A stretch of DNA of 64,000 nt from positions 1,445,180 to 1,509,179 of the forward strand of contig CBDCSU010000005.1 in the NCBI GenBank assembly GCA_965221775.1. The letters run 5' to 3'. Of this stretch, positions 1-64,000 are shown piece after piece (the stretch's first letter is position 1; each line of letters begins with the position of its first letter). The position numbers were made by a program, and so were the translations under genes. The DNA is from Candidatus Latescibacterota bacterium (GTDB lineage Bacteria > Latescibacterota > UBA2968 > UBA8231). The notes beneath the pieces are model-generated. The model was not told the origin of the DNA. It was given only the letters and a program-made list of their open reading frames with translations, and made no database searches.

Positions 1-1070
1 TCGTGGATCTTGTCCGCACGGATTCCGAAGTCGAGAGCCGCTTGGTTTACTCGAGTTGGAGCTCCGCCGAATGTAAGAGCCAATGCTTCGATACCAGAGT
101 TGTTTATCGCGACCACCTCTCCCCCCGTGTTGAAGATCGGGCTTCCGCTCGTTCCTCCACTCAGGTTCAGGTTGTGCTGCACGATATAGGCTCCTCGAAC
201 ACTGTAATTGCTCGCTTCGTCTGGCATCCTGATCGCACTAATTGTGCCATTCTTGAAAGTTGCAACAGGATGGAGATCACTCAGGTTGCTGACCTGCAGC
301 TCGCCTGGATAACCGAGCGTGGCTATCGGGGTCCCTATCTTCAACCTTCCGGCCGCACTGGACGTGACGAGAGGCATCGTGTGGTAGGTAGATATGGTGC
401 CCTCCAACGGCCTCAGTAGAGCCACATCTGGAGAGAATACATCCTCGGCATCCCAATCTTCGTGGTATTGCCATCGGCCTACCCAGTAGTAGTTGGACTT
501 GTATCTCAGGCTACTCGTCAGGTTCTGGACCAAGAGCCAATGCACTTTGAGACTCATCTTCCACCTCTCGTTGAGGTCTGCGATCTCATCGTCCAAGTCG
601 CGGAGGGCATCCAGGATGTGACCGTTGGTTATCACCGCAGTATTGCCCACTGCAAACGCAGTGCCTACGAAGGTGAGCAAAGGTTCCACATCTTCATCGT
701 CATGCCGGATGTAATGGATCACCGTATACACCGACCTTTGATATCGGGAGACGATCTGGCTCCAGTTGTACACCAGATTCTCGAGGGCTTCAACGCGCCT
801 GCGCAGGGCCTGGAATTCGGAATTCGAGATGCCGGTCTGAGCGAGCTTGGCGCGAATCTCTGCCACCTCTGCGGAGTTATCGGCAGTGACCGGGATCTGG
901 TCCAGCCGGGCCAGCAACTCTTGCTGCTGCTGTTCCTGATTCGCCTCAAGCTCATCGACCTTCGCCTCCAGCTTCTCGACTCGGTCAGTCAGCGGGTTCT
1001 CTCCGCACGCTGTCATGGTCAGGACCGCGACACCGATCCTCATCCAACTCATCCACGTCATCGTCTTCAT
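1..1070 (-). CDS. Trypsin-like (S1) serine protease lipoprotein with N-terminal coiled coil; 3' end runs off the window
   Basis: Translated by hand (not in ORF track): MKTMTWMSWMRIGVAVLTMTAC (lipobox-like Cys), coiled coil RVEKLEAKVDELEANQEQQQQELLARL, triad motifs VITNGHIL / PDVALL / GGTSGSPIFN. GGAGGAGG RBS upstream; frame open to position 1. Confidence 0.85.
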   Translation of the reverse strand, partial: MKTMTWMSWMRIGVAVLTMTACGENPLTDRVEKLEAKVDELEANQEQQQQELLARLDQIPVTADNSAEVAEIRAKLAQTGISNSEFQALRRRVEALENLVYNWSQIVSRYQRSVYTVIHYIRHDDEDVEPLLTFVGTAFAVGNTAVITNGHILDALRDLDDEIADLNERWKMSLKVHWLLVQNLTSSLRYKSNYYWVGRWQYHEDWDAEDVFSPDVALLRPLEGTISTYHTMPLVTSSAAGRLKIGTPIATLGYPGELQVSNLSDLHPVATFKNGTISAIRMPDEASNYSVRGAYIVQHNLNLSGGTSGSPIFNTGGEVVAINNSGIEALALTFGGAPTRVNQAALDFGIRADKIH

Positions 1071-1173
1071 TCTCCTCCTCCTTCAGTTATTGAATCTCGG
1101 CTTTGCGGGTCGATCCAGACTCAATCGAGGGATCAATGCCGGGAACGTGCGGGAAGTCAACGGGATCCAACCC

Positions 1174-2721
1174 CTACCCCCGCTCCACCTCGAAGGCCAC
1201 GATGTTCCTGCTCTGGCGGCTGAACTCCACCGCCACCAGGTGGATCGGCTCGCCGCGGCCCCGGTACTTGTCCGCGTACCCCCGCTCCTTCAGTTGGGCC
1301 ATGGCGGCGCCCTCCGTCGTCAGTTCCGCCACCTTGAACTCGAAGAGGTACACGTTGCCGTTGAACAGCACCACCATGTCGAGGCGGCCGTGGCTGGTGC
1401 TGTCCTCCACGGTGACATCGAGGCCGAGGCCGGCGAAGCAGGAGTAGAAGACGCTGGCGTAGTACCCCTCGTACCCGGCGATGTCGATTCCCGAGAGGAA
1501 CGAACGGAAGAGGACCTCCAGACCGGCGAAGTCGTTGACCATCAGCAGGTCGTAGAGCCGGGCGCTGTGCTCCTCCCCGCGGGTCGAGTCCCCGGCGAGC
1601 CCGTTCAGCAGGCTCTCGTTGAGGCTCTGCCGCACCTCCCGGTTCGGGTAGCCGAGCCGGTAGAAGGTCCTTCCGCCGCGGGGCTCGACGGCGTGAATGG
1701 TCAGGTACCCGGTCTGAAAGAGCAGCGCCTCCGTCGCCATGTCGTCGACGTCGAACCGGGAGAGCAGCGCGTCGCTGCCGAGCATGCCTTCGAGGGAAAC
1801 GGAGCTCACTCCGCGCTCCATCAGCGTCTCGACCAGGAAAGCCGGCGTTCCGGTCTCGAACCACCAGGCGCCGAAGCGGCGCTTGTCGAAGAGCAGCAGG
1901 ATGTCGAAGGGGTTGTAGACCTTGTCGTCGCCGAGCCAGCCGTAACCGTTGTACCAGTCCCGGATCTCCTCGCGGTCGAGGCCGGCCAGCTCCGGGGCGA
2001 AGACCGCGTCCAGGTCTTCCTCGGTGTAGCCGCAGATGGCGGAATAGCGCGGGTCCAGGGTGATGTCGGAGAGGTTGTTGAGGCCGGAGAACAGGCTGAC
2101 CTTGGAGAATTTGCTCACCCCCGTGATGAAGGTGAAGCGGATGTGGGCGTCGCAGTCCTTGACGACCGCGTAGAGGCCGCGCAGGAAATCGCGGTTGGCG
2201 CGGGCCGTCTCCGGTGTGTCCAGCGCATCCAGAATCGGCTTGTCGTACTCATCGACGAGCACCACGACACGCCGGCCCGTGCGCTGATGCAGCCACTCGA
2301 TCAGGTGGCGGAGGCGGGCGGGCACGGAGTCGGGGCGAGTGGTGACCGCCGCGTCGTCCTCCATGGCCTTCAACCGGTCCGTCACTTCCGTGCGCAGGTC
2401 GCCCGGCCCCTGGAAGTGGCCGCTGCCGAAGCTCAGGTGCACCACCGGATGGCGGCTCGACCAGTCCCATCGGGGGTGGACGTGCAGCCCCTCGAAGAGC
2501 GGCTCGTTGCCCTCGAACAGCTCCTTGCAGGTGTCGAGGAACAGGCTCTTGCCGAAGCGCCGGGGCCGCGACAGGAAGTAGTGCTTGCCGCCCTCCGCGA
2601 GGCGGCGCAGGTAGTCGGTCTTGTCGACGTAATAGCAGCTCTCCTCGCGGATCTCGCGGAAGGTCTGAACGCCGATCGGCAGCCTGCGCCTGGGGCCCGT
2701 GCCGTTGCCCGGTGCGGTCAT
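1174..2721 (-). CDS. AAA-ATPase-like domain protein with C-terminal PD-(D/E)XK nuclease domain
   Basis: LPIGVQTF..IRE..YYVDKT, Walker A SRPRRFGKSL, Walker B LVDEYDKP, YNPFD, C-terminal GRLDMV..FEFK..AMAQLKERGYADKY. Start placed at ATG 2721. Confidence 0.9.
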   Translation of the reverse strand: MTAPGNGTGPRRRLPIGVQTFREIREESCYYVDKTDYLRRLAEGGKHYFLSRPRRFGKSLFLDTCKELFEGNEPLFEGLHVHPRWDWSSRHPVVHLSFGSGHFQGPGDLRTEVTDRLKAMEDDAAVTTRPDSVPARLRHLIEWLHQRTGRRVVVLVDEYDKPILDALDTPETARANRDFLRGLYAVVKDCDAHIRFTFITGVSKFSKVSLFSGLNNLSDITLDPRYSAICGYTEEDLDAVFAPELAGLDREEIRDWYNGYGWLGDDKVYNPFDILLLFDKRRFGAWWFETGTPAFLVETLMERGVSSVSLEGMLGSDALLSRFDVDDMATEALLFQTGYLTIHAVEPRGGRTFYRLGYPNREVRQSLNESLLNGLAGDSTRGEEHSARLYDLLMVNDFAGLEVLFRSFLSGIDIAGYEGYYASVFYSCFAGLGLDVTVEDSTSHGRLDMVVLFNGNVYLFEFKVAELTTEGAAMAQLKERGYADKYRGRGEPIHLVAVEFSRQSRNIVAFEVERG

Positions 2722-2782
2722 GATGTTAATTAGCGGGACCTGGCTCGCCCCTGACAAGCAGAGCCGCGAGGCCGCCACCGCC

Positions 2783-4762
2783 ATGAACCGCCGCATCCCC
2801 CCCGACTACCAGACCGCCCTCCAGGAGCGCGAACCCGCCCGCGCCACCGCCGGCCCGGAGTCGGCCGTCACCCTGCGGGGGATCGCCGTGGGCTGCCTCC
2901 TGTGCGTGGTCATCGGCGTCGGCGCCCCGTACACGACCATGCTCCTGCGGGGCACCCCCATGGGGTTCTCGTCGTCGACGCCGGCGGCCTTCTTCCTGCT
3001 CTTCGTGCTCATCCTCGGGCACGTGCTGCTCCGCTGCTGCCGGCCCACCTGGGGATTCACGCGGGGCGAGTTGATCACCGCCATGGTGATGATGATGGTG
3101 GCGGCGGCGATCCCCACGCGCGGGGTGACCGGGATGCTCCTGCCCCTGGTCACGGGGATCTACTACTACGCCTCCCCGGAGAACGAGTGGGCGGAGCGGC
3201 TCCATCCGCACCTGGCGGAGTGGACGATGGTGGGCGATCCGGAGGCGGTGCGCGGGCTCTACGAGGGCGGCATGGCGATCCCCTGGGGCGCCTGGATGCC
3301 GGTGCTGCTGGGGTGGCTGGCGTTCTACGCCGCCTTCTACCTGACCCTGGTCTGCGTCCTGGCCATCCTGCGGCGCCAGTGGGTGGAGCACGAGCGCCTG
3401 CCCTTCCCCATGGCCCAGGTGCCGCTGGCCCTGTTCCTCCAGGAGCAGGGCGCCGTCCTGCCGGACATCTTCCGGCGGGCCAGCCTGTGGGTGGGCTTCG
3501 CCGTGCCCGCCGTCGTCGGCGGCCTGCAGGGCCTGCAGCACTACTTCCCCGAGGTGCCGGCGCCGACCCTGGTGACCCGTCTCGACCTGTTTCCGGGGGT
3601 GCCGGTGCGGGTGGGGCTGAACTTCCTGACCCTCGGCTTCGCCTGGTTCATCAACACCAGCATCGCCTTCAGCCTCTGGTTCTTCTACCTGCTCATCGCC
3701 GTGGAGCAGAGGATCCTCCACGTCATGGGCGTCGACACCACCCACCTCGGCCTGGGCTACTGGACGGAACCGATCATCGGACACCAGGGGATGGGGGCCC
3801 TGATCGTGCTCATCGGCGCCGGGCTCTGGTACGCCCGCGGCCACCTGCGGCGGGTGTGGCGCAAGGCCGCCCTTGGGGATGCCTCGATCGACGACAGCGG
3901 CGAGATCCTCCCCTTCCGCTGGGCCGTCATCGGCGGCGCCGCGGGCCTGGGGGGCATGACCGTGTGGCTGTGGCAGGCGGGGATGCCGGGATGGGCGGCG
4001 CCGGTCATCGTGCTGGGGGCCCTGGTGATCTTCACCGGGGTGACGCGGGCCGTGGCGGAGGGGGGCATCCCCACGATCTCGCCGGCCATGGTGCCGGCCG
4101 GTTTCGTGATCACCACCGTGGGCGCGCCGGCCCTCGGCCCCGCCGGCCTGCTGGCGGCCGGGCACAGCCTGATCTGGAGCGGCGAGCTGCTGGTCTTCAT
4201 GATGGCGCCCCTGGCCAACGGCCTGCGCCTTGGCAGCGAGACCTCCGGCAACCGGCGGCGACTGCTGGCGGCCATCGCCCTGGCCATGGGGATCACCCTC
4301 ACCGTGTCGATCTGGTTCACGCTGCGGCTGGCCTACGACCACGGCGGCGTCAACCTCGACCGCCAGTACTTCGGCTCCTTCGCCCGCTACCCGGCGGAGC
4401 AGACCATCTTCCAGCTGCAGAACCCCGCCGGTCCGAGCCTCACCGGCTTCCTGTGGATGCTCGGCGGCGGGCTGGTGATGGCGGGGCTCATGGTGGCCCG
4501 CCAGCACGTCGCCGGCTGGCCCCTGCACCCCCTCGGGTTCGCCGTGGCCCCGGGCTGGACCATGGCGGTGCTGTGGTCCTCCATCTGCGCCGCGTGGGTG
4601 ATCAAGCGGACCGTGCTGCGCTTCGGCGGGGCCGGGACCTACGAACGCACCAAGCCGTTCTTCGTGGGGCTGATCCTGGGACAGCTGGTGATCGCCGGCT
4701 TCTGGCTGATCGTGGACACCTTCACCGGCACGGTGGGCAACGTCATCCCCGTGCTTTACTGA
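2783..4762 (+). CDS. Polytopic membrane protein, DUF6785/DUF6784-like (putative transporter), copy 1
   Basis: Many hydrophobic segments; motifs LRRQWVEHERLPFP, WPLHPLGFA, YERTKPFFVGLILG. Confidence 0.75.
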   Translation: MNRRIPPDYQTALQEREPARATAGPESAVTLRGIAVGCLLCVVIGVGAPYTTMLLRGTPMGFSSSTPAAFFLLFVLILGHVLLRCCRPTWGFTRGELITAMVMMMVAAAIPTRGVTGMLLPLVTGIYYYASPENEWAERLHPHLAEWTMVGDPEAVRGLYEGGMAIPWGAWMPVLLGWLAFYAAFYLTLVCVLAILRRQWVEHERLPFPMAQVPLALFLQEQGAVLPDIFRRASLWVGFAVPAVVGGLQGLQHYFPEVPAPTLVTRLDLFPGVPVRVGLNFLTLGFAWFINTSIAFSLWFFYLLIAVEQRILHVMGVDTTHLGLGYWTEPIIGHQGMGALIVLIGAGLWYARGHLRRVWRKAALGDASIDDSGEILPFRWAVIGGAAGLGGMTVWLWQAGMPGWAAPVIVLGALVIFTGVTRAVAEGGIPTISPAMVPAGFVITTVGAPALGPAGLLAAGHSLIWSGELLVFMMAPLANGLRLGSETSGNRRRLLAAIALAMGITLTVSIWFTLRLAYDHGGVNLDRQYFGSFARYPAEQTIFQLQNPAGPSLTGFLWMLGGGLVMAGLMVARQHVAGWPLHPLGFAVAPGWTMAVLWSSICAAWVIKRTVLRFGGAGTYERTKPFFVGLILGQLVIAGFWLIVDTFTGTVGNVIPVLY

Positions 4763-4767
4763 ATCAG

Positions 4768-6714
4768 ATGAACCACGAGCGACACCTCACCCGCGCTCCC
4801 ACCGGCCCCGAGTCCGCCGTCACCCTGCGGGGGATCGCCGTCGGCTGCCTCCTGTGCGCGGTCATCGGCGTCGGGGCCCCGTACACGACCATGCTCCTGC
4901 GGGGGACGCCCATGGGGATGTCCTCGAGCACGCCGGCGGCCTTCTTCCTGCTCTTCCTGGTCATGGTCGCCCACGTCCTGCTCCGGTGCTGCCACCGCTC
5001 CTGGGGGTTCACCCGTGGGGAGCTGATCACGGCCACGGTGATGATGATGGTGGCGGCGGCGATCCCCACGCGCGGGGTGACGGGCATGATCCTGCCCATG
5101 ATCACGGGGATCTACTACTACGCCTCCCCCGAGAACCGGTGGGCCGAGCAGCTCCATCCGTACCTGGCGGAGTGGACGCTCATGGGCGATCCCGAGGCGG
5201 TGCAGGGGCTCTACGAGGGCGGGATGGCGGTCCCCTGGGCGAGCTGGATCCCGCCGTTGCTCGGGTGGCTGGTGTTCTACGCCGCCTTCTACCTGACCCT
5301 GGTCTGCGTCATGGCCGTCCTGCGGCGCCAGTGGGTGGAGCACGAGCGCCTGCCCTTCCCCATGGCCCAGGTGCCGCTGGCCCTGTTCCGGCAGGAGCGC
5401 GGCGCCATCCTGCCCGATGTCTTCCGGCGGCTGAGCCTGTGGGTCGGCTTCGCCGTGCCCATGGCCGTCGGCGGCCTGCAGGGCCTGCAGCACTACCTGC
5501 CCGAGGTTCCCGTGCCCCGCCTGGCGACCAGCGTCGACCTGCTTCCGGGGGTGCCGGTGCGGATCGGGGTGAACTTCCTGATGCTGGGCTTCGCGTACTT
5601 CATCAACACCAGCATCGCCTTCAGCCTCTGGTTCTTCTACCTGCTCACCGCGGTGCAGAGGAAGGTGCTGCACATGGTGGGCATCGACACGACCCATCTC
5701 GGCCAGGGCTACTGGACGGAGCCGGTCCTCGGACACCAGTCGATGGGGGCCCTGATCGTGTTCATCGGCGCCGGGCTCTGGTACGCCCGCGGCCACCTGC
5801 GGGCGGTGTGGCGCAAAGCGGTCCGGGGGGATGCCTCGATCGACGACGGCGGCGAGATCCTCCCCTTCCGCTGGGCCGTCATCGGCGGCGCCGCCGGCCT
5901 GGGGGGCATGACCGTGTGGCTGTGGCGGGCGGGGATGCCGGGGTGGGCGGCGCCGATCCTGGTGCTGTCGGCCCTGGTGATCTTCACCGGGCTGACCCGG
6001 GCCGTGGCCGAAGGGGGCATCCCCACGATCTCGCCGGGTATGGTGCCGGCCGGCTTCGTGGTCGCCACCGTGGGGGGGCCGGCCCTCGGTCCCGCCGGCC
6101 TGCTGGCGACCGGCCACAGCCTGGTGTGGTGCGGGGAGCTGCTGGTCTTCATGATGGCGCCCCTTGCCAACGGTCTGCGCCTGGGTAGCGAAACCTCCGG
6201 CAACCAACGGCGGCTGCTGGCCGCCATCGCCCTGGCCATGCTGGTCACCCTCGCCGTGTCGATCTGGTTCACCCTGAGGCTGGCCTACGACCACGGCGGC
6301 CTGAACCTGCACGGCCAGTTCTTCGGCTCCTTCCCCCGCTACCCCGGGGAGCAGGCCATGTACCAGCTCGACAACCCCGCGGGACCGAGCCTCACCGGCC
6401 TCGCGTGGATGCTCGGCGGGGCCGCGGTCATGGCCGGCCTTATGGTCGCCCGCCATCACTTCGCCGGCTGGCCCCTGCACCCCCTCGGGTTCGCCGTCGC
6501 CCCGGGCTGGACCATGGGGGTGCTGTGGTCCTCCATCTTCCTCGCCTGGGTGATCAAGCGCGCCGTGCTGCGGTTCTGCGGGGCCCGGACCTACGAGCGC
6601 ACCAAGCCGTTCTTCGTGGGGCTGATCCTGGGGCAGCTGGTGATCGCCGGCCTGTGGCTGATCGTGGACGGCTTCACCGGCACGGTGGGCAACGTCATCC
6701 CCGTGTTCTACTGA
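4768..6714 (+). CDS. Polytopic membrane protein, DUF6785/DUF6784-like, copy 2 (tandem paralog)
   Basis: ATG 5 bp after the copy 1 stop; colinear and highly similar to copy 1 from PESAVTLRGIAVGCLLC to GTVGNVIPV. Confidence 0.75.
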   Translation: MNHERHLTRAPTGPESAVTLRGIAVGCLLCAVIGVGAPYTTMLLRGTPMGMSSSTPAAFFLLFLVMVAHVLLRCCHRSWGFTRGELITATVMMMVAAAIPTRGVTGMILPMITGIYYYASPENRWAEQLHPYLAEWTLMGDPEAVQGLYEGGMAVPWASWIPPLLGWLVFYAAFYLTLVCVMAVLRRQWVEHERLPFPMAQVPLALFRQERGAILPDVFRRLSLWVGFAVPMAVGGLQGLQHYLPEVPVPRLATSVDLLPGVPVRIGVNFLMLGFAYFINTSIAFSLWFFYLLTAVQRKVLHMVGIDTTHLGQGYWTEPVLGHQSMGALIVFIGAGLWYARGHLRAVWRKAVRGDASIDDGGEILPFRWAVIGGAAGLGGMTVWLWRAGMPGWAAPILVLSALVIFTGLTRAVAEGGIPTISPGMVPAGFVVATVGGPALGPAGLLATGHSLVWCGELLVFMMAPLANGLRLGSETSGNQRRLLAAIALAMLVTLAVSIWFTLRLAYDHGGLNLHGQFFGSFPRYPGEQAMYQLDNPAGPSLTGLAWMLGGAAVMAGLMVARHHFAGWPLHPLGFAVAPGWTMGVLWSSIFLAWVIKRAVLRFCGARTYERTKPFFVGLILGQLVIAGLWLIVDGFTGTVGNVIPVFY

Positions 6715-6729
6715 CCGGGGTGGGCCGGG

Positions 6730-8070
6730 TCAGGCGCGGATCACGGCGAGCACCTCGTCGCGCTTCTCCTCCATCCGCCGCGGGGTCAGCGCCTCGAGGT
6801 TGAGGCGCAGCAGGGGCTCGGTGTTGGAGGCGCGCACGTTGAAGTGCCAGTCGTCGTAGCTCACGGAGACGCCGTCGAGGCGCTCGATGCGGCCGTCGGC
6901 GTAGCGCCGGGCCAGCTCTTCGAGCATGGCGGCGGGATCGTCCACGCGCGAGTTGATCTCCCCCGAGAGGAAGTAGCGGGACTCCAGGGGCGAGAGCAGC
7001 TGCGACAGGGAGCGGCCGCTCTCCGACATCATCTGCATCAGGACCAGGGACGGCACGATGCCGGAGTCGGCGCCGTAGAAGTCGCGGAAGTAGTAGTGGC
7101 CGGACAGCTCGCCGGCGAAGACGCCGCCCTCGCGCAGCAGCCGCGGCTTGAGGAAGGAGTGGCCCACGCGCTCCTGGCGGGCCTCGCCCCCGGCGGCCCG
7201 GATCTCGTCCCTCACGGCCCACGAGCAGCGCACGTCGTAAACGATGGTGCCGCCGCCCTCGCGGCGCAGCAGCCAGGCGCCCATCAGCGCCGTGAGGAAG
7301 TCGCCGGGGACGAAGCGGCCGCGGTCGTCGATGGCGAAGAACCGGTCGCCGTCGCCGTCGAAGGCGAATCCCGCGTCGGCGCCCTCGGCCACCACCCGGC
7401 GCTGCAGCTCGGCGCGGTTCTCCTCCTGCATGGGGTCGAGACCATGGTTGGGCAGGGAGCCGTCGGGGTCGAGGTACATCCCCGTCAGTTCCACCGGCAG
7501 ACGGCCGTAGATCCGCTCGAGGACGGGGCCCACCATGCCGTTGCCGGTGTCGGCGACGATCTTCAGCGGCCGCAGGCGGTCGACCTCCACCAGGGACAGG
7601 ACCTTGTCGACGAAGCCCTCGCCCAGGTCGAGGCTCTCGACGCGGCCGGAGCCGGGCGCCCGGCGCCAGTCCTCGGCCTCGATGAGCCGCCGCAAGTCCT
7701 GGATCCCCTCGTCCCCCGACAGCAGGAAAGGCATCTCGCGCACCATCTTGAAGCCGCAGTAGTCGGGCGGGTTGTGGGAGGCGGTGACCATGATCCCCGG
7801 ACGCCGGCGGGTGGCGCAGGCGTGGTAGTACTGGTCGGTGCTGACCATGCCGAGGTCGAGGATGTCGGCCCCCTGGCCGGTGAGCCCTTCGACGAGGGCG
7901 GCGCAGACGGCCGGGCTCGACAGGCGCATGTCGCGGCCCACCACGACCTGCCGCGGCTGCAGCAGGGTGGCGAAGGCGCGGCCCACGGCCAGCGCCGTGG
8001 ACTCGTCGAGCTGGGAGGGGTAGAGGCCGCGGATGTCGTAGGCCTTGAAGATGGAGGGATCGACGCGCAT
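6730..8070 (-). CDS. Phosphomannomutase/phosphoglucomutase
   Basis: FKAYDIRG, phosphoserine loop TASHNP, metal loop FDGDGDR, GELSGH, RASNTEP. Confidence 0.93.
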   Translation of the reverse strand: MRVDPSIFKAYDIRGLYPSQLDESTALAVGRAFATLLQPRQVVVGRDMRLSSPAVCAALVEGLTGQGADILDLGMVSTDQYYHACATRRRPGIMVTASHNPPDYCGFKMVREMPFLLSGDEGIQDLRRLIEAEDWRRAPGSGRVESLDLGEGFVDKVLSLVEVDRLRPLKIVADTGNGMVGPVLERIYGRLPVELTGMYLDPDGSLPNHGLDPMQEENRAELQRRVVAEGADAGFAFDGDGDRFFAIDDRGRFVPGDFLTALMGAWLLRREGGGTIVYDVRCSWAVRDEIRAAGGEARQERVGHSFLKPRLLREGGVFAGELSGHYYFRDFYGADSGIVPSLVLMQMMSESGRSLSQLLSPLESRYFLSGEINSRVDDPAAMLEELARRYADGRIERLDGVSVSYDDWHFNVRASNTEPLLRLNLEALTPRRMEEKRDEVLAVIRA

Positions 8071-8095
8071 GCCGTTAGTTTACCGCCGGGAGGGA

Positions 8096-8599
8096 ATGAG
8101 AGTGAAGAGACTCCTCGTCATGCGTCACGCAAAGTCGGACTGGTCGCGCCCGGACCGGGCGGACTTCGACCGCCCCCTGAACAAGCGCGGCCGCAAGGAC
8201 GTGCCCCGCGTCGCCGAGTTCCTGGAGGCCTGCGCCGAGCCGCCCGACCTGGTGCTGGCCTCGGCGGCGGTGCGCGCCCAGGAGACGGCGGTGCGCCTGG
8301 TGGAGGAGCTGGAGGAGGGCCCGCAGCTGGTCCTCGACGGCCGCCTGTACATGGCCGGCCCGGAGGCCCTCTCCGAGGTGCTGGCCGCCACCGCGGGAAA
8401 GGCCGGCACGGCCCTGGTCATCGCCCACAACCCCGGCCTGGAGCAGTGGATCGCCCGGCTCACCGGGGCCCGGGTGCGCCTGCCCACGGCGGCCGTGGCC
8501 CGCGTCGACCTGGATGTGCCCCGCTGGGAGGGTCCGTTGGACGAGGGAGCGTTGCAGTGGCTGGTCACGCCCCGGCTGCTGCGGAGCCTCGGCTGGTGA
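8096..8599 (+). CDS. sixA: SixA-type histidine phosphatase
   Basis: MRHAKSDW, DFDRPLNKRG, SAAVRAQET, IAHNPG. Confidence 0.85.
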   Translation: MRVKRLLVMRHAKSDWSRPDRADFDRPLNKRGRKDVPRVAEFLEACAEPPDLVLASAAVRAQETAVRLVEELEEGPQLVLDGRLYMAGPEALSEVLAATAGKAGTALVIAHNPGLEQWIARLTGARVRLPTAAVARVDLDVPRWEGPLDEGALQWLVTPRLLRSLGW

Positions 8600-8620
8600 G
8601 CCGGCCCGCCGGCGCCCGCA

Positions 8621-9586
8621 CTACCTCTTGAAGTCCTCGATGATCCGGCGCAGGGCCTCGTCGAGATCGACCTTGGGGTCGTAACCGATGAGGTCGCGGA
8701 TCTTGCGCAGGTCGGGGGCGCGGTACTCGAGGTCCTCGTAGAGGCCGCTGCGGCGCGTCTGGTCGTAGGGGATGAAGGCGATCTCGGAGTTGGAGCCGGT
8801 GAGCTCCTTGATCTTGTCCGCCAGGTCGCGGATGCTGCTCTCGTAGTTGGACCCGAGGTTGAGGACCTCCCCCACCACGCGGTCGCTGGCGGCCATGGCC
8901 ACGAGGCCGTCGACGGCGTCGTCGATGTAGGTGAAGCAGCGGCGCTGCTCGCCGTTGTCGTAGACGGTGATCGGGTCCCCCAGCATGGCCTGCTTGATGA
9001 AGCGCGGCACCACCATGCCGTAGCGCCCGGTCTGGCGTGGGCCGATGACGTTGAAGGGCCGCACGATCACCGTGGGCAGGCGCTTCTCGCGCCAGTAGGC
9101 CAGGGCCAGCAGCTCGTCCACGGCCTTGGTGGTGGAGTAGCTCCAGCGCAGCACCGTCGTCGGCCCGAGGATGCGGTCGCTGTCCTCCTTGAAGGGCACG
9201 TGGCCGTTCTTCTTGCCGTAGATCTCGGAGGTCGAGGCCAGGACGACACGCTTCTTGCGCTCGTTGGCCAGCTCCAGAAGGATCTCGGTGCCGCGGATGT
9301 TGGTGCTCAGCGTCTGCAGCGGGTTCTCCAGCACGTACTCCACCCCCACCGCCGCCGCCAGGTGGTAGATCAGCTCGCAGTCCTCCACGAGGGCGCGCAT
9401 CACGCCGGCGTTGAGGATGTCGTCGATGCGGCAGGTGCAGCGCGGGTGCTCCTGCAGGTGCTGGATGTTCTCGATGAGGCTGGTGGAGAGGTTGTCGATG
9501 ATCGACACCTCGTCCCCCATGGCCAGGTGGCGCTCGGCCAGGTGGGAGCCGATGAAGCCCGCCCCGCCGGTGATCAGGACCTTCAT
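8621..9586 (-). CDS. NAD-dependent nucleotide-sugar epimerase/dehydratase
   Basis: ITGGAGFIGSH, HLAA, STSEIYG, YSTTK (YxxxK), FNVIGPRQ. Confidence 0.9.
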   Translation of the reverse strand: MKVLITGGAGFIGSHLAERHLAMGDEVSIIDNLSTSLIENIQHLQEHPRCTCRIDDILNAGVMRALVEDCELIYHLAAAVGVEYVLENPLQTLSTNIRGTEILLELANERKKRVVLASTSEIYGKKNGHVPFKEDSDRILGPTTVLRWSYSTTKAVDELLALAYWREKRLPTVIVRPFNVIGPRQTGRYGMVVPRFIKQAMLGDPITVYDNGEQRRCFTYIDDAVDGLVAMAASDRVVGEVLNLGSNYESSIRDLADKIKELTGSNSEIAFIPYDQTRRSGLYEDLEYRAPDLRKIRDLIGYDPKVDLDEALRRIIEDFKR

Positions 9587-10236
9587 GCCCGCCCTTCCAC
9601 CAGGTAGTCCCGGCTCAGCGTCGTGACCCGCACGTGGCGCCAGCCCGCCGCCCGCAGCAGGTTCTCGACCTGGCGCCGGTCGTAGAAGAACACGGGGCAC
9701 CCCCTCGCCTTGAGCCGCAGCCAGCGGGTGGGCGTGCGCAGGCGCCAGCGGATGGGGAAGCTGAAGACGCCGCGGCCCGTGGTCAGCTCGCGCATGCGCT
9801 CCAGGACCGGCGCGGGATCGGAGACGTAGTCGAAGAACCCGATGCCGAGGCAGATCTCGAAGTCGTGGGGCGCCTGCCACTGCAGGAACTCCCCCGCCTC
9901 GAACCGGCAGCGCCCCTCGACCCGGGCCTCGGCCGCCGCCGCCCGCGCCATGTCGAGCATGGCCGCCGCCATGTCGAGGCCGGTGACGCGGGCCCCCCGG
10001 CGGGCGAACTCCACCGAGTAGCGGCCGGAGCCGCAGCCCACGTCGAGGACCCGCTGGCCGGTGACGTCGCCGCAGCGGGCGAAGGTGAGGGCGAAGCGCT
10101 GGTGGACGACGCCGCGGAACAGGCCGTCCAGGCAACGCCGGGCAATCCCCTTGTCGGTGTCGTAGATGGCGTCGAAGCGCGCCGCCTCGCCGTCGAAGTG
10201 GCGGCGGACGGCCTCGGCCGTGGCGGGTGAGCTCAC
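9583..10236 (-). CDS. Class I SAM-dependent methyltransferase
   Basis: VLDVGCGSG, GLDMAAAML; GTG start overlaps the upstream stop. Confidence 0.85.
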   Translation of the reverse strand: MSSPATAEAVRRHFDGEAARFDAIYDTDKGIARRCLDGLFRGVVHQRFALTFARCGDVTGQRVLDVGCGSGRYSVEFARRGARVTGLDMAAAMLDMARAAAAEARVEGRCRFEAGEFLQWQAPHDFEICLGIGFFDYVSDPAPVLERMRELTTGRGVFSFPIRWRLRTPTRWLRLKARGCPVFFYDRRQVENLLRAAGWRHVRVTTLSRDYLVEGRA

Positions 10237-11102
10237 CCCGTCTCCGGTGACCCCGCCAGCGTCCACCCCCGGGCGGCGAGGACCTCGGCCGCCGTGGTGA
10301 AGGGGAAGTCGGACAGGAGTCGGCGCAACCGTTTTTCCGTGCGGCCCAGGTTGAGGTAGTGGGTCCAGGCGATGCGGCGCGGCAAGGGGATCCGGGGGTG
10401 GTCCGGATCGAGTTCCCAGGGGTGCAGGTAGAACACCGCCGGGTGGCCTTCGGCGGCGATCCGCCCGAGGCCGAAGTGGGTCACAATATAGGGGTAGAGC
10501 CGGAAGTAGGCACCACCGGCCACGGGCAGGTTGACCCCGCCCAGGCGCCAGGTGGAAGGCGGCAGCTCGATGACGCCGGACCCGGTCTCGTGGGCCCACC
10601 GCGGCGCCCCCGGGACGCCGTAGCGGTAGTTGCGCACCGGGAAGACGCTGGAGTCGTAGCGGAGGCCGCACTCCCGGAGCACCTCGAAGGCCCACTCCGA
10701 CCCGCGCCGGATGGAGAAGTAGGGGGCGCGGAACCCCCGGACCGGGGCCGGGACCAGGCCCGCCAGGACCTCCAGCGAGCGCTCCAGGTCGGCGCGGAAC
10801 GCCTCCGGGCCCATGCGGCTCACGAAGCCGTGGCCGTACCCGTGGGTGGCGATCTCGTGGCCCCGGGCGGCGATCTCGCGCACCAGGCCGGGGGCGGCTT
10901 CGGCCGCCGCCCCGAGGACGAAGAAGGTGGCCCGCGCGCCGGCGGCGGCCAGCAGCTCGAGGAGGCGGTCCGTGCCCACGGCCAGGCGGCTCTCGAAGCC
11001 GCTCCAGTCGGCAGCGTCGATCTCGAGGCCGTGGTACCAGTCCTCGAAGTCGACGGTGAAGGCGTGGACCGGGGACCCCGCCGCCCCGGGCGCGGCGGTC
11101 AC
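10233..11102 (-). CDS. Polysaccharide deacetylase (DUF3473 / PEP-CTERM-associated type)
   Basis: FTVDFEDWY, ATFFVLG, HEIATHGYGH, GFRAPYFS, YDSSVFP, GGAYFRLYP, FYLHPWELDP. Confidence 0.88.
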   Translation of the reverse strand: MTAAPGAAGSPVHAFTVDFEDWYHGLEIDAADWSGFESRLAVGTDRLLELLAAAGARATFFVLGAAAEAAPGLVREIAARGHEIATHGYGHGFVSRMGPEAFRADLERSLEVLAGLVPAPVRGFRAPYFSIRRGSEWAFEVLRECGLRYDSSVFPVRNYRYGVPGAPRWAHETGSGVIELPPSTWRLGGVNLPVAGGAYFRLYPYIVTHFGLGRIAAEGHPAVFYLHPWELDPDHPRIPLPRRIAWTHYLNLGRTEKRLRRLLSDFPFTTAAEVLAARGWTLAGSPETG

Positions 11103-12184
11103 CGGGAGGCCCCGAGATCTTGCAGCATGCGCAGCAGCCGCGGCGCGTGCACGGAGAGAGCGTAGCGCTCCTGCACCCGCTGCCGGCCGCGCTCGCCGAA
11201 GGCGCGGCGCAGGGCCGGATCGCGGATCAGCCGCAGGAGGGCCGACTCCCAGGCGGCCTCGTCGGCGGCCAGGAGCCCGGTCTCGCCGTCGGCGACGATC
11301 TCGCCGTTGACGCCCACGGGATGGGCGACCACCGGCAGCGCCGCGGCCATGTACTGGAGCAGCTTGTAGCCCCCCTTCCCCCGCGTCCACGGGTCGTCGG
11401 GCAGCGGCATGAGGCCGATCTCCCAGCCGCCCAGATCCTCCGCCTCGCGCTCCAGGCTCCAGGGGCGGCACTCGACCTCCACCCCCTCGAGGCTCCACTC
11501 CGCGCCGACGACGCAGACCCGCAGCGGCTCCCGGCGCGCCAGCCGCCGCAGGGGCGCGGCGATCAGCTCCAGGTAGCCGGCGGTGGAGGCGCTGCCGATC
11601 CAGCCGAGCACCACCGGGCCCGTCCCCCCGCCGCGGCGGATCCCGGCGAAGGGGGCCGTGTCGATGGGGCCGGTGATCGTCAGCACCGGGCCGTAGCGGC
11701 CGGCGAACTCCCCGGTGTAGGGGTTCTCCACCACGGCGAGTCGGGCGAGCCGCAGCATGGCGGGCAGACCGGCGGCGGCGCGCCGCTCCCGCCAGCGGGC
11801 CAGCAGGCCGGCGGAGCCTCCCTCGGTGGTGAAGATGGCGTCGTCGAAGTCGTAGGCCGCGGGCACGCCGGTGCGGCGCAGGAGCCAGCGCACCGGCGCC
11901 GGGAAGATCACCTTCTGCAGGAACAGGGCGTCGGCGCCCCGGGCGCGGCGCCAGGCCCGCAGGCCGCAGGCGGCGTTGCGCCAGGCGGCGCCCAGGTAGT
12001 AGAGGGCCTTGGCCAGGGGCCGGCGGGAAGCCGCCAGCTGCGCGCCGCCCAGGGCCTCGTCGGGCAGCACCGTGAGGACCTCGCAGTCGACGCCGTGGGC
12101 CCGCAGGAAGGGCAGGTACTGGAAGACGCGGGTGCGGCTGCTGGCCGCGCCCGGGCCGTACTTGGTGACGAACAGGACGCGCAC
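11099..12184 (-). CDS. Glycosyltransferase family 4
   Basis: AASSRTRV, YDFDDAIF, GWIGS, GKGGYKLLQYMAAALPVV. Confidence 0.87.
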   Translation of the reverse strand: MRVLFVTKYGPGAASSRTRVFQYLPFLRAHGVDCEVLTVLPDEALGGAQLAASRRPLAKALYYLGAAWRNAACGLRAWRRARGADALFLQKVIFPAPVRWLLRRTGVPAAYDFDDAIFTTEGGSAGLLARWRERRAAAGLPAMLRLARLAVVENPYTGEFAGRYGPVLTITGPIDTAPFAGIRRGGGTGPVVLGWIGSASTAGYLELIAAPLRRLARREPLRVCVVGAEWSLEGVEVECRPWSLEREAEDLGGWEIGLMPLPDDPWTRGKGGYKLLQYMAAALPVVAHPVGVNGEIVADGETGLLAADEAAWESALLRLIRDPALRRAFGERGRQRVQERYALSVHAPRLLRMLQDLGASR

Positions 12185-12307
12185 GGCGGCGCTGAGCGGG
12201 CGCTTACGGCCCGCGCGCGCAGGTTCGCGTACGAAGGACGGCGGCGAGGCGCAGGGCTCGCAAGGCGCGCGCCGCAACCCTGCGCGGGACGGCGCCCCCG
12301 GCCTCCA

Positions 12308-13459
12308 TCAGCCCGCCGCCGCCGGTTGCCGGCGCTCGCCCTCGGCGAAGGCGCGCACCGCGCCGATGACGCGGTCCTGCTGCCCGTCGGTGAGGCCCGG
12401 GTAGAGGGGGATGGAGAGGATGCGCTGCCACACCCGCTCGGTCACCGGCAGGCGGGTCGTGTAGGGGCGGAAGAGCCGGTAGAGGTGGTTGGGGTAGAAG
12501 TGGACGTTGGAGTCGATGCCGCAGGCGTCGAGGTGGGCGAAGAGACCGTCGCGGTCGTCGACCTGGATGACGGCGTTGTAGCAGGAGCTGACGGCGTACT
12601 CCCGGGCGGCGAGACAGTCGACGCCGTCGAGGCCGGCGAAGGCCTCGCGGTAGCGCGCCATCAGCTGACGGCGCCGCTGGTTGTTGGCCTCCAGGCTCTC
12701 CATCTGCGCCAGGCCGAGGGCGGCGGCCAGGTCGTTCATCTCGTACTTCCAGCCCACCTCCTCGACCTCGTACATCCACGAACGCCTCGGCTGTCCCGGC
12801 CGGAAGCGCTCCCACGTGGGCCGCGTGATGCCGCACCAGCGCAGCTTGCGCACCCGCCCGGCGAGGGCCTCGTCGCCGGTGACCAGCATGCCGCCGTCGC
12901 CGGTGGTCATGTTCTTGGTCGCCTGGAAGCTGAAGCAGCCCACGTCGCCGAGGGAGCCGAGGCGGCGGCCCCGGTAGAGCCCCCCGCAGCCGTGGGCGGC
13001 GTCCTCGACCACGGTCAGCCCGTGGGCGGCGGCCAGCTCCAGGATCGGGTCCATGTGGCAGGACTGGCCGCCGTAGTGGGTGACGACGATGGCCCGGGTC
13101 GTGGGGGTGATCTTCCGGGCCACGTCGTCGACGCTGAGGTTGAGGGTGTCGGCCTCGATGTCGCAGAACACGGGGCGCCCGCCGGCCAGCAGGATCGCCT
13201 GGGTCGAGGAGACCCAGGTCAGGGAGCTGGTGAGGACCTCCTGGCCCTCGACCTCGGCGCACAGCAGGCCCAGGTGCAGGGCCGCGGTGGCCGAGTTGAG
13301 GGCCACCGCGTGGTCGACGCCGATGTACTCGGCGAAGCGCTCCTCGAACTGGATGCTGCGCGGCCCCCGGCCGACCCACCGGCTGTCGAGGGTCTCGCAC
13401 AGGGCGGCCTTCTCGGCGTCGCCGATGGTGGGGCGGAAGAGCTGGATGCGCTCGCTCAA
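12308..13459 (-). CDS. DegT/DnrJ/EryC1/StrS PLP-dependent sugar aminotransferase
   Basis: NSATAALHL, VEDAAH, FSFQATKNMTTGDGGM, GWKYEMNDLAAALG; TTG start. Confidence 0.92.
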   Translation of the reverse strand: MSERIQLFRPTIGDAEKAALCETLDSRWVGRGPRSIQFEERFAEYIGVDHAVALNSATAALHLGLLCAEVEGQEVLTSSLTWVSSTQAILLAGGRPVFCDIEADTLNLSVDDVARKITPTTRAIVVTHYGGQSCHMDPILELAAAHGLTVVEDAAHGCGGLYRGRRLGSLGDVGCFSFQATKNMTTGDGGMLVTGDEALAGRVRKLRWCGITRPTWERFRPGQPRRSWMYEVEEVGWKYEMNDLAAALGLAQMESLEANNQRRRQLMARYREAFAGLDGVDCLAAREYAVSSCYNAVIQVDDRDGLFAHLDACGIDSNVHFYPNHLYRLFRPYTTRLPVTERVWQRILSIPLYPGLTDGQQDRVIGAVRAFAEGERRQPAAAG

Positions 13460-14415
13460 GAGGCCTCTCCGGGCCGCGGGTCCCGCGGCGCCCAGAAGCC
13501 GCGGTCGGCGAGGGTGCGCCACAGGATGCGGCGGTAGGCGCCGAGGCGGTCGCGGGCCTCGCCCCGGGTGCGGGGGCGGACCAGCCAGAGCAGGGACCAG
13601 AGGCCGGCGCGCAGGATCATCTCGACGCCGGTGAGCAGCCGCAGGAGGTGCAGGCGGCGGCGGCCGAAGTGCTTCTGGAACAGGTAGTACTGGCTCTGCT
13701 GGCTCACGACGAGCATCTCCCCCAGGCGCTGGCGGATGCTGCGGCCCTCGTGGTGGACGACCCGGCTCCGCGGGAAGTAGACGACACGCCAGCCGGCGCT
13801 GCGCAGGCGCATGCACCACTCCACGTCCTCGTGGCACATGAACATGCCGTCGTCGAGGAGCCCGGCGGCCTCGGCCGCCTCCCGCCGGACCATCAGGCAG
13901 GCGCCCGTGACCCAGCCCACATCGGCCGCCCCGCTGCGAAGACGGGCCAATCTACGGTAGGGGAACAGTCTGTGCAACAACAGCTTATGGGAAATCAGGG
14001 GGAGCGTCCCCGGGTTCCCTCCCCAGGATCGCTCCAGGTTTCCGCGGTCGTCCTCCAGGCGCGGGCCGACGGCGCCCACGGCGGGGTTGCGGTCGGCGAA
14101 ATCCACCATCGCGCCCAGGGCCCCGGGGTCGACGCGGGTGTCCGGGTTGAGGATCAGCCGGTAACGGCCGCGGGCCCGGGCGAGGGCGAGGTTGTGGCCG
14201 CCGCTGAACCCGAGGTTCTCCCGGCTGCGGATGACCTCCACCCCCGGGAAGCACTCCTCCACCATGTCGGCGCTGCCGTCCCCCGAGGCGTTGTCGACGA
14301 CGAACAGCTCCCACCCCGCGCTGCGCGGGTCCTCGCGGATCGCGCCCAGGCAGTCGCGCAGCAGCTCGCGGGTGTTCCAGCTGACGATGGAGATCGACAG
14401 CTCCGGGGCGCTCAC
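13456..14415 (-). CDS. Glycosyltransferase family 2 (rhamnosyltransferase-like)
   Basis: SIVSWNT, VVDNASGDGS, NLGFSGGHN, LNPDT, WVTGACLM, FMCHEDVEWC. Confidence 0.88.
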   Translation of the reverse strand: MSAPELSISIVSWNTRELLRDCLGAIREDPRSAGWELFVVDNASGDGSADMVEECFPGVEVIRSRENLGFSGGHNLALARARGRYRLILNPDTRVDPGALGAMVDFADRNPAVGAVGPRLEDDRGNLERSWGGNPGTLPLISHKLLLHRLFPYRRLARLRSGAADVGWVTGACLMVRREAAEAAGLLDDGMFMCHEDVEWCMRLRSAGWRVVYFPRSRVVHHEGRSIRQRLGEMLVVSQQSQYYLFQKHFGRRRLHLLRLLTGVEMILRAGLWSLLWLVRPRTRGEARDRLGAYRRILWRTLADRGFWAPRDPRPGEAS

Positions 14416-15686
14416 CTCAGGCCCCCCGCCTCCAGCAGGGAGATCACCGCCGCCCGCGCCGCCTCCTCCTGCCACCAGACCACGCCCTGCAGCCCCGCCC
14501 AGACGGCGCAGGCCCCCGCGAAGAGGCGGCCCCCGCGGCGCCAGCCTTCGTGGGCGGCGGCAGCACCGAAGATCAGCAGCAGCGGCTCCAGGGGCAGGCG
14601 GAAGCGCGTCGAGCCGTAGAGCACGAAACAGAAGACCGCCGTCGAGAGGACGAAGACCGCCGCCGGATAGCGGAACCCGGGGGACCGCGCCCAGCGCAAG
14701 AACCCGTATACCAGGAACGGCGCGGCCAGCACGAAGGCGGCGTTGTACCCGGGCCCGAAGAAGTACCCGAAGCGCAGGAGGCGCTCCCCCGCCAGACGCA
14801 GCCAGGCCAGGGGGTTGGCGGCGATCCAGCCGAGGCCCTGCCGCAGCCAGCGCCGGTCCCGCTCCACCTCGCCGGGCACGGCCTCGAAGAGGGCGCCGTC
14901 GATGCGCCAGCCGTCGGGCCGCCGCCAGTCCGGCTGGTCGGCGTTGCTGCGGGCGACGATGAAGCCGCCGTGGGTGGAGACCGGGACGAAGGCACCGTGG
15001 ACCAGGGCGTTGCGGGCGGTCCACGGCGCCAGGGTCACCACGAGGCCGGCGCCCAGGGGCAGCGCCCACCGCCGCAGCCAGGCCGCCAGCGCCGCCCGGT
15101 CCTCCCAGGCGGCCACGGCCAGCACCGCCGGCGCCGCGAGCAGGCCCACCGGCCGCGTGAGTCCGGCGAGGGCGATCAGCACGCCGGTGGCGAAGGCCCA
15201 GCGGCGGCCGGGACGGTGGCGGCTCTCGACCGCGGCCCAGAGGGCGGCCACCAGCAGGCCGGTGAAGAGGCACTCGCTCATCACCTCGTTGGCGCTGGCC
15301 AGCAGCGGCGGGTAGAGGGCCGCCGCCGCGCCGGCCAGGGGCGCCGCCGACGGCCGCAGCCGCAGGGCCAGCAGGTAGACCAGCACCACCGTGACCGCCC
15401 CCAGGACCGCCTGCACCATCCGCACCGCCTGGTGATCGAAGCCGGCGGCTCCGTACACGGCGGCCAGCATCAGCGGGTAGCCCGGGGCGCGCCACGAGCG
15501 CACGGGGTGGCCGAACCAGTTCTCGTGGGAGACGAACCCCTCCCCGGCGAGCAGGTTGCGGGCGATCTCGTCGTAGTCGGGGGTATCCTGCGGCGGCGCC
15601 TCGGGGGCGGCGCTCACGTACAGGATGCGCAGCACCGCGGCCCCGGTGAAGAGCCAGCCGGCGGGGCCCATCCGGGGGCGGCGCAT
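14412..15686 (-). CDS. ArnT/PMT-like (GT-C) membrane glycosyltransferase
   Basis: DTPDYDEIARNL, RAPGYP, SECLF, LTRP, PWTARN, RFRLPLEP; multiple TM segments. Confidence 0.75.
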   Translation of the reverse strand: MRRPRMGPAGWLFTGAAVLRILYVSAAPEAPPQDTPDYDEIARNLLAGEGFVSHENWFGHPVRSWRAPGYPLMLAAVYGAAGFDHQAVRMVQAVLGAVTVVLVYLLALRLRPSAAPLAGAAAALYPPLLASANEVMSECLFTGLLVAALWAAVESRHRPGRRWAFATGVLIALAGLTRPVGLLAAPAVLAVAAWEDRAALAAWLRRWALPLGAGLVVTLAPWTARNALVHGAFVPVSTHGGFIVARSNADQPDWRRPDGWRIDGALFEAVPGEVERDRRWLRQGLGWIAANPLAWLRLAGERLLRFGYFFGPGYNAAFVLAAPFLVYGFLRWARSPGFRYPAAVFVLSTAVFCFVLYGSTRFRLPLEPLLLIFGAAAAHEGWRRGGRLFAGACAVWAGLQGVVWWQEEAARAAVISLLEAGGLR

Positions 15687-17020
15687 CAGGCGCCGAGGAC
15701 CTCGTCGAAGCAATCGGCCAGCCGGCGGGTCAGCTCGCGCCGGTGGAAGCGCTCCAGGCCGGCCTGCGCTCTCGGCAAAGACCCCTCCCGCCATCCCGCC
15801 CACAGCTGCCGCAGGCTCGCCTCGATGGCGTCGGTGTCGCCCGGCGCCGCGCACAACCCGGCGCCCAGCTCCTCCACCGTGCGCCGGGTCTCGCCCTCGC
15901 CGCAGAGGGCGAGGATCGGGTGGCCGGCGGCGAGGTACTCGAAGAGCTTGCCCGGCGCGTTGGAGGCGGGCCACGGCCGCGGGTGGTCGACGAGGAGCAG
16001 CACGTCGGCGCGGCGCTGAAAGGCCAGGGCGGTGGCGCGGTCCACGGCGCCGGTGAGCCGCACCACCCCCAGCTCGACCAGGGCCGACACCCGCTCCTGC
16101 TCGGCGGGTGACAGCTCCCCCACCAGGATCACCTCCAGGCGGTCGCACCACGCCGGCTCGGTGTCGATCAGCCGGCGCAGGACCCGCTCCAGGGGCTCGA
16201 TGGAGCGGCCGGGGTGGCTGTAGGCGAAGCTGCCCGTGTGCACCAGGCTCAGGCGCCCGGACACCGGCGCGCCTTTCAGATCGGCTTCCCCTGCGGCAGG
16301 CTCGTCGTCGGCGGGGTCGAAGCCGTTGGTGATGACCCGCACCCTGGCGGCCTCGGCCGGATAGCGGCGGACGAAGTCGTCGGCGGCGGTCCGCGTCGCC
16401 GCGATCACGGCGTCGGCCTCGGCGATCACGCGCTCCTCGAGGCGGCGCTCCAACTCGCGGCGGAAAGGCATCTCCAGCAGGGCCGGGTCGAGCGGGTCGT
16501 AGAGCCAGGCGTCGCGGAAGTCGGCGATCCACGGCAGCCCCGTCTGCGCCTTGAGCAGCCCGCCGAGCAGGTGCGCCGAGGCCGGCGGACTGGTGGTGTA
16601 GATCAGCTCCGCCCCGTGCCGCCGCACCCAGCGCAGGGCCGCGAGGGCGGCCCCGGGGACCCAGGTGATCTGGCCGTCGGGGACCAGCAGCCAGCGCCGC
16701 GCCCCGGCGGAGAGGCCGGCCACCGGGCCCCGGGTGCGCGTGCGGGTGGCGGCGGCGCCCCTGGCCCGGGCGGCGGGGTTGAACAGGCGGCGGTAGAGGC
16801 CCAGCGGCTCCCAGGCGCGGATCACTCCGTCCCCGGGCTTGCCGAAGGCGCCCGTGCCCACCACCCGCGGCTGGTAGCCGAACTCCGGCAGATAGTGGGT
16901 GAACCGGGCGGAGCGCTCCACGCCCGGCGAACGCATCGGCGGGTAGTGGTAGGCGACGAAGAGAACGGTCCGGAGGGGCGGGGCCCCGTCGGCCGGGGGG
17001 GCCTGCGGCGGTGGCGTCAT
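15686..17020 (-). CDS. Glycosyltransferase family 4
   Basis: AYHYPP, TSPPASAHL, ADFRDAW, ITNGFD, PGKLFEYLA. Confidence 0.87.
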   Translation of the reverse strand: MTPPPQAPPADGAPPLRTVLFVAYHYPPMRSPGVERSARFTHYLPEFGYQPRVVGTGAFGKPGDGVIRAWEPLGLYRRLFNPAARARGAAATRTRTRGPVAGLSAGARRWLLVPDGQITWVPGAALAALRWVRRHGAELIYTTSPPASAHLLGGLLKAQTGLPWIADFRDAWLYDPLDPALLEMPFRRELERRLEERVIAEADAVIAATRTAADDFVRRYPAEAARVRVITNGFDPADDEPAAGEADLKGAPVSGRLSLVHTGSFAYSHPGRSIEPLERVLRRLIDTEPAWCDRLEVILVGELSPAEQERVSALVELGVVRLTGAVDRATALAFQRRADVLLLVDHPRPWPASNAPGKLFEYLAAGHPILALCGEGETRRTVEELGAGLCAAPGDTDAIEASLRQLWAGWREGSLPRAQAGLERFHRRELTRRLADCFDEVLGA

Positions 17021-17127
17021 CAGTCGAGAGGAGGCCGAAACTAAGGTGTCCCCGGGGGCTGACTCAAACCGTTCGACGGCCATCGCGCCGGTAGCCGTTC
17101 AACGAGACTCGGCCTATATTGGAAGCC

Positions 17128-17601
17128 ATGAGCCTGCTCGATATCCTCTCCGTGGAATCGGCCATCGTCGGCCTCGAGGGAGAGACCAAGGACGACATCA
17201 TCGAGGAGCTCGTCGACTCGCTCGAGGTCGGCGCCTCGATCACCGACCGGGACAAGGTCCTGCACGCCGTGCTCGAGCGCGAGAAGATCATGAGCACCGG
17301 CATCGGCGACGGCATCGCCATCCCCCACGGCAAGTCCGACGCCGTCCTCGAGCTCGCCGCCGCCCTCGGCATCCACAAGCGCGGCGTCGACTTCGAGGCC
17401 CTCGACGGCGAGCCGACCTTCGTCTTCTTCCTCCTCGTCTCGCCGGCCAGCATCTCGGGCCCCCACATCAAGGCCCTGGCGCGCATCTCCCGCATGTTGA
17501 AGAACGACAGCTTCAAGAAGAAGCTGATCGAGGCCGAGTCCTCCGAGTCGATCCTCGAGGTCATCGGAGAAGAAGAGAAGAACCACCCGCCCGCCGGGTA
17601 G
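17128..17601 (+). CDS. ptsN: PTS EIIA, nitrogen/fructose type (PtsN-like)
   Basis: ERE..MSTGIGDGIAIPHG (phospho-His), GVDFEALDGEP, HIKALARISR. Confidence 0.85.
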   Translation: MSLLDILSVESAIVGLEGETKDDIIEELVDSLEVGASITDRDKVLHAVLEREKIMSTGIGDGIAIPHGKSDAVLELAAALGIHKRGVDFEALDGEPTFVFFLLVSPASISGPHIKALARISRMLKNDSFKKKLIEAESSESILEVIGEEEKNHPPAG

Positions 17602-17613
17602 CGGCGGCGGCGC

Positions 17614-19689
17614 TTGCAGTTCCTCAACCCCCTGGCCCTGGCCGGGCTCGCGGCGGCCCTCGTCCCCCTCGCCGTCCACCTCCTGCACCGCGGCCGGCCG
17701 CGGGTCGTTCCCTTCAGCAACGTCGCCTTCCTGCGGCGGGTCCACCTCAGCCACATGCGCGGCCTGCGACTGCGCCAGTGGCTGGTCCTGCTGCTGCGCA
17801 TGCTCGCCGTCGCCTGCCTGGCCCTGGCCTGCGCCCGTCCCGCCCTTCAGGAGGGGGCCAGCCTCCTGGGAGGCTCGCGGCCGACCTCGGCGGTGGTGCT
17901 CCTCGACCACTCCTTCAGCGCCCGCTACAGCCCCCCCGGCGGACGCCTCTTCGACCGCCTCCGCCAGCGCGCCGACGAGGTCCTGTCCCTGTACGAGGAC
18001 GGCCGCCACCGGGTGAGCGTGATCCCCTTCGCCGCCCGCCCCGACAGCGCCGACGGCGCGGCCGTGGGCCTGCTGCGGGAGCGCCTGGCCGATCTCGCCC
18101 CCGGCGAGGCCGGCACCGACGTGTCGCGGGCCCTGCGCGCCGCCGCACGGCAGCTCGCCCGGACGCCGGCGGCGCGGGGGGAGATCTACCTGTTCACCGA
18201 CCTGGCGCGGGCCGGCTGGGAGGACGTCCGCCCCGGCCTCCTCGGCCCCGGCCCGCGGACCCTCTTCGTCGTCTCTGCCGCCGGCGGCCGGCGCCGCAAC
18301 CTCCACGTCCCCGAGGTGCGCGCCGCGGGCTGGCTGGCCGCCCCGGGCGCGCGCCTCGGCATCGGCGCCCGGGTGGGCCAGTCGGGGGGCGGCGAGGCCG
18401 ATCTCTCCGTCGACCTCTTCCTCGACGGCGAGCGCGTGCAGCGGCGGCGGGTGCAGGTGCCGGCGTCGGGCGCGGCGGAGGCGGCCTTCACCGTGGCCCC
18501 CCGGCGCAGCGGCCGGCTCCCCGGCTTCGTGGAGGTCGAGGCCGACGACCTGCCCGCCGACAACCGCCGCTACTTCATCCTCCAGGTGCCCGAAGGCGTC
18601 GCCGTCCTGGTGGCGGGGCCGGCCCGGAGCGACACCTACTACGCCCGCCGCGCCCTGGCCGCCGCGGCCACCGGCGACGCCGCCCTGAAGGTGGAGGCCG
18701 CCACCCTCGACGAGCTGGACGACGACAGCCTGGCCGGCGTCGACGTGCTGGTCCTGTGCCATCTGGAGAACGCGACCGCCGCACAGGCGAGGCAGGTGCG
18801 GCGCTTCGTCGAGGCCGGCGGCGGGCTGCTGCTGCTGCCCGGCCCGGCGGCCGACCTGGCCCGCCTCAACCGCGACTGGCTGCCGGGGCTGGTGCCGGCC
18901 ACCCTCGCCGGCGTCGCCGGACGGCCGGGCGAGGAGGCCTATGCCGTTCTCGACTCGAACAGCGCCGACGCCGGGCTCTTCGCCGGCCTCCTGGCCGAGC
19001 CCGGGGACCGGCCCCGCTTTCAGGCCCGCTTCGACGTGGTCACCCGGCGCCAGCTCGCCGTCCTCGCCCGCTTCGACGACGGCAGGCCCGCCCTCGTCGA
19101 GGGCCGGCCCGGCGAGGGGCGCGCCCTGCTGTGGGCCGTGCCCCTCGACCTGGCCTGGAGCGACTGGCCCCGGCGCGGCTCCTTCGTGCCGCTGCTGCAC
19201 CGGCTGTGCCGCTACCTCGCGCGGCCGGCGGGGGACGCCGCCTACACCGTGGGGGACCGCGCCTGGCGCCGCCTTCCCGGCTCGCGGGTGGACGACCGCG
19301 TGCAGGCGCAGGCGCCCTCCGGCCGCCGGCGCTTCATCCGCGCCGAGACCTCTCTCGGGGACCTGCGCTGGGCCCTGCCGCCGCTGGACGAGGCGGGCAT
19401 CTGGCGCCTCCTGGGGCCCGACGGCAGCGTCCGCGACGAGTTCGCCGTCAACGTCGACCCCGCCGAGTCCGACCTCACGGCCCTGTCCGAGCAGGAGATC
19501 CGCGATCGGCTCCCGGGGGCGAGCCTCCACTTCCTCGACGACGGGACGCCCCTGGGGGAGCGGGTCCTGGCCCTGCGCCACGGCCGCGAGCTGTGGCGGG
19601 AGTGCCTGGTCCTGGCCCTGGCGCTGCTGCTGCTGGAGTTGTGGATCGCGCGGGCGCCGCTGCCGAAGGCGGCGGCCCGGGGGGCCTGA
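17614..19689 (+). CDS. BatA N-terminal / vWA-like domain membrane protein
   Basis: FLNPLALAGLAAALVPLAVHLL..FSNVAFL, LLDHSFS, ADNRRY, NVDPAESDL, C-terminal TM ELWRECLVLALALLLLELW. Confidence 0.8.
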   Translation: MQFLNPLALAGLAAALVPLAVHLLHRGRPRVVPFSNVAFLRRVHLSHMRGLRLRQWLVLLLRMLAVACLALACARPALQEGASLLGGSRPTSAVVLLDHSFSARYSPPGGRLFDRLRQRADEVLSLYEDGRHRVSVIPFAARPDSADGAAVGLLRERLADLAPGEAGTDVSRALRAAARQLARTPAARGEIYLFTDLARAGWEDVRPGLLGPGPRTLFVVSAAGGRRRNLHVPEVRAAGWLAAPGARLGIGARVGQSGGGEADLSVDLFLDGERVQRRRVQVPASGAAEAAFTVAPRRSGRLPGFVEVEADDLPADNRRYFILQVPEGVAVLVAGPARSDTYYARRALAAAATGDAALKVEAATLDELDDDSLAGVDVLVLCHLENATAAQARQVRRFVEAGGGLLLLPGPAADLARLNRDWLPGLVPATLAGVAGRPGEEAYAVLDSNSADAGLFAGLLAEPGDRPRFQARFDVVTRRQLAVLARFDDGRPALVEGRPGEGRALLWAVPLDLAWSDWPRRGSFVPLLHRLCRYLARPAGDAAYTVGDRAWRRLPGSRVDDRVQAQAPSGRRRFIRAETSLGDLRWALPPLDEAGIWRLLGPDGSVRDEFAVNVDPAESDLTALSEQEIRDRLPGASLHFLDDGTPLGERVLALRHGRELWRECLVLALALLLLELWIARAPLPKAAARGA

Positions 19690-20031
19690 TCAGCCGTCGA
19701 GGCCGCGCAGCATCTCGAAGGTGTAGATGCCGTCCTCGTGGCCGTCGGCCCAGTGGATGCGGATGCCGTAGCGGCCCACCGGGTCGAAGCCCCGGGCCTC
19801 GGAGGTGGGCGTCACCTCCTCGGTGGTGACGATGGGCAGCTCCGCCGCCACCAGCTGCGGCCCGTGGGGCTCGCCGCGCTTCTGGCGGCAGATGGCGCAG
19901 GGGCACCGCATCCGCAGGTCCTGCAGGTCGTAGCGGCTCTCGCGGTCGTCCTGCCAGCGGATGGTCAGGGCCTCGTCGCCCAGGTCGATCCGCGCCGGGC
20001 GGCGCTTCCGGCGCTCCTCGAGACCCCTCAT
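19690..20031 (-). CDS. DUF971 / GBBH-N-like protein
   Basis: LRMRCPCAIC, VGRYGIRIHWADGHEDGIYTF. Confidence 0.85.
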   Translation of the reverse strand: MRGLEERRKRRPARIDLGDEALTIRWQDDRESRYDLQDLRMRCPCAICRQKRGEPHGPQLVAAELPIVTTEEVTPTSEARGFDPVGRYGIRIHWADGHEDGIYTFEMLRGLDG

Positions 20032-21398
20032 CACCAGACCTCCCCGGCCAGGCGCGCCTCCAGCTCGTAGGCGTGGGCGCCGGTGATCTCCACTTCGGCG
20101 AAGCGGCCCACCAGCCGGTCCCCGTCCGGGGCCTCCGGCGCCGCCCCCTCGATGGGGGTCAGGCCCTCCGGCCCCGGCGCCTCGAGGACCACCTGCCCGT
20201 CGATCTCCGGCGCGTCGCGCTCGAGCCGGCCGGTGATCCGCCCCTCGGAGACGGAGTCGATCAGCATCTTCCGCCGCGTGCCGACCATGTCGTGGTTGAT
20301 CGCCGCCGAGATGCGCTCCTGGAGCTGGGTCAGGCGGCGGTAGCGGTCGGCGGTGACGTGGGCCGGCAGCTTGCCGTCCAGCTCGAAGGCGGCGGTGCCC
20401 TCCTCGTCGGAGTAGAGGAAGCAGGTGGCGTTGTCGAAGCGGGTCGTCTCGATGAACTCCAGCAGCTCCTCGAACTGTTCCTCCGTCTCGCCCGGGAAGC
20501 CGACGATGAAGGAGGAGCGCAGGCCGACGCCGGGCATGCGCCGGCGCAGGCGGTGCAGCAGGTCGAGGGTCTTGCGGCGCGTGGTCGCCCGCTTCATGCG
20601 CCGCAGCACCGGGTCGGCGATGTGCTGCAGCGGCATGTCCACGTAGCGGCACATCTTCGGGTGGCCGGCGTAGAAGTCGAGCATCTCCGCGGTCCAGAAG
20701 GCCGGGTAGGTGTACATCAGCCGCAGCCACTCGATCCCATCCACCCCGGCCAGCTGCTCCAGCAGCGGCACCAGCCGCGGCCGCCCGTAGAGATCGGCGC
20801 CGTAGCGCACCGAGTCCTGGGCCACCAGGACCAGCTCGCGCACCCCCGCCGCCGCCAGCCGCTCGGCCTCGGCCACCAGCTCCTCCACCGGCTCGCTCAC
20901 GTGGCGGCCGCGGATGGCGGGGATGGCGCAGAACGCGCACTGGTGGTCGCAGCCGTCGGAGATCCGCAGGTAGGCCCAGTGGCGCGGCGTCAGGCTGGTG
21001 CGCGGCAGGCGGTCGACGTAGTGGCCGCGGCTGCGGCCGAGGAGGCGGTCCACGTGGCGCACGATGTCCCGCTCCTCGCGCAGGGTGAGGACCACGTCGG
21101 CCTCTTCGGACAGCTCCGCCTTCACCTCCTCCTCGTAGCGCGTCGACAGGCAGCCGGTGACGACGACCCCCTTGCAGCGGCCCGACTCCTTGAGGCGGGC
21201 GGCGGCCAGGATCGTGTCGATCGACTCCTCCTTGGCCGGCTCGATGAAGCCGCAGGTGTTGACGATGACCACGTCGGCGTCATCCGGATCGCCGGTGAGG
21301 GTGTAGTCGTTGCCGCGCAGCAGGCCGAGCATGCGCTCGGAGTCGACCGTGTTCTTGGGGCAGCCGAGGCTGATGAGGTGGACGCGGGAGTCGCTCAT
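20031..21398 (-). CDS. rimO: Ribosomal protein S12 methylthiotransferase
   Basis: SLGCPKNTVDSE, NTCGFIEPAKEES, radical SAM GCDHQCAFC, DAPEIDG in the TRAM domain. Confidence 0.95.
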   Translation of the reverse strand: MSDSRVHLISLGCPKNTVDSERMLGLLRGNDYTLTGDPDDADVVIVNTCGFIEPAKEESIDTILAAARLKESGRCKGVVVTGCLSTRYEEEVKAELSEEADVVLTLREERDIVRHVDRLLGRSRGHYVDRLPRTSLTPRHWAYLRISDGCDHQCAFCAIPAIRGRHVSEPVEELVAEAERLAAAGVRELVLVAQDSVRYGADLYGRPRLVPLLEQLAGVDGIEWLRLMYTYPAFWTAEMLDFYAGHPKMCRYVDMPLQHIADPVLRRMKRATTRRKTLDLLHRLRRRMPGVGLRSSFIVGFPGETEEQFEELLEFIETTRFDNATCFLYSDEEGTAAFELDGKLPAHVTADRYRRLTQLQERISAAINHDMVGTRRKMLIDSVSEGRITGRLERDAPEIDGQVVLEAPGPEGLTPIEGAAPEAPDGDRLVGRFAEVEITGAHAYELEARLAGEVW

Positions 21399-22498
21399 GG
21401 GTACCTGCGCTGCAGGAAGGATACGGCCTCGCGGACGATCTCGTCGTCGACGCCGTCCACGACCTCGACGCGGCCGATGCCGCGGGCGAGGATGAAGCGG
21501 TTGCGCCCGGAGGCGCGCTTCTTGTCGGCCCGGGTGTGCTCGAAGATGCGCCCGGCGTCGATGCCGCCGACCCCGGGGCGCACGCCCAGGCGCTCCACCA
21601 GGGCGTCGTGCCGGCCCCGCGCCCCCTCGCTCTCCCACAGGCCGAGGCGCGCCGCGATCTCGGCGGCGGCGGCCATGCCGAGCAGCACGGCCTCGCCGTG
21701 GCGGAAGCCGTATCCGGAGGCCGCCTCGATGGCGTGGCCGAGGGTGTGGCCGTAGTTGAGGATCGCCCGCAGGCCGCCCTCGCGCTCGTCGGCGGCGACC
21801 ACCCCGGCCTTGATGCGGGCGTTGCGGGCGATGAGGTCGTCCAGCTCGGCGGCGCCGATGCCCATCTCCACGACCTCCTCCAGGCGCTCCTCGAGGAAGG
21901 CGAAGAGCTCCTCGTCGCGGATGACGCCGTGCTTGACGACCTCCGCCAGGCCGGCCACCACTTCCTCGCGCGGCAGGGTGCGCAGGCTGTCGGTGTCGGC
22001 CAGGACCAGCCGCGGCTGGTGGAAGGCGCCCACCAGGTTCTTCCCTTGGCGCAGGTTGACCGCCGTCTTGCCGCCGATGCTGGCGTCGACCTGGGAGACG
22101 ATCGTCGTCGGCACCTGCACCACGTCGACGCCGCGCAGGTAGCTGGCGGCCACGAAGCCGGCCAGGTCGCCGACGACGCCCCCGCCGACGGCGGCGACCC
22201 AGGCGCCGCGGTCGAGGCCGGCGGCGGACATGCCCGAGGCCAGCTGCTCCACCGAGGCCAGGTTCTTGCCCTCCTCGCCGGTGGCGTACTCCAGGAGGAG
22301 GACCTCGAAGCCGGCGTCGCCCAGGCTGCGGCGGACCTGCTCCACGAAGGTCTCCGCCAGGGCCGCGTCCCCGATGAGGGCGCAGACCTTCCCCAGCCCC
22401 AGGCCGCGGCAGCGCTCCCCGAGGACGCCGACGGCGCCGTGACCGACGACGATGTCGTAGTCCCTCCCGCCCGGCAGCCGGACGGCGACCTCCTTCAC
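21395..22498 (-). CDS. aroB: 3-dehydroquinate synthase
   Basis: GGGVVGDLAGF, QVPTT, DASIGGKT, KNLVGAFHQP, LNYGHTLGHA, HGEAV. Confidence 0.95.
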   Translation of the reverse strand: MKEVAVRLPGGRDYDIVVGHGAVGVLGERCRGLGLGKVCALIGDAALAETFVEQVRRSLGDAGFEVLLLEYATGEEGKNLASVEQLASGMSAAGLDRGAWVAAVGGGVVGDLAGFVAASYLRGVDVVQVPTTIVSQVDASIGGKTAVNLRQGKNLVGAFHQPRLVLADTDSLRTLPREEVVAGLAEVVKHGVIRDEELFAFLEERLEEVVEMGIGAAELDDLIARNARIKAGVVAADEREGGLRAILNYGHTLGHAIEAASGYGFRHGEAVLLGMAAAAEIAARLGLWESEGARGRHDALVERLGVRPGVGGIDAGRIFEHTRADKKRASGRNRFILARGIGRVEVVDGVDDEIVREAVSFLQRRYP

Positions 22499-23031
22499 GA
22501 GGCGCGCTCCTCCAGGCGCCGGACCAGGCCGCCGGCCACCGCCGCGGCCGAGGTCTGCTCCGAGGTGCGCACGGTGATGTCGGCGGCACCGTAGAAGGGG
22601 GCGCGCTCGGCCAGCATCTCCTCGATCCGGCTCCGCCGCTGCTCCGGCGTCAGGCCGGCCAGCAGGGGGCGGTCCTCCTTCCGGGACAGCCGCTTGAGAA
22701 TGGTCTCCACGTCGGCTTCGACGCAGACGAGGACGGCGCCGGCGCCGCGGATCGCCTCGCGGTTCCCGCTCCGGGTGATCGCGCCGCCTCCGAGGGCGAC
22801 GACGGCCCCGTCGAGGGCCGCGGCCTCCCGCACGCAGGCGGACTCCAGCTCGCGGAAGGCCTCCTCGCCGCGGTCGGCGAAGATCTCGGGGACCGTCTGC
22901 CCGGCGCGCTGCTCCACCATCTGGTCGGTGTCGTAGAAGGGTCGGCCGAGACGGGCCGCCAGCAGCCGGCCGATGCGGCTCTTGCCGGTGGCCATGAAGC
23001 CGGTGAGGAAGATCGGCCGCGGGCGCTCCAC
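22495..23031 (-). CDS. aroK: Shikimate kinase
   Basis: GFMATGKS, GEEAFRELE, LGGG, RPLL, ERAPFY. Confidence 0.93.
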   Translation of the reverse strand: MERPRPIFLTGFMATGKSRIGRLLAARLGRPFYDTDQMVEQRAGQTVPEIFADRGEEAFRELESACVREAAALDGAVVALGGGAITRSGNREAIRGAGAVLVCVEADVETILKRLSRKEDRPLLAGLTPEQRRSRIEEMLAERAPFYGAADITVRTSEQTSAAAVAGGLVRRLEERAS

Positions 23032-24740
23032 TACATCTCCTCGGGGGCGCTCATGCCGAGCAGGTCCAGCCCCGTGCGCAAGACCCCGCGCGTCCCGTCC
23101 ACGAGCCGCACCCGCGCCGCCGTCAGGGCCTCGTCGCCGGCCACCAGCACGGGCACCTCGTTGTAGAGCTTGTTCGCCGCCGTGGCCAGCTCCAGCAGGT
23201 AGCCGGCCACGTACGACGGCTCGTTCTCCTCGGCCGCGGACTCGACGACGCCGGGGAACTCGGAGAGCTTGCGCGCCAGCCGCATCTCCCCGTCCTCTCC
23301 CAGGCGGCCGGTGTCGGCGGCCGGGTCCACGGGGCGGCCGTGGCGCCGCAGGATGCTGCAGTAGCGGGCGTGGGTGTACTGCACGTACGGCCCGGTCTCG
23401 CCGTCGAAGTTGAGGACCTCCTCCAGGGAGAAGTTGATGTCGCGCGTGCGGCGGTTGTTGACGTCGGCGAAGACGACGGCGCTGATCCCCACCTGGCGCG
23501 CCACCTCCGCGGCGCCGGGCAGGTCCGGGTTCTTCTCGGCGATGATGCCCTCCGTGAGGGCGATCGCCTGGTCGAGGACCTCCTCGAGGATGATGATCTC
23601 GCCCTTGCGCGTGGCCAGGGCCCGGCCGCGGAAGGACATGAGCCCGAAGGGCGCGTGCTCGCAGCGGCCGATCCAGTCGACGCCGGCCCGCCGCAGGGCG
23701 CCGAAGAGCTGCTCGAAGTGCAGGCTCTGCCGCTTGTCGGTGACGTAGACCATCTTGTCGAAGGCGTGTTGCCGGTGCCGGTAGAGGAGCGCCGCCAGGT
23801 CGCGGCTGTGGTAGGTGCTGGTGCCGTTGGAGGTGCGCAGCATGAGCGGCGCCGGCTGGTCCTCGAGGGGCACGATGAGGGCGCCCTCGCTCTCCGCCGC
23901 CAGCCCCCGCTCCTCGAAGAAGGCGATCACCTCGTCGAGCTGGCCGGCGTAGTGGCTCTCCCCCAGGCTCTCGTCGAAGCGCACGCCGAGGATGCCGTAG
24001 ATGCGCTCCGCCTCCTTGCGGCCCTCCTCCGAGAACCAGCGCCAGAGCCGGGTCATCTCGTCGTCGCCGGCGGCCAGGGCCCGCAGGCAGTCCCGGGCCC
24101 GGTCGCGCAGCTCCGGGTGCTCCTCGGCCTCGCGGTTGAAGCGCACATAAAGGGCGACCAGCTCCCGGATCGGGTCGGCGCGGATGCGCTCGTCGTCGCC
24201 CCAGGCGGCGTACGCCGCCAGCAGCTGGCCGAAGTTGGCGCCGTAGTCGCCGAGGTGGTTGATGCCGACGCAGCGCCAGCCGAGGAACTCGTGGATGCGG
24301 TAGATGGCGTGGCCGATGGCGGTGGAGCGCAGGTGGGCGATGGAGAAGGGCCGCGCCAGGTTCGGCGACGAGAAGTCGATGGCCACGGTGCGGCCGGCGC
24401 CCTGGCGGCGGCTGCCGTACTCCCGGCCGCCGGCGGCGATCTCGTCGAGGGTGTGGCCGATGAAGGCGGGCCGGTGGAGGGTGAAGTTGACGTACGGGCC
24501 GGCGGCGGCGACGGCGGCGATGCGTCCCCCGGGGCCGGTCTCCGGCTCGATGCGGGCGGCGATCTCGGCGGCGATCTGGGCCGGGTTGCGGCGAAGCTCC
24601 TTGGCCAGGACGAAGCACGGGAGAGCGTAGTCGCCCATGCCTTCGTCCGGGGGTACGGCGAGCAGCCCGCGCACGGTGGACGGGTCCAGGCCTCCGGCGG
24701 CGGCCGTCCTGTCGACGATCTCCTCCAGGAAGGGGTTCAC
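23031..24740 (-). CDS. argS: Arginine--tRNA ligase
   Basis: GPYVNF, DFSSPNLARPFSIAHLRST (HIGH-like), NHLGDYG, TRKG, FDGETGPYVQYTHAR, APEEM. Confidence 0.95.
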   Translation of the reverse strand: MNPFLEEIVDRTAAAGGLDPSTVRGLLAVPPDEGMGDYALPCFVLAKELRRNPAQIAAEIAARIEPETGPGGRIAAVAAAGPYVNFTLHRPAFIGHTLDEIAAGGREYGSRRQGAGRTVAIDFSSPNLARPFSIAHLRSTAIGHAIYRIHEFLGWRCVGINHLGDYGANFGQLLAAYAAWGDDERIRADPIRELVALYVRFNREAEEHPELRDRARDCLRALAAGDDEMTRLWRWFSEEGRKEAERIYGILGVRFDESLGESHYAGQLDEVIAFFEERGLAAESEGALIVPLEDQPAPLMLRTSNGTSTYHSRDLAALLYRHRQHAFDKMVYVTDKRQSLHFEQLFGALRRAGVDWIGRCEHAPFGLMSFRGRALATRKGEIIILEEVLDQAIALTEGIIAEKNPDLPGAAEVARQVGISAVVFADVNNRRTRDINFSLEEVLNFDGETGPYVQYTHARYCSILRRHGRPVDPAADTGRLGEDGEMRLARKLSEFPGVVESAAEENEPSYVAGYLLELATAANKLYNEVPVLVAGDEALTAARVRLVDGTRGVLRTGLDLLGMSAPEEM

Positions 24741-24750
24741 CCGGCTGCCC

Positions 24751-25584
24751 TCACGGCTCGATGGCCCGGCGCATGGCGTCCACCGGCGGCTGGACGCCGG
24801 TCCAGATCTGGAAGGACCGGGCGCCCTGGTGGACCAGCATCCCCAACCCGTCCAGGGCCCGCGCCCCGGCGGCCCGGGCCTGCTCCAGGAGGCGCGTGCG
24901 CAGCGGCTTGTAGACGATGTCGAGGACGACCATGCCGTCGTGGAGGACGCTCCCGTCGCCCAGGGGCGAGACCCCGGCCTCCGGCTCCATGCCGATGGAG
25001 GTGGCGTTGATCACCAGTCCCGCCTCGCGCACGGAGCCGGTCTCCGCCAGCGGCGCGACACGCACCCGGCGGCCATCGTCCATGGCCTCGGCCAGGCTCT
25101 CCGCCCGGGAGAGGGTGCGGTTCAGCAGGATCACCTCCTCCACCTCCCCGCGGCAGAGCAGGGCGTGGAGGACGGCCTTCGCCGCCCCCCCGGCGCCGAG
25201 AAGGGCGACCTTCGGCGGCAGCCGCTCCAGGCCGCCCTCGCCCAGACTGGCCAGCACCCCGTACGCGTCGGTGTTGTGACCCACCAGGCGGCCGTCCCGG
25301 TGGTCGATGGTGTTCACCGCGCCGATGGCCCGCGCCTCGGGGGCGACCTCGTCGAGGCCGGGGATGACCGCCTGCTTGTGGGGCACGGTGACGTTGAGGC
25401 CGCGGACCCCGAGGTGGCGCATGGCCGCGCCCACGTGGGCGGCGCCCTCCGGCGGCACCGGGAAGGCGACGTACACGTAGTCCAGGCCGGTGGCGGCCAG
25501 GGCCGCGTTGTGCATCGCCGGGGACGCCGAGTGCGCCACCGGATGGCCGATGACGCCGAGGACCCCGGTCCGTCCGGAGATCAA
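24751..25584 (-). CDS. aroE: Shikimate dehydrogenase
   Basis: GHPVAHSASPAMHN, NVTVPHK, GAVNT, NTD, GAGGAA, INATSIGM, GLGMLVHQG. Confidence 0.93.
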   Translation of the reverse strand: MISGRTGVLGVIGHPVAHSASPAMHNAALAATGLDYVYVAFPVPPEGAAHVGAAMRHLGVRGLNVTVPHKQAVIPGLDEVAPEARAIGAVNTIDHRDGRLVGHNTDAYGVLASLGEGGLERLPPKVALLGAGGAAKAVLHALLCRGEVEEVILLNRTLSRAESLAEAMDDGRRVRVAPLAETGSVREAGLVINATSIGMEPEAGVSPLGDGSVLHDGMVVLDIVYKPLRTRLLEQARAAGARALDGLGMLVHQGARSFQIWTGVQPPVDAMRRAIEP

Positions 25585-25721
25585 CCGAGGAGATCCTCCA
25601 GGAACTGGTCGGCGATCTCGAGGGACTCGCTCCAGCTGGCCCCGTAGAGGACCTTGATCATCAGGACACCGCCGCCGAAGACCACGGCTCCGAGCACCAG
25701 CAACCGCAACATCGTTCTCAT
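25581..25721 (-). CDS. Small (46 aa) putative membrane protein
   Basis: MRTMLRLLVLGAVVFGGGVLMIKVLYGASWSESLEIADQFLEDLLG; overlaps the AroA-like stop (TGATG) and the aroE start; AGGAG upstream. Confidence 0.6.
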   Translation of the reverse strand: MRTMLRLLVLGAVVFGGGVLMIKVLYGASWSESLEIADQFLEDLLG

Positions 25722-27019
25722 CACGCATTCTCCTTGGCCCTTGGGGCCTGCAACCCGTCGAGTAGATCGAAGAATCCCGGGAAGGAGGCGTCGACGCACT
25801 CGGCGTCGTCGATCTCCATCTCCCCGTGGGCGACGAGACCGGCCACGGCGAAGGCCTGCACCAGGCCGGCGTGGCCCCGGCCGTCGATGCGCTCCCCCTT
25901 GAGCGGCCGTCCGCCCTCGATGACCACACCCTCCGCATACTCGCCGACCTTGGCCTCGACCCGCCGCAGCTGGCCGACGAGGTGGTCGACGAAGTCGTAC
26001 TCGCCCTGGCGCAGCGACCCGATGTCGCGGATGATGAACTCCCCCTCCGTCTGGGTCGCCAGCACCGCCAGCAGGGCCACGTGCTCCAGCAGCTCCCGGG
26101 CCCGGCGGTCGGCCACCCGGGTCGCCTTGAGCCGCCCGGAGCCCTTGATCAGCAGATCGACGCTGCCGTCGTCGGCCCCGGCGATCTCCAGCTCGCCGCC
26201 GATCTGGCGCACGAGGTCGACGAAGAGGCGGTTGCCGGGGCGCACCATCACGCGGCGCACGGCGACCTCGGCGCGGCGTACGGCCAGGGCCGCCACCACC
26301 ACGGGCAGGGCCCCGGCCAAGTCCCCGGGGACGTCCACGTCCAGGGCCTTCGGCGCCGGGCCGGGAGTGAGTGTCAGGGTGCGCACCGGGGGATCGCCCT
26401 CGCGGCCGCTCTCCACCGGGACGCCGCGTTCCTTCCAGGGCGCCTCGGCGCGGTCGCGGCAGGACGACGGCTCGCGGACCACCGTCGGCGCCTGCGCGAA
26501 GAGGCCCGCCGTCAGCAGGCCCAGCTTCACCGATGCCGGCAGGTCCGCCTCTTCGTGGCTGGCGCCTCCGGCGCCGGAAGCCGCCTCCAGGCGGAAGACG
26601 CCCCCGGCCTCTGCCGTGCCCGTGGAGCCGGAAACCGCCAGCAGCCGCAGGAGCTGATCCGCCCGGTCCCGCGCCGGCGCCGGGACCCGCACCCGGCTGC
26701 CAAAGGCTTGGCGCGCCAGGATCGCCAGCGCCGGCAGCACCGCCTCCTCCGAGCCCTCCAGGTCGAGGACATCGTCCGCCGGCTCGAGCCCCGCCAGTCC
26801 GCGGCCGTCGACGCGGAAGCCGCCGTCCTCGCCCTCGACGCCGACGCCCAGCCGCCGCAGGACGTCCACCGTCCCCGCCGCCCCGGGGGGCACGCCGCCG
26901 ATGCGGCTGGTTCCCTCGGAGACGGCCGCCATCCACAGGGCCTGGATCGCCCGGTCGCGCTCGCCGGGCACGCGGACCTCGCCCCTCAGGCGCGCCGCCC
27001 TGGAAACGGTGCGCACCAT
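25721..27019 (-). CDS. EPSP synthase (AroA)-fold protein with degenerate active-site motifs
   Basis: Colinear with class II AroA (LRGEVRVPG, VPGD, ATQTEG, SFPGFF) and in the usual tyrA-aroA position, but catalytic motifs are altered. Confidence 0.8.
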   Translation of the reverse strand: MVRTVSRAARLRGEVRVPGERDRAIQALWMAAVSEGTSRIGGVPPGAAGTVDVLRRLGVGVEGEDGGFRVDGRGLAGLEPADDVLDLEGSEEAVLPALAILARQAFGSRVRVPAPARDRADQLLRLLAVSGSTGTAEAGGVFRLEAASGAGGASHEEADLPASVKLGLLTAGLFAQAPTVVREPSSCRDRAEAPWKERGVPVESGREGDPPVRTLTLTPGPAPKALDVDVPGDLAGALPVVVAALAVRRAEVAVRRVMVRPGNRLFVDLVRQIGGELEIAGADDGSVDLLIKGSGRLKATRVADRRARELLEHVALLAVLATQTEGEFIIRDIGSLRQGEYDFVDHLVGQLRRVEAKVGEYAEGVVIEGGRPLKGERIDGRGHAGLVQAFAVAGLVAHGEMEIDDAECVDASFPGFFDLLDGLQAPRAKENA

Positions 27020-28140
27020 CAGGGGCGCCTCGCCCGGTAGCCCACGGCCTCGAGGGTCTCCACGGCGCGGTCGGCCACGTCATCGGCGTCGAACCCGAGT
27101 CTCAGGGTCCCTCCCTCCCCCTCGCGCACCTTCATCACCTCGATGTCGTTGATGTTCACCTCCTCCGCCGCCAGCACCGACGCGATCTCGGCGATCACCC
27201 CCGGACGGTCCTCGCAGACCACCAGCACCTCCGCCAGCCGGTGGATGAATCCCTTGGCGTCCCTCGGGATGCCGTCGCGGATCCGGTTGGCGTACTCGAA
27301 GTCGGCCTCCAGGGCGGCGGCGCCCACCTTGTCCCGCACCTCGGCCAGGCGCGCCTGGAAGCGGTCGACCATCTCGCGGATGCGGTCCGGGTTGGTGGCG
27401 CAGATGTCGTTCCAGACCGGCTCGAAGGGGCTGGAGGCGATCCGCGTCAGGTCGCGGAAGCCGCCGGCCGCCAGGGTCAGGAGCAGGCCCTGCCGCTCCT
27501 CGTCCAGGAGGCCCACCATCTCCACGAGGGAGGTGGCCAGCAGCTGCGGCAGGTGGCTGATGGCGGCCACCACCATGTCGTGGTCCTCGGCGGACAGCTC
27601 GAGGACGCGGGCCCCGAGGCCGCGGATCAGGTCGCGCAGGGCCTGGTGCAGCTCCCCGGGCACGGCAGCGTCGGGCACCAGGATGTAGATCGCGTTCTGA
27701 AACAGGAACGGATCGGCGGCCGTCACCCCCGACTTCTCGGAGCCGGCCATGGGGTGGCCGCCGAGGAACCAGGCGTCCGACCGGCCGCTGGCCGCCGCGG
27801 CGGCGGCGATGCGGCGCTTGGTGCTGCCCGCGTCGGTGACCAGCGCCCCTGCGGGCACCGCCGCCATCACCCGCGGCAGGAAGTCGATGATGTGGCGGAT
27901 CGGCGAGCACAGGAAGACGAGGTCCGCCTCGGCCAGCCCCCGGTCGACGGCGTCGTAGTCCCAGCCCTCGTCCACGGCCCCGAGGGAGACGGCCTTCTCC
28001 ACGGTCTGCGGCCGGCTGATGCCGACGATGGAGCCGGGGTACCCCGTGCGCCGCAGGGCCAGACCGATGGAGCCGCCGATGAGCCCGACGCCGACGATGC
28101 CGACCCGCCGGAAGCGCGAGGACCGGTTGGCGGTGCTCAC
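27019..28140 (-). CDS. tyrA: Prephenate/arogenate dehydrogenase with C-terminal ACT domain
   Basis: GVGLIGGS, TDAGSTK, GGHPMAGSE, SHLPQ, GFRDLTRIASS, ACT domain EDRPGVIAEI. Confidence 0.93.
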   Translation of the reverse strand: MSTANRSSRFRRVGIVGVGLIGGSIGLALRRTGYPGSIVGISRPQTVEKAVSLGAVDEGWDYDAVDRGLAEADLVFLCSPIRHIIDFLPRVMAAVPAGALVTDAGSTKRRIAAAAAASGRSDAWFLGGHPMAGSEKSGVTAADPFLFQNAIYILVPDAAVPGELHQALRDLIRGLGARVLELSAEDHDMVVAAISHLPQLLATSLVEMVGLLDEERQGLLLTLAAGGFRDLTRIASSPFEPVWNDICATNPDRIREMVDRFQARLAEVRDKVGAAALEADFEYANRIRDGIPRDAKGFIHRLAEVLVVCEDRPGVIAEIASVLAAEEVNINDIEVMKVREGEGGTLRLGFDADDVADRAVETLEAVGYRARRP

Positions 28141-28421
28141 CGCTCCTCGTCCCCCCCGCCTTCGAGGATTCGCGCCTCGGCCATGATGCGGGCGAAGACG
28201 TCGGCGATCGCCTCCTCGCTCAGGGGCCCCCGGTTGAGGGCCTGAAGCCGCTCGATGAGGGCCCGCTCCCGCGCCCGGTCGCGGATCTGGCGGCCGCTGG
28301 CGCGCTTCAACTCGCCGATCTCGATGGCGTAGCCGAGTCTCTCGTTGATCAGGCCGACGATCCTGTCGTCCACCTCGTCGATGCGGGCCCGCCAGTCATC
28401 GATGTCCTTGCCTTCGGGCAT
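28137..28421 (-). CDS. Chorismate mutase, AroQ type
   Basis: WRARIDEVDDRIVGLINER, IGELK, RDRARE. Confidence 0.9.
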   Translation of the reverse strand: MPEGKDIDDWRARIDEVDDRIVGLINERLGYAIEIGELKRASGRQIRDRARERALIERLQALNRGPLSEEAIADVFARIMAEARILEGGGDEER

Positions 28422-28425
28422 GGGT

Positions 28426-29409
28426 TCAGCGCAGTCCCATGGCGCGGAGCACGGACTCCATGGTGGCCTCGGCCACCGGCCGCGCCCGGTCCCGCCCCGC
28501 CTCGAGGATCCCGTCGACGATCGCCGGATCGGCGGTGATCTCGGCGTAGCGCCGCCGCACCGGCGCCAGGGCTTCCACCACGACTTCGGCCACCTCCTTC
28601 TTCAGATCGCCGTAGCCCTTGCCCTCGAAACGGGCCTCGATGGCGGCCTTGTCCTGCCCGGAGAGGGCGTGGTGGATGGTGAGCAGGTTGTGGACGCCGG
28701 GGCGCTCCTCGTCGAAGCGGATCTCCCGCAGCGAGTCGGTGACGGCGCGGCCGATCCTGCGGCGGATCAGGTCGGGCTCGTCGAGAAGGCCGATGGCGTG
28801 GTGCTGCCCCTCCACCGACTTGGACATCTTCTTCGTCGGGTCGTCGAGCCCCATGACCCGGGCCCCCACCTCGCGGATGACCGGCTCGGGCACGGTGAAG
28901 ACCTCGCCGTAGAGGTTGTTGAAGCGGCCGGCGATGTCGCGGGCCAGCTCCACGTGCTGCTTCTGGTCCTCGCCCACGGGCACGACGGAGGTCTGGTAGA
29001 GGAGGATGTCGGCCGCCATCAGCACGGGATAGGTGAAGAGACCGGCGCCGACCCGCTCGCGGCGGCTGCCGGCCTTGTCCTTGAACTGGGTCATGCGCTC
29101 GAGCCAGCCCATGGGCGTGTTGCAGATCAGCAGCCAGGTCAGCTCGGTGTGCTCGGGCACGTGGGACTGGACGAAGAGGACGCTGCGCTCCGGGTCGATG
29201 CCGCAGGCCACCAGCACCGCCGCCAGCTCGCGCACGTTGTCGCGCAGCTCGGCCGGCTCGAAGGGCACGGTGATGGCGTGCTCGTCGACGACGCAGAAGA
29301 AGTTGTCGTAGCGCTCCTGGTCGGCCACCCAGTTGCGGATGGCGCCGATGTAGTTGCCCAAGTGGGTCTGGCCCGAGGGCTGGATGCCGGAGAACACGCG
29401 CGCCGCCAC
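28426..29409 (-). CDS. trpS: Tryptophan--tRNA ligase
   Basis: SGIQPSG, HLGNYIGA, YPVLMAADILLY, VPVGEDQKQH, KMSKS. Confidence 0.96.
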   Translation of the reverse strand: MAARVFSGIQPSGQTHLGNYIGAIRNWVADQERYDNFFCVVDEHAITVPFEPAELRDNVRELAAVLVACGIDPERSVLFVQSHVPEHTELTWLLICNTPMGWLERMTQFKDKAGSRRERVGAGLFTYPVLMAADILLYQTSVVPVGEDQKQHVELARDIAGRFNNLYGEVFTVPEPVIREVGARVMGLDDPTKKMSKSVEGQHHAIGLLDEPDLIRRRIGRAVTDSLREIRFDEERPGVHNLLTIHHALSGQDKAAIEARFEGKGYGDLKKEVAEVVVEALAPVRRRYAEITADPAIVDGILEAGRDRARPVAEATMESVLRAMGLR

Positions 29410-29410
29410 G

Positions 29411-30202
29411 TCAGCCCTCCTCGCCGCCGCCGAGCAGCTCGCGCACCGCGGCGCCCGGGTCTTCCGCCCGCATGAGGGACTCGCCCACGAGGACGGCGTC
29501 GACGCCGGCCTCGCCGAGCTGGCGCAGATGCTCGTGGTGCTCGATGCCGCTCTCGCTGACCAGGGTCACTGTTTCCGGCACGAGGGGCCGCAGCTCGAAG
29601 GTCGTGTCAAGGCTGGTCTCGAAGGTGCGCAGGTCGCGGTTGTTGATGCCCACGGGGGAGGCTTCGGCGGCCAGGGCGCGCTCCAGCTCCTCGCGGGTGT
29701 GGACCTCGGCGAGGACCGCCAGGCCCAGCTCCCGGCCCAGTCCCTGGAGGTCCTCCAGCTGGCCGCCGTCCATGATGGAGACGATGAGCAACACGGCGTC
29801 CGCGCCGATGACGCGGGCCTCGAAGAGCTGGTACGGGTCGATGGTGAAGTCCTTGCGCAACACCGGGATCCCGGCGGCCTGCCGCGCGGACTGGAGGTGG
29901 GCGTCGGAGCCCTGAAAATACGCCTCGTCGGTGAGCACCGAAAGCGCGCGGGCGCCGTTGCCGGCGTAGGCGCTGGCGATCGCCGCCGGGTCGAAGTCCT
30001 CGCGGATCACGCCCTTGGAGGGGGAAGCCTTCTTCACCTCGGCGATGAGGGAGACCCCCTCCGCGGCCAGCGCCCCGGCGAAGTCCGCCGGCTCCGGCGC
30101 GTCGAGGGCCCGGGCGCGGACCTCGGCCGCGGGCGCGTCGTGGACGCGCCGGGCCAGGAAGTCGCGCTTGCTGGCGACGATCTCTTCGAGGATGCCGGCC
30201 AT
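29411..30202 (-). CDS. trpC: Indole-3-glycerol phosphate synthase
   Basis: IAEVKKASPSKG, SVLTD, LRKDF, GINNRDL, SESGI, LVGESLM. Confidence 0.96.
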   Translation of the reverse strand: MAGILEEIVASKRDFLARRVHDAPAAEVRARALDAPEPADFAGALAAEGVSLIAEVKKASPSKGVIREDFDPAAIASAYAGNGARALSVLTDEAYFQGSDAHLQSARQAAGIPVLRKDFTIDPYQLFEARVIGADAVLLIVSIMDGGQLEDLQGLGRELGLAVLAEVHTREELERALAAEASPVGINNRDLRTFETSLDTTFELRPLVPETVTLVSESGIEHHEHLRQLGEAGVDAVLVGESLMRAEDPGAAVRELLGGGEEG

Positions 30203-30212
30203 GCCCGCCGCC

Positions 30213-31223
30213 TCAGGCGTTGCTCACCTCCACGAGCCGGTCCAGGGCCTGCCGGGCCCGGCCCGAGGCGATCGACTCGCGGGCGGCCTCGATGCCGCCG
30301 GCCAGGTCCGCGGCCACTCCGGCGGCGGCGAGGGCGGCGGCGGCGTTGAGGAGCACCACGTCCGCCCGGGGTCCGCTGCCGCCGTCGAGGACCTCCCGCA
30401 GGATGGCGGCGTTGGCGGCCGGGTCACCCCCCTCGAGGGCGGCGGCCTCGGCGCGGTCGATCCCGAAGTCGCCGGGCTCGATCTCGTAGGTGCGCACCTC
30501 GCCGTCGGCCAGCTCGCTCACCCGCGACGGCCCGGTGAGGGTGATCTCGTCGAGACCGTCGAGACCGTGGACGACAAAGGCCCGCTCCGAGCCCAGGGCC
30601 CCGAGGACGCGGGCCTGCAGCTCGGTCAGCTCCGGCGCGAAGACGCCCATGAGATGGCGCGTCGCCCCGGCGGGATTGGTCAGCGGCCCGAGGATGTTGA
30701 AGACGGTGCGCGTGCCCAGCTCCCGGCGGGGGCCGATGGCGTGCTTCATGGCGCCGTGCAGGGCCTGGGCGAAGAGGAAGCCGATGCCGGCCTCGTCGAG
30801 GCAGGTCCCCACGCGGGCCGGGTCGGCCTCGATGTTGACGCCCAGCTCGGCGAGGACGTCGGCGGAGCCGCACCGGCTCGAGATGGCGCGGTTCCCGTGC
30901 TTGGCCACCGTGCACCCGGCGCCGGCGGCGACGAAGGCGGCGGTGGTGGAGATGTTGAAGGTGCCCGAGGCGTCGCCGCCGGTGCCGCAGGTGTCGAGCA
31001 GGGGCGGCCGGCCGCCGGAGATGCGCGTCGCCTTGGCCCGCATGACCTCGGTGAAGCCGGCCACCTCGTCCTCCGTCTCGCCCTTGCAGCGCAAGGCCAC
31101 GAGGAAGCCGCCGATCTGGGCGTCCGTCGCCTCGCCGCTCATGATCTGGTCCATCACGGCGGTGGCCGTCTCCCGGTCGAGGTCGCGGCCGGCGATGAGT
31201 TGCTGAATCGCGTCCTGGATCAT
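30213..31223 (-). CDS. trpD: Anthranilate phosphoribosyltransferase
   Basis: DTCGTGGD, FNIST, KHGNR, GSAD, FNILGPLTNP, GLDE. Confidence 0.96.
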   Translation of the reverse strand: MIQDAIQQLIAGRDLDRETATAVMDQIMSGEATDAQIGGFLVALRCKGETEDEVAGFTEVMRAKATRISGGRPPLLDTCGTGGDASGTFNISTTAAFVAAGAGCTVAKHGNRAISSRCGSADVLAELGVNIEADPARVGTCLDEAGIGFLFAQALHGAMKHAIGPRRELGTRTVFNILGPLTNPAGATRHLMGVFAPELTELQARVLGALGSERAFVVHGLDGLDEITLTGPSRVSELADGEVRTYEIEPGDFGIDRAEAAALEGGDPAANAAILREVLDGGSGPRADVVLLNAAAALAAAGVAADLAGGIEAARESIASGRARQALDRLVEVSNA

Positions 31224-31259
31224 GGTTGGTCTCCTCCTTCGGAAAGCAAGATCCCGGGT

Positions 31260-31822
31260 TCAATCCCGCGCAAGGAAGTTGCCCAGCAGGCGCTGGCCCT
31301 CGGCGGTGAGGATCGACTCCGGGTGGAACTGAACGCCCTCCACGTCCAGCTCGCGGTGGCGCAGCCCCATCACGATCCCGTCCTCGGTCTCGGCGACGAC
31401 CTCCAGACAGTCGGGCAGCGACTCGCGCTCGACGATGAGCGAGTGGTAGCGGGTGGCCACGAAGGGGTTGGGCAGGCCGGCGTAGATCCCCCGGCCGTGA
31501 TGGTGGATCTCCGATGTCTTGCCGTGCATGACGTACGGAGCGCGGGTGACGACGCCGCCGAAGGCCTGGCCGATCGACTGGTGCCCGAGGCAGACCCCCA
31601 GGATGGGGACCTCACCCGCGAAGCGGTTCACCACCTCGATGGAGATGCCCGCCACGTCGGGCGTGCACGGCCCCGGCGAGATGACGATGCGCTCCGGCGC
31701 CAGGCCGGCGATCTCGTCGGTGGTGACGCGGTCGTTGCGGTACACGGACAGCTCGGCGCCGAGCTCGCCCAGGTACTGCACGAGGTTGTACGTGAAGGAA
31801 TCGTAGTTGTCGATCACCAGGA

Positions 31823-31826
<4 letters not shown>
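31260..31826 (-). CDS. trpG: Anthranilate synthase component II (glutamine amidotransferase)
   Basis: [34 protein letters not shown]. Confidence 0.93.
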
Positions 31827-33385
<1,559 letters not shown>

Positions 33386-33452
33386 CTCGACTGCTCCGCT
33401 CGTTGCGGACGCGAGTCACCGGCAGCGACACGGCGAGGACCGTTGGGCACGG

Positions 33453-33488
33453 AAAAGGCCGCGAGCGCTGTCGATGCGCCCGCGGCCT
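33453..33488 (-). terminator. trp attenuator terminator hairpin
   Basis: Minus strand AGGCCGCGGGCGC-ATCGACA-GCGCTCGCGGCCT followed by TTT, between the leader ORF and trpE. Confidence 0.85.
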
Positions 33489-33516
33489 GTGTGGTTTCCG
33501 TCTGCCGGTACCCGCC

Positions 33517-33603
33517 TTACGGGTGGACGCACCTCTGTCCCATCTCGTAGGACCAGAAGCGCCACCACCATCGGCGCGGGTTGTCGGTGCGATTGTCGGT
33601 CAT
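33517..33603 (-). CDS. trpL: trp operon leader peptide (28 aa)
   Basis: MTDNRTDNPRRWWWRFWSYEMGQRCVHP*; three tandem TGG codons plus a fourth; lies between the promoter and the terminator upstream of trpE. Confidence 0.88.
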   Translation of the reverse strand: MTDNRTDNPRRWWWRFWSYEMGQRCVHP

Positions 33604-33633
33604 TTGTGAGTGCCCGTTGAAATCGAGTCTCCG

Positions 33634-33662
33634 ATAGTAACGACCGGGTCCGCCGGTGTCAA
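33634..33662 (-). promoter_or_regulatory. Sigma70-type promoter of the trp leader
   Basis: Minus strand TTGACA (33662-33657), 17-bp spacer, TACTAT (33639-33634). Confidence 0.8.
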
Positions 33663-33714
33663 CCGGTCCCTATCTTGAAGGAGCCGCACCACGGACCTGA
33701 AGAAAGGGGGAGCC

Positions 33715-33933
33715 ATGACCCGGATTTCCGCAAGTGTACCCGCCGAACTCCTCGAAGCGGTGGACAGGGCCGCCGGCGAGCTCGGACGCAGCCGCGCCGA
33801 CATCGTCCGGCAGGCGCTGGAACGCTATCTGGAGGACTTCGCCGATCTCGCTTTTGCCGGGGAGAGGCTCCGCGATCCGGCCGATCCGGTCCTGGAGTGG
33901 GAACGGGTTCGGCAAGGACTGATCGGTCGTTGA
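33715..33933 (+). CDS. Ribbon-helix-helix (CopG/RelB-like) protein, antitoxin-like
   Basis: RISASVPAELLEAVDRAA..GRSRADIVRQALERYLED, C-terminal DPVLEWERVR; GGGGAG RBS. Confidence 0.8.
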   Translation: MTRISASVPAELLEAVDRAAGELGRSRADIVRQALERYLEDFADLAFAGERLRDPADPVLEWERVRQGLIGR

Positions 33934-34054
33934 CAGGGTTGTCCTCTTCGACTGATCTTGCCACGAGGATGCCCGTGGCCCACTGGCGGGTTTTCTGGCG
34001 ATCCGGTCACCCGCACTCCAGGATTGGGTGGCGGTCGAGCCCCCGGACAGTTTG

Positions 34055-35020
34055 ATGATACCGCCCGAAGAACCACCCCCACCTCCCAAGGCCCCTTGGC
34101 TGTACTCGCGCCAACGCAGCCTTCTGGCTCTGCTGTCTGCTCTTGGCGGCAACGTGGGTAATCTGGACTTCCAGAAACTGCTGTTCCTTTTCTGCAAGCA
34201 GCTGTTCACGGACAGCGCCCACTACCACCGTGCCCCTTACGAATTCGTGCCATACCGATACGGCGCCTTCTCCTTCACCTGCTATGCCGATCGCCGCCGT
34301 CTGATCGAGCAGGGCCTCCTTGCCGACGACAACCAAAGTTGGGTGCTTACCGACCAGGGCCGGAGTGTCGCGGGGCCATTGCCGGACCGCAGGACGCGTG
34401 AATTCGCGCATCGGCACCGAGGACTCAGAGGCAGCGCCCTCATCGCCGAGACCTACCGCCAGTACCCCTACTATGCAGTGCGGAGCGACCTTGCCAAAGA
34501 TGTGCTCGACAAGGACAACGCGGCATACGTCCGGGTCTTGAAGGCCGCCCCTGCCACACGGTCATCGCGGCTGTTCACAATCGGCTACCAAGGGCGAACC
34601 CTTGAGTGCTATCTGAATGTGCTGATTCAAGAGGCCGTGACCATACTGTGCGATGTCCGAAAGAACGCCATCAGCCGCAAGTACGGTTTTTCCAAGAGGA
34701 CCCTTGCCAGAGCATGCGAGGGCGTCGGGATTCGCTATGAGCATCTTCCCGAGCTTGGGATCGAATCACAACAGCGCAAGGGTCTCAAGACGGCCTCGGA
34801 CTTCGAGGCTCTCTTCAGCGCTTACGAGCGGTCCATCCTGCCGAACCGGGAGGCCGCTCTTGATACGATCCGCGCCTGGCTGCGATCGGGAGATTCCGTT
34901 GCCCTGACCTGCTTCGAGCGTGATGCCGGACAGTGTCATCGGCATTGTGTAGCGGGTGCCCTTGCGCAGGTGTCCGGAACCAAGCCCGATGATCAGGGAT
35001 ATGTCGCACGGCATCTATGA
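34055..35020 (+). CDS. DUF488 domain protein with N-terminal helical/wHTH-like region
   Basis: LFTIGYQG, LCDVR, SRKYGFSK, YEHLPELG, LTCFERDAGQCHR; N-terminal DFQKLLFLF..YEFVPYRYGAFSF. Start uncertain (34028-34100). Confidence 0.82.
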   Translation: MIPPEEPPPPPKAPWLYSRQRSLLALLSALGGNVGNLDFQKLLFLFCKQLFTDSAHYHRAPYEFVPYRYGAFSFTCYADRRRLIEQGLLADDNQSWVLTDQGRSVAGPLPDRRTREFAHRHRGLRGSALIAETYRQYPYYAVRSDLAKDVLDKDNAAYVRVLKAAPATRSSRLFTIGYQGRTLECYLNVLIQEAVTILCDVRKNAISRKYGFSKRTLARACEGVGIRYEHLPELGIESQQRKGLKTASDFEALFSAYERSILPNREAALDTIRAWLRSGDSVALTCFERDAGQCHRHCVAGALAQVSGTKPDDQGYVARHL

Positions 35021-35850
35021 CAGGCACGGAGAAGCACCGCATCCTCGTCACAGTCAAGACCTACCCGACCCTGTCCAGGAAGTACGGCGAAACGGTCTGC
35101 ACGGCAGGTGTGAGAGCGGACGGGACATGGGTGCGGATCTACCCCGTGCCATTCCGCCGGCTGGATGAGGCGGAGCAATACCGCAAGTTCGACTGGATTG
35201 AATGCCGGCTGAAGCGAAGAGCCAGTGACCCGCGGCCTGAGTCCTTCAGCTTGGTTGATTTCAGCGAGCTCACTCGCGTCGGACACATCGGCACTTCCGA
35301 TAAGTGGAGTGAACGGCGACGCATACTGCTCAAGACCGCGAGAGTCTACGACACGCTCTCAGAGCTCATTGCCGCAGCCAAGGAAAATGTGGCTTCCCTT
35401 GCTGTATTCAAACCCACGAGGGTTACTGATTTCATCTGGGAAGACGACGATCGGGACTGGTCGCAGGACCGTCTTGACCAGATGCGGGCCAGGCATAGCC
35501 AGCTCGGCCTCTTTGAGGACGATCCTTGGCGACAGACTTTCCGGCTCATCAAGAAGCTCCCCTATGCCTTCTCCTATCGATTCAAGGATGCAACCGGACG
35601 ATCCAGCGAACTCCAGGTGCTGGACTGGGAGGTTGGCGCCCTCTACTGGAACTGCTTGAAGTCGACGAACGGTGACGAGAGCGAAGCCCTTGCCAAGGTA
35701 CGGGGCAAGTACTACCAGGAGTTCCTCAGGACCGATCTACACTTCTTCCTTGGCACAACCCAGCAGTTTCACCAAGTCGGGCCGAATCCGTGGGTCGTTG
35801 TCGGTGTGTTCCCGATCCCCCACGATCCTCAGCAGCGGCTCTTTGACTAG
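35017..35850 (+). CDS. Hypothetical protein coupled to the DUF488 gene
   Basis: ATGA overlap with the DUF488 stop; 277 aa with VKTYP..YGETVCTAG, WVRIYPVPFR, DPRPES, DWEVGALYW, FFLGT. Confidence 0.8.
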   Translation: MTGTEKHRILVTVKTYPTLSRKYGETVCTAGVRADGTWVRIYPVPFRRLDEAEQYRKFDWIECRLKRRASDPRPESFSLVDFSELTRVGHIGTSDKWSERRRILLKTARVYDTLSELIAAAKENVASLAVFKPTRVTDFIWEDDDRDWSQDRLDQMRARHSQLGLFEDDPWRQTFRLIKKLPYAFSYRFKDATGRSSELQVLDWEVGALYWNCLKSTNGDESEALAKVRGKYYQEFLRTDLHFFLGTTQQFHQVGPNPWVVVGVFPIPHDPQQRLFD

Positions 35851-35876
35851 CCGTTCCGCTCCGGGACTCCCGGCTA

Positions 35877-37032
35877 GTGCTCCGTTAAGGATTCAGACTT
35901 GTACTTTTCCGTAAGTCGTTGTATCATAGGGACCTATGGCCATTTTGCCTGGGAGGGTCCGCCATGTGTCTCCATGCTCGAGCCCCGAACGCCGCGGAAT
36001 CCAAGGAACTGAGCCGGTGGCTGAAGCGGCCTCGCAATGCGGTGCAGATGCGGCGAGGACAGTTGATCTCCCTCAGCGCTCAGGGGATGCGCGTGCAGGA
36101 GCTGTCGACGACGCTGCACCTGCACGAGGAGTACGTGCGCCAACTGCTGCGCCAATACAACGAGGAAGGGTTGGCGTCGCTTCGCACGCGAGCCCATCCG
36201 GGGCGCCCCCCGGCGTTGACCCCGGAAGACGAGTCCGTGGTGGTGGAGATCGCCACCATGCCCCCTCGGGCCTTCGGCCAACCCTTCAACCAGTGGTCGC
36301 TGCGCAAGCTGACGGACCATCTGGTGGGGCGGCAGATGATCCCCAAGGTCTCGCACGTGACCATCGCCAAGGTCCTGGACCGGCATAAGGTCACCTACCA
36401 GCGGACTCGTACCTGGAAGGAGTCGAAGGATCCGGACTTCGCCGCTAAAAAAAACGAATCGACCGACTCTACCGGCGGGCGCCGAAGGACTCGGTCGTAG
36501 TCTGCTTCGACGAGATGGGGCCGGTGCAGATCAAGCCCCATGCCGGCTCCTCGTGGGCGCCGCAGAAGCGCCCGGTGCGCCATCGGGCCACCTACCATCG
36601 GCACGCCGGGGTCAGCTACTTCTTCGGCGCCTACAACGTCCACGAGGACGAGTTGTGGATGCATCACAAGCGCAAGAAGCACGCCTCGGAGGTGCTCACC
36701 TTCCTCAAGGCTATCCGGCGCCGTTACGCCAAGGCCCGACGGATCTACCTCGTCCTCGACAATCTGTCGACGCACACGACCGAACCGATCCGGCAGTGGT
36801 GTCAGCGCCATCAGGTCGACCTCGTCTTCACCGCCACCAACGCCTCCTGGATGAATCGGCTCGAATGCCATCTGACGGCCGCCCACTACTTCGTCATCAA
36901 GAACAGCGACCCGGAGGACCATCGGGACGTGGGCCAACGCATGCAGGAGTACCTCGCCTGGCGATGTCGGAACAAGGCGGATGCGGAGCTGGTGAAGGTC
37001 CAAAACTCAATGCCCACTCTTTAACAGAGCAC
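35877..37032 (+). mobile_element. IS630-family insertion sequence, apparently intact
   Basis: Ends CTAGTGCTCCGTTAAGG (from 35874) and CTTTAACAGAGCACTAG (to 37035) are near-perfect inverted repeats; TA (within CTAG) on both flanks. Confidence 0.9.
35964..37024 (+). CDS. IS630 transposase in two frames joined at an A8 site
   Basis: OrfA HTH (PGRPP, WSLRKL, TWKESKDPDF); A8 at 36447-36454; the -1 frame continues KRIDRLY..CFDEMGP..LDNLSTH..SWMNRLE (DDE). Confidence 0.88.
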
Positions 37033-37058
37033 TAGGGAAGCCCCCCGAGCAGCCCCGT

Positions 37059-38339
37059 TCAGCCAACCATCTCCTCCACCGCGGCCGCCAGCCGGTCCAC
37101 GTCGGCCTCGTCGTTGTAGATGTGGGTGGAGACCCGGAGCGCGTTGTAGCTCTCGCCCTCCACGCCCTCGTCGGGGACGAAGGCGTAGGTCCCCTGGGCG
37201 ACCTTGACGGCCATGTCGTGCTCCTCCAGGAGCCGGCGCGCCAACAGACCCGCGCTCAGGCCGTCCACCGAGAAAGTGAGGATTCCCCCGCAGAGTTCCG
37301 GCTGCGCCGGAGTGAGGATCCTCACCCTCGGGATCCGCTCCAGATGTCCTCGCAGGCGGGCGCTCAGCTCGCGGCAGCGGGCCTCGACGCGGTCCCGCCC
37401 AAGGAGGTTGTGGAACTCCATGGCCACGCCGTGGCCGAGGATGCCGGCCACGTCGCGGGTGCCGGAAGAGGCGGAGTAGCCGCCGTATCCGGAATACAGA
37501 AAGACGGGTTGCACCCGGTCCTGCACCTCCCGGCGGATGTAGAGCAGGCCGCTGCCCTTCGGGGCCAGCATCCACTTGTGGCTGCTGGAGGCGAAGGTGT
37601 CGACTCCGAGGGCTTTGACGTCCACGTCGAGCATCCCCGGGGACTGGGCGCCGTCGCAGACGAGCAGGACGCCCCGGGGGCGCGTGATCCGGGCCACGTC
37701 GGCCAGCGGATAGCGCAGGCCCGTGATCGTGTCGACGTCCATGAGGCTGCACACCCGCGTGCGGGGGGTCAGATGCCGCTCCAGGAGATCGAGGAACTCG
37801 TCCTTGTCCCTCAGTGGAGTCGGCATCTTCAGGTATTTCACGACGATGCCGCGGTGCTTCCTGACATGCTGCCAGCAGACCATGCCGCCGCCGTGCTCGT
37901 GGTTGGTGGTGAGCACCTCGTCGCCCGGCTCCCAGTCGATGCCGGTGGCGACGCCGTTCATGCCTTCGGTGGTGTTGCGCGTGAGGGCGGTCTCCGACAG
38001 GTCCGCCCCGAGGAACTCGGCGGCCAGACGGCGGACATCCTCCATCCCGCTCCCCAGGCCGCCGAAGGTATTCCGCACCGGATCGCCTTCGAGCTCGTGA
38101 CTGTACCGGGCCACGGCCTCGGTGACGGCCTTCGGCGCGGCGCCGCAGCTCCCGGTGTTGAAGTGCGCGAAGCCCGGCTTCAACTGGAACTCCTGCCGCA
38201 GGCGGCTCCACCGGGAGGCCCCCTCCCCCGCGGCGGCCAGGTCCTTCTCCAGTTCCTCCAGCGCGTGGGCGGTGCCTGACAGCCGGGACCAGGGCAGGGT
38301 GGCCGCGGCCAGGGTCTTGACGAACCCGCGTCGCTCCAT
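37059..38339 (-). CDS. Class V PLP-dependent enzyme (isopenicillin N epimerase/cysteine desulfurase-like) with Tat signal
   Basis: MERRGFVK twin-arginine motif; NTTEG, EHGGG, DGAQ, SSHKWMLAPKGSG, RVSTHIYN. Confidence 0.85.
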   Translation of the reverse strand: MERRGFVKTLAAATLPWSRLSGTAHALEELEKDLAAAGEGASRWSRLRQEFQLKPGFAHFNTGSCGAAPKAVTEAVARYSHELEGDPVRNTFGGLGSGMEDVRRLAAEFLGADLSETALTRNTTEGMNGVATGIDWEPGDEVLTTNHEHGGGMVCWQHVRKHRGIVVKYLKMPTPLRDKDEFLDLLERHLTPRTRVCSLMDVDTITGLRYPLADVARITRPRGVLLVCDGAQSPGMLDVDVKALGVDTFASSSHKWMLAPKGSGLLYIRREVQDRVQPVFLYSGYGGYSASSGTRDVAGILGHGVAMEFHNLLGRDRVEARCRELSARLRGHLERIPRVRILTPAQPELCGGILTFSVDGLSAGLLARRLLEEHDMAVKVAQGTYAFVPDEGVEGESYNALRVSTHIYNDEADVDRLAAAVEEMVG

Positions 38340-38399
38340 GGCGGACTCCTCAGGTTGGATCGTTCGCTGCAGACGGCCGAGAGGCCGCCGCCAGTCCGC

Positions 38400-39308
38400 T
38401 TACAGGGTGACGACCTCGGCGTCGATGAGCCGGCTGCCCTCGTCGGTGGTCACGCAGTAGCTGAACCCGCCGGAGGTCCCGGCCGCGCCGCTGCGGCCTT
38501 GCTTGTCGAGAGCGATGAAGAAGCAGGAGAGCTGCTCCGCCGGGCGCGGGTCCCGGCGCAGGATGTGGCGCACCGTCTCGACGCAGGCCGACTGCGGACC
38601 GGCGCCGCGCGCCATGAGGTCGACGACTCGGTACGAGCCGCAGTAGCGCATGATGTTCTCGCCGAGGCCGGTGGCCCCGGCGGCGCCCACCTCGCCGTCC
38701 ACGTAGAGACCGCCGCCGACGATGGGCGAGTCGCCCACCCGGCCCGGCAGCTTGTATCCCCAGCCGCTGGTCGAGCAGCCGCCGGCCAGGCGGCCGTCGC
38801 CGCACCGGCCGAGGAGGGCGAAGGTGTCGTGGCTCTCCGGGATCGGCGGCGGCCCCTGCTGCTCCCGGCGCCAGGCCTCCCAGCGCTGGCGTCGGTCCTC
38901 GGTCAGCAGCTCCGCGGACTCGAACCCCTGGGCGAGGGCGAAGCTCCGGGCGCCTTGGCCGGCGAGCATCACGTGGGGGGTGACCTCCATCACCCGGCGG
39001 GCCACCGAGATGGGGTGCTCGATCCCCTCGAGGGCGGCGACGCTGCCGGCCCGCTGTCCCTCGCCGTCCATGAAGCTGGCGTCGAGCTGCACGACCCCGT
39101 CGGCGTTCGGTGTGCCTCCGAGACCGACGGAGTGTTCCTCCGGGTCCGCCTCCACGAGGCGGATGCCCTGCTCCACCGCGTCCAGCAGGCCGCCCGTGTC
39201 CAGCGTCCTGACGGCGGTCTCGTTGGCCGCCCGGCCGAAGGCCCAGGTGGAGACGAATACGGGGCCCCTCCGGGGGGAGGAGGCCGGACCGCCGCGACGG
39301 GACGCCAT
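38400..39308 (-). CDS. N(4)-(beta-N-acetylglucosaminyl)-L-asparaginase (Ntn hydrolase)
   Basis: SVGLGGTPN..QLDASFMDG, HDT autocleavage site, STSG..KLPGRVGDSP, ATGLGE. Confidence 0.88.
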   Translation of the reverse strand: MASRRGGPASSPRRGPVFVSTWAFGRAANETAVRTLDTGGLLDAVEQGIRLVEADPEEHSVGLGGTPNADGVVQLDASFMDGEGQRAGSVAALEGIEHPISVARRVMEVTPHVMLAGQGARSFALAQGFESAELLTEDRRQRWEAWRREQQGPPPIPESHDTFALLGRCGDGRLAGGCSTSGWGYKLPGRVGDSPIVGGGLYVDGEVGAAGATGLGENIMRYCGSYRVVDLMARGAGPQSACVETVRHILRRDPRPAEQLSCFFIALDKQGRSGAAGTSGGFSYCVTTDEGSRLIDAEVVTL

Positions 39309-39326
39309 GTTGCGCGCCCCCTGCCC

Positions 39327-40454
39327 TCACCCCTCCAGGATCTCCCGCACCCGGCGGGCGATCTCGGCCTCGTCGCCGTCCTGCACCGTGTACATGGAGA
39401 ACCCCACCGAGGCGCCCTCGCCGTGGGCCCAGATCGAGGGGTTGCCCTGCTCCAGGAGATCGGCCAGGCCGGCGCCGTCGACCGGGGCTTCCGCGCCCAG
39501 GGTCAGACCCAGGCTGGTGACGCTGTCGCCGGCGGCCGGCGCCAGGCTCACGCCCGGCAGGCCGGCGAGCCGGTCGCGCAGGGCCCGCCCGCGGCGGCTG
39601 GCCGCCTCGTCCCGCGCCGTCTGGGTCTCCTCGCGCAGCCACTCCCTCAGGGCGGTGACCACACCGACCACCTCCTGGCGGTCGATCTTCAGGGGGCGGC
39701 CGTACCCGGAGAAGCCGCGGCGCTCGAAGGCGGCGAAGGCGTGGGCCCGGGCCGCCTCCACGAGGTCCCGGCGGCCGCACAGGAGCCCCGAGGAGTTGGG
39801 CGCGCCGAAGTACTTGGCGCCGAAGCCGACGAGGTCGGCGCCGCAGGTGGCGAAGTGGCGGAACACGTCGAGGGGCTGCACGCGCCAGGCGGCGTCGCCG
39901 ATCACCGGCACACCGGCGTTGCCGGCGATCTCCAGGACCTCCTCCAGGGACAGGAATCCCTCGGGCTCGGCGACGCAGGGGTAGAGCACGGCCGCGGTGC
40001 CGCTGCCCAGGGAAGCGGCGAAGTCGTCGCGGGTGCACGACTCGGCGGTGCCGGACTCGACGAGGCGCGCGCCGGTCATGCGCACGACGCGGTCGTACTT
40101 GTAGCGCTGCGGCGCCTGGATGACGACCTCGCCCTTCAGGCCCGAGGTGTCGGGGAGGCGCTCCATGAGCTCCGGCTCGTCGCCGGTGATGCAGGCCGCC
40201 GTGCCGAGGACCAGGGCGGCGGCGCAGCCGGGGGTCACCAGGGCCGCCTCGCAGCCGAGGAGGCCGGAGACGACGCCGCCGCTGCCGGCCAGGAGCTGGT
40301 CCATGTCGACATAGTAGCGGCTCGACAGCTCCATGGCGGCGGCCACCGTCGGCGAGGGCGCCGAGCCCCCGAGCATGGTGAGGTTGCCCTTGGCGTTGAT
40401 CACGGGTACGGCGCCCAGGTCGGCGTACAGCTCTCGGGACTGCGTCGGGTCCAC
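39327..40454 (-). CDS. SelA-like PLP enzyme (DgaE / D-glucosaminate-6-phosphate ammonia-lyase family)
   Basis: PVINAKGNLTMLGGS, GCAAAL, DAA, FGAKYFGAPNSSG, GRPLKIDRQE. Confidence 0.75.
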   Translation of the reverse strand: MDPTQSRELYADLGAVPVINAKGNLTMLGGSAPSPTVAAAMELSSRYYVDMDQLLAGSGGVVSGLLGCEAALVTPGCAAALVLGTAACITGDEPELMERLPDTSGLKGEVVIQAPQRYKYDRVVRMTGARLVESGTAESCTRDDFAASLGSGTAAVLYPCVAEPEGFLSLEEVLEIAGNAGVPVIGDAAWRVQPLDVFRHFATCGADLVGFGAKYFGAPNSSGLLCGRRDLVEAARAHAFAAFERRGFSGYGRPLKIDRQEVVGVVTALREWLREETQTARDEAASRRGRALRDRLAGLPGVSLAPAAGDSVTSLGLTLGAEAPVDGAGLADLLEQGNPSIWAHGEGASVGFSMYTVQDGDEAEIARRVREILEG

Positions 40455-40465
40455 GGGTCTCTCCT

Positions 40466-42835
40466 TCAGGGGTGCGGCCGGGGCGGGCCCAGCTCGTCGA
40501 GAACGGGTTCCGGCGGCATCAGCAGGGGCCGGCCGTTGTGGTCCAGCCTCAGACGCAGCCAGTCGATCCAGAAAGGGGCCTCGGAAGAGCCCCGGGCGCC
40601 CCGCATCAGGTCCGTGAGGACCGGCAGGGAAAACGGACCCGCCGGCGGCCGCTCCACCACGCGCAACCGCCCCGCGTCGAGGCCGGCCCGCTCGCCGGCG
40701 GCGGCCAGGGCCGTCTCCAGGCCGCCCAGGGTGTCCACCAGGCCGGCCTGCAGGGCGCCGGGTCCGGACCACACGCGACCGCGGGCGACGGCTTCGATCT
40801 CTTCCGGCGTGCGGCCGCGGGCCTCGGCGACGCGGTCGACGAAGCCGTCGTAGAGCGTCTCCAGGGCGGTCCCGAAGAGAGCCGCCTCCTCCTCGTCGAA
40901 GGGGCGGTCGGGCAGGGTCCCGCCGAGCAGGGGCAGGGGCATCCCCAGGCCGAGGTCGGCGTGCTCGCCGGCCTGCACGTAGTCGATGGTCAGCCCCAGC
41001 CGCTCGCGGAAGCCCTGGTTGTAGAGCCAGCTCGCCCAGACGCCGATGTTGCCGGTGACCGTCTCCGGAGTGGCGGTGATGGCGTCGGCCTCCATCGACA
41101 CCCAGTAGCCGCCGGAGGTCGCCCAGCGCCCCTGGGAGACGACGAGGGGCTTCTCGGCGCGGACCTGGCGGATCGCCTCGGCCACCAGGTCCGAGGCCAG
41201 CGGGTCCCCCCCCGGGGAGTCGATGCGCAGGACCACGGCGCCGATCCGCCCCTGGCCGGCCAGGTCGCGCAGCTCCCGGGAGAGCCGGCGGGCGCGGATC
41301 CCGGTGTCCATGGCGCAGACGCCGAGGGCGTACACGAGGGCCACCGTGGGCGGCGCCCCCCACGCCTCGTCCACCGGCGGCGGCGGCAGCTCGTCCAGGG
41401 ACGGGCCCTCCTCGGCGTCCCAGCGTCCCACCGAGTCCACGAGCCCGCGGGCCAGGGCCGCCCCGGGCGTGAGCAGGGCGACCTCGTCCAACAGTTCGTC
41501 GAAGGCCTCCGGCGTCAGGCCGCGGGCCTCGCTGATGTCGGCCCGGGCGCGCTCGTAGGCGCCGTCCACGAGGGCCTGCATCTGCTCGCGCTCCGGCTCG
41601 GACATGTCGGTGCGGGTGAAGAGCTCGGGGCCGGTCTTGTACTCGTGATAGTGCCAGGTCTGGCTGCCGATGCCGAGCTTGTCGAGGGCGCCGCGCAGGT
41701 AGAGCCGGCCGGCGGCGAACCCCTGCAAGGCGATCCCCCCCAGCGGGTCGAGGACGACGCGGTCCGCCGCCGAGGCGAGGTGATAGCCGCGCAGGTCGGC
41801 GCGGTCCACGTGCGCGACGACGCGCTTGCCCGCCTGGCGGATGCGCTGCAGGCGCCGGCGCAGCTCCCAGGACATGGCCGGGTCCAGCCGCACCTCCGAG
41901 AGATTGACGGCGACGCCGGCCAGGGCGGGATCGCGCTCCACCCGGCGCAGGGCGAGGAGCAGGTCGAGGTGGGAGCGGCCGTCGTCGAAGAGGGGGGCGA
42001 CGCGGTGCTTCACCGGGCCGCGCAGGTCGAGGCGGGCCATGCGCGGCCGGCGCCGGTGCAGGGGCGCGAGCACGGTCCCGCGGTTGGGCCCGAGGCGAAC
42101 CAGGAAGAGGTTGCGCGAGCGTTCCCCGTCGCGCCGGGACCGCGTCCACAGCCCCAGTCCGCCCAGCTCGAGGCGCAGGCCGGCGGTGACCGCCCCGTCC
42201 TCGTGGTACCGCGCCGACAGGTGCATCCCCTCCCACAGGCGCACCTGGCCCCCGGCGTTCCAGCTCTCTTCCCCGGCGTCGGCGCGGACGGCCTCGCCGT
42301 ACACGGTCAGCCGCCGTGAGCCCAGGGGGCGCAGGCCCACGTGGCCGGCCCACTCGCCGGCGTCTCCGTCGACGGTGGCCGTCCACGTGGCGCCCAGGGA
42401 AAGCGCGGTTGACGGCTGCCACACGGCGCCGGCGACCCACACGGGCCGGCGGCCGTCCTCGCTCGACCAGCCCCAGGCGAGGCCGGCCGAGGCGCCGCGG
42501 TCGCCGGCGCCGAAGCCGAGCCGGTAGTCCCGGTGTTCCTCGCCGCCCTCGGTGCGGCGCAGGAACCCGAAACCGAGATGAGGGAGGGCGGTGAACATCC
42601 CCCACTCGGCGGCGCCGTCCCCGCCGTCGCCGGAGGACCAGGCCGCGGCCGACTCCGCCGCTTCGAGGCGGGCGAGGACGGCGGGATTCAGGTAGCCCAG
42701 CATCCCCGCCGGCGCCACGCCCGGCGGCGCCGGGGCCAGCTCGCTGCGCGCGGCGTAGGGGGTGAGCTGGCCGGCGGCGGGGGCTGCGGCGAGCAGTAGC
42801 AGCAGGGACCAGGCCAGGCGGGTCGGGCGCCTCAC
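40466..42835 (-). CDS. sppA: Signal peptide peptidase SppA (S49) with long N-terminal beta-rich extension
   Basis: Signal peptide; YHLASAAD, YKTGPE, LRIDSPGG, ATSGGYW, TVTGNIGV, ARGRVWSG, GLVDTLGG. Confidence 0.85.
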   Translation of the reverse strand: MRRPTRLAWSLLLLLAAAPAAGQLTPYAARSELAPAPPGVAPAGMLGYLNPAVLARLEAAESAAAWSSGDGGDGAAEWGMFTALPHLGFGFLRRTEGGEEHRDYRLGFGAGDRGASAGLAWGWSSEDGRRPVWVAGAVWQPSTALSLGATWTATVDGDAGEWAGHVGLRPLGSRRLTVYGEAVRADAGEESWNAGGQVRLWEGMHLSARYHEDGAVTAGLRLELGGLGLWTRSRRDGERSRNLFLVRLGPNRGTVLAPLHRRRPRMARLDLRGPVKHRVAPLFDDGRSHLDLLLALRRVERDPALAGVAVNLSEVRLDPAMSWELRRRLQRIRQAGKRVVAHVDRADLRGYHLASAADRVVLDPLGGIALQGFAAGRLYLRGALDKLGIGSQTWHYHEYKTGPELFTRTDMSEPEREQMQALVDGAYERARADISEARGLTPEAFDELLDEVALLTPGAALARGLVDSVGRWDAEEGPSLDELPPPPVDEAWGAPPTVALVYALGVCAMDTGIRARRLSRELRDLAGQGRIGAVVLRIDSPGGDPLASDLVAEAIRQVRAEKPLVVSQGRWATSGGYWVSMEADAITATPETVTGNIGVWASWLYNQGFRERLGLTIDYVQAGEHADLGLGMPLPLLGGTLPDRPFDEEEAALFGTALETLYDGFVDRVAEARGRTPEEIEAVARGRVWSGPGALQAGLVDTLGGLETALAAAGERAGLDAGRLRVVERPPAGPFSLPVLTDLMRGARGSSEAPFWIDWLRLRLDHNGRPLLMPPEPVLDELGPPRPHP

Positions 42836-43455
42836 GCAGACTCCTGGAACTGGCTCAGGTCGCCCGATCCCCGGCGCAGGACCACGGCCTCGTCGCCGAC
42901 GAGGGAGACGACGCTGGAGGGCAGCACCGGCAGCTGGCCGCACTCGAGGATCAGGTCCACGTCGTGGCCCAGCTCCTCCTCCAGCTGCAGGGGATCGGTG
43001 ATCGCCTCCTGCTCGGAGCGGTTGGCGCTGGTGCTCAGGATCGGCTGCCCCAGTTCCTTCACCAGGGCGGCCGTCACCGGGTGGTCGGGGATGCGGATGC
43101 CCACCGTCTTCTGGCGGCTGCGCAGCAGGCGGGGGGTCTCCTTGGTGGCCGGCAGCACGAAGGTGTAGGGCCCGGGCAGCAGTCGCCGCAGGGTCCGGTA
43201 GGCGTAGTTGGAGACGCGCGCGTAGCGGGCGATGTCGTTGAGATCGGCGCAGACGAAGGACATCGGCTTGCGGGCGTCGCGGCCCTTGATGCGCCGGATG
43301 CGCTCCATGGCGCTCTTGTGGGTGATGTCGCAGCCGAGGCCGTAGATCGTGTCGGTGGGGTAGATGATGACGCCGCCGCCGCTCAGGACTTCCACGGCGC
43401 GGCGCAGGTGCCGGCCCTTGAGGTGCTCGGGATCGATGGACAGCACGTCGGCCAC
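42832..43455 (-). CDS. Sua5/YciO/YrdC family (threonylcarbamoyl-AMP synthase-like) protein
   Basis: YPTDTIYGLGC, IKGR..KP, LPGPYTF, VGIRIP, STSAN. Confidence 0.9.
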   Translation of the reverse strand: MADVLSIDPEHLKGRHLRRAVEVLSGGGVIIYPTDTIYGLGCDITHKSAMERIRRIKGRDARKPMSFVCADLNDIARYARVSNYAYRTLRRLLPGPYTFVLPATKETPRLLRSRQKTVGIRIPDHPVTAALVKELGQPILSTSANRSEQEAITDPLQLEEELGHDVDLILECGQLPVLPSSVVSLVGDEAVVLRRGSGDLSQFQESA

Positions 43456-43577
43456 GGTCAGACTCCCCGGTTGGGCCCGGCGGGGAATGAGGACGCCGGG
43501 CGGGACCGGATGAATATAGCGGGTCCTCCGAGAGCGGGTCCTGCCCACAGGCCTGGGCGCGTCCGCTCAGAACGGGC

Positions 43578-43609
43578 AAAGGCCCCCCGGCGCGGTGCCG
43601 GAGGGCCTT
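43578..43609 (-). terminator. Probable intrinsic terminator
   Basis: Minus strand AAGGCCCTCCGG-CACCGCG-CCGGGGGGCCTT followed by T, just after the stop at 43623. Confidence 0.6.
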
Positions 43610-43622
43610 GGGGGGAGGAGGC

Positions 43623-45341
43623 CTACTTCAGCAGCGTCGTCCTGCGGCTGAGGATGCCGCCGGGGCTGACCAGGCGGTAGTGGTAGAGGCCGCTGGCCAG
43701 GTCGCCGCCGTCGAGCTGCACCGAGTAGCGGCCGGCCTCGCGGAAGCCCTGCACCAGGGTGGCCAACCTCTGGCCGGCGCTGTTGTAGAGGGTCAGGGTC
43801 ACCTCGCCGCCCACGGGCAGCGAGTAGCGGATCGTCGTTCCCGGGTTGAAGGGGTTGGGGCTGTTGTCGAGCTGGTAGGCCGCGGGCACCGAGGAGGAGA
43901 GGCTGCTCTCCTCGAACAGGATGCTGGTGTCTGGGCCGGTGAAGTCGCCTTGCACCACGATCCCGAGCTGGCTGATGAAGGTCCAGTCCGCGATCCACAA
44001 CTCCGAATCCCTCGGGGAGAAGGCCCCCAGGTAGTTGGTGGACGTGTAGAAGCCGCCGGACGGCGGGGCCAGGGCGCCCGAGGTCGCGGGGCTTCCGGAG
44101 ACGGGGCGCGGGTCGAGGCCGCCGTCGGTGGTGCGGCTGATGCCGCGCAGCTGCGGGGCCTCGATGCGGTTGCCGCCGTCCTGCAGGGCCGTCTGCACGA
44201 AGCCGTCGTCCTTCGGGTCGCCGCAGCCGTCGCCGGAGCAGTCGGCGACGCCGGCCAGATCGTCGCCGGCGCCGAAGCCCCACCAGATGTTGTTCCGCAG
44301 CTTGAGGGTGCCCTCCTCCAGCCGGTTGCGGCTGTCCTCGCCGTCGGGCAGGTCCTCCACGTCGACGCCGGCGCCGACGAAGTCGGTGAAGATGCTGTTG
44401 TAGTAGCTGCCGCCCCAGTTGTCGCGCAGCTTCAGGGCCTCGGGGTTGTCGGGGTTGGAGGCGCCCACGCCGGAGCCGATGAAGGTGGCGTTCCAGATCT
44501 GCGGGGTGGCGTAGGGCTGGCCGTCCTCGGGATCGGTGCCGCCGTCGTGCTCCCCGGCCCGGTCGCCGATCTCCTCGGCCTGCACGGCGAACCAGAACTG
44601 GTTGTCGCCGCGCCAGCCTTCATCGATGTCGAAGGAGTCGTCGCCGTTGAAGGCGCTCACCAGGTAGCGGCTGTCGACGGTCCCGCCGAACCACTCGAAG
44701 CCGTCGTCCTGGTTGTTGTAGACCTCCACGTACTCGACGACGGTGCCGCTGCCGACGGCGCCCATGGTCAGGCCGTTGATCTCGTTGCCGGCGCCGATGT
44801 CGGTGCCGCCGTAGCGGATCGAGACGTAGCGGAAGACGCCGGAGTCGTCGCTGTCGTCGGAGCCGCCGTAGGCGCCGCGCGGCTCCGTGGTGGGTATGCC
44901 CTCGATGGCGCCGACGCCGGTGGAGGTGTTGATCACCGCCTTGCCGAGGAGGATGACGCCGCCCCACAGGCCGCGGGTGTCGAGGGGCAGGTCGAAGGGA
45001 TCGGAGACATCGTCGGCCTCGGCGGTGAAGACGATGGGGTTCTCGCGGGTTCCCTCGGCGAAGATCCTGCCGCCCTGGGCCACGATCAGGGCGCTGGCGT
45101 TCTCGCCCTGGCCCGGCTTGCCGCGGACGACGGTGCCGGGCTCGATGGTCAGCGACGCGCCGTCCTCGACGAAGACGAAGCCGTTGAGCACGTAGGTGTT
45201 GTCCGGCGTCCACACGGCGTCCTGGCCGATCGCCTCGGTCACCTGCACGACGGTCTGGGCCGCCGCCGGGACGGCGAAGGCCGTCCACACGATCCCGGCC
45301 AGCACCGCCGGCCTCGGGATCCTGGTTCCTCTGCGTCTCAT
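43623..45341 (-). CDS. Secreted acidic, Gly/Asp-rich (probable beta-helix) protein with T9SS type A / FlgD-Ig-like C-terminal domain
   Basis: Signal peptide ..VPAAA/Q; LTIEPGT, WGGVILLG, NEINGLT, DDGFEWFGG, DDSFDID; C-terminus NSPNPFNPGTTIRYSLP..LASGLYHYRL. Confidence 0.8.
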   Translation of the reverse strand: MRRRGTRIPRPAVLAGIVWTAFAVPAAAQTVVQVTEAIGQDAVWTPDNTYVLNGFVFVEDGASLTIEPGTVVRGKPGQGENASALIVAQGGRIFAEGTRENPIVFTAEADDVSDPFDLPLDTRGLWGGVILLGKAVINTSTGVGAIEGIPTTEPRGAYGGSDDSDDSGVFRYVSIRYGGTDIGAGNEINGLTMGAVGSGTVVEYVEVYNNQDDGFEWFGGTVDSRYLVSAFNGDDSFDIDEGWRGDNQFWFAVQAEEIGDRAGEHDGGTDPEDGQPYATPQIWNATFIGSGVGASNPDNPEALKLRDNWGGSYYNSIFTDFVGAGVDVEDLPDGEDSRNRLEEGTLKLRNNIWWGFGAGDDLAGVADCSGDGCGDPKDDGFVQTALQDGGNRIEAPQLRGISRTTDGGLDPRPVSGSPATSGALAPPSGGFYTSTNYLGAFSPRDSELWIADWTFISQLGIVVQGDFTGPDTSILFEESSLSSSVPAAYQLDNSPNPFNPGTTIRYSLPVGGEVTLTLYNSAGQRLATLVQGFREAGRYSVQLDGGDLASGLYHYRLVSPGGILSRRTTLLK

Positions 45342-45470
45342 CTTTCCTCCTCGTTGCGCTGGAATGGGCGGAATTGCCGAACGCCGGAAAAGGTGGGGGA
45401 CGCCGTTGGCGGACCGGTGGCGATTCGGTGAACCCCGCGTCACGAAGCAGAGGATTCGATGTAACAGGAA

Positions 45471-45499
45471 GGGACCGCCCGCGGCTGGCGGACGGTCCC
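45471..45499 (-). terminator. Intergenic stem-loop after the TonB receptor gene
   Basis: GGGACCG...CGGTCCC inverted repeat, followed on the minus strand by TTCCTGTT. Confidence 0.45.
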
Positions 45500-45524
45500 C
45501 GAAGTCGGTGCGGCGTCGGCGAGG

Positions 45525-48386
45525 TCAGTCGCCGAGCTTGTACGACACGCTGACCGAGAAGGAGCGGCCCTTGCGGTACTTGTGGGCGATGTACTGCCGT
45601 CCCTTGAAGGGATAGGCGAAGTGGTGATCCGAGTCGAGCAGGTTCCTGGCCGCCAGCTTCACGGTGTACAACCCGTTGATGCGCTTCGACAGGGTGAAGT
45701 CCAGGCTGGACCGGGGCTCCTCGAAGACGTTGGGCGTGCCTCCGAGGCTGACCTCCGAGAGACGCCGCCCGAAGATGTTGTAGTACAGGCCCGCCGCCGT
45801 GCCGGTCTCGAGATTGTCGTAGATGACGTCGAGGTTGACCACGAAGGGCGACTGGCCCTGGAGGGAGCGGCTGGTCTCCGCATCGGGGTCGAAGCCCCGG
45901 ATGATGGCGATCTCGCTCTCGGGGATGTCGACCTTCGAATGGATCAGGGACAGGTTGCCGCCGGCGAAGAAGTCGCCCCACCTCTCCCCCAGAAGACCCA
46001 GGTTCTCGCGCGCCTCGAACTCGACGCCGGCCACGGCGGCCTCGTCCACGTTCTGGTACTGGATCTCGCCGTTGGTGGTCAGGATGGCCCGCTCGATGGG
46101 GTTCCGGAAGAGCTTGTAGAAGCCGCTGAGGGCGTAGATCTCGCCGGGGTTGGGGAACCACTCCCAGCGCAGGTCGAAGTTGTCGATGAGGGTGCGCTTC
46201 AGCTCGTCGTTGCCGGTGAGGATGAAGTCCCCCACGAAGGCGAAGGAGGAGAACGGCGCCAGCTCGCGGAAGGTCGGCCGCGCCAGGGTGCGGCCGTAGG
46301 CGAGGCGCACATTCGCCTCGCCCACCTGGTAGACCAGATTGACCGAGGGCAGCAGGTCGTTGGTCTCCAGCTCGCCGGCGGGCAGCTCCGGGTTGGCGCT
46401 GGCCACGTCGATGCGGGTGGCCTCGAAGCGCGCCCCGGTGATGAGCCGCAACCGGCGGTTCAGGGGCAGCTCGACCATGCCGTAGCCGGCGGCGATCCGC
46501 TGGTCGCCGTCGTAGGTGTTCGACGGCAGGGTGGCGTCGACGATGTAGTTGCCGAAGCGCGGCAGGGCGCCGGTGGTGTCGATGATGCCCACGTTGGCGT
46601 CGGTGAAGAACCCGTTCACGTCGCCGCCGAAGCGGTGCGAGCTGGGCCGCTGGTAGCGGAACCGGGTCTCGTTGAAGCCGCGGCTCTTATCCTGGGCGAA
46701 AGCCCCCGCCTTGATCTCCCCCGTCCGTCCGTGCCACGGCCGGAAGGGCAGACTCAGCCTCAGACCGGCCTCGCGGCTGGTCTCGTCGAGGTCGCGGAAG
46801 TAGCGCGTCGGGTCGGGATAGCTCGAGGGCTTGATCGAGTAGAGGGTGTCGCCGTCGCGGATGGTGTAGTTGTCGCTGAAGTAGCGCAGGTCGGGCTCCT
46901 CCTGGGTGGAGGAGGAGGTCGAGCCCGACCACTCCAGGCGAATCCCCCGCAGGGGCTGGAGATGGTGCTTGCCCGAGACCTGGAAGGAGCGGATCTCGCG
47001 CTCGGTGAAGTGGAGCACGCGGGTCTCGTAGAAGTCGTCCTCGTCGAGGGTCTCGTCGAACTTGCCCACCAGGTACCGCGCCACGTCCTCGCCGCTGCGG
47101 TTGTAGATGAAGGTGGAGCCGATCTCGTGGGCGGCGTGGGGACGCCAGGCGGCGCTCGCCATGCCGCCCCACAGGGCCTCCTCGGAACTCCTGGCGTCGA
47201 CCAGGTTCAGCTGGTCCACCAGGGTCTCGGACTGGTCGAGGCGGCCCGGGAGCTGCCAGCGGGCGCGGGTGCCGCCGTCGTAGTGGGCGTGCTTGCGGCT
47301 CGACGTCAGGCTGGCGATGAAGCCGAAGGGCCGGCCGTTGAGACGGTACTGATCCCCGAAGGCCAGGGAGGTGCTGTAGTTGAGGGGGGCCGTCCCGCGG
47401 GTGGGGCCCATGACGTTGGTGAAGGCCTTGGAGATCCGGTCGAGGGACTCGGCCCGGGAACGATCCCCGAAGGTGGCGGCGTAGTCGGGGATGTCGCCGG
47501 AAGCCTCGGCGGGGATGGCGCGGCTGCCGTCGTCGATGCCGAGCCAGTCGGTGCCGCCGCCTTCGTAGGTGAGGACCTCCTCGAAGGTCGTGTTGGTGTT
47601 CCAGGAGGTCGAGGTGGAGAAGGAGAAGTGGAAGTCGTCGGGCATGCTCCGCGTGCCGATGTCGACGGCGCCGCCGGTGAAGTTGCCCGGCTTGTCCGGG
47701 GTGAAGCTCTTCACGGTGACGATGTTGTCGAGCATGCTCGAGGGGAACATGTCCATGGCCACGGCGCGGCGGTTGGGGTCGGCGCTCGGCAGCTCGGCGC
47801 CGTTCAGCTGCACCGTGCTGTAGCGGTCGCCGAGGCCGCGGATGGTGACGTACCTGCCGTCCTGCACGGTGGCGCCGGTGACCCGGGTCATGGCCTCGGC
47901 GGCATCGCCGGAGCCGGCCCGGGAGATGTCCTCGGCGCTGATGGCGTCGCTCACGGCCGGGGCCCTCTGCCGCTCCTTGAGCAGCGCCGCCTCGGTGTTG
48001 CGCAGGGCCCGGGCCTCGACGACCACCGCCTCCACCTCGATCGCCTCCGACTTCAGGGTGAAGTCGAGGTCGACGACACCGTCGGCCTCGACGACGACCT
48101 CGGTGATCGTCGTCCGGTTGTAGCCGATCATCGAGCTCTCGATGGTGTAGGTGCCGGCGGGGACGCCGGCGATCCGGTAGTCGCCCTCCAGGTCGGTGGC
48201 CGCCCCCAGATCGGTGCGCGTGCCGTCGGCGTTCTTGAGGATGACGAAGGCGCCGATGAGGGGGTCGCCGGTCTCGCCGTCGACGATGGTGCCGGCGATG
48301 CGACCGCTCTCCTGGGCCGTGGCGGCGGTGCAGAGCGCGAGAACCGTGGCGGCCGCAAGCCCTGCCGGCCAGGAGGCCCGAGTCAA
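45525..48386 (-). CDS. TonB-dependent receptor with N-terminal carboxypeptidase-regulatory-like domain
   Basis: IAGTIVDGETGDPLIGA, plug IRGLGDRY..LNG, KSFTPD, ARPTFRELAPF, NFDLRWEWF, ARNLLD, C-terminal SVSVSYKL. Confidence 0.92.
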   Translation of the reverse strand: MTRASWPAGLAAATVLALCTAATAQESGRIAGTIVDGETGDPLIGAFVILKNADGTRTDLGAATDLEGDYRIAGVPAGTYTIESSMIGYNRTTITEVVVEADGVVDLDFTLKSEAIEVEAVVVEARALRNTEAALLKERQRAPAVSDAISAEDISRAGSGDAAEAMTRVTGATVQDGRYVTIRGLGDRYSTVQLNGAELPSADPNRRAVAMDMFPSSMLDNIVTVKSFTPDKPGNFTGGAVDIGTRSMPDDFHFSFSTSTSWNTNTTFEEVLTYEGGGTDWLGIDDGSRAIPAEASGDIPDYAATFGDRSRAESLDRISKAFTNVMGPTRGTAPLNYSTSLAFGDQYRLNGRPFGFIASLTSSRKHAHYDGGTRARWQLPGRLDQSETLVDQLNLVDARSSEEALWGGMASAAWRPHAAHEIGSTFIYNRSGEDVARYLVGKFDETLDEDDFYETRVLHFTEREIRSFQVSGKHHLQPLRGIRLEWSGSTSSSTQEEPDLRYFSDNYTIRDGDTLYSIKPSSYPDPTRYFRDLDETSREAGLRLSLPFRPWHGRTGEIKAGAFAQDKSRGFNETRFRYQRPSSHRFGGDVNGFFTDANVGIIDTTGALPRFGNYIVDATLPSNTYDGDQRIAAGYGMVELPLNRRLRLITGARFEATRIDVASANPELPAGELETNDLLPSVNLVYQVGEANVRLAYGRTLARPTFRELAPFSSFAFVGDFILTGNDELKRTLIDNFDLRWEWFPNPGEIYALSGFYKLFRNPIERAILTTNGEIQYQNVDEAAVAGVEFEARENLGLLGERWGDFFAGGNLSLIHSKVDIPESEIAIIRGFDPDAETSRSLQGQSPFVVNLDVIYDNLETGTAAGLYYNIFGRRLSEVSLGGTPNVFEEPRSSLDFTLSKRINGLYTVKLAARNLLDSDHHFAYPFKGRQYIAHKYRKGRSFSVSVSYKLGD

Positions 48387-48550
48387 TGCCGTCTCCTCGT
48401 GCGGGTGGGTAGGGGCGGACCCGTGCCCTCGGACCGGGTCCGCGGATCGGATGCACGATTCTACAACAGGGGTGTTGAGGACCGGTTACGGCGCAGCGAC
48501 GATTGTGCGCACCCGGTGGGCCGCCGCCACCGGGGCCTGACCTGCCGGCT

Positions 48551-49498
48551 CTAGAAGCGGAAGAAGCCGGTGGCCCGGACCTGCAGGATCGGGTCCGATC
48601 CGTCGGGGAGCTGCACGTGCACGTTCGGCTGCAGGTGGACGCCCGCGGCCGCCTCCCAGTCGAACCCGGCGATGACGAGGCGGTCGCTGCGGCCCCCTTC
48701 CTCCAACGCGTCGAGGCGGGCGAAGACCCACCCGGCGGGAGGCACCGCCGCCGACCCGAAGACGGAGACGCCCGTGAGCCTCTCGTCCTCGGCCAGGCGA
48801 CGGACGCCGACGAAGGGCTCGACCCCGACGCGCAGGCGCTCGCGGGCGAGGCCGATGAGGGCCTTGGCCACGAGGTGGTCCCGGCCCCCGGGGCGCATGT
48901 CCACATCGCCGTAGAGCTCGAAGAGGCCGCCCCCGCCGGACTCGAAGCGGACCGCGGCGTAGAGCTTCTTGCCGTTGTCGTTCTCCGGCCGTTGTCCCGG
49001 GCCGTTGGCGACCATCAGGTGGTAGCCGAGCCCGGCGGCGCGCCCCTTCAGGCTCAGGCCGATGTCGGCGGAGGAGCCGATGCCGTTCAGGTCGAGGATG
49101 GTCTTCTCCACCGACCGGTAGCCCCAGAGCTTCTCGGAGGCCCCCCAGGTCGGCGTGGACGACTCGCCCGCGTAGAGGTCGGCTCCGGCCACCGCCCGGC
49201 GCCAGCGCAGGTAGGCGTGCTTGACGAAGGGCGTCATCCGGCTCCGCTCGCCGAAGCCGGCGTCCCGGGCCTCCAGGCGGACCCGGGCGGCGAAGCGGTC
49301 CGACAGGTCGCGGTCGTAGGTCAGGTAGATGCGCCGGAACTGGAAGGCGTTGCGCCTCTCCAGTCCCGTGCGGTCGTCCGCGGAGACCACGAAGTAGTAG
49401 TCCGCGAAGACGGTGCCGCTCATGGTGCCCCGCTGCCGGGCCTCTGCGCCCGCGGTCAGGAGGGCGCCGACGAGCAGGACGCAGCCGTAGCGTGACAT
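48551..49498 (-). CDS. Outer-membrane porin-like beta-barrel (probably phosphate related)
   Basis: Signal peptide; FQFRRIYLTYD, FVKHAYL, WGYRSVEKT; C-terminal aromatic residues (FFRF); divergent from pstS. Confidence 0.65.
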   Translation of the reverse strand: MSRYGCVLLVGALLTAGAEARQRGTMSGTVFADYYFVVSADDRTGLERRNAFQFRRIYLTYDRDLSDRFAARVRLEARDAGFGERSRMTPFVKHAYLRWRRAVAGADLYAGESSTPTWGASEKLWGYRSVEKTILDLNGIGSSADIGLSLKGRAAGLGYHLMVANGPGQRPENDNGKKLYAAVRFESGGGGLFELYGDVDMRPGGRDHLVAKALIGLARERLRVGVEPFVGVRRLAEDERLTGVSVFGSAAVPPAGWVFARLDALEEGGRSDRLVIAGFDWEAAAGVHLQPNVHVQLPDGSDPILQVRATGFFRF

Positions 49499-49551
49499 GT
49501 GAATCCTCTGATCCTCCGTCGAGTGGCCGTGGGAAGAGCGGGGCGGGCCAA

Positions 49552-49672
49552 GTTACGAAGGCCACGTTACGGAAAGGTCACGAAGGGGCGGAAGTGTGCC
49601 GGGCTGGCCGCGAACGTGAGCCGATGTCGCGCCGGACACCGAATCGTAACACGAAGGTGACTCCCATGTGAC
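49552..49672. promoter_or_regulatory. Pho-box-like direct repeats in the divergent porin/pstS promoter
   Basis: Plus strand GTAAC 49646, GTGAC 49657, GTGAC 49668 (11-bp period); the same motif on the minus strand at 49577, 49566 (11 bp apart) and 49552. Confidence 0.65.
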
Positions 49673-49729
49673 GCGAGGTTGTAGCTTCGTTTACAGCGGC
49701 AGCGCAGATCAACCACAACAGGAGGAATC

Positions 49730-50704
49730 ATGAGCCCCCCGTCGCCGAAGATCCTGGCCCTGTGCCTGCTCGGCACGGCCGTTTCCCTCGAGGCCCAGGC
49801 CGTGGAGGTGGACAGCCGGATCCAGCCGTATCAGAAGGCGAGCGGCATCTCGGGAAGCGCCAGCAGCATCGGCTCGGACACGATGAACAACCTGATGGCC
49901 CTGTGGCTGGAGGGCTTTCGCAGACACTATCCCAACGTCCGCATCCAGATCGAGGGCAAGGGCTCGAGCACGGCGCCGCCGGCCCTGATCGAGGGCACGG
50001 CGCAGTTCGGCCCCATGTCGAGAGCGATGAAGTCCACGGAGAAGGACAAGTTCGAGGAGAGGTTCGGCTACCCCCCGACGCCGCTGCGGACCTCCCTCGA
50101 CGCGCTGGCGGTCTTCGTCAACAAGGACAACCCCCTCGAGGGCCTGACCCTGCCCCAGGTCGATGCGGTGTTCTCCAAGACCCGGCGCGGCGGCCACGGC
50201 GAACCGATCGCCCGCTGGGGGCAGCTCGGGCTGGGCGGCGAGTGGGCCACGGCCCGGATCAGCCTCTACGGGCGCAACTCGGCCTCCGGCACCTACGGCT
50301 TCTTCAAGAGCGTCGCCCTGTTCAAGGGCGACTACCGCGACGAGGTCAAGGAGCAGCCCGGCTCCGCCTCCGTCGTCCAGGGCGTCACCGAGGACCGCTA
50401 CGGCGTCGGCTACAGCGGCATCGGCTACCGGACCTCCGGCGTGCGCGTCGTGCCCCTGGCCGAGGCGGAGGAGATGCCCTTCGAGGACGCTTCCCTGGCC
50501 AACGTCCTCGACGGCTCCTACCCGCTGGGCCGCTTCCTCTATCTCTACGTCAACAAGACCCCCGGCGAGCCCCTGGATCCGCTGGTGCGCGAGTTCGCCC
50601 GCTTCGTGTTCTCCAGGGAAGGCCAGGAGATCGTCATCAAGGACGGGTACATGCCCGTGCCCTTCGAGGTCGTCGTCGAAGAGCTCGCGATGCTGGGGGA
50701 GTGA
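49730..50704 (+). CDS. pstS: Phosphate ABC transporter substrate-binding protein
   Basis: GSDTM, GKGSSTAPPAL, MSR, GRNSASGTY, YPLGRFLYLY. Confidence 0.93.
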   Translation: MSPPSPKILALCLLGTAVSLEAQAVEVDSRIQPYQKASGISGSASSIGSDTMNNLMALWLEGFRRHYPNVRIQIEGKGSSTAPPALIEGTAQFGPMSRAMKSTEKDKFEERFGYPPTPLRTSLDALAVFVNKDNPLEGLTLPQVDAVFSKTRRGGHGEPIARWGQLGLGGEWATARISLYGRNSASGTYGFFKSVALFKGDYRDEVKEQPGSASVVQGVTEDRYGVGYSGIGYRTSGVRVVPLAEAEEMPFEDASLANVLDGSYPLGRFLYLYVNKTPGEPLDPLVREFARFVFSREGQEIVIKDGYMPVPFEVVVEELAMLGE

Positions 50705-50716
50705 CCGCCGACCGGG

Positions 50717-52912
50717 ATGGTTCGACCGACCAAGCACGAGAGACTGAACCGGCGGGTCCGGTTCTACGACCGGCTCGGGCGGCTGGTGATCGCGGCGGGC
50801 GGCATCGGCATCATCGCCGCCGTCCTCGGCATCTTCGTGTTCATCGGCCGCGAGACGGCGCCTCTCTTCCGGCCCGCACGGGTGCAGCCGGGGGCCGGAG
50901 AGCTGGCCCCGCCGGGCGCGGGCGTGCTGCTGGCCGCGGTCGATCCGTACCGCGAGGTCCTGCTCGCGGTGGACGCGAACGGCCTCCGGTTCGCCGACAT
51001 CGCCACCTCCACCCCTCTCGCCGTGGAGACGCCGGCCCTCGGCGGCGCCGCGGTCACCGCCGCCGACCGCTCCCCTGACGGCCGCGTCGCCCTCGGCCTG
51101 AGCGACGGCCGCATCCAGGCGGTGCGCGTCGTCTTCGAACCCACCTACGGCGGCGGCCGCCGCGTCGTGCGTCCCCGCGTGCACCTGGAGGAGGAGGTCC
51201 GGCTGCTCCCCGGGGCCCCCTCCTCGGTGGTCTACCGCCACGACGGCGGGCGGCGCTCGGCCATGGCCGCCGTCGGCGATTCCGGACGGCTGGTCGTCCG
51301 TACCGCCCGCTGGCGAACCACCCCGATGGGGGCCGCCCGAGGGCGGGCCTCCACCCACGACCTGGCGCTGACCGCAGCGGTCACCGCGGTCGCCCTCGAC
51401 GGCTCGGCCCGGGAGCTGGCGGTGGGCACCGCCGACGGCCGCGTGCAGGTGTGGGCCCTCGCCGAGGCAGGCCCCCCCCGGCTCGAGGAGGCTTTCGAGG
51501 CCGGCGCGGCGGTCACCGCCCTGGCCTACATCCTCGGCGACCTCTCCCTCGTGGTGGGCGACGCCGGCGGCGGCGTCCACACCTGGTTCCGCGTCGGCGC
51601 CGGGGGGGATCGCCGGTTCCGGCGCATCCACGAGCTGGCCCGCCACGACGCCGCGGTCCTCGCCGCGGCCCCGTCGCAGCGGGACAAGCAGTTCCTCACC
51701 GCCGACGGGTCCGGCGCCGTCGCCCTGCACCACGCCACCACCGAACAGACCTTCTGGCGCCAGGACCTGGGCCGGGTCCCGGTCCGCCAGCTGACCTTCG
51801 CGCCCAAGGCGGACGGGTTCCTGGCCGTCCTCGGGGACGGCCGCATCCTCGACTACGACATCGACAATCCCCACCCCGAGGTCACCTGGAAATCGCTCTT
51901 CGGGCGCGTCTGGTACGAGGGCTACGACGCGGCCCGGCACGTCTGGCAGTCGACGGGGGGAACCGACGAGTTCGAGCCGAAGCTGAGCCTGGTGCCCCTG
52001 ATCTTCGGCACCGCCAAGGGCACGCTCTACGCCATGCTCTTCGCCCTGCCCCTGGCGGTGCTGGCGGCGATCTACACCGCCGAGTTCGCCACGCCGGCAG
52101 TGCGCAACACCGTCAAGCCCACGGTGGAGATCATGGCCTCGCTGCCGAGCGTGATCCTGGGGTTCCTCGCCGGCCTGTGGCTGGCGCCCCTGCTCGAGCA
52201 CCACGTCGTCGGCACCGCCCTGGCCCTCCTCTTCGTGCCGCTCCTCGTCGTCGCCGGCGCCTGGGGGTGGCGCCGGCTGCCGCGCCGGGTCCGCGCCCAC
52301 CTGCCTGCCAACGCCGAGCTGATCGCCCTGCTGCTGCTGACCGCCGCCGGCGGCGCCCTGGCCCTGTGGCTCGGCCCCGCCCTCGAGGGAGCCCTCTTCG
52401 AGGGCGGCCTGGCGCGCTGGCTGTCGGCCGAGACCGCTCTGCGCTACGACCAGCGCAACTGCCTGGTCATCGGCTTCGCCATGGGATTCGCCGTCATCCC
52501 CCTGATCTTCAGCATCTGCGAGGACGCCCTGGCGAGCGTGCCGGCGAGCCTCAAGGCCGGTTCCCTGGCCCTCGGCGCCACCCGCTGGCAGACGGCCGCG
52601 CGAGTTGTCCTGCCCATGGCCCTGCCCGGCGTGTTCTCGGCGGCCATGATCGGTTTCGGCCGCGCCGTGGGCGAGACCATGATCGTGCTCATGGCCACGG
52701 GCAACACGCCGGTCATGGAGTGGAGCATCTTCACCGGCATGCGCACGATCTCGGCGAACATCGCCGTGGAGCTGCCGGAGGCGCCGCACCAGGGCACGCT
52801 CTACCGCGTGCTCTTCCTCAGCGGCCTGCTGCTGTTCCTCGTGACCTTCGCGGTCAACACCGCGGCCGAGGAGATCCGCCTGCGGCTGCGCGAGAAGTAT
52901 CGACGGGTATGA
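50717..52912 (+). CDS. pstC: Phosphate ABC permease, long form with WD40-like periplasmic domain
   Basis: VWYEGY..WQSTGG, KPTVEIMASLPSV, GSLALGATRWQT, GRAVGETM. Confidence 0.9.
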   Translation: MVRPTKHERLNRRVRFYDRLGRLVIAAGGIGIIAAVLGIFVFIGRETAPLFRPARVQPGAGELAPPGAGVLLAAVDPYREVLLAVDANGLRFADIATSTPLAVETPALGGAAVTAADRSPDGRVALGLSDGRIQAVRVVFEPTYGGGRRVVRPRVHLEEEVRLLPGAPSSVVYRHDGGRRSAMAAVGDSGRLVVRTARWRTTPMGAARGRASTHDLALTAAVTAVALDGSARELAVGTADGRVQVWALAEAGPPRLEEAFEAGAAVTALAYILGDLSLVVGDAGGGVHTWFRVGAGGDRRFRRIHELARHDAAVLAAAPSQRDKQFLTADGSGAVALHHATTEQTFWRQDLGRVPVRQLTFAPKADGFLAVLGDGRILDYDIDNPHPEVTWKSLFGRVWYEGYDAARHVWQSTGGTDEFEPKLSLVPLIFGTAKGTLYAMLFALPLAVLAAIYTAEFATPAVRNTVKPTVEIMASLPSVILGFLAGLWLAPLLEHHVVGTALALLFVPLLVVAGAWGWRRLPRRVRAHLPANAELIALLLLTAAGGALALWLGPALEGALFEGGLARWLSAETALRYDQRNCLVIGFAMGFAVIPLIFSICEDALASVPASLKAGSLALGATRWQTAARVVLPMALPGVFSAAMIGFGRAVGETMIVLMATGNTPVMEWSIFTGMRTISANIAVELPEAPHQGTLYRVLFLSGLLLFLVTFAVNTAAEEIRLRLREKYRRV

Positions 52913-54507
52913 GAGGCTTCTTCCGGTCCGGCGAACCGTTCATCTGGCTGGCGGGCAGCGCCCTGGCCCTGTGCCTGGTGATGATCGGCGGGCTGGTGGT
53001 GGTGGTCGTCGTCAACGGGCTGGGGTTCTTCTGGCCGAGCGATCTGGAGCGTCTCGAGCTGACCGACGGCCAGGTCCTCCTGGCCCGGACCGTCGACCGC
53101 CAGGAGATCCCCGGCCAGCCGGGGGCCTTCCGGGTGCAGGCCAAGGTCGGCAACCGCGACCTCTACGGCCTCGACTTCCGCTGGATCGACGAGGCGGAAA
53201 TCGCCGGGCGGCAGCGGCCGGCGGCGGCGGCCGTCTTCGAGCGCCTGGAGTGGGGTGACGCCCACGGCTACCTGCGCCGGGTCGAGAGAGCGGGGGTCAG
53301 CCTCGGGGAAGGCGGCCGCGCCTGGGAGGCGCTGCACCGGGCGCGGACGGAGACGGCGGCGCTGCAGGAGCGGATCGAGGCGTTGGCGGCCGGCGAGCTC
53401 GGAGCGGTCAACGCCGAGATCGAAGCCCTGCGCCTCGACCGCCGGCGGCTGGAGATGTCGGGAGCCCCGGCCGGGGCCCTCGCCGAGGTCGACAGGCGCC
53501 GCGACCACCTCTGGGAACGCTACGAAGAGCTGGCCGCGGACCTGGCCGGTCTGCGGGACCGGAGCGAGCGCTACGTGGCCTTTCTCCAGATCGACGGCGG
53601 CGCCGAGCGCCCCCTCAAGGTGGCCCACGTGGTGCGCGCCTATCGTCCCAACGACATGGGCCCGGCCGCCAAGACCGGTCTCTACGCGGAGAAGGTCTGG
53701 GAGTTCCTCGCCGGCGAGCCCCGCGAGTCGAACACCGAAGGGGGGATCTTCCCGGCCCTCTTCGGCACGGTGATGATGGTCCTGCTCATGACCCTGGCGG
53801 TGGTGCCCTTCGGCGTGCTGGCGGCCCTCTACCTTCGCGAGTACGCCCGCCAGGGCCTCCTCGTGCGCGCCGTGCGCATCGCCGTGAACAACCTCGCCGG
53901 CGTGCCCTCCATCGTCTTCGGCATGTTCGGCCTCGGGTTCTTCGTCTACGGCGTGGGCGGCACCATCGACCTCATCTTCTATCCGGAGTCGCTGCCGACG
54001 CCGACCTTCGGCACCGGCGGCATCCTGTGGGCCTCGCTGACCCTCGCCCTGTTGACCCTCCCCGTGGTGATCGTGGCCACGGAGGAAGCCCTGGCCTCGG
54101 TGCCCATGGGCCTGCGCGAGGGCTCCCTGGCCCTGGGCTCGACGAAGCTGCAGATGATCTGGCGGGTGCTGCTGCCCAGCGCCCTGCCCGGAATCCTCAC
54201 GGGGGTGATCCTGGCCACCGCGAGAGGCGCGGGCGAGGTGGCGCCCCTGATGATCACGGGTGTGGTGAAACTGGCGCCGGACCTGCCCTTGGACGGTATC
54301 TTCCCGTTCCTGCATCTGGAACGGAAGTTCATGCACCTCGGCTTCCACATCTACGACGTCGGTTTCCAGTCGCCCAACGTCGAGGCGGCGCGGCCCATGG
54401 TCTACACCACGACCTTCCTCCTCCTCGTGGTCGTCCTCATCCTCAACCTCACCGCGATCGTCGTGCGCAGCAGGCTGCGCAAGCGATACGCCATGACCGC
54501 CTTCTGA
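52909..54507 (+). CDS. pstA: Phosphate ABC permease, long form
   Basis: [42 protein letters not shown]. Confidence 0.92.
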
Positions 54508-54515
54508 GGCCCGGA

Positions 54516-55316
54516 ATGCCGCGGATTCCCGAGATCCCCGAGACGGCGACGGTGGCGATCGACAGCCCCGTGGTCACGGTGCGCGACCTGAGCCTGCACT
54601 ACGGTTCGACCCAGGCCCTGTTCGGCGTCGGCCTCGACGTGCCCGAGAGGCAGGTGACCGCTCTGATCGGCCCGTCGGGGTGCGGCAAGTCGACCCTCCT
54701 GCGCTGTCTCAACCGGCTGAACGACCTGATCGACGGCGTCACCATCTCCGGCCGGGTGACGCTGCAGGGCGACGACATCTACCACCCCGCCTACGACGTG
54801 ATCGAGCTGAGACGGCGGGTGGGGATGGTCTTCCAGAAATCCAACCCCTTCCCCAAGTCGATCTACGAGAACGTCGCCTACGGCCTGCGCATCGCCGGCG
54901 AGACCGACCGCCGCGTCCTCGACGATGCGGTGGAGAGCGGCCTCCGGTCCGCGGCCCTGTGGGACGAGGTGAAGGACCGCCTGCAGGAGAGCGCCATCGA
55001 CCTCTCCGGCGGCCAGCAGCAGCGCCTGTGCATCGCCCGGGCCCTGGCCGTCTCCCCCTCGGTGGTGCTCATGGACGAGCCCTGCTCGGCCCTGGACCCG
55101 ACCGCCACCTCGAGGGTGGAGGAGACGATCGCCGAGCTGAAGGAGCGCTACACCATCGTCATCGTCACCCACAACATGCAGCAGGCCTCCCGGGTCTCCG
55201 ACTACACGGCGTTCTTCTACCTCGGCCGGCTCGTGGAGATGGATCACACCGAGCGCGTCTTCACCAACCCCAGACTGCGCCAGACCGAGGACTACGTCTC
55301 CGGGCGCTTTGGCTGA
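54516..55316 (+). CDS. pstB: Phosphate ABC transporter ATP-binding protein
   Basis: [49 protein letters not shown]. Confidence 0.96.
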
Positions 55317-55327
55317 TCGAGGTGAAC

Positions 55328-55993
55328 ATGGAACGGCAGCTTGACCACCAGCTCGACGAGCTCCGCGGCGAGTTCCTGCGGATGGGCGCCGCCGTGGAGG
55401 CGTCGATCGCCCAGGCGATCCGCTCCCTGACGGAGCGCAGCGACGAGGTGGCCCGCGAGGCGATCGCCAGCAACGACGTGATCGACGCCTGGGAGGTGGA
55501 GATCGAGGAGAAGATCCTCACCCTGCTGGCGACCCATCAGCCGGTGGCCCGCGATCTGAGGCTGGTGGCGACGATGATGAAGATCAACTACGACCTGGAG
55601 CGGATGAACGATCAGGCGGTGAACATCGCCCAGCGGGCCCTGGAGCTCAACAGGCTCCCCCTGCTCAAGCCCCTGATCGACATCCCGCGCATGGCCGACG
55701 TCGCCCAGGGCATGGTGAAGGACGCCCTCGACGCCTTCGTCAAGCTCGACCCGGAGCTGGCCCGGCAGGTCTGCCGGCGCGACGACGAGCTCGATCTGTT
55801 GCGCGACCAGATCTTCCGCGAGCTGCTGACCTACATGCGCGGAGGCCAGCCGGACACGGTGGACCGGGCCATCCACCTGATCCTCGTGTCGCGGCACCTC
55901 GAGCGCATCGGCGACCACAGCGCCAACATCTCCGAGAACACCGTGTTCCTGGCGGAGGGCCGGATCATCCGCCACCAGAAGGACCCCAAATGA
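55328..55993 (+). CDS. phoU: Phosphate signalling protein PhoU
   Basis: QPVARDLR, DLERMND, HLERIGDH. Confidence 0.95.
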   Translation: MERQLDHQLDELRGEFLRMGAAVEASIAQAIRSLTERSDEVAREAIASNDVIDAWEVEIEEKILTLLATHQPVARDLRLVATMMKINYDLERMNDQAVNIAQRALELNRLPLLKPLIDIPRMADVAQGMVKDALDAFVKLDPELARQVCRRDDELDLLRDQIFRELLTYMRGGQPDTVDRAIHLILVSRHLERIGDHSANISENTVFLAEGRIIRHQKDPK

Positions 55994-56691
55994 GCGAACG
56001 CATCCTCGTCGTGGAGGACGAGCCCGACATCGTCGAGCTCGTCTCCTACAACCTGCGGCAGGCCGGCATGGCGGTGGAGGCCGCCGAGGACGGCGAAGCC
56101 GCCCTCGAGATGGCGGAGCAGAGCCAGCCGAACCTGATCATCCTCGACCTGATGCTGCCGGGGATCGACGGCCTCGAGGTCTGCCGACTGCTGAAGCAGC
56201 GGGTCTCGGTGCGCGACATCCCCGTCCTCATGCTGACCTCGAAGGCGGAGGAGGTGGACCGCATCGTCGGCCTCGAGCTGGGCGCCGACGACTATGTCGT
56301 GAAGCCCTTCTCGCCCCGCGAGCTCGTCCTGCGGGTGAAGGCGATCCTGAGACGCTCCCGGGAGGCGCCGGCGGCGGCGGCGGGCTCGGCGGACCGCATC
56401 ACCGCCGGGCCGCTGACCGTCGATCCCGAGGGCCACCACGCCTTCGTCGACGGCCGGCCCCTGAGTCTGACCGCCACCGAGTTCAAGCTGCTCCTGACCC
56501 TCCTTCAGCGGCGCGGCCGCGTACAGAGCCGCGAGGAGCTGCTCAACGTGGTGTGGGGGTACCAGTACTCGGGGTACGGCCGCACCGTGGACACCCACAT
56601 CCGCAGGCTTCGCGAGAAGCTCGGCGGCGCCCATCTCCTGGTGGAGACGGTTCGAGGGGTGGGCTACCGGTTCCGCCGGGACCTGGGCTGA
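55990..56691 (+). CDS. phoB: OmpR/PhoB-family response regulator
   Basis: VVEDE, LDLMLPG, GADDYVVKPFS, RTVDTHIRRLREK, TVRGVGY; directly follows phoU. Confidence 0.88.
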   Translation: MSERILVVEDEPDIVELVSYNLRQAGMAVEAAEDGEAALEMAEQSQPNLIILDLMLPGIDGLEVCRLLKQRVSVRDIPVLMLTSKAEEVDRIVGLELGADDYVVKPFSPRELVLRVKAILRRSREAPAAAAGSADRITAGPLTVDPEGHHAFVDGRPLSLTATEFKLLLTLLQRRGRVQSREELLNVVWGYQYSGYGRTVDTHIRRLREKLGGAHLLVETVRGVGYRFRRDLG

Positions 56692-56715
56692 CCGCTGCCG
56701 CCGGGGGCCCGGAGC

Positions 56716-58170
56716 GTGGGTGTGCGACTGCACTGGCAGCTGGCCATGGGCGGCGCCGTCCTGGCCGTGGGCGTGCTCCTCCTCTGCCACCTCTACGCCG
56801 GGCCAGGCGACGGCGCCCGCAACCGGCTCACCGATCCCCTGTTCATCCTCTGCGCCGCCCTCGCCGGCGGCGGCGGCGGCCTGGCCATGGGCGTCGTCCT
56901 GGCGCGTCCCCTGCGCGGCGTGGTGGACGCCGTGCGGACCATGGCCGACGGCGGCCCGGGCGCCTGGACGCCCCCCCGGCTGTCGCCGACGGAGCTGTTG
57001 GAGTTGCAGCGGGCCCTCGGCGAGCTCCACGCCCGGCAGGGACGGGACACCTCGGAGCTGCGCGGCGAGATCGAACGGCTCGAGGTCATTCTCGACAGCA
57101 TCACCGAAGGCATCCTGGTCACCGACGGCGACGGCCGCGTGCTCGTGGCGAACCGCGCCCTGCGCGACCTCTACGGCCTGACCGGGCCCCCCCTGGGGCG
57201 CAGGATGGTCGAGGCGGTGCGCAACGCCGTCGTCAGCGACGCCATCGAGGACGCCCTCGCCGGCCGCGGTCCCACCTCCTGCGAGATCAGCGAGGGCACG
57301 GGGACGCCCCGCTACCTCGACGTCCACACGGCGCCGCTCCCGGGGCCGGAGGGGGTCTCCGGCACCGTCACCGTGTTCTACGAGATCACCCGCCTGCGCC
57401 GCCTGGAGCGGATGCGCGAGGACTTCGTGGCCAACGTCTCCCACGAGCTGCGCACGCCGCTGACGGCGATCAAGGGCTGCGCCGAGACCCTGGCCGACGG
57501 CGCCCTCGGGGACCCGGCCGCGGCCCGGCGCTTCGTCGACGTCATCGCCAACCACGCCGACCGCCTGACGACCCTGCTGAACGATCTGCTCGACCTGGCC
57601 CGCCTCGAGTCCGAGCAGACGACGCTGGAGCCCACCGAGACACCGGTCGCCCGGCTGGTGGAGACCGCCCGGGACGCGGTCTCCAAGGTCGCCGCCGACA
57701 AGGGGATCCGGCTCGAGGCGGCGGTGCCCGACGGGCTGGCGGTGCGCTGCGACCGCCGGCTCATCGAGCAGGCCCTGATCAACCTCGTGGACAACGCCGT
57801 CAAGTACACCGCCGAGGGGGGCGCCGTGCGCATATCCGCCCGCCGGCTCCCCCGGCCGCGGGCGGAGACCGAGCTGGCCGGCCGCGGCTGGAGCAGTCCC
57901 ACCGTGAGCTGGACGGACGGCGAGGAGGGCCTCGATGCCGTGGTGGTCGAGGTGGCGGACACGGGGATCGGGATCCCCTCGGACGAGGTGGGGCGCGTCT
58001 TCGAGCGGTTCTACCGGGTCGACAAGGGGCGCTCCCGCGTCCTGGGGGGCACCGGTCTCGGTCTTTCGATCGTGCGCCACATCGTCGAGCTCCACGGCGA
58101 GCGGGTCTTCGTCGACACCGATCTGGGCCGCGGATCGACCTTCGGACTCACCTTGCGGGCCGTCTCCTGA
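56716..58170 (+). CDS. phoR: PAS-domain sensor histidine kinase
   Basis: FVANVSHELRTPLT, NLVDNAVKY, DTGIGI, FERFYRVDKGRSR, GTGLGL. Confidence 0.88.
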   Translation: MGVRLHWQLAMGGAVLAVGVLLLCHLYAGPGDGARNRLTDPLFILCAALAGGGGGLAMGVVLARPLRGVVDAVRTMADGGPGAWTPPRLSPTELLELQRALGELHARQGRDTSELRGEIERLEVILDSITEGILVTDGDGRVLVANRALRDLYGLTGPPLGRRMVEAVRNAVVSDAIEDALAGRGPTSCEISEGTGTPRYLDVHTAPLPGPEGVSGTVTVFYEITRLRRLERMREDFVANVSHELRTPLTAIKGCAETLADGALGDPAAARRFVDVIANHADRLTTLLNDLLDLARLESEQTTLEPTETPVARLVETARDAVSKVAADKGIRLEAAVPDGLAVRCDRRLIEQALINLVDNAVKYTAEGGAVRISARRLPRPRAETELAGRGWSSPTVSWTDGEEGLDAVVVEVADTGIGIPSDEVGRVFERFYRVDKGRSRVLGGTGLGLSIVRHIVELHGERVFVDTDLGRGSTFGLTLRAVS

Positions 58171-58281
58171 GCGGCGCCGGCGCGTCCCGCCGCCGCGGCG
58201 ACAGGCCGTAGACTTGCCGTTTTCGGTCCCCTATCTTCTCCCCTCCGCAGCGAGCACCTCTCCCCGCCCCGAGCAGCCGCC

Positions 58282-59085
58282 TTGTCCTCGACCTTCGCCG
58301 TCGTCCTGCCCTACTACAACGAGCAGGACTTTCTCCCCCGCACCCTGCGATCGTGGCTGAACCAGGGCCGCCGCCCCGATCAGCTGATCCTGGTCGACAA
58401 CGGCTCCACCGACCGCTCCGCCGAGATCTGCCGCCGACTGGTCGGCACTCCGGGTGACCTGGAGGTCATCCACACGAGGGAGGACCGGGCCGGCAAGACC
58501 AACGCCCTCGAGACCGGCTGCGCCCGCGTCACCTGCGACTTCGTCGTCCTCTCCGACGCCGACACCTGGTACCCGCCCCACTACATCGAGACCTGCGCCC
58601 GCCTGGCCGCCGAGGCGTCCCCCGGGGTGGTCTGCCTCATGGCCCTGCCCGCCAACGAGAACCCGTGCGGCCCGTCTTCCCGCCTCCGGCGGGGGGCGCG
58701 CGTCGCCCTGTCCCGGGTCTTCAGCCGCCAGGGCTTCGTCGGCGGCTACGGCCAGGTGATGCGCGCCGAAGCGCTGCGCAAGGCCGGCGGCTTCTCCACC
58801 CGCCACTGGAACTACGTCCTCCTCGACCACGAGATCCTCAACCGCATCTTCCGCTACGGCCACAGCCTCTACCACATGGACCTGTGGTGCGTCCCCTCCC
58901 CCCGGCGCAGCGATCGCCGGCGCGTGCGCTGGAACCTCTTCGAGCGCTGCCTCTACCACCTGACGCCCTACCGCCTGCAGGACTGGTACTTCTACGGCTT
59001 CCTCGGCCCCCGGTTCGAGCGCCGGAACCTGAGCCAGCTCAACCTCCGCGAACAGCCCTGGCAGACCTCCGGCGCCCCCCTGTAG
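58282..59085 (+). CDS. Glycosyltransferase family 2
   Basis: LPYYNE, VDNGSTD, DAD, GGF, DHE; possible TAGACT-N17-TATCTT promoter at 58209-58237. Confidence 0.85.
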   Translation: MSSTFAVVLPYYNEQDFLPRTLRSWLNQGRRPDQLILVDNGSTDRSAEICRRLVGTPGDLEVIHTREDRAGKTNALETGCARVTCDFVVLSDADTWYPPHYIETCARLAAEASPGVVCLMALPANENPCGPSSRLRRGARVALSRVFSRQGFVGGYGQVMRAEALRKAGGFSTRHWNYVLLDHEILNRIFRYGHSLYHMDLWCVPSPRRSDRRRVRWNLFERCLYHLTPYRLQDWYFYGFLGPRFERRNLSQLNLREQPWQTSGAPL

Positions 59086-59100
59086 GCTGGCCGCCCTGAC

Positions 59101-61614
59101 GTGCTCGAACGCCTCTTCGACTCGCTGAGGCCGTTCATCCGGTGGGTCATGCGGCGGCCCGGCCGGGTGCTTGCGGCCTGCGCCCTGCTGACCGCGGCTT
59201 CCCTGCGCTTCACCCTCCAGCTCGGCATCGACGCCGAGCTGGCGAACCTGATCCCCCGGGATTACCCCAGCGTCATCGCCCTCGACCGGCTGCGCCAGGT
59301 GGTCGGCGGCGAGGACCGCGTCGACGTCGCCGTGGAGAGTCCCTCCTTCGAGGCCAACCGGGGCTACGCCGAGGAGTTCCTGGCGCGGGCGATGGATCTG
59401 CGCTGCCGCACAACGCCCTGCTTCGAGCGCGTCGAGTACCGCCGGGACGCCGACTTCCTGCGCCGCAACGCCCTCTACTTCGCCACCGACGGCGAGCTCG
59501 ACCGCCTGGAGATCTACCTCGAGGACCGCATCGAGGAGGCGCGGCTGGCGGCCAATCCCCTCTTCTTCGGCCTCGACGACGAGCTGGAAGAGGACGGCCG
59601 GGAGGAGGAGGAGCGGGAGCTGCGCGCCATCTACGACGGCATCGTCGTCCGCGAGTACCCGGTCTCTCCCGACAGCACCACCCTGGTCCTGCGCTTCCAC
59701 CCGGCGGGGTCGCAGACCGACCTGGGGATGATCGCCGGCCTCTACGGCTCGGTCGATTCCCTGGCCGCCGCGGTGGGGCCCACCGCCTGGCACGCGGAGA
59801 TGCAGGTGACCACGGCGGGCCGGCTCCTGCGCCGTCTCACGGAGGTGCGCACGATCACCGGGGACGTGCGGCGCTCCTTCGGCGCCGGGGTGACCGCCGT
59901 CCTCCTCGTGGTGGTGGCCTACTTCGCCTGGAAGTCGTACCGCGCCCGCTCCCGGGGGCGGCACAGCCTGCGCCTGGCCCTGGCCACGGCGGCGCGCATG
60001 CCGGTCATGGCCGTCCTCATCGGGCTGCCCTTCCTCATGAGCCTCTCGTGGACCTTCGCCCTGGCCCGCCTCGTCCACGGCGACCTGAACCTGATGACGT
60101 CGACCCTGGGGCTGGTCCTCTTCGGCCTCGGCATCGACTACGGCATCCACTTCTACGCCCGCTACACCGAGGAGCGGGGCGCGGGGCGGGACGCCGTGAG
60201 CGCGGCGGAGGTCACCTTCACGAGCACGGGCCAGGCGATCGCCGTGAGCGCCCTGACCACGGCGGGGGCCCTGCTCGTGCTGATGGCGTGCAGCTTCAAG
60301 GGCTTCAGCCAGTTCGGGTTCATCGCCGGCATCGGCATCCTCTTCGCGCTCTTCGCCATGATCGTCATCCTGCCGGCGCTGGTCTCGCTCTTCGAGCGGT
60401 GGTCCCTGCTGCGCTTCGACGCCGGCGCCGGCGGCGGGCGGCCGGAGGCCCGCGGCGGCCGCTTCCCCCTGGCGCGCACCGTGATCGCCGCCGGGCTCCT
60501 CGCCGTGGCCGCCGCCGTCGTCCTGGCCCCCGGGAAGGTGCGCTTCGAGTACCGCTTCGGGGAGCTCGAGCCGACCTACTCGGAGTACAACGCCCGCCGG
60601 GAGAAGATCCGCGCCGTCTTCCCGCCCGACGGCCGGCGCAACGCCGCCTACATCGTCACCGACACCCCCGCCCACGTGCCCGCCGTGGCCGCCGCCCTGC
60701 GCCGCCGGGCGGCGCAGGATACCCTGTCGCCGACGATCGCCGAGGTCGTCACCATCCAGGACCGCTTCCCCATGGACGCGGAGTCCCGCCGCGCCAGGCT
60801 GGAGCGCATCGCCCGGGTCCGCGAACTGCTGGACGATCCCCTGCTCGAGGGCGTGGACTCCGAGGACCTGCGCCGCCTGCGGCAGGCCTCGCAGACGCGC
60901 GCGGCGATAACGCTCGACCAGGTACCGGGATCGCTGCGCGACCCCTTCCTGAGCAAGTCGGGAGAGGCGGGCAACTTCCTGCGCATCTACCCCTCGGTGG
61001 GGCTCTCCGACGGCCGCAACTCGATCGCCTTCGCCGAGGACGTGTCACGCATCGAGGTGGAGGGCCGCACCTACCACGCGGCCTCGCCCACCATCGTCGC
61101 CGCCGATGTGCTGCGCCTGGTGCAGCGGGAGTCGCCGTGGATGGTGCTGGCCACGGCGGTCCTCGTCTTTCTGCTGATGTGGCTGAACTTCGGGAAGCTG
61201 CGCTGGGGCGTCCTGGCCTGCCTGCCCCTGGTGGTGGGCGTGCTGTGGATGCTGCTGCTCATGGAGCTGCTGCAGATCCGTCTCAACTTCTACAACATGA
61301 TCGTCCTGCCCGCGGTCCTCGGCATCGGCAACGACGCCGGCGCCCACCTCGTGCACCGCTACCGGCAGGAAGGCCGCGGCTCGATCCTCCCGGTGCTGCG
61401 CTCCACCGGCGAGCACATCAGCGTCGGCTCCCTGACCACGGCGATCGGGTTCTCGGGGCCGCTGTTGAGCTTCCACCCGGGGATCGAGACGATCGGCGTC
61501 CTCGCCATCGTCGGCATCGGTTCCACCTGGCTGGCGGCGGTGCTGTTCACGCCGGCGCTGCTGCAGTGGCTCGAGGACCGCGAGACCCGCCGCGGCGGCG
61601 AGGGCCCGGCGTGA
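59101..61614 (+). CDS. MMPL/RND-family transporter (lipid exporter-like)
   Basis: Two repeats of periplasmic domain plus TM bundle; GLGIDYGIHF, LTTAG, GIGND..HL..RY, LTTAIGF. Confidence 0.88.
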   Translation: MLERLFDSLRPFIRWVMRRPGRVLAACALLTAASLRFTLQLGIDAELANLIPRDYPSVIALDRLRQVVGGEDRVDVAVESPSFEANRGYAEEFLARAMDLRCRTTPCFERVEYRRDADFLRRNALYFATDGELDRLEIYLEDRIEEARLAANPLFFGLDDELEEDGREEEERELRAIYDGIVVREYPVSPDSTTLVLRFHPAGSQTDLGMIAGLYGSVDSLAAAVGPTAWHAEMQVTTAGRLLRRLTEVRTITGDVRRSFGAGVTAVLLVVVAYFAWKSYRARSRGRHSLRLALATAARMPVMAVLIGLPFLMSLSWTFALARLVHGDLNLMTSTLGLVLFGLGIDYGIHFYARYTEERGAGRDAVSAAEVTFTSTGQAIAVSALTTAGALLVLMACSFKGFSQFGFIAGIGILFALFAMIVILPALVSLFERWSLLRFDAGAGGGRPEARGGRFPLARTVIAAGLLAVAAAVVLAPGKVRFEYRFGELEPTYSEYNARREKIRAVFPPDGRRNAAYIVTDTPAHVPAVAAALRRRAAQDTLSPTIAEVVTIQDRFPMDAESRRARLERIARVRELLDDPLLEGVDSEDLRRLRQASQTRAAITLDQVPGSLRDPFLSKSGEAGNFLRIYPSVGLSDGRNSIAFAEDVSRIEVEGRTYHAASPTIVAADVLRLVQRESPWMVLATAVLVFLLMWLNFGKLRWGVLACLPLVVGVLWMLLLMELLQIRLNFYNMIVLPAVLGIGNDAGAHLVHRYRQEGRGSILPVLRSTGEHISVGSLTTAIGFSGPLLSFHPGIETIGVLAIVGIGSTWLAAVLFTPALLQWLEDRETRRGGEGPA

Positions 61615-61623
61615 GGGACGGGA

Positions 61624-62823
61624 TCAGCCGGCGGCGCCCGGGCCCCGGCGGATACCTGCCAGGGACCGCATGAGGTCCACGTAGCGGTCGGCGACCACCG
61701 GCCACCGGAAGCGCAGCGTGTGCTCCACGGCGCGGCTGCGCACCGGCTCGAGGATCGACCGGTCTTCCACGTAGCGCATGATCGCCCGGCGGAACCCGTC
61801 GGCGCTTCCACTCGGCACGAGGTGGCCGTTCTCCGACTCCGAGATCACGTCCTGGATCCCCTCCAGGCGCGAGGCGATCGTCGGCAGCCCGCACAACCCC
61901 GCCTCCAGCATGACCACGCCGAAGCCCTCCATGGTGCCCGGAACCGCGATGTTCGGCATGATGAACAGGTCGGAGTTGCGGTAGAGGAGGCCCAGGTGCT
62001 CCTCGGAGACCGGGCCGAGGAGGCGCAGGCGCTCGTCGAGGCCGCGGCGGCTGGCGGCGGCGCGGATCTCCCCGGTCTGGGGGCCGCTGCCGGCCAGCCA
62101 GTAGTGGACCTGGTCGGGCAGGGTCGGCATGACCTCGTCGACGAACCAGGCGAAGCCCTTGCGCGGGACCTGGCGCCCGACGCTGCACAGCAGGAAGGCG
62201 TCGTCGTCCAGGGGCCGGGCCGAGGCGTCGAGGGCGGCGAGCCGGTCGCCGCGGGAGGCGCTCTCCGGGTCCGCATCCGGGAAGCGGTCCTCGCGGATGC
62301 CGTTGGGAATCACGTGCAGCCTGGCCGGGTCGAGGCCGCGGTCGGTGCAGGCGCGGCCGGTGGCGCGGCTCACGGAGACGACGGCGTCGAGGCCGTCGAA
62401 GACGCGGCGCAGGCGCCGCTGGTACGGCCCCAGGGGAAAGGTGACGTCGTCGCCGTGGGCTACGGCCACGGTGCGCACGCCGCATTCGCGCAGGGTGCGG
62501 TGCAGGGGAAAGCTGACGAGGACGGCGGGGATGACCGAGGAGAACAGGACGACGTCGATCTCGCCGCGGCGGGCCAGCCCCTCGATGTGCCCGTAGGCCC
62601 GCGCCAGGTACGCCGGCGTGCGCAGGTAGATCCAGCGCCACGAGCTGCGCAGGACCCGGGTGCTCACGGTCACCTCCGGATGCTGCAGCAGGGCCTCGTG
62701 CAGATCCATGGCCACGCGCTGCATGCCGCCCACGCTCGACAGGGGGCGGCCCTCCGGGGGGAAGGTGTGCGAGACGAAGAGGACCCGCAGGGGAGGATGG
62801 CGGACGGCGTCGGAGAGGCTCAT
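61624..62823 (-). CDS. Glycosyltransferase family 4 (PimA/PimB-like)
   Basis: GGMQRV, AHGDD, VSRAT, IPNGI, GRQVPRKG, EGFGVVMLEAG. Confidence 0.88.
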   Translation of the reverse strand: MSLSDAVRHPPLRVLFVSHTFPPEGRPLSSVGGMQRVAMDLHEALLQHPEVTVSTRVLRSSWRWIYLRTPAYLARAYGHIEGLARRGEIDVVLFSSVIPAVLVSFPLHRTLRECGVRTVAVAHGDDVTFPLGPYQRRLRRVFDGLDAVVSVSRATGRACTDRGLDPARLHVIPNGIREDRFPDADPESASRGDRLAALDASARPLDDDAFLLCSVGRQVPRKGFAWFVDEVMPTLPDQVHYWLAGSGPQTGEIRAAASRRGLDERLRLLGPVSEEHLGLLYRNSDLFIMPNIAVPGTMEGFGVVMLEAGLCGLPTIASRLEGIQDVISESENGHLVPSGSADGFRRAIMRYVEDRSILEPVRSRAVEHTLRFRWPVVADRYVDLMRSLAGIRRGPGAAG

Positions 62824-63851
62824 GGGGAGGGGGCCAAATCTCGCTTCGGCTCCACCGACGGGCAACGGCGCCCGGAGTCTGCTCCGCCGGCCCGGGCCGC
62901 GGAGAGGAGCGGCCGCCACCACCTGCACAGCAGGTAGAGGACCAGGTTGAGACCGCGGTCGAGGACCGCCGTGGTGAGCAGGATGCTGGCCACCGTGGCC
63001 GACTCGATGCCGAGGTGCCCGGACAGGCCGAGTCCGGCGCCGACGAAGAGGAGATCGCGGCCGGGCAGGAAAGGGACCCGCGTCAGCACGATCTGGGCCG
63101 CCAGCAGGGTGAGCCACGAAGTCAGCGGCACCGAAGGCTCGACCACCACCCAGAGGGCCACCTGCAGCACGTGCACGGCGGCCTGGCGCAGCAGGTGGGC
63201 GGCGCCCACGGCGGCCGCCACCGGCGGCGGCGCCGACAGCAGGCGGCGGCGCATGGCCCGGGCCGCGGCGAACAGGGCCCCCAGGACGGCGGGAGCGGCC
63301 AGCAGCCAGCCCCAGTGACCGGCGAGGGGACCCGCGTCCAGGACCAGCCAGCCTCCGGCGGCCAGGATCCCGAGGACGGCCGCGGCGAACAGGGTCGACA
63401 CGGCGGAGGAGAGGATGACGTTGTCCTTGATGCCGTGCACGATGCGGCGATGGGGCAGGTCCTGGCGGCGCCGCGCCCACACGTAGAGCCAGGCCTCTCC
63501 GGAGTAGTCGATGAGGTGGCCCGAGTAGAGCCGCCGCATCAGCATCGCCGGCCACAGCCCCGGGACGGGCCCCCAGAGCCGGCGGAAGACGAAGACCTCC
63601 GACAGGGGAGGCGCCAGGTACATCCCCGCGAAGATCAGGTAGAACCACGGCGTCGCCGGCAGCGAGTCGGCCACCTGGCGCCACCCCGCCTCGGTGATCT
63701 GGTGGATCACCCACCCGGCGACGCCCGCCGTGAACAGGACGCCGGCGGCGCGTAGCGCCGGCCGCCCGCGGAGGCGGCCGGCCCATGAGGGCCAGGTAGC
63801 GGCGGCGCCCGGGCGGAATGGCGCCTCTGGATCAGCGTTGGACAGGGACAA
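62820..63851 (-). CDS. Polytopic membrane protein, possibly LPG-synthase/flippase-like
   Basis: Several TM segments; SEVFVFRRLW, YSGEAWLYVWARRR, IKDNVILS, RVPFLPGRDL. Start uncertain. Confidence 0.6.
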   Translation of the reverse strand: MSLSNADPEAPFRPGAAATWPSWAGRLRGRPALRAAGVLFTAGVAGWVIHQITEAGWRQVADSLPATPWFYLIFAGMYLAPPLSEVFVFRRLWGPVPGLWPAMLMRRLYSGHLIDYSGEAWLYVWARRRQDLPHRRIVHGIKDNVILSSAVSTLFAAAVLGILAAGGWLVLDAGPLAGHWGWLLAAPAVLGALFAAARAMRRRLLSAPPPVAAAVGAAHLLRQAAVHVLQVALWVVVEPSVPLTSWLTLLAAQIVLTRVPFLPGRDLLFVGAGLGLSGHLGIESATVASILLTTAVLDRGLNLVLYLLCRWWRPLLSAARAGGADSGRRCPSVEPKRDLAPSP

Positions 63852-64000
63852 CCGGGGTCATGTGTCGAGGGAGTGGAGGCCCTTGGCCGATGCGGCCCGG
63901 GCGGCTGCCGGGCCTGGCCCGACGGGGGAGCGCGCTTCCGTCACCCGAAAGTGACGCAACGGCCTCCTCGCCTGAACCGCGCCGCATCAGAAGGGTCCGA

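Follow-up and report, generated by a model that had tools for sequence, protein, structure and literature searches.

A maintained and apparently dead EPSP synthase in the aroA slot of the aromatic operon of Latescibacterota

The aroA slot of the aromatic operon of a Candidatus Latescibacterota bacterium holds an intact gene, psi-aroA, whose product (psi-AroA) has the fold of EPSP synthase and, judged from its sequence and those of its relatives, is very probably both catalytically dead and maintained by selection. We think it probable that psi-AroA descends directly from the enzyme that once occupied the slot and is kept as a folded, non-catalytic protein, which may bind or scaffold through one of its two lobes (lobe 1). 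The gene was found in the window (the whole 64,000-nucleotide stretch of DNA analysed here), where it had originally been predicted to encode a non-catalytic or neofunctionalised protein, perhaps tethered to the membrane by the 46-aa product (pep46) of the small reading frame that follows it; the first part of this prediction has held up and the second is not supported.

The neighbours were confirmed by Pfam and give the operon order trpE-trpG-trpD-trpC-trpS-CM-tyrA-[psi-aroA]-pep46-aroE-argS-aroK-aroB (Table 1). The predicted uninterrupted reading frame of psi-AroA is real and overlaps its neighbours on both sides: the tyrA stop and the psi-aroA ATG form the junction TGATG, with one base in common, and the ATG of pep46 overlaps the TGA of psi-aroA, with AAGGAG 8 nt upstream of the pep46 start. 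The aroE gene begins with a TTG (25584) that overlaps the TGA of pep46. A promoter-like site lies at 33662-33634(-); no promoter-like or terminator-like sites were found adjoining psi-aroA, and an Rfam scan of the window gave no match, identifying no leader or riboswitch. RNA-library contigs of a relative of 94-97% identity span psi-aroA and its junctions and weakly suggest transcription, these being assembled contigs from one library with possible DNA carry-over and with strand and level not given. Dozens of genomes carry this gene, intact, together with the peptide, hence the arrangement is not a chance pattern.

Table 1. Features of the psi-aroA locus (positions in the window)
Feature	Positions	Strand	Remarks
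Aromatic supra-operon, trpE to aroB	21395..33385	-	Neighbours confirmed by Pfam
aroE (shikimate dehydrogenase)	24751..25584	-	Pfam Shikimate_dh_N, SDH_C
pep46, 46-aa micro-protein	25581..25721	-	N-terminal hydrophobic helix and acidic C-terminal helix
psi-aroA (psi-AroA)	25721..27019	-	432-aa intact EPSP-synthase-fold ORF; canonical ligand/catalytic residues missing
psi-AroA lobe 1, C-terminal part (residues 231-432)	25724..26329	-	With the N-terminal strand, strongest constraint
psi-AroA lobe 2 (residues 21-230)	26330..26959	-	Weaker constraint; missing in single-lobe relatives
psi-AroA lobe 1, N-terminal strand	26960-27019	-	
tyrA (prephenate dehydrogenase + ACT domain)	27019..28140	-	Pfam PDH_N, PDH_C, ACT
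Chorismate mutase (CM), upstream of tyrA	28137..28421	-	Pfam CM_2, 78.9 bits

psi-AroA has the EPSP synthase fold and scores below the cut-offs of the enzyme models built on it. It matches Pfam EPSP_synthase (PF00275) over residues 8-419 with 121.7 bits (cut-off 22.8), yet reaches only 133.4 bits against the aroA equivalog TIGR01356 (cut-off 287.25) and 28.1 bits against the murA model TIGR01072 (cut-off 392.7). The best NCBIfam match, the TyrA-AroA fusion PRK14806, arises through the AroA half and at 151 bits is likewise far below its cut-off of 902. The AlphaFold2 (AF2) model is confident (pLDDT 93.6, pTM 0.90), and its top Foldseek matches are EPSP synthases, with E-values down to 5.5e-36 and a best TM-score of 0.81 to the unliganded 3roi_B. 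Relatives of the protein carry the NCBI name 'hypothetical protein'. Nucleic-acid binding was considered, as the lobe resembles the RNA-cyclase/IF3-type fold, and was dropped because all forms of psi-AroA are net acidic.

The residues on which EPSP synthases depend are largely gone. HMMER alignments to the solved class II enzymes 3rmt and 1rf4 reproduce every motif replacement that had been listed from the sequence: PGDKSISHR has become PGERDRAIQ, GNSGT EGSEE, SAQVK PASVK, RDHTE RDRAE, GDISS GDLAG, NPTR RPGN, IDE LEH, KETDR GEYDF and DHR HAG, and RPM is missing. When 21 canonical ligand and catalytic sites were checked in psi-AroA, only a few acidic or arginine positions were intact: the Lys of PGDKS is R, the Arg of SISHR is Q, the Asn/Gly of GNSG are G/E, the Arg of RPM is D, the Ser/Gln of SAQ are P/S, the Asp of IDE is E, the Lys/Glu/Arg of KETDR are G/E/F and the His/Arg of DHR are A/G. 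The S3P- and PEP-binding and catalytic residues that mark an AroA are therefore not present, and the replacements differ among orthologues. In an alignment of 78 members of the psi-AroA family with 40 canonical enzymes (39 database matches and the genome's own second AroA), the canonically invariant sites K21 (L in 58%), S22, R26, N89, R118, S161, Q163, K339, R343, H384 and R385 are replaced and variable in the family, which keeps the structural Gly, Leu, Ala and Pro residues. The same 21 sites are complete (21/21) in 4/4 canonical enzymes found in the slot and almost entirely lost in the full-length dead slot proteins, of which 20 were sampled; two half-length proteins do not have the lobe-2 sites and retain those of lobe 1 only in part.

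The slot itself points to the origin of the gene. The order tyrA-X-pep46-aroE is constant across the phylum, and in families f5, f7 and f9 X is a canonical aroA. psi-AroA is 25-37% identical to canonical class II enzymes, the nearest being the f9 slot enzyme. A quick maximum-likelihood tree places the dead slot proteins together with that same enzyme (SH-aLRT 97) within class II, a grouping that may in part reflect long-branch attraction among the long-branched dead lineages; the second AroAs of these genomes form a separate clade. On these comparisons, psi-aroA appears to have arisen in place from the class II aroA of the operon.

A canonical aroA elsewhere in the genome, which the original prediction suggested looking for, does exist. 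This second gene, the C4 aroA, scores 343 bits, above the equivalog cut-off, and would supply an active counterpart for the EPSP synthase reaction; it adjoins an epimerase-family gene rather than aro genes, and its assignment comes from HMM score and conserved sites only. Nearly all relatives are alike in this, 153 of the 168 genomes of the phylum having a canonical aroA above the cut-off. In f1, the GTDB family of the window genome, G095, G096, G097, G101, G124, G128, G149, G157 and G158 have none above it. A closer look at G095, G096, G101, G149, G157 and G158 found class I-like AroAs in G149 and G158, contig-edge aroA fragments in G101 and G095, and no second aroA in G157 (90% complete).

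Random decay of psi-AroA is hard to reconcile with its distribution. Strong matches occur in 72 of the 75 f1 genomes, spanning 18 genera, and these orthologues, 40-92% identical, are all intact; an apparent single internal TGA in the matches proved to be the terminal stop overrun by the alignment. By the Nei-Gojobori method, psi-AroA has dN/dS values of 0.09-0.36 with a median of 0.245 (20 pairs), compared with medians of 0.175 for tyrA (18 pairs) and 0.185 for aroE (20 pairs). The constraint is unevenly spread: the median is 0.15 in lobe 1 and 0.32 in lobe 2 (18 pairs), and column identity is 0.67 in the C-terminal part of lobe 1 and 0.54 in lobe 2. psi-AroA thus combines homology to an active family and loss of its catalytic residues with purifying selection and long retention, as a pseudoenzyme does. 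Recent decay would have predicted canonical motifs in close relatives and a dN/dS near 1; the f1 orthologues are instead likewise dead, with dN/dS near 0.24.

Outside f1, the slot has been reduced further. Other lineages hold more diverged dead copies, and single-lobe forms of about 220 aa are found in 21/21 genomes of genus g31 and in 2/3 of f2. These half proteins match residues 227-427 of psi-AroA only, are encoded by genes with their own Shine-Dalgarno sequence, and have a median dN/dS of 0.13 (36 pairs), against 0.10 for tyrA and 0.13 for aroE. The AF2 model of one of them (pLDDT 91.2) superposes on one lobe of EPSP synthase with a query-normalised TM-score of 0.78-0.80 and an rmsd of 2.3-2.5 Å. 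A single lobe is unable to form the inter-lobe active site.

We propose that the second canonical aroA would have taken over the EPSP synthase reaction, after which the operon's class II aroA would have lost catalysis, while purifying selection, strongest on lobe 1, would have kept the dead protein folded for a role in protein binding, scaffolding or regulation within the aromatic amino-acid pathway. A mode of action in which lobe 1 of psi-AroA binds another protein is plausible, at slightly under even odds. The likeliest such partner is TyrA, since its gene lies directly upstream with translational coupling and some other bacteria have TyrA and AroA fused in one protein; as an identification it is tentative and rather doubtful. 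Among longer proteins no fusion of TyrA with psi-AroA was found, the sole match being an unrelated AroA-Cmk protein, which counts weakly against TyrA. A bolder version, to which we give a low probability, would make lobe 1 a dedicated interaction or regulatory module stemming from a moonlighting surface of the ancestral operon enzyme, either an obligatory tuner of TyrA/AroE or, with pep46, a membrane-proximal organiser of a shikimate metabolon. Several observations count against our account: the gene is dispensable in some lineages, one species (G050) having lost it, with nothing between tyrA and pep46-aroE, and G040 retaining in the slot no more than a piece of about 157 aa; the residues conserved across all dead lineages are mostly structural, and no common new surface stands out; and G157 showed no second aroA.

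An alternative that we consider unlikely is that the cleft has been rebuilt in f1, with new Arg and His residues, to bind another anionic metabolite, making psi-AroA a sensor or a new enzyme. Its appeal lies in f1-specific Arg, His and other polar residues at or near the old motifs (E20, R190, R206, R260, R264, R301, R306 and H346, conserved at 0.92 or above), in the retention of K165, R337 and D342, and in the purifying selection that still acts on lobe 2. Most of these new residues are, however, unconserved in the other dead lineages and in the half proteins, and the single-lobe forms, which have no cleft, are equally constrained. Most of the old ligand positions moreover vary among the f1 genera, which argues against sensing of S3P or PEP in particular.

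psi-AroA might also be a slowly eroding relic, its reading frame held open by coupling and polarity so that ribosomes can pass to pep46 and aroE, and its constraint a matter of avoiding misfolding. The stop/start overlaps on both flanks, the drift of the old active-site positions, the dN/dS above that of the neighbouring genes and the graded series in the sister lineages, from full length through half length and about 157 aa to absence, are all compatible with erosion. Against this, the dN/dS of lobe 1 equals that of the adjoining real enzymes, and the half proteins, with their own Shine-Dalgarno sequences, are just as constrained. Eighteen genera so diverged in sequence and free of any frameshift are hard to explain if coupling were the only cause; passing ribosomes would tolerate an in-frame shortening equally well, yet none is seen in f1. 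We therefore regard this explanation as unlikely, and a maintained non-catalytic protein as the better account.

The peptide proved to have a history of its own. pep46 is found in 146 of the 168 genomes of the phylum, directly follows psi-aroA at 29 of 30 loci, is 46 aa long in every one of these, and evolves with a dN/dS of 0-0.28; its C-terminal helix bears the motif SWxESLEIADQFxEDLL. It belongs to no described family: NCBIfam gave no match, Pfam a single chance-level match of 14.8 bits, and its relatives fall into 246 database clusters, none of them named, the ESM Atlas likewise returning only unnamed clusters. The proposal that the two work as a pair, with pep46 as the membrane anchor of psi-AroA, draws on this direct adjacency, seen wherever both genes exist, and on the ATGA overlap of the two genes in most f1 loci. 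pep46 also occurs without psi-AroA: it follows the canonical slot aroA in f5, f7 and f9, stays beside aroE without any AroA-like gene in G050 and G031, and in f6 lies beside fmt/def, apart from the aro genes. Residues 2 and 6 are Arg or Lys, and the tail behind the hydrophobic helix is acidic; by the positive-inside rule the acidic helix would then lie on the side of the membrane opposite the cytoplasm, which would tell against tethering. Complex prediction for psi-AroA with pep46, the only pair run, gave a score of 0.00, which speaks neither for nor against binding. Because pep46 follows canonical aroA, outlives halved or deleted psi-AroA and stands apart from the aro genes in f6, it is older than the pseudoenzyme and independent of it. 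On this distribution, pep46 appears to be a real and separate membrane micro-protein of the operon and not a specific partner of psi-AroA, and a tethered pair is quite improbable.

Its intact fold, its pathway context and the missing second aroA of G157 might suggest that psi-AroA remains an EPSP synthase whose active site is unorthodox. This is highly improbable: the substrate-binding Lys and Arg of the solved enzymes are gone and differently replaced between genera, the score of psi-AroA lies far under the equivalog cut-off, and its own genome, like those of nearly all relatives, has a canonical aroA.

Comparison with known systems sets psi-AroA apart. Class II EPSP synthases (3rmt, 1rf4, 3roi and CP4, 2gg4) share its two-lobe fold, its length and the slot after tyrA; psi-AroA differs in that all the substrate-binding Lys, Arg, Ser, Asn and His residues checked are replaced, in its score under the aroA cut-off and in having single-lobe relatives. 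TyrA-AroA fusions (PRK14806) join the same two neighbours in one polypeptide, whereas psi-aroA and tyrA are separate genes with a 1-nt overlap and the AroA part is dead. HisZ, which acts with HisG, is an inactive enzyme homologue whose gene lies among those of the pathway and which is kept to partner or regulate a biosynthetic enzyme; psi-AroA is likewise a dead homologue in a pathway operon, of a different parent enzyme family and with a partner that is only putative. The fungal activator QutA is similar to the DHQ-synthase and EPSP-synthase domains. Together with the repressors QutR, qa-1S and GaaX it makes up a group of AROM-derived regulators, which resemble psi-AroA in that shikimate enzyme domains without catalysis are kept for a non-enzymatic, regulatory role, and differ in being eukaryotic multidomain transcription regulators, psi-AroA being bacterial, of a single domain family, operon-encoded, net acidic and without a DNA-binding part. 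The repressors have been described as similar to the three C-terminal AROM domains, with which they share 20-30% identity, and as having presumably lost their enzymatic function (PMC6528562). No conserved bacterial EPSP synthase that is catalytically dead turned up in our literature search; searches on Latescibacteria with shikimate and inactive aroA paralogues returned nothing relevant, and one joining qutA, EPSP synthase and AROM returned nothing. MURA1 and MURA2 are reportedly active paralogues rather than dead ones. The accessible portion of PMC12610400 contains nothing on EPSPS-like regulators, and that of another study mentions 'unclassified EPSPS' and no inactive forms (10.1101/2020.05.27.118265).

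EPSP synthase is among the best-studied of enzymes, as the target of glyphosate and as an antimicrobial target. Annotation that counts PF00275 matches, and classifiers of glyphosate sensitivity, would miscall psi-aroA genes as aroA. pep46 adds a phylum-wide, unnamed micro-protein family inside a core biosynthetic operon. Within one phylum and at one chromosomal slot, the active enzyme, its full-length dead form, a single lobe and outright loss make up a natural series, an unusually clean system for studying the change from enzyme to pseudoenzyme and what maintains a pseudoenzyme thereafter. If lobe 1 is indeed a dedicated module, the single-lobe proteins would represent a new class of pseudoenzyme, one that organises a pathway, in its smallest form.

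Psi-AroA, the product of the EPSP-synthase-like gene in the aromatic operon of the window, keeps the fold of its enzyme family and has lost the catalytic residues. The Pfam EPSP_synthase family covers it from end to end (121.7 bits), its AlphaFold2 model, built with 74 family sequences, has a pLDDT of 93.6 and a pTM of 0.90, and the top structural matches of that model are all EPSP synthases, the closest of them unliganded (TM 0.81 to 3roi_B; TM 0.60-0.65 against ligand-bound, closed structures). The aroA equivalog model (TIGR01356) gives it 133 bits against a cut-off of 287, and the murA model 28 bits. A residue-by-residue alignment to the solved class II enzymes 3rmt and 1rf4 reproduced every motif replacement listed in the original prediction. 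When 78 family members were aligned with 39 canonical enzymes from the database search and the second AroA of the same genome, canonical invariant positions were seen to be replaced across the family, by residues that vary between members—among them the Lys, Ser and Arg of PGDKSISHR, the Asn of GNSG, the Arg of RPM, the Ser and Gln of SAQ, the Lys and Arg of KETDR and the His and Arg of DHR—and the structural Gly, Leu, Ala and Pro to be retained. These comparisons show psi-AroA to be a folded protein that is predicted to be dead for EPSP synthesis: it shares its fold and operon slot with class II EPSP synthase, the closest known family, but departs from it in both defining features tested, scoring below the equivalog cut-off and lacking the catalytic residues.

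The gene lies in a single long aromatic amino-acid operon on the minus strand, each gene of which was confirmed by Pfam, in the order trpE, trpG, trpD, trpC, trpS, CM_2 chorismate mutase, tyrA (PDH + ACT), psi-aroA, a 46-codon ORF (encoding the micro-protein pep46), aroE, argS, aroK and aroB. The tyrA stop and the psi-AroA ATG have one base in common (TGATG), and the TTG start of aroE overlaps the TGA of the pep46 ORF. A sigma-70-like site upstream of trpE is a candidate promoter for the entire operon; no promoter-like or terminator-like site was found adjoining the psi-AroA gene, and an Rfam scan of the whole window gave no match and detected no leader RNA family. The operon also encloses two genes for aminoacyl-tRNA synthetases (trpS and argS), and the placement of argS between aroE and aroK is conserved phylum-wide.

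Positions of the features discussed (window coordinates unless a contig or locus is named)
Feature	Position	Strand	Remarks
Promoter-like site, sigma-70-like	33634-33662	-	TTGACA-17-TACTAT, 10/12; ~250 nt upstream of trpE
trpS	28426-29409	-	
psi-AroA gene	25721-27019	-	432 codons, uninterrupted ORF
pep46 ORF	25581-25721	-	46 codons; ATG overlaps TGA of preceding gene; AAGGAG 8 nt before start
argS	23031-24740	-	
Sections of lower G+C	1-2000 and 34001-36000		~0.60 vs ~0.72 elsewhere
Second aroA	G000:C4:628129-629373		
Locus of second aroA (L172)	G000:C4:621000-637000		
Upstream of pep46-aroE in G031 (L066)	3611-4600		~1 kb

Throughout the phylum the gene order tyrA–X–pep46–aroE is kept, and the occupant of the slot X differs between families. 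Families f5, f7 and f9 have in this slot a class II enzyme that is canonical throughout (21 of 21 sites, 406-417 bits on TIGR01356) and is the nearest canonical relative of psi-AroA (32-37% identity); in the window's own family (f1), f3, part of f4 and f10 the slot protein is full-length but dead. In a maximum-likelihood tree (a quick search of 42 rows, with SH-aLRT support only) every dead slot protein falls with the canonical slot enzyme of f9 inside class II (support 97), and the second AroAs are all placed in a clade of their own. Because the slot order is conserved, X is canonical in three families and the tree unites the dead slot proteins with the f9 enzyme, psi-AroA is, on gene order and phylogeny, the former operon aroA decayed in place rather than an import.

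The second, canonical aroA that the original prediction proposed to look for is present in the genome. Exactly two PF00275/TIGR01356 matches occur there, the window gene and a 436-aa protein on another contig (C4; 343 bits) with its catalytic set intact. A caveat is its gene context, which is not one of aro genes: an NAD-dependent epimerase-family gene lies 4 nt upstream and a Meth_synt_2-like gene nearby. An aroA above cut-off is found in 153 of 168 phylum genomes; in f1 its position is invariably outside the operon slot. At least three types of catalytic aroA occur outside the operon in f1 (loci L001 and L172; relatives L047, L051 and L069-L080)—one with a PSSKNYTAR motif (338-373 bits), one with PGSKSYTNR (413-435 bits) and a class I-like type that the model splits in two—which suggests repeated replacement of the catalytic aroA, with the dead copy in the operon left in place. 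One genome (G037) has two above-cut-off copies and a half protein. Nine f1 genomes have no above-cut-off aroA; a closer look at these, G097, G124 and G128 apart, found the split class I-like AroA in G149 and G158, contig-edge fragments in G095 and G101, a fragment in G096 and, in G157 (90% complete), no aroA outside the operon slot. No murA was found in the window's own assembly (completeness 96.8%), where TIGR01072 and PF00275 match only the two AroA-like genes; murA is above cut-off in four of four same-genus genomes (438-457 bits), and its absence here is most likely an assembly gap.

Purifying selection maintains psi-AroA, and lobe 1 is the part selected. A database search returned ~80 relatives at 41-94% identity, labelled hypothetical at NCBI and derived from MAGs labelled Latescibacteria/Latescibacterota or Gemmatimonadetes, with record titles in agreement; a clear score gap separates them from ordinary AroA (~33% identity). 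Among the 168 phylum genomes searched are 75 other f1 genomes, and 72 of these, from 18 genera, have a strong full-length match free of internal stops; the remaining three are 58-86% complete. The dN/dS (Nei-Gojobori, 20 orthologue pairs) is 0.09-0.36 with a median of 0.245, which excludes a value near 1 and bears out the view that the gene is maintained rather than recently decayed; at the same loci tyrA has 0.05-0.27 (median 0.175, 18 pairs) and aroE 0.07-0.39 (median 0.185). By lobe (18 pairs), the median is 0.15 for lobe 1 (N-terminal strand and residues 231-427) and 0.32 for lobe 2 (residues 21-230).

In all 21 genomes of one genus (g31) and two of three genomes of f2 the slot protein has only 214-227 aa, its N-terminal strand joined directly, at a VPGD motif, to the C-terminal half, with lobe 2 cleanly gone. 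The deletion appears to run precisely from one VPGD motif of the internally repeated fold to the other (L039, L043, L081-L091). The genes for these short forms have a Shine-Dalgarno sequence of their own, a median dN/dS of 0.13 (36 pairs, limited to dS 0.05-1.5) versus 0.10 for tyrA and 0.13 for aroE, and a model (pLDDT 91.2) that forms one EPSP-synthase lobe (TM 0.78-0.80, rmsd 2.3-2.5 Å, ~198 columns). Since a single lobe is unable to form the inter-lobe active site, the property selected there would be non-catalytic and reside in lobe 1, also the most constrained part in the window's family. Identity between the g31 and f2 forms is only 38-40%, and as full-length copies are present in other f4 genera, lobe 2 may have been deleted twice. 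On the other side, the slot gene is entirely lost in one species (G050) and reduced to ~157 aa in another (G040), so the function is not indispensable everywhere.

Pep46 is a real gene. It follows the dead enzyme at 29 of 30 loci (the 30th runs off its contig), always with 46 aa, is more conserved than the neighbouring psi-AroA (invariant M1, W30, E32, F40 and D43; dN/dS 0-0.28), is single-copy in 146 of 168 phylum genomes and falls into 246 database clusters, all unnamed; from its charge distribution, the acidic tail may lie on the non-cytoplasmic side of the membrane. The specific coupling to psi-AroA originally proposed is not supported: pep46 also follows the canonical slot enzyme of f5, f7 and f9, still stands beside aroE in two genomes where no AroA-like gene remains (G050, G031) and in f6 adjoins fmt/def, at a distance from aro genes. 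Pep46 is therefore older than the loss of catalysis and independent of the pseudoenzyme. In G031 (family f13) the stretch upstream of pep46-aroE holds no convincing ORF, and neither tyrA nor aroA was found there.

Lobe 1 would exert its effect by binding to another pathway protein, for which TyrA would be the first candidate because the two genes are translationally coupled and TyrA-AroA fusions exist elsewhere. The best NCBIfam match of psi-AroA is such a fusion (PRK14806); a search for a fused form of the dead enzyme found none. Alternatively, psi-AroA of f1 could have a remodelled ligand site, given the Arg and His residues that this family alone conserves at former motif positions; the conserved residues common to all dead lineages are mostly structural. 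Our literature search found no description of an inactive bacterial EPSP synthase. Dead-enzyme subunits of bacteria, HisZ among them, offer one precedent. Conceptually nearest are the fungal AROM-derived regulators, which one report describes as homologous to shikimate-pathway domains with enzymatic function lost (PMC6528562). The interest of psi-AroA lies in the clean evolutionary series of a pseudoenzyme that it provides.
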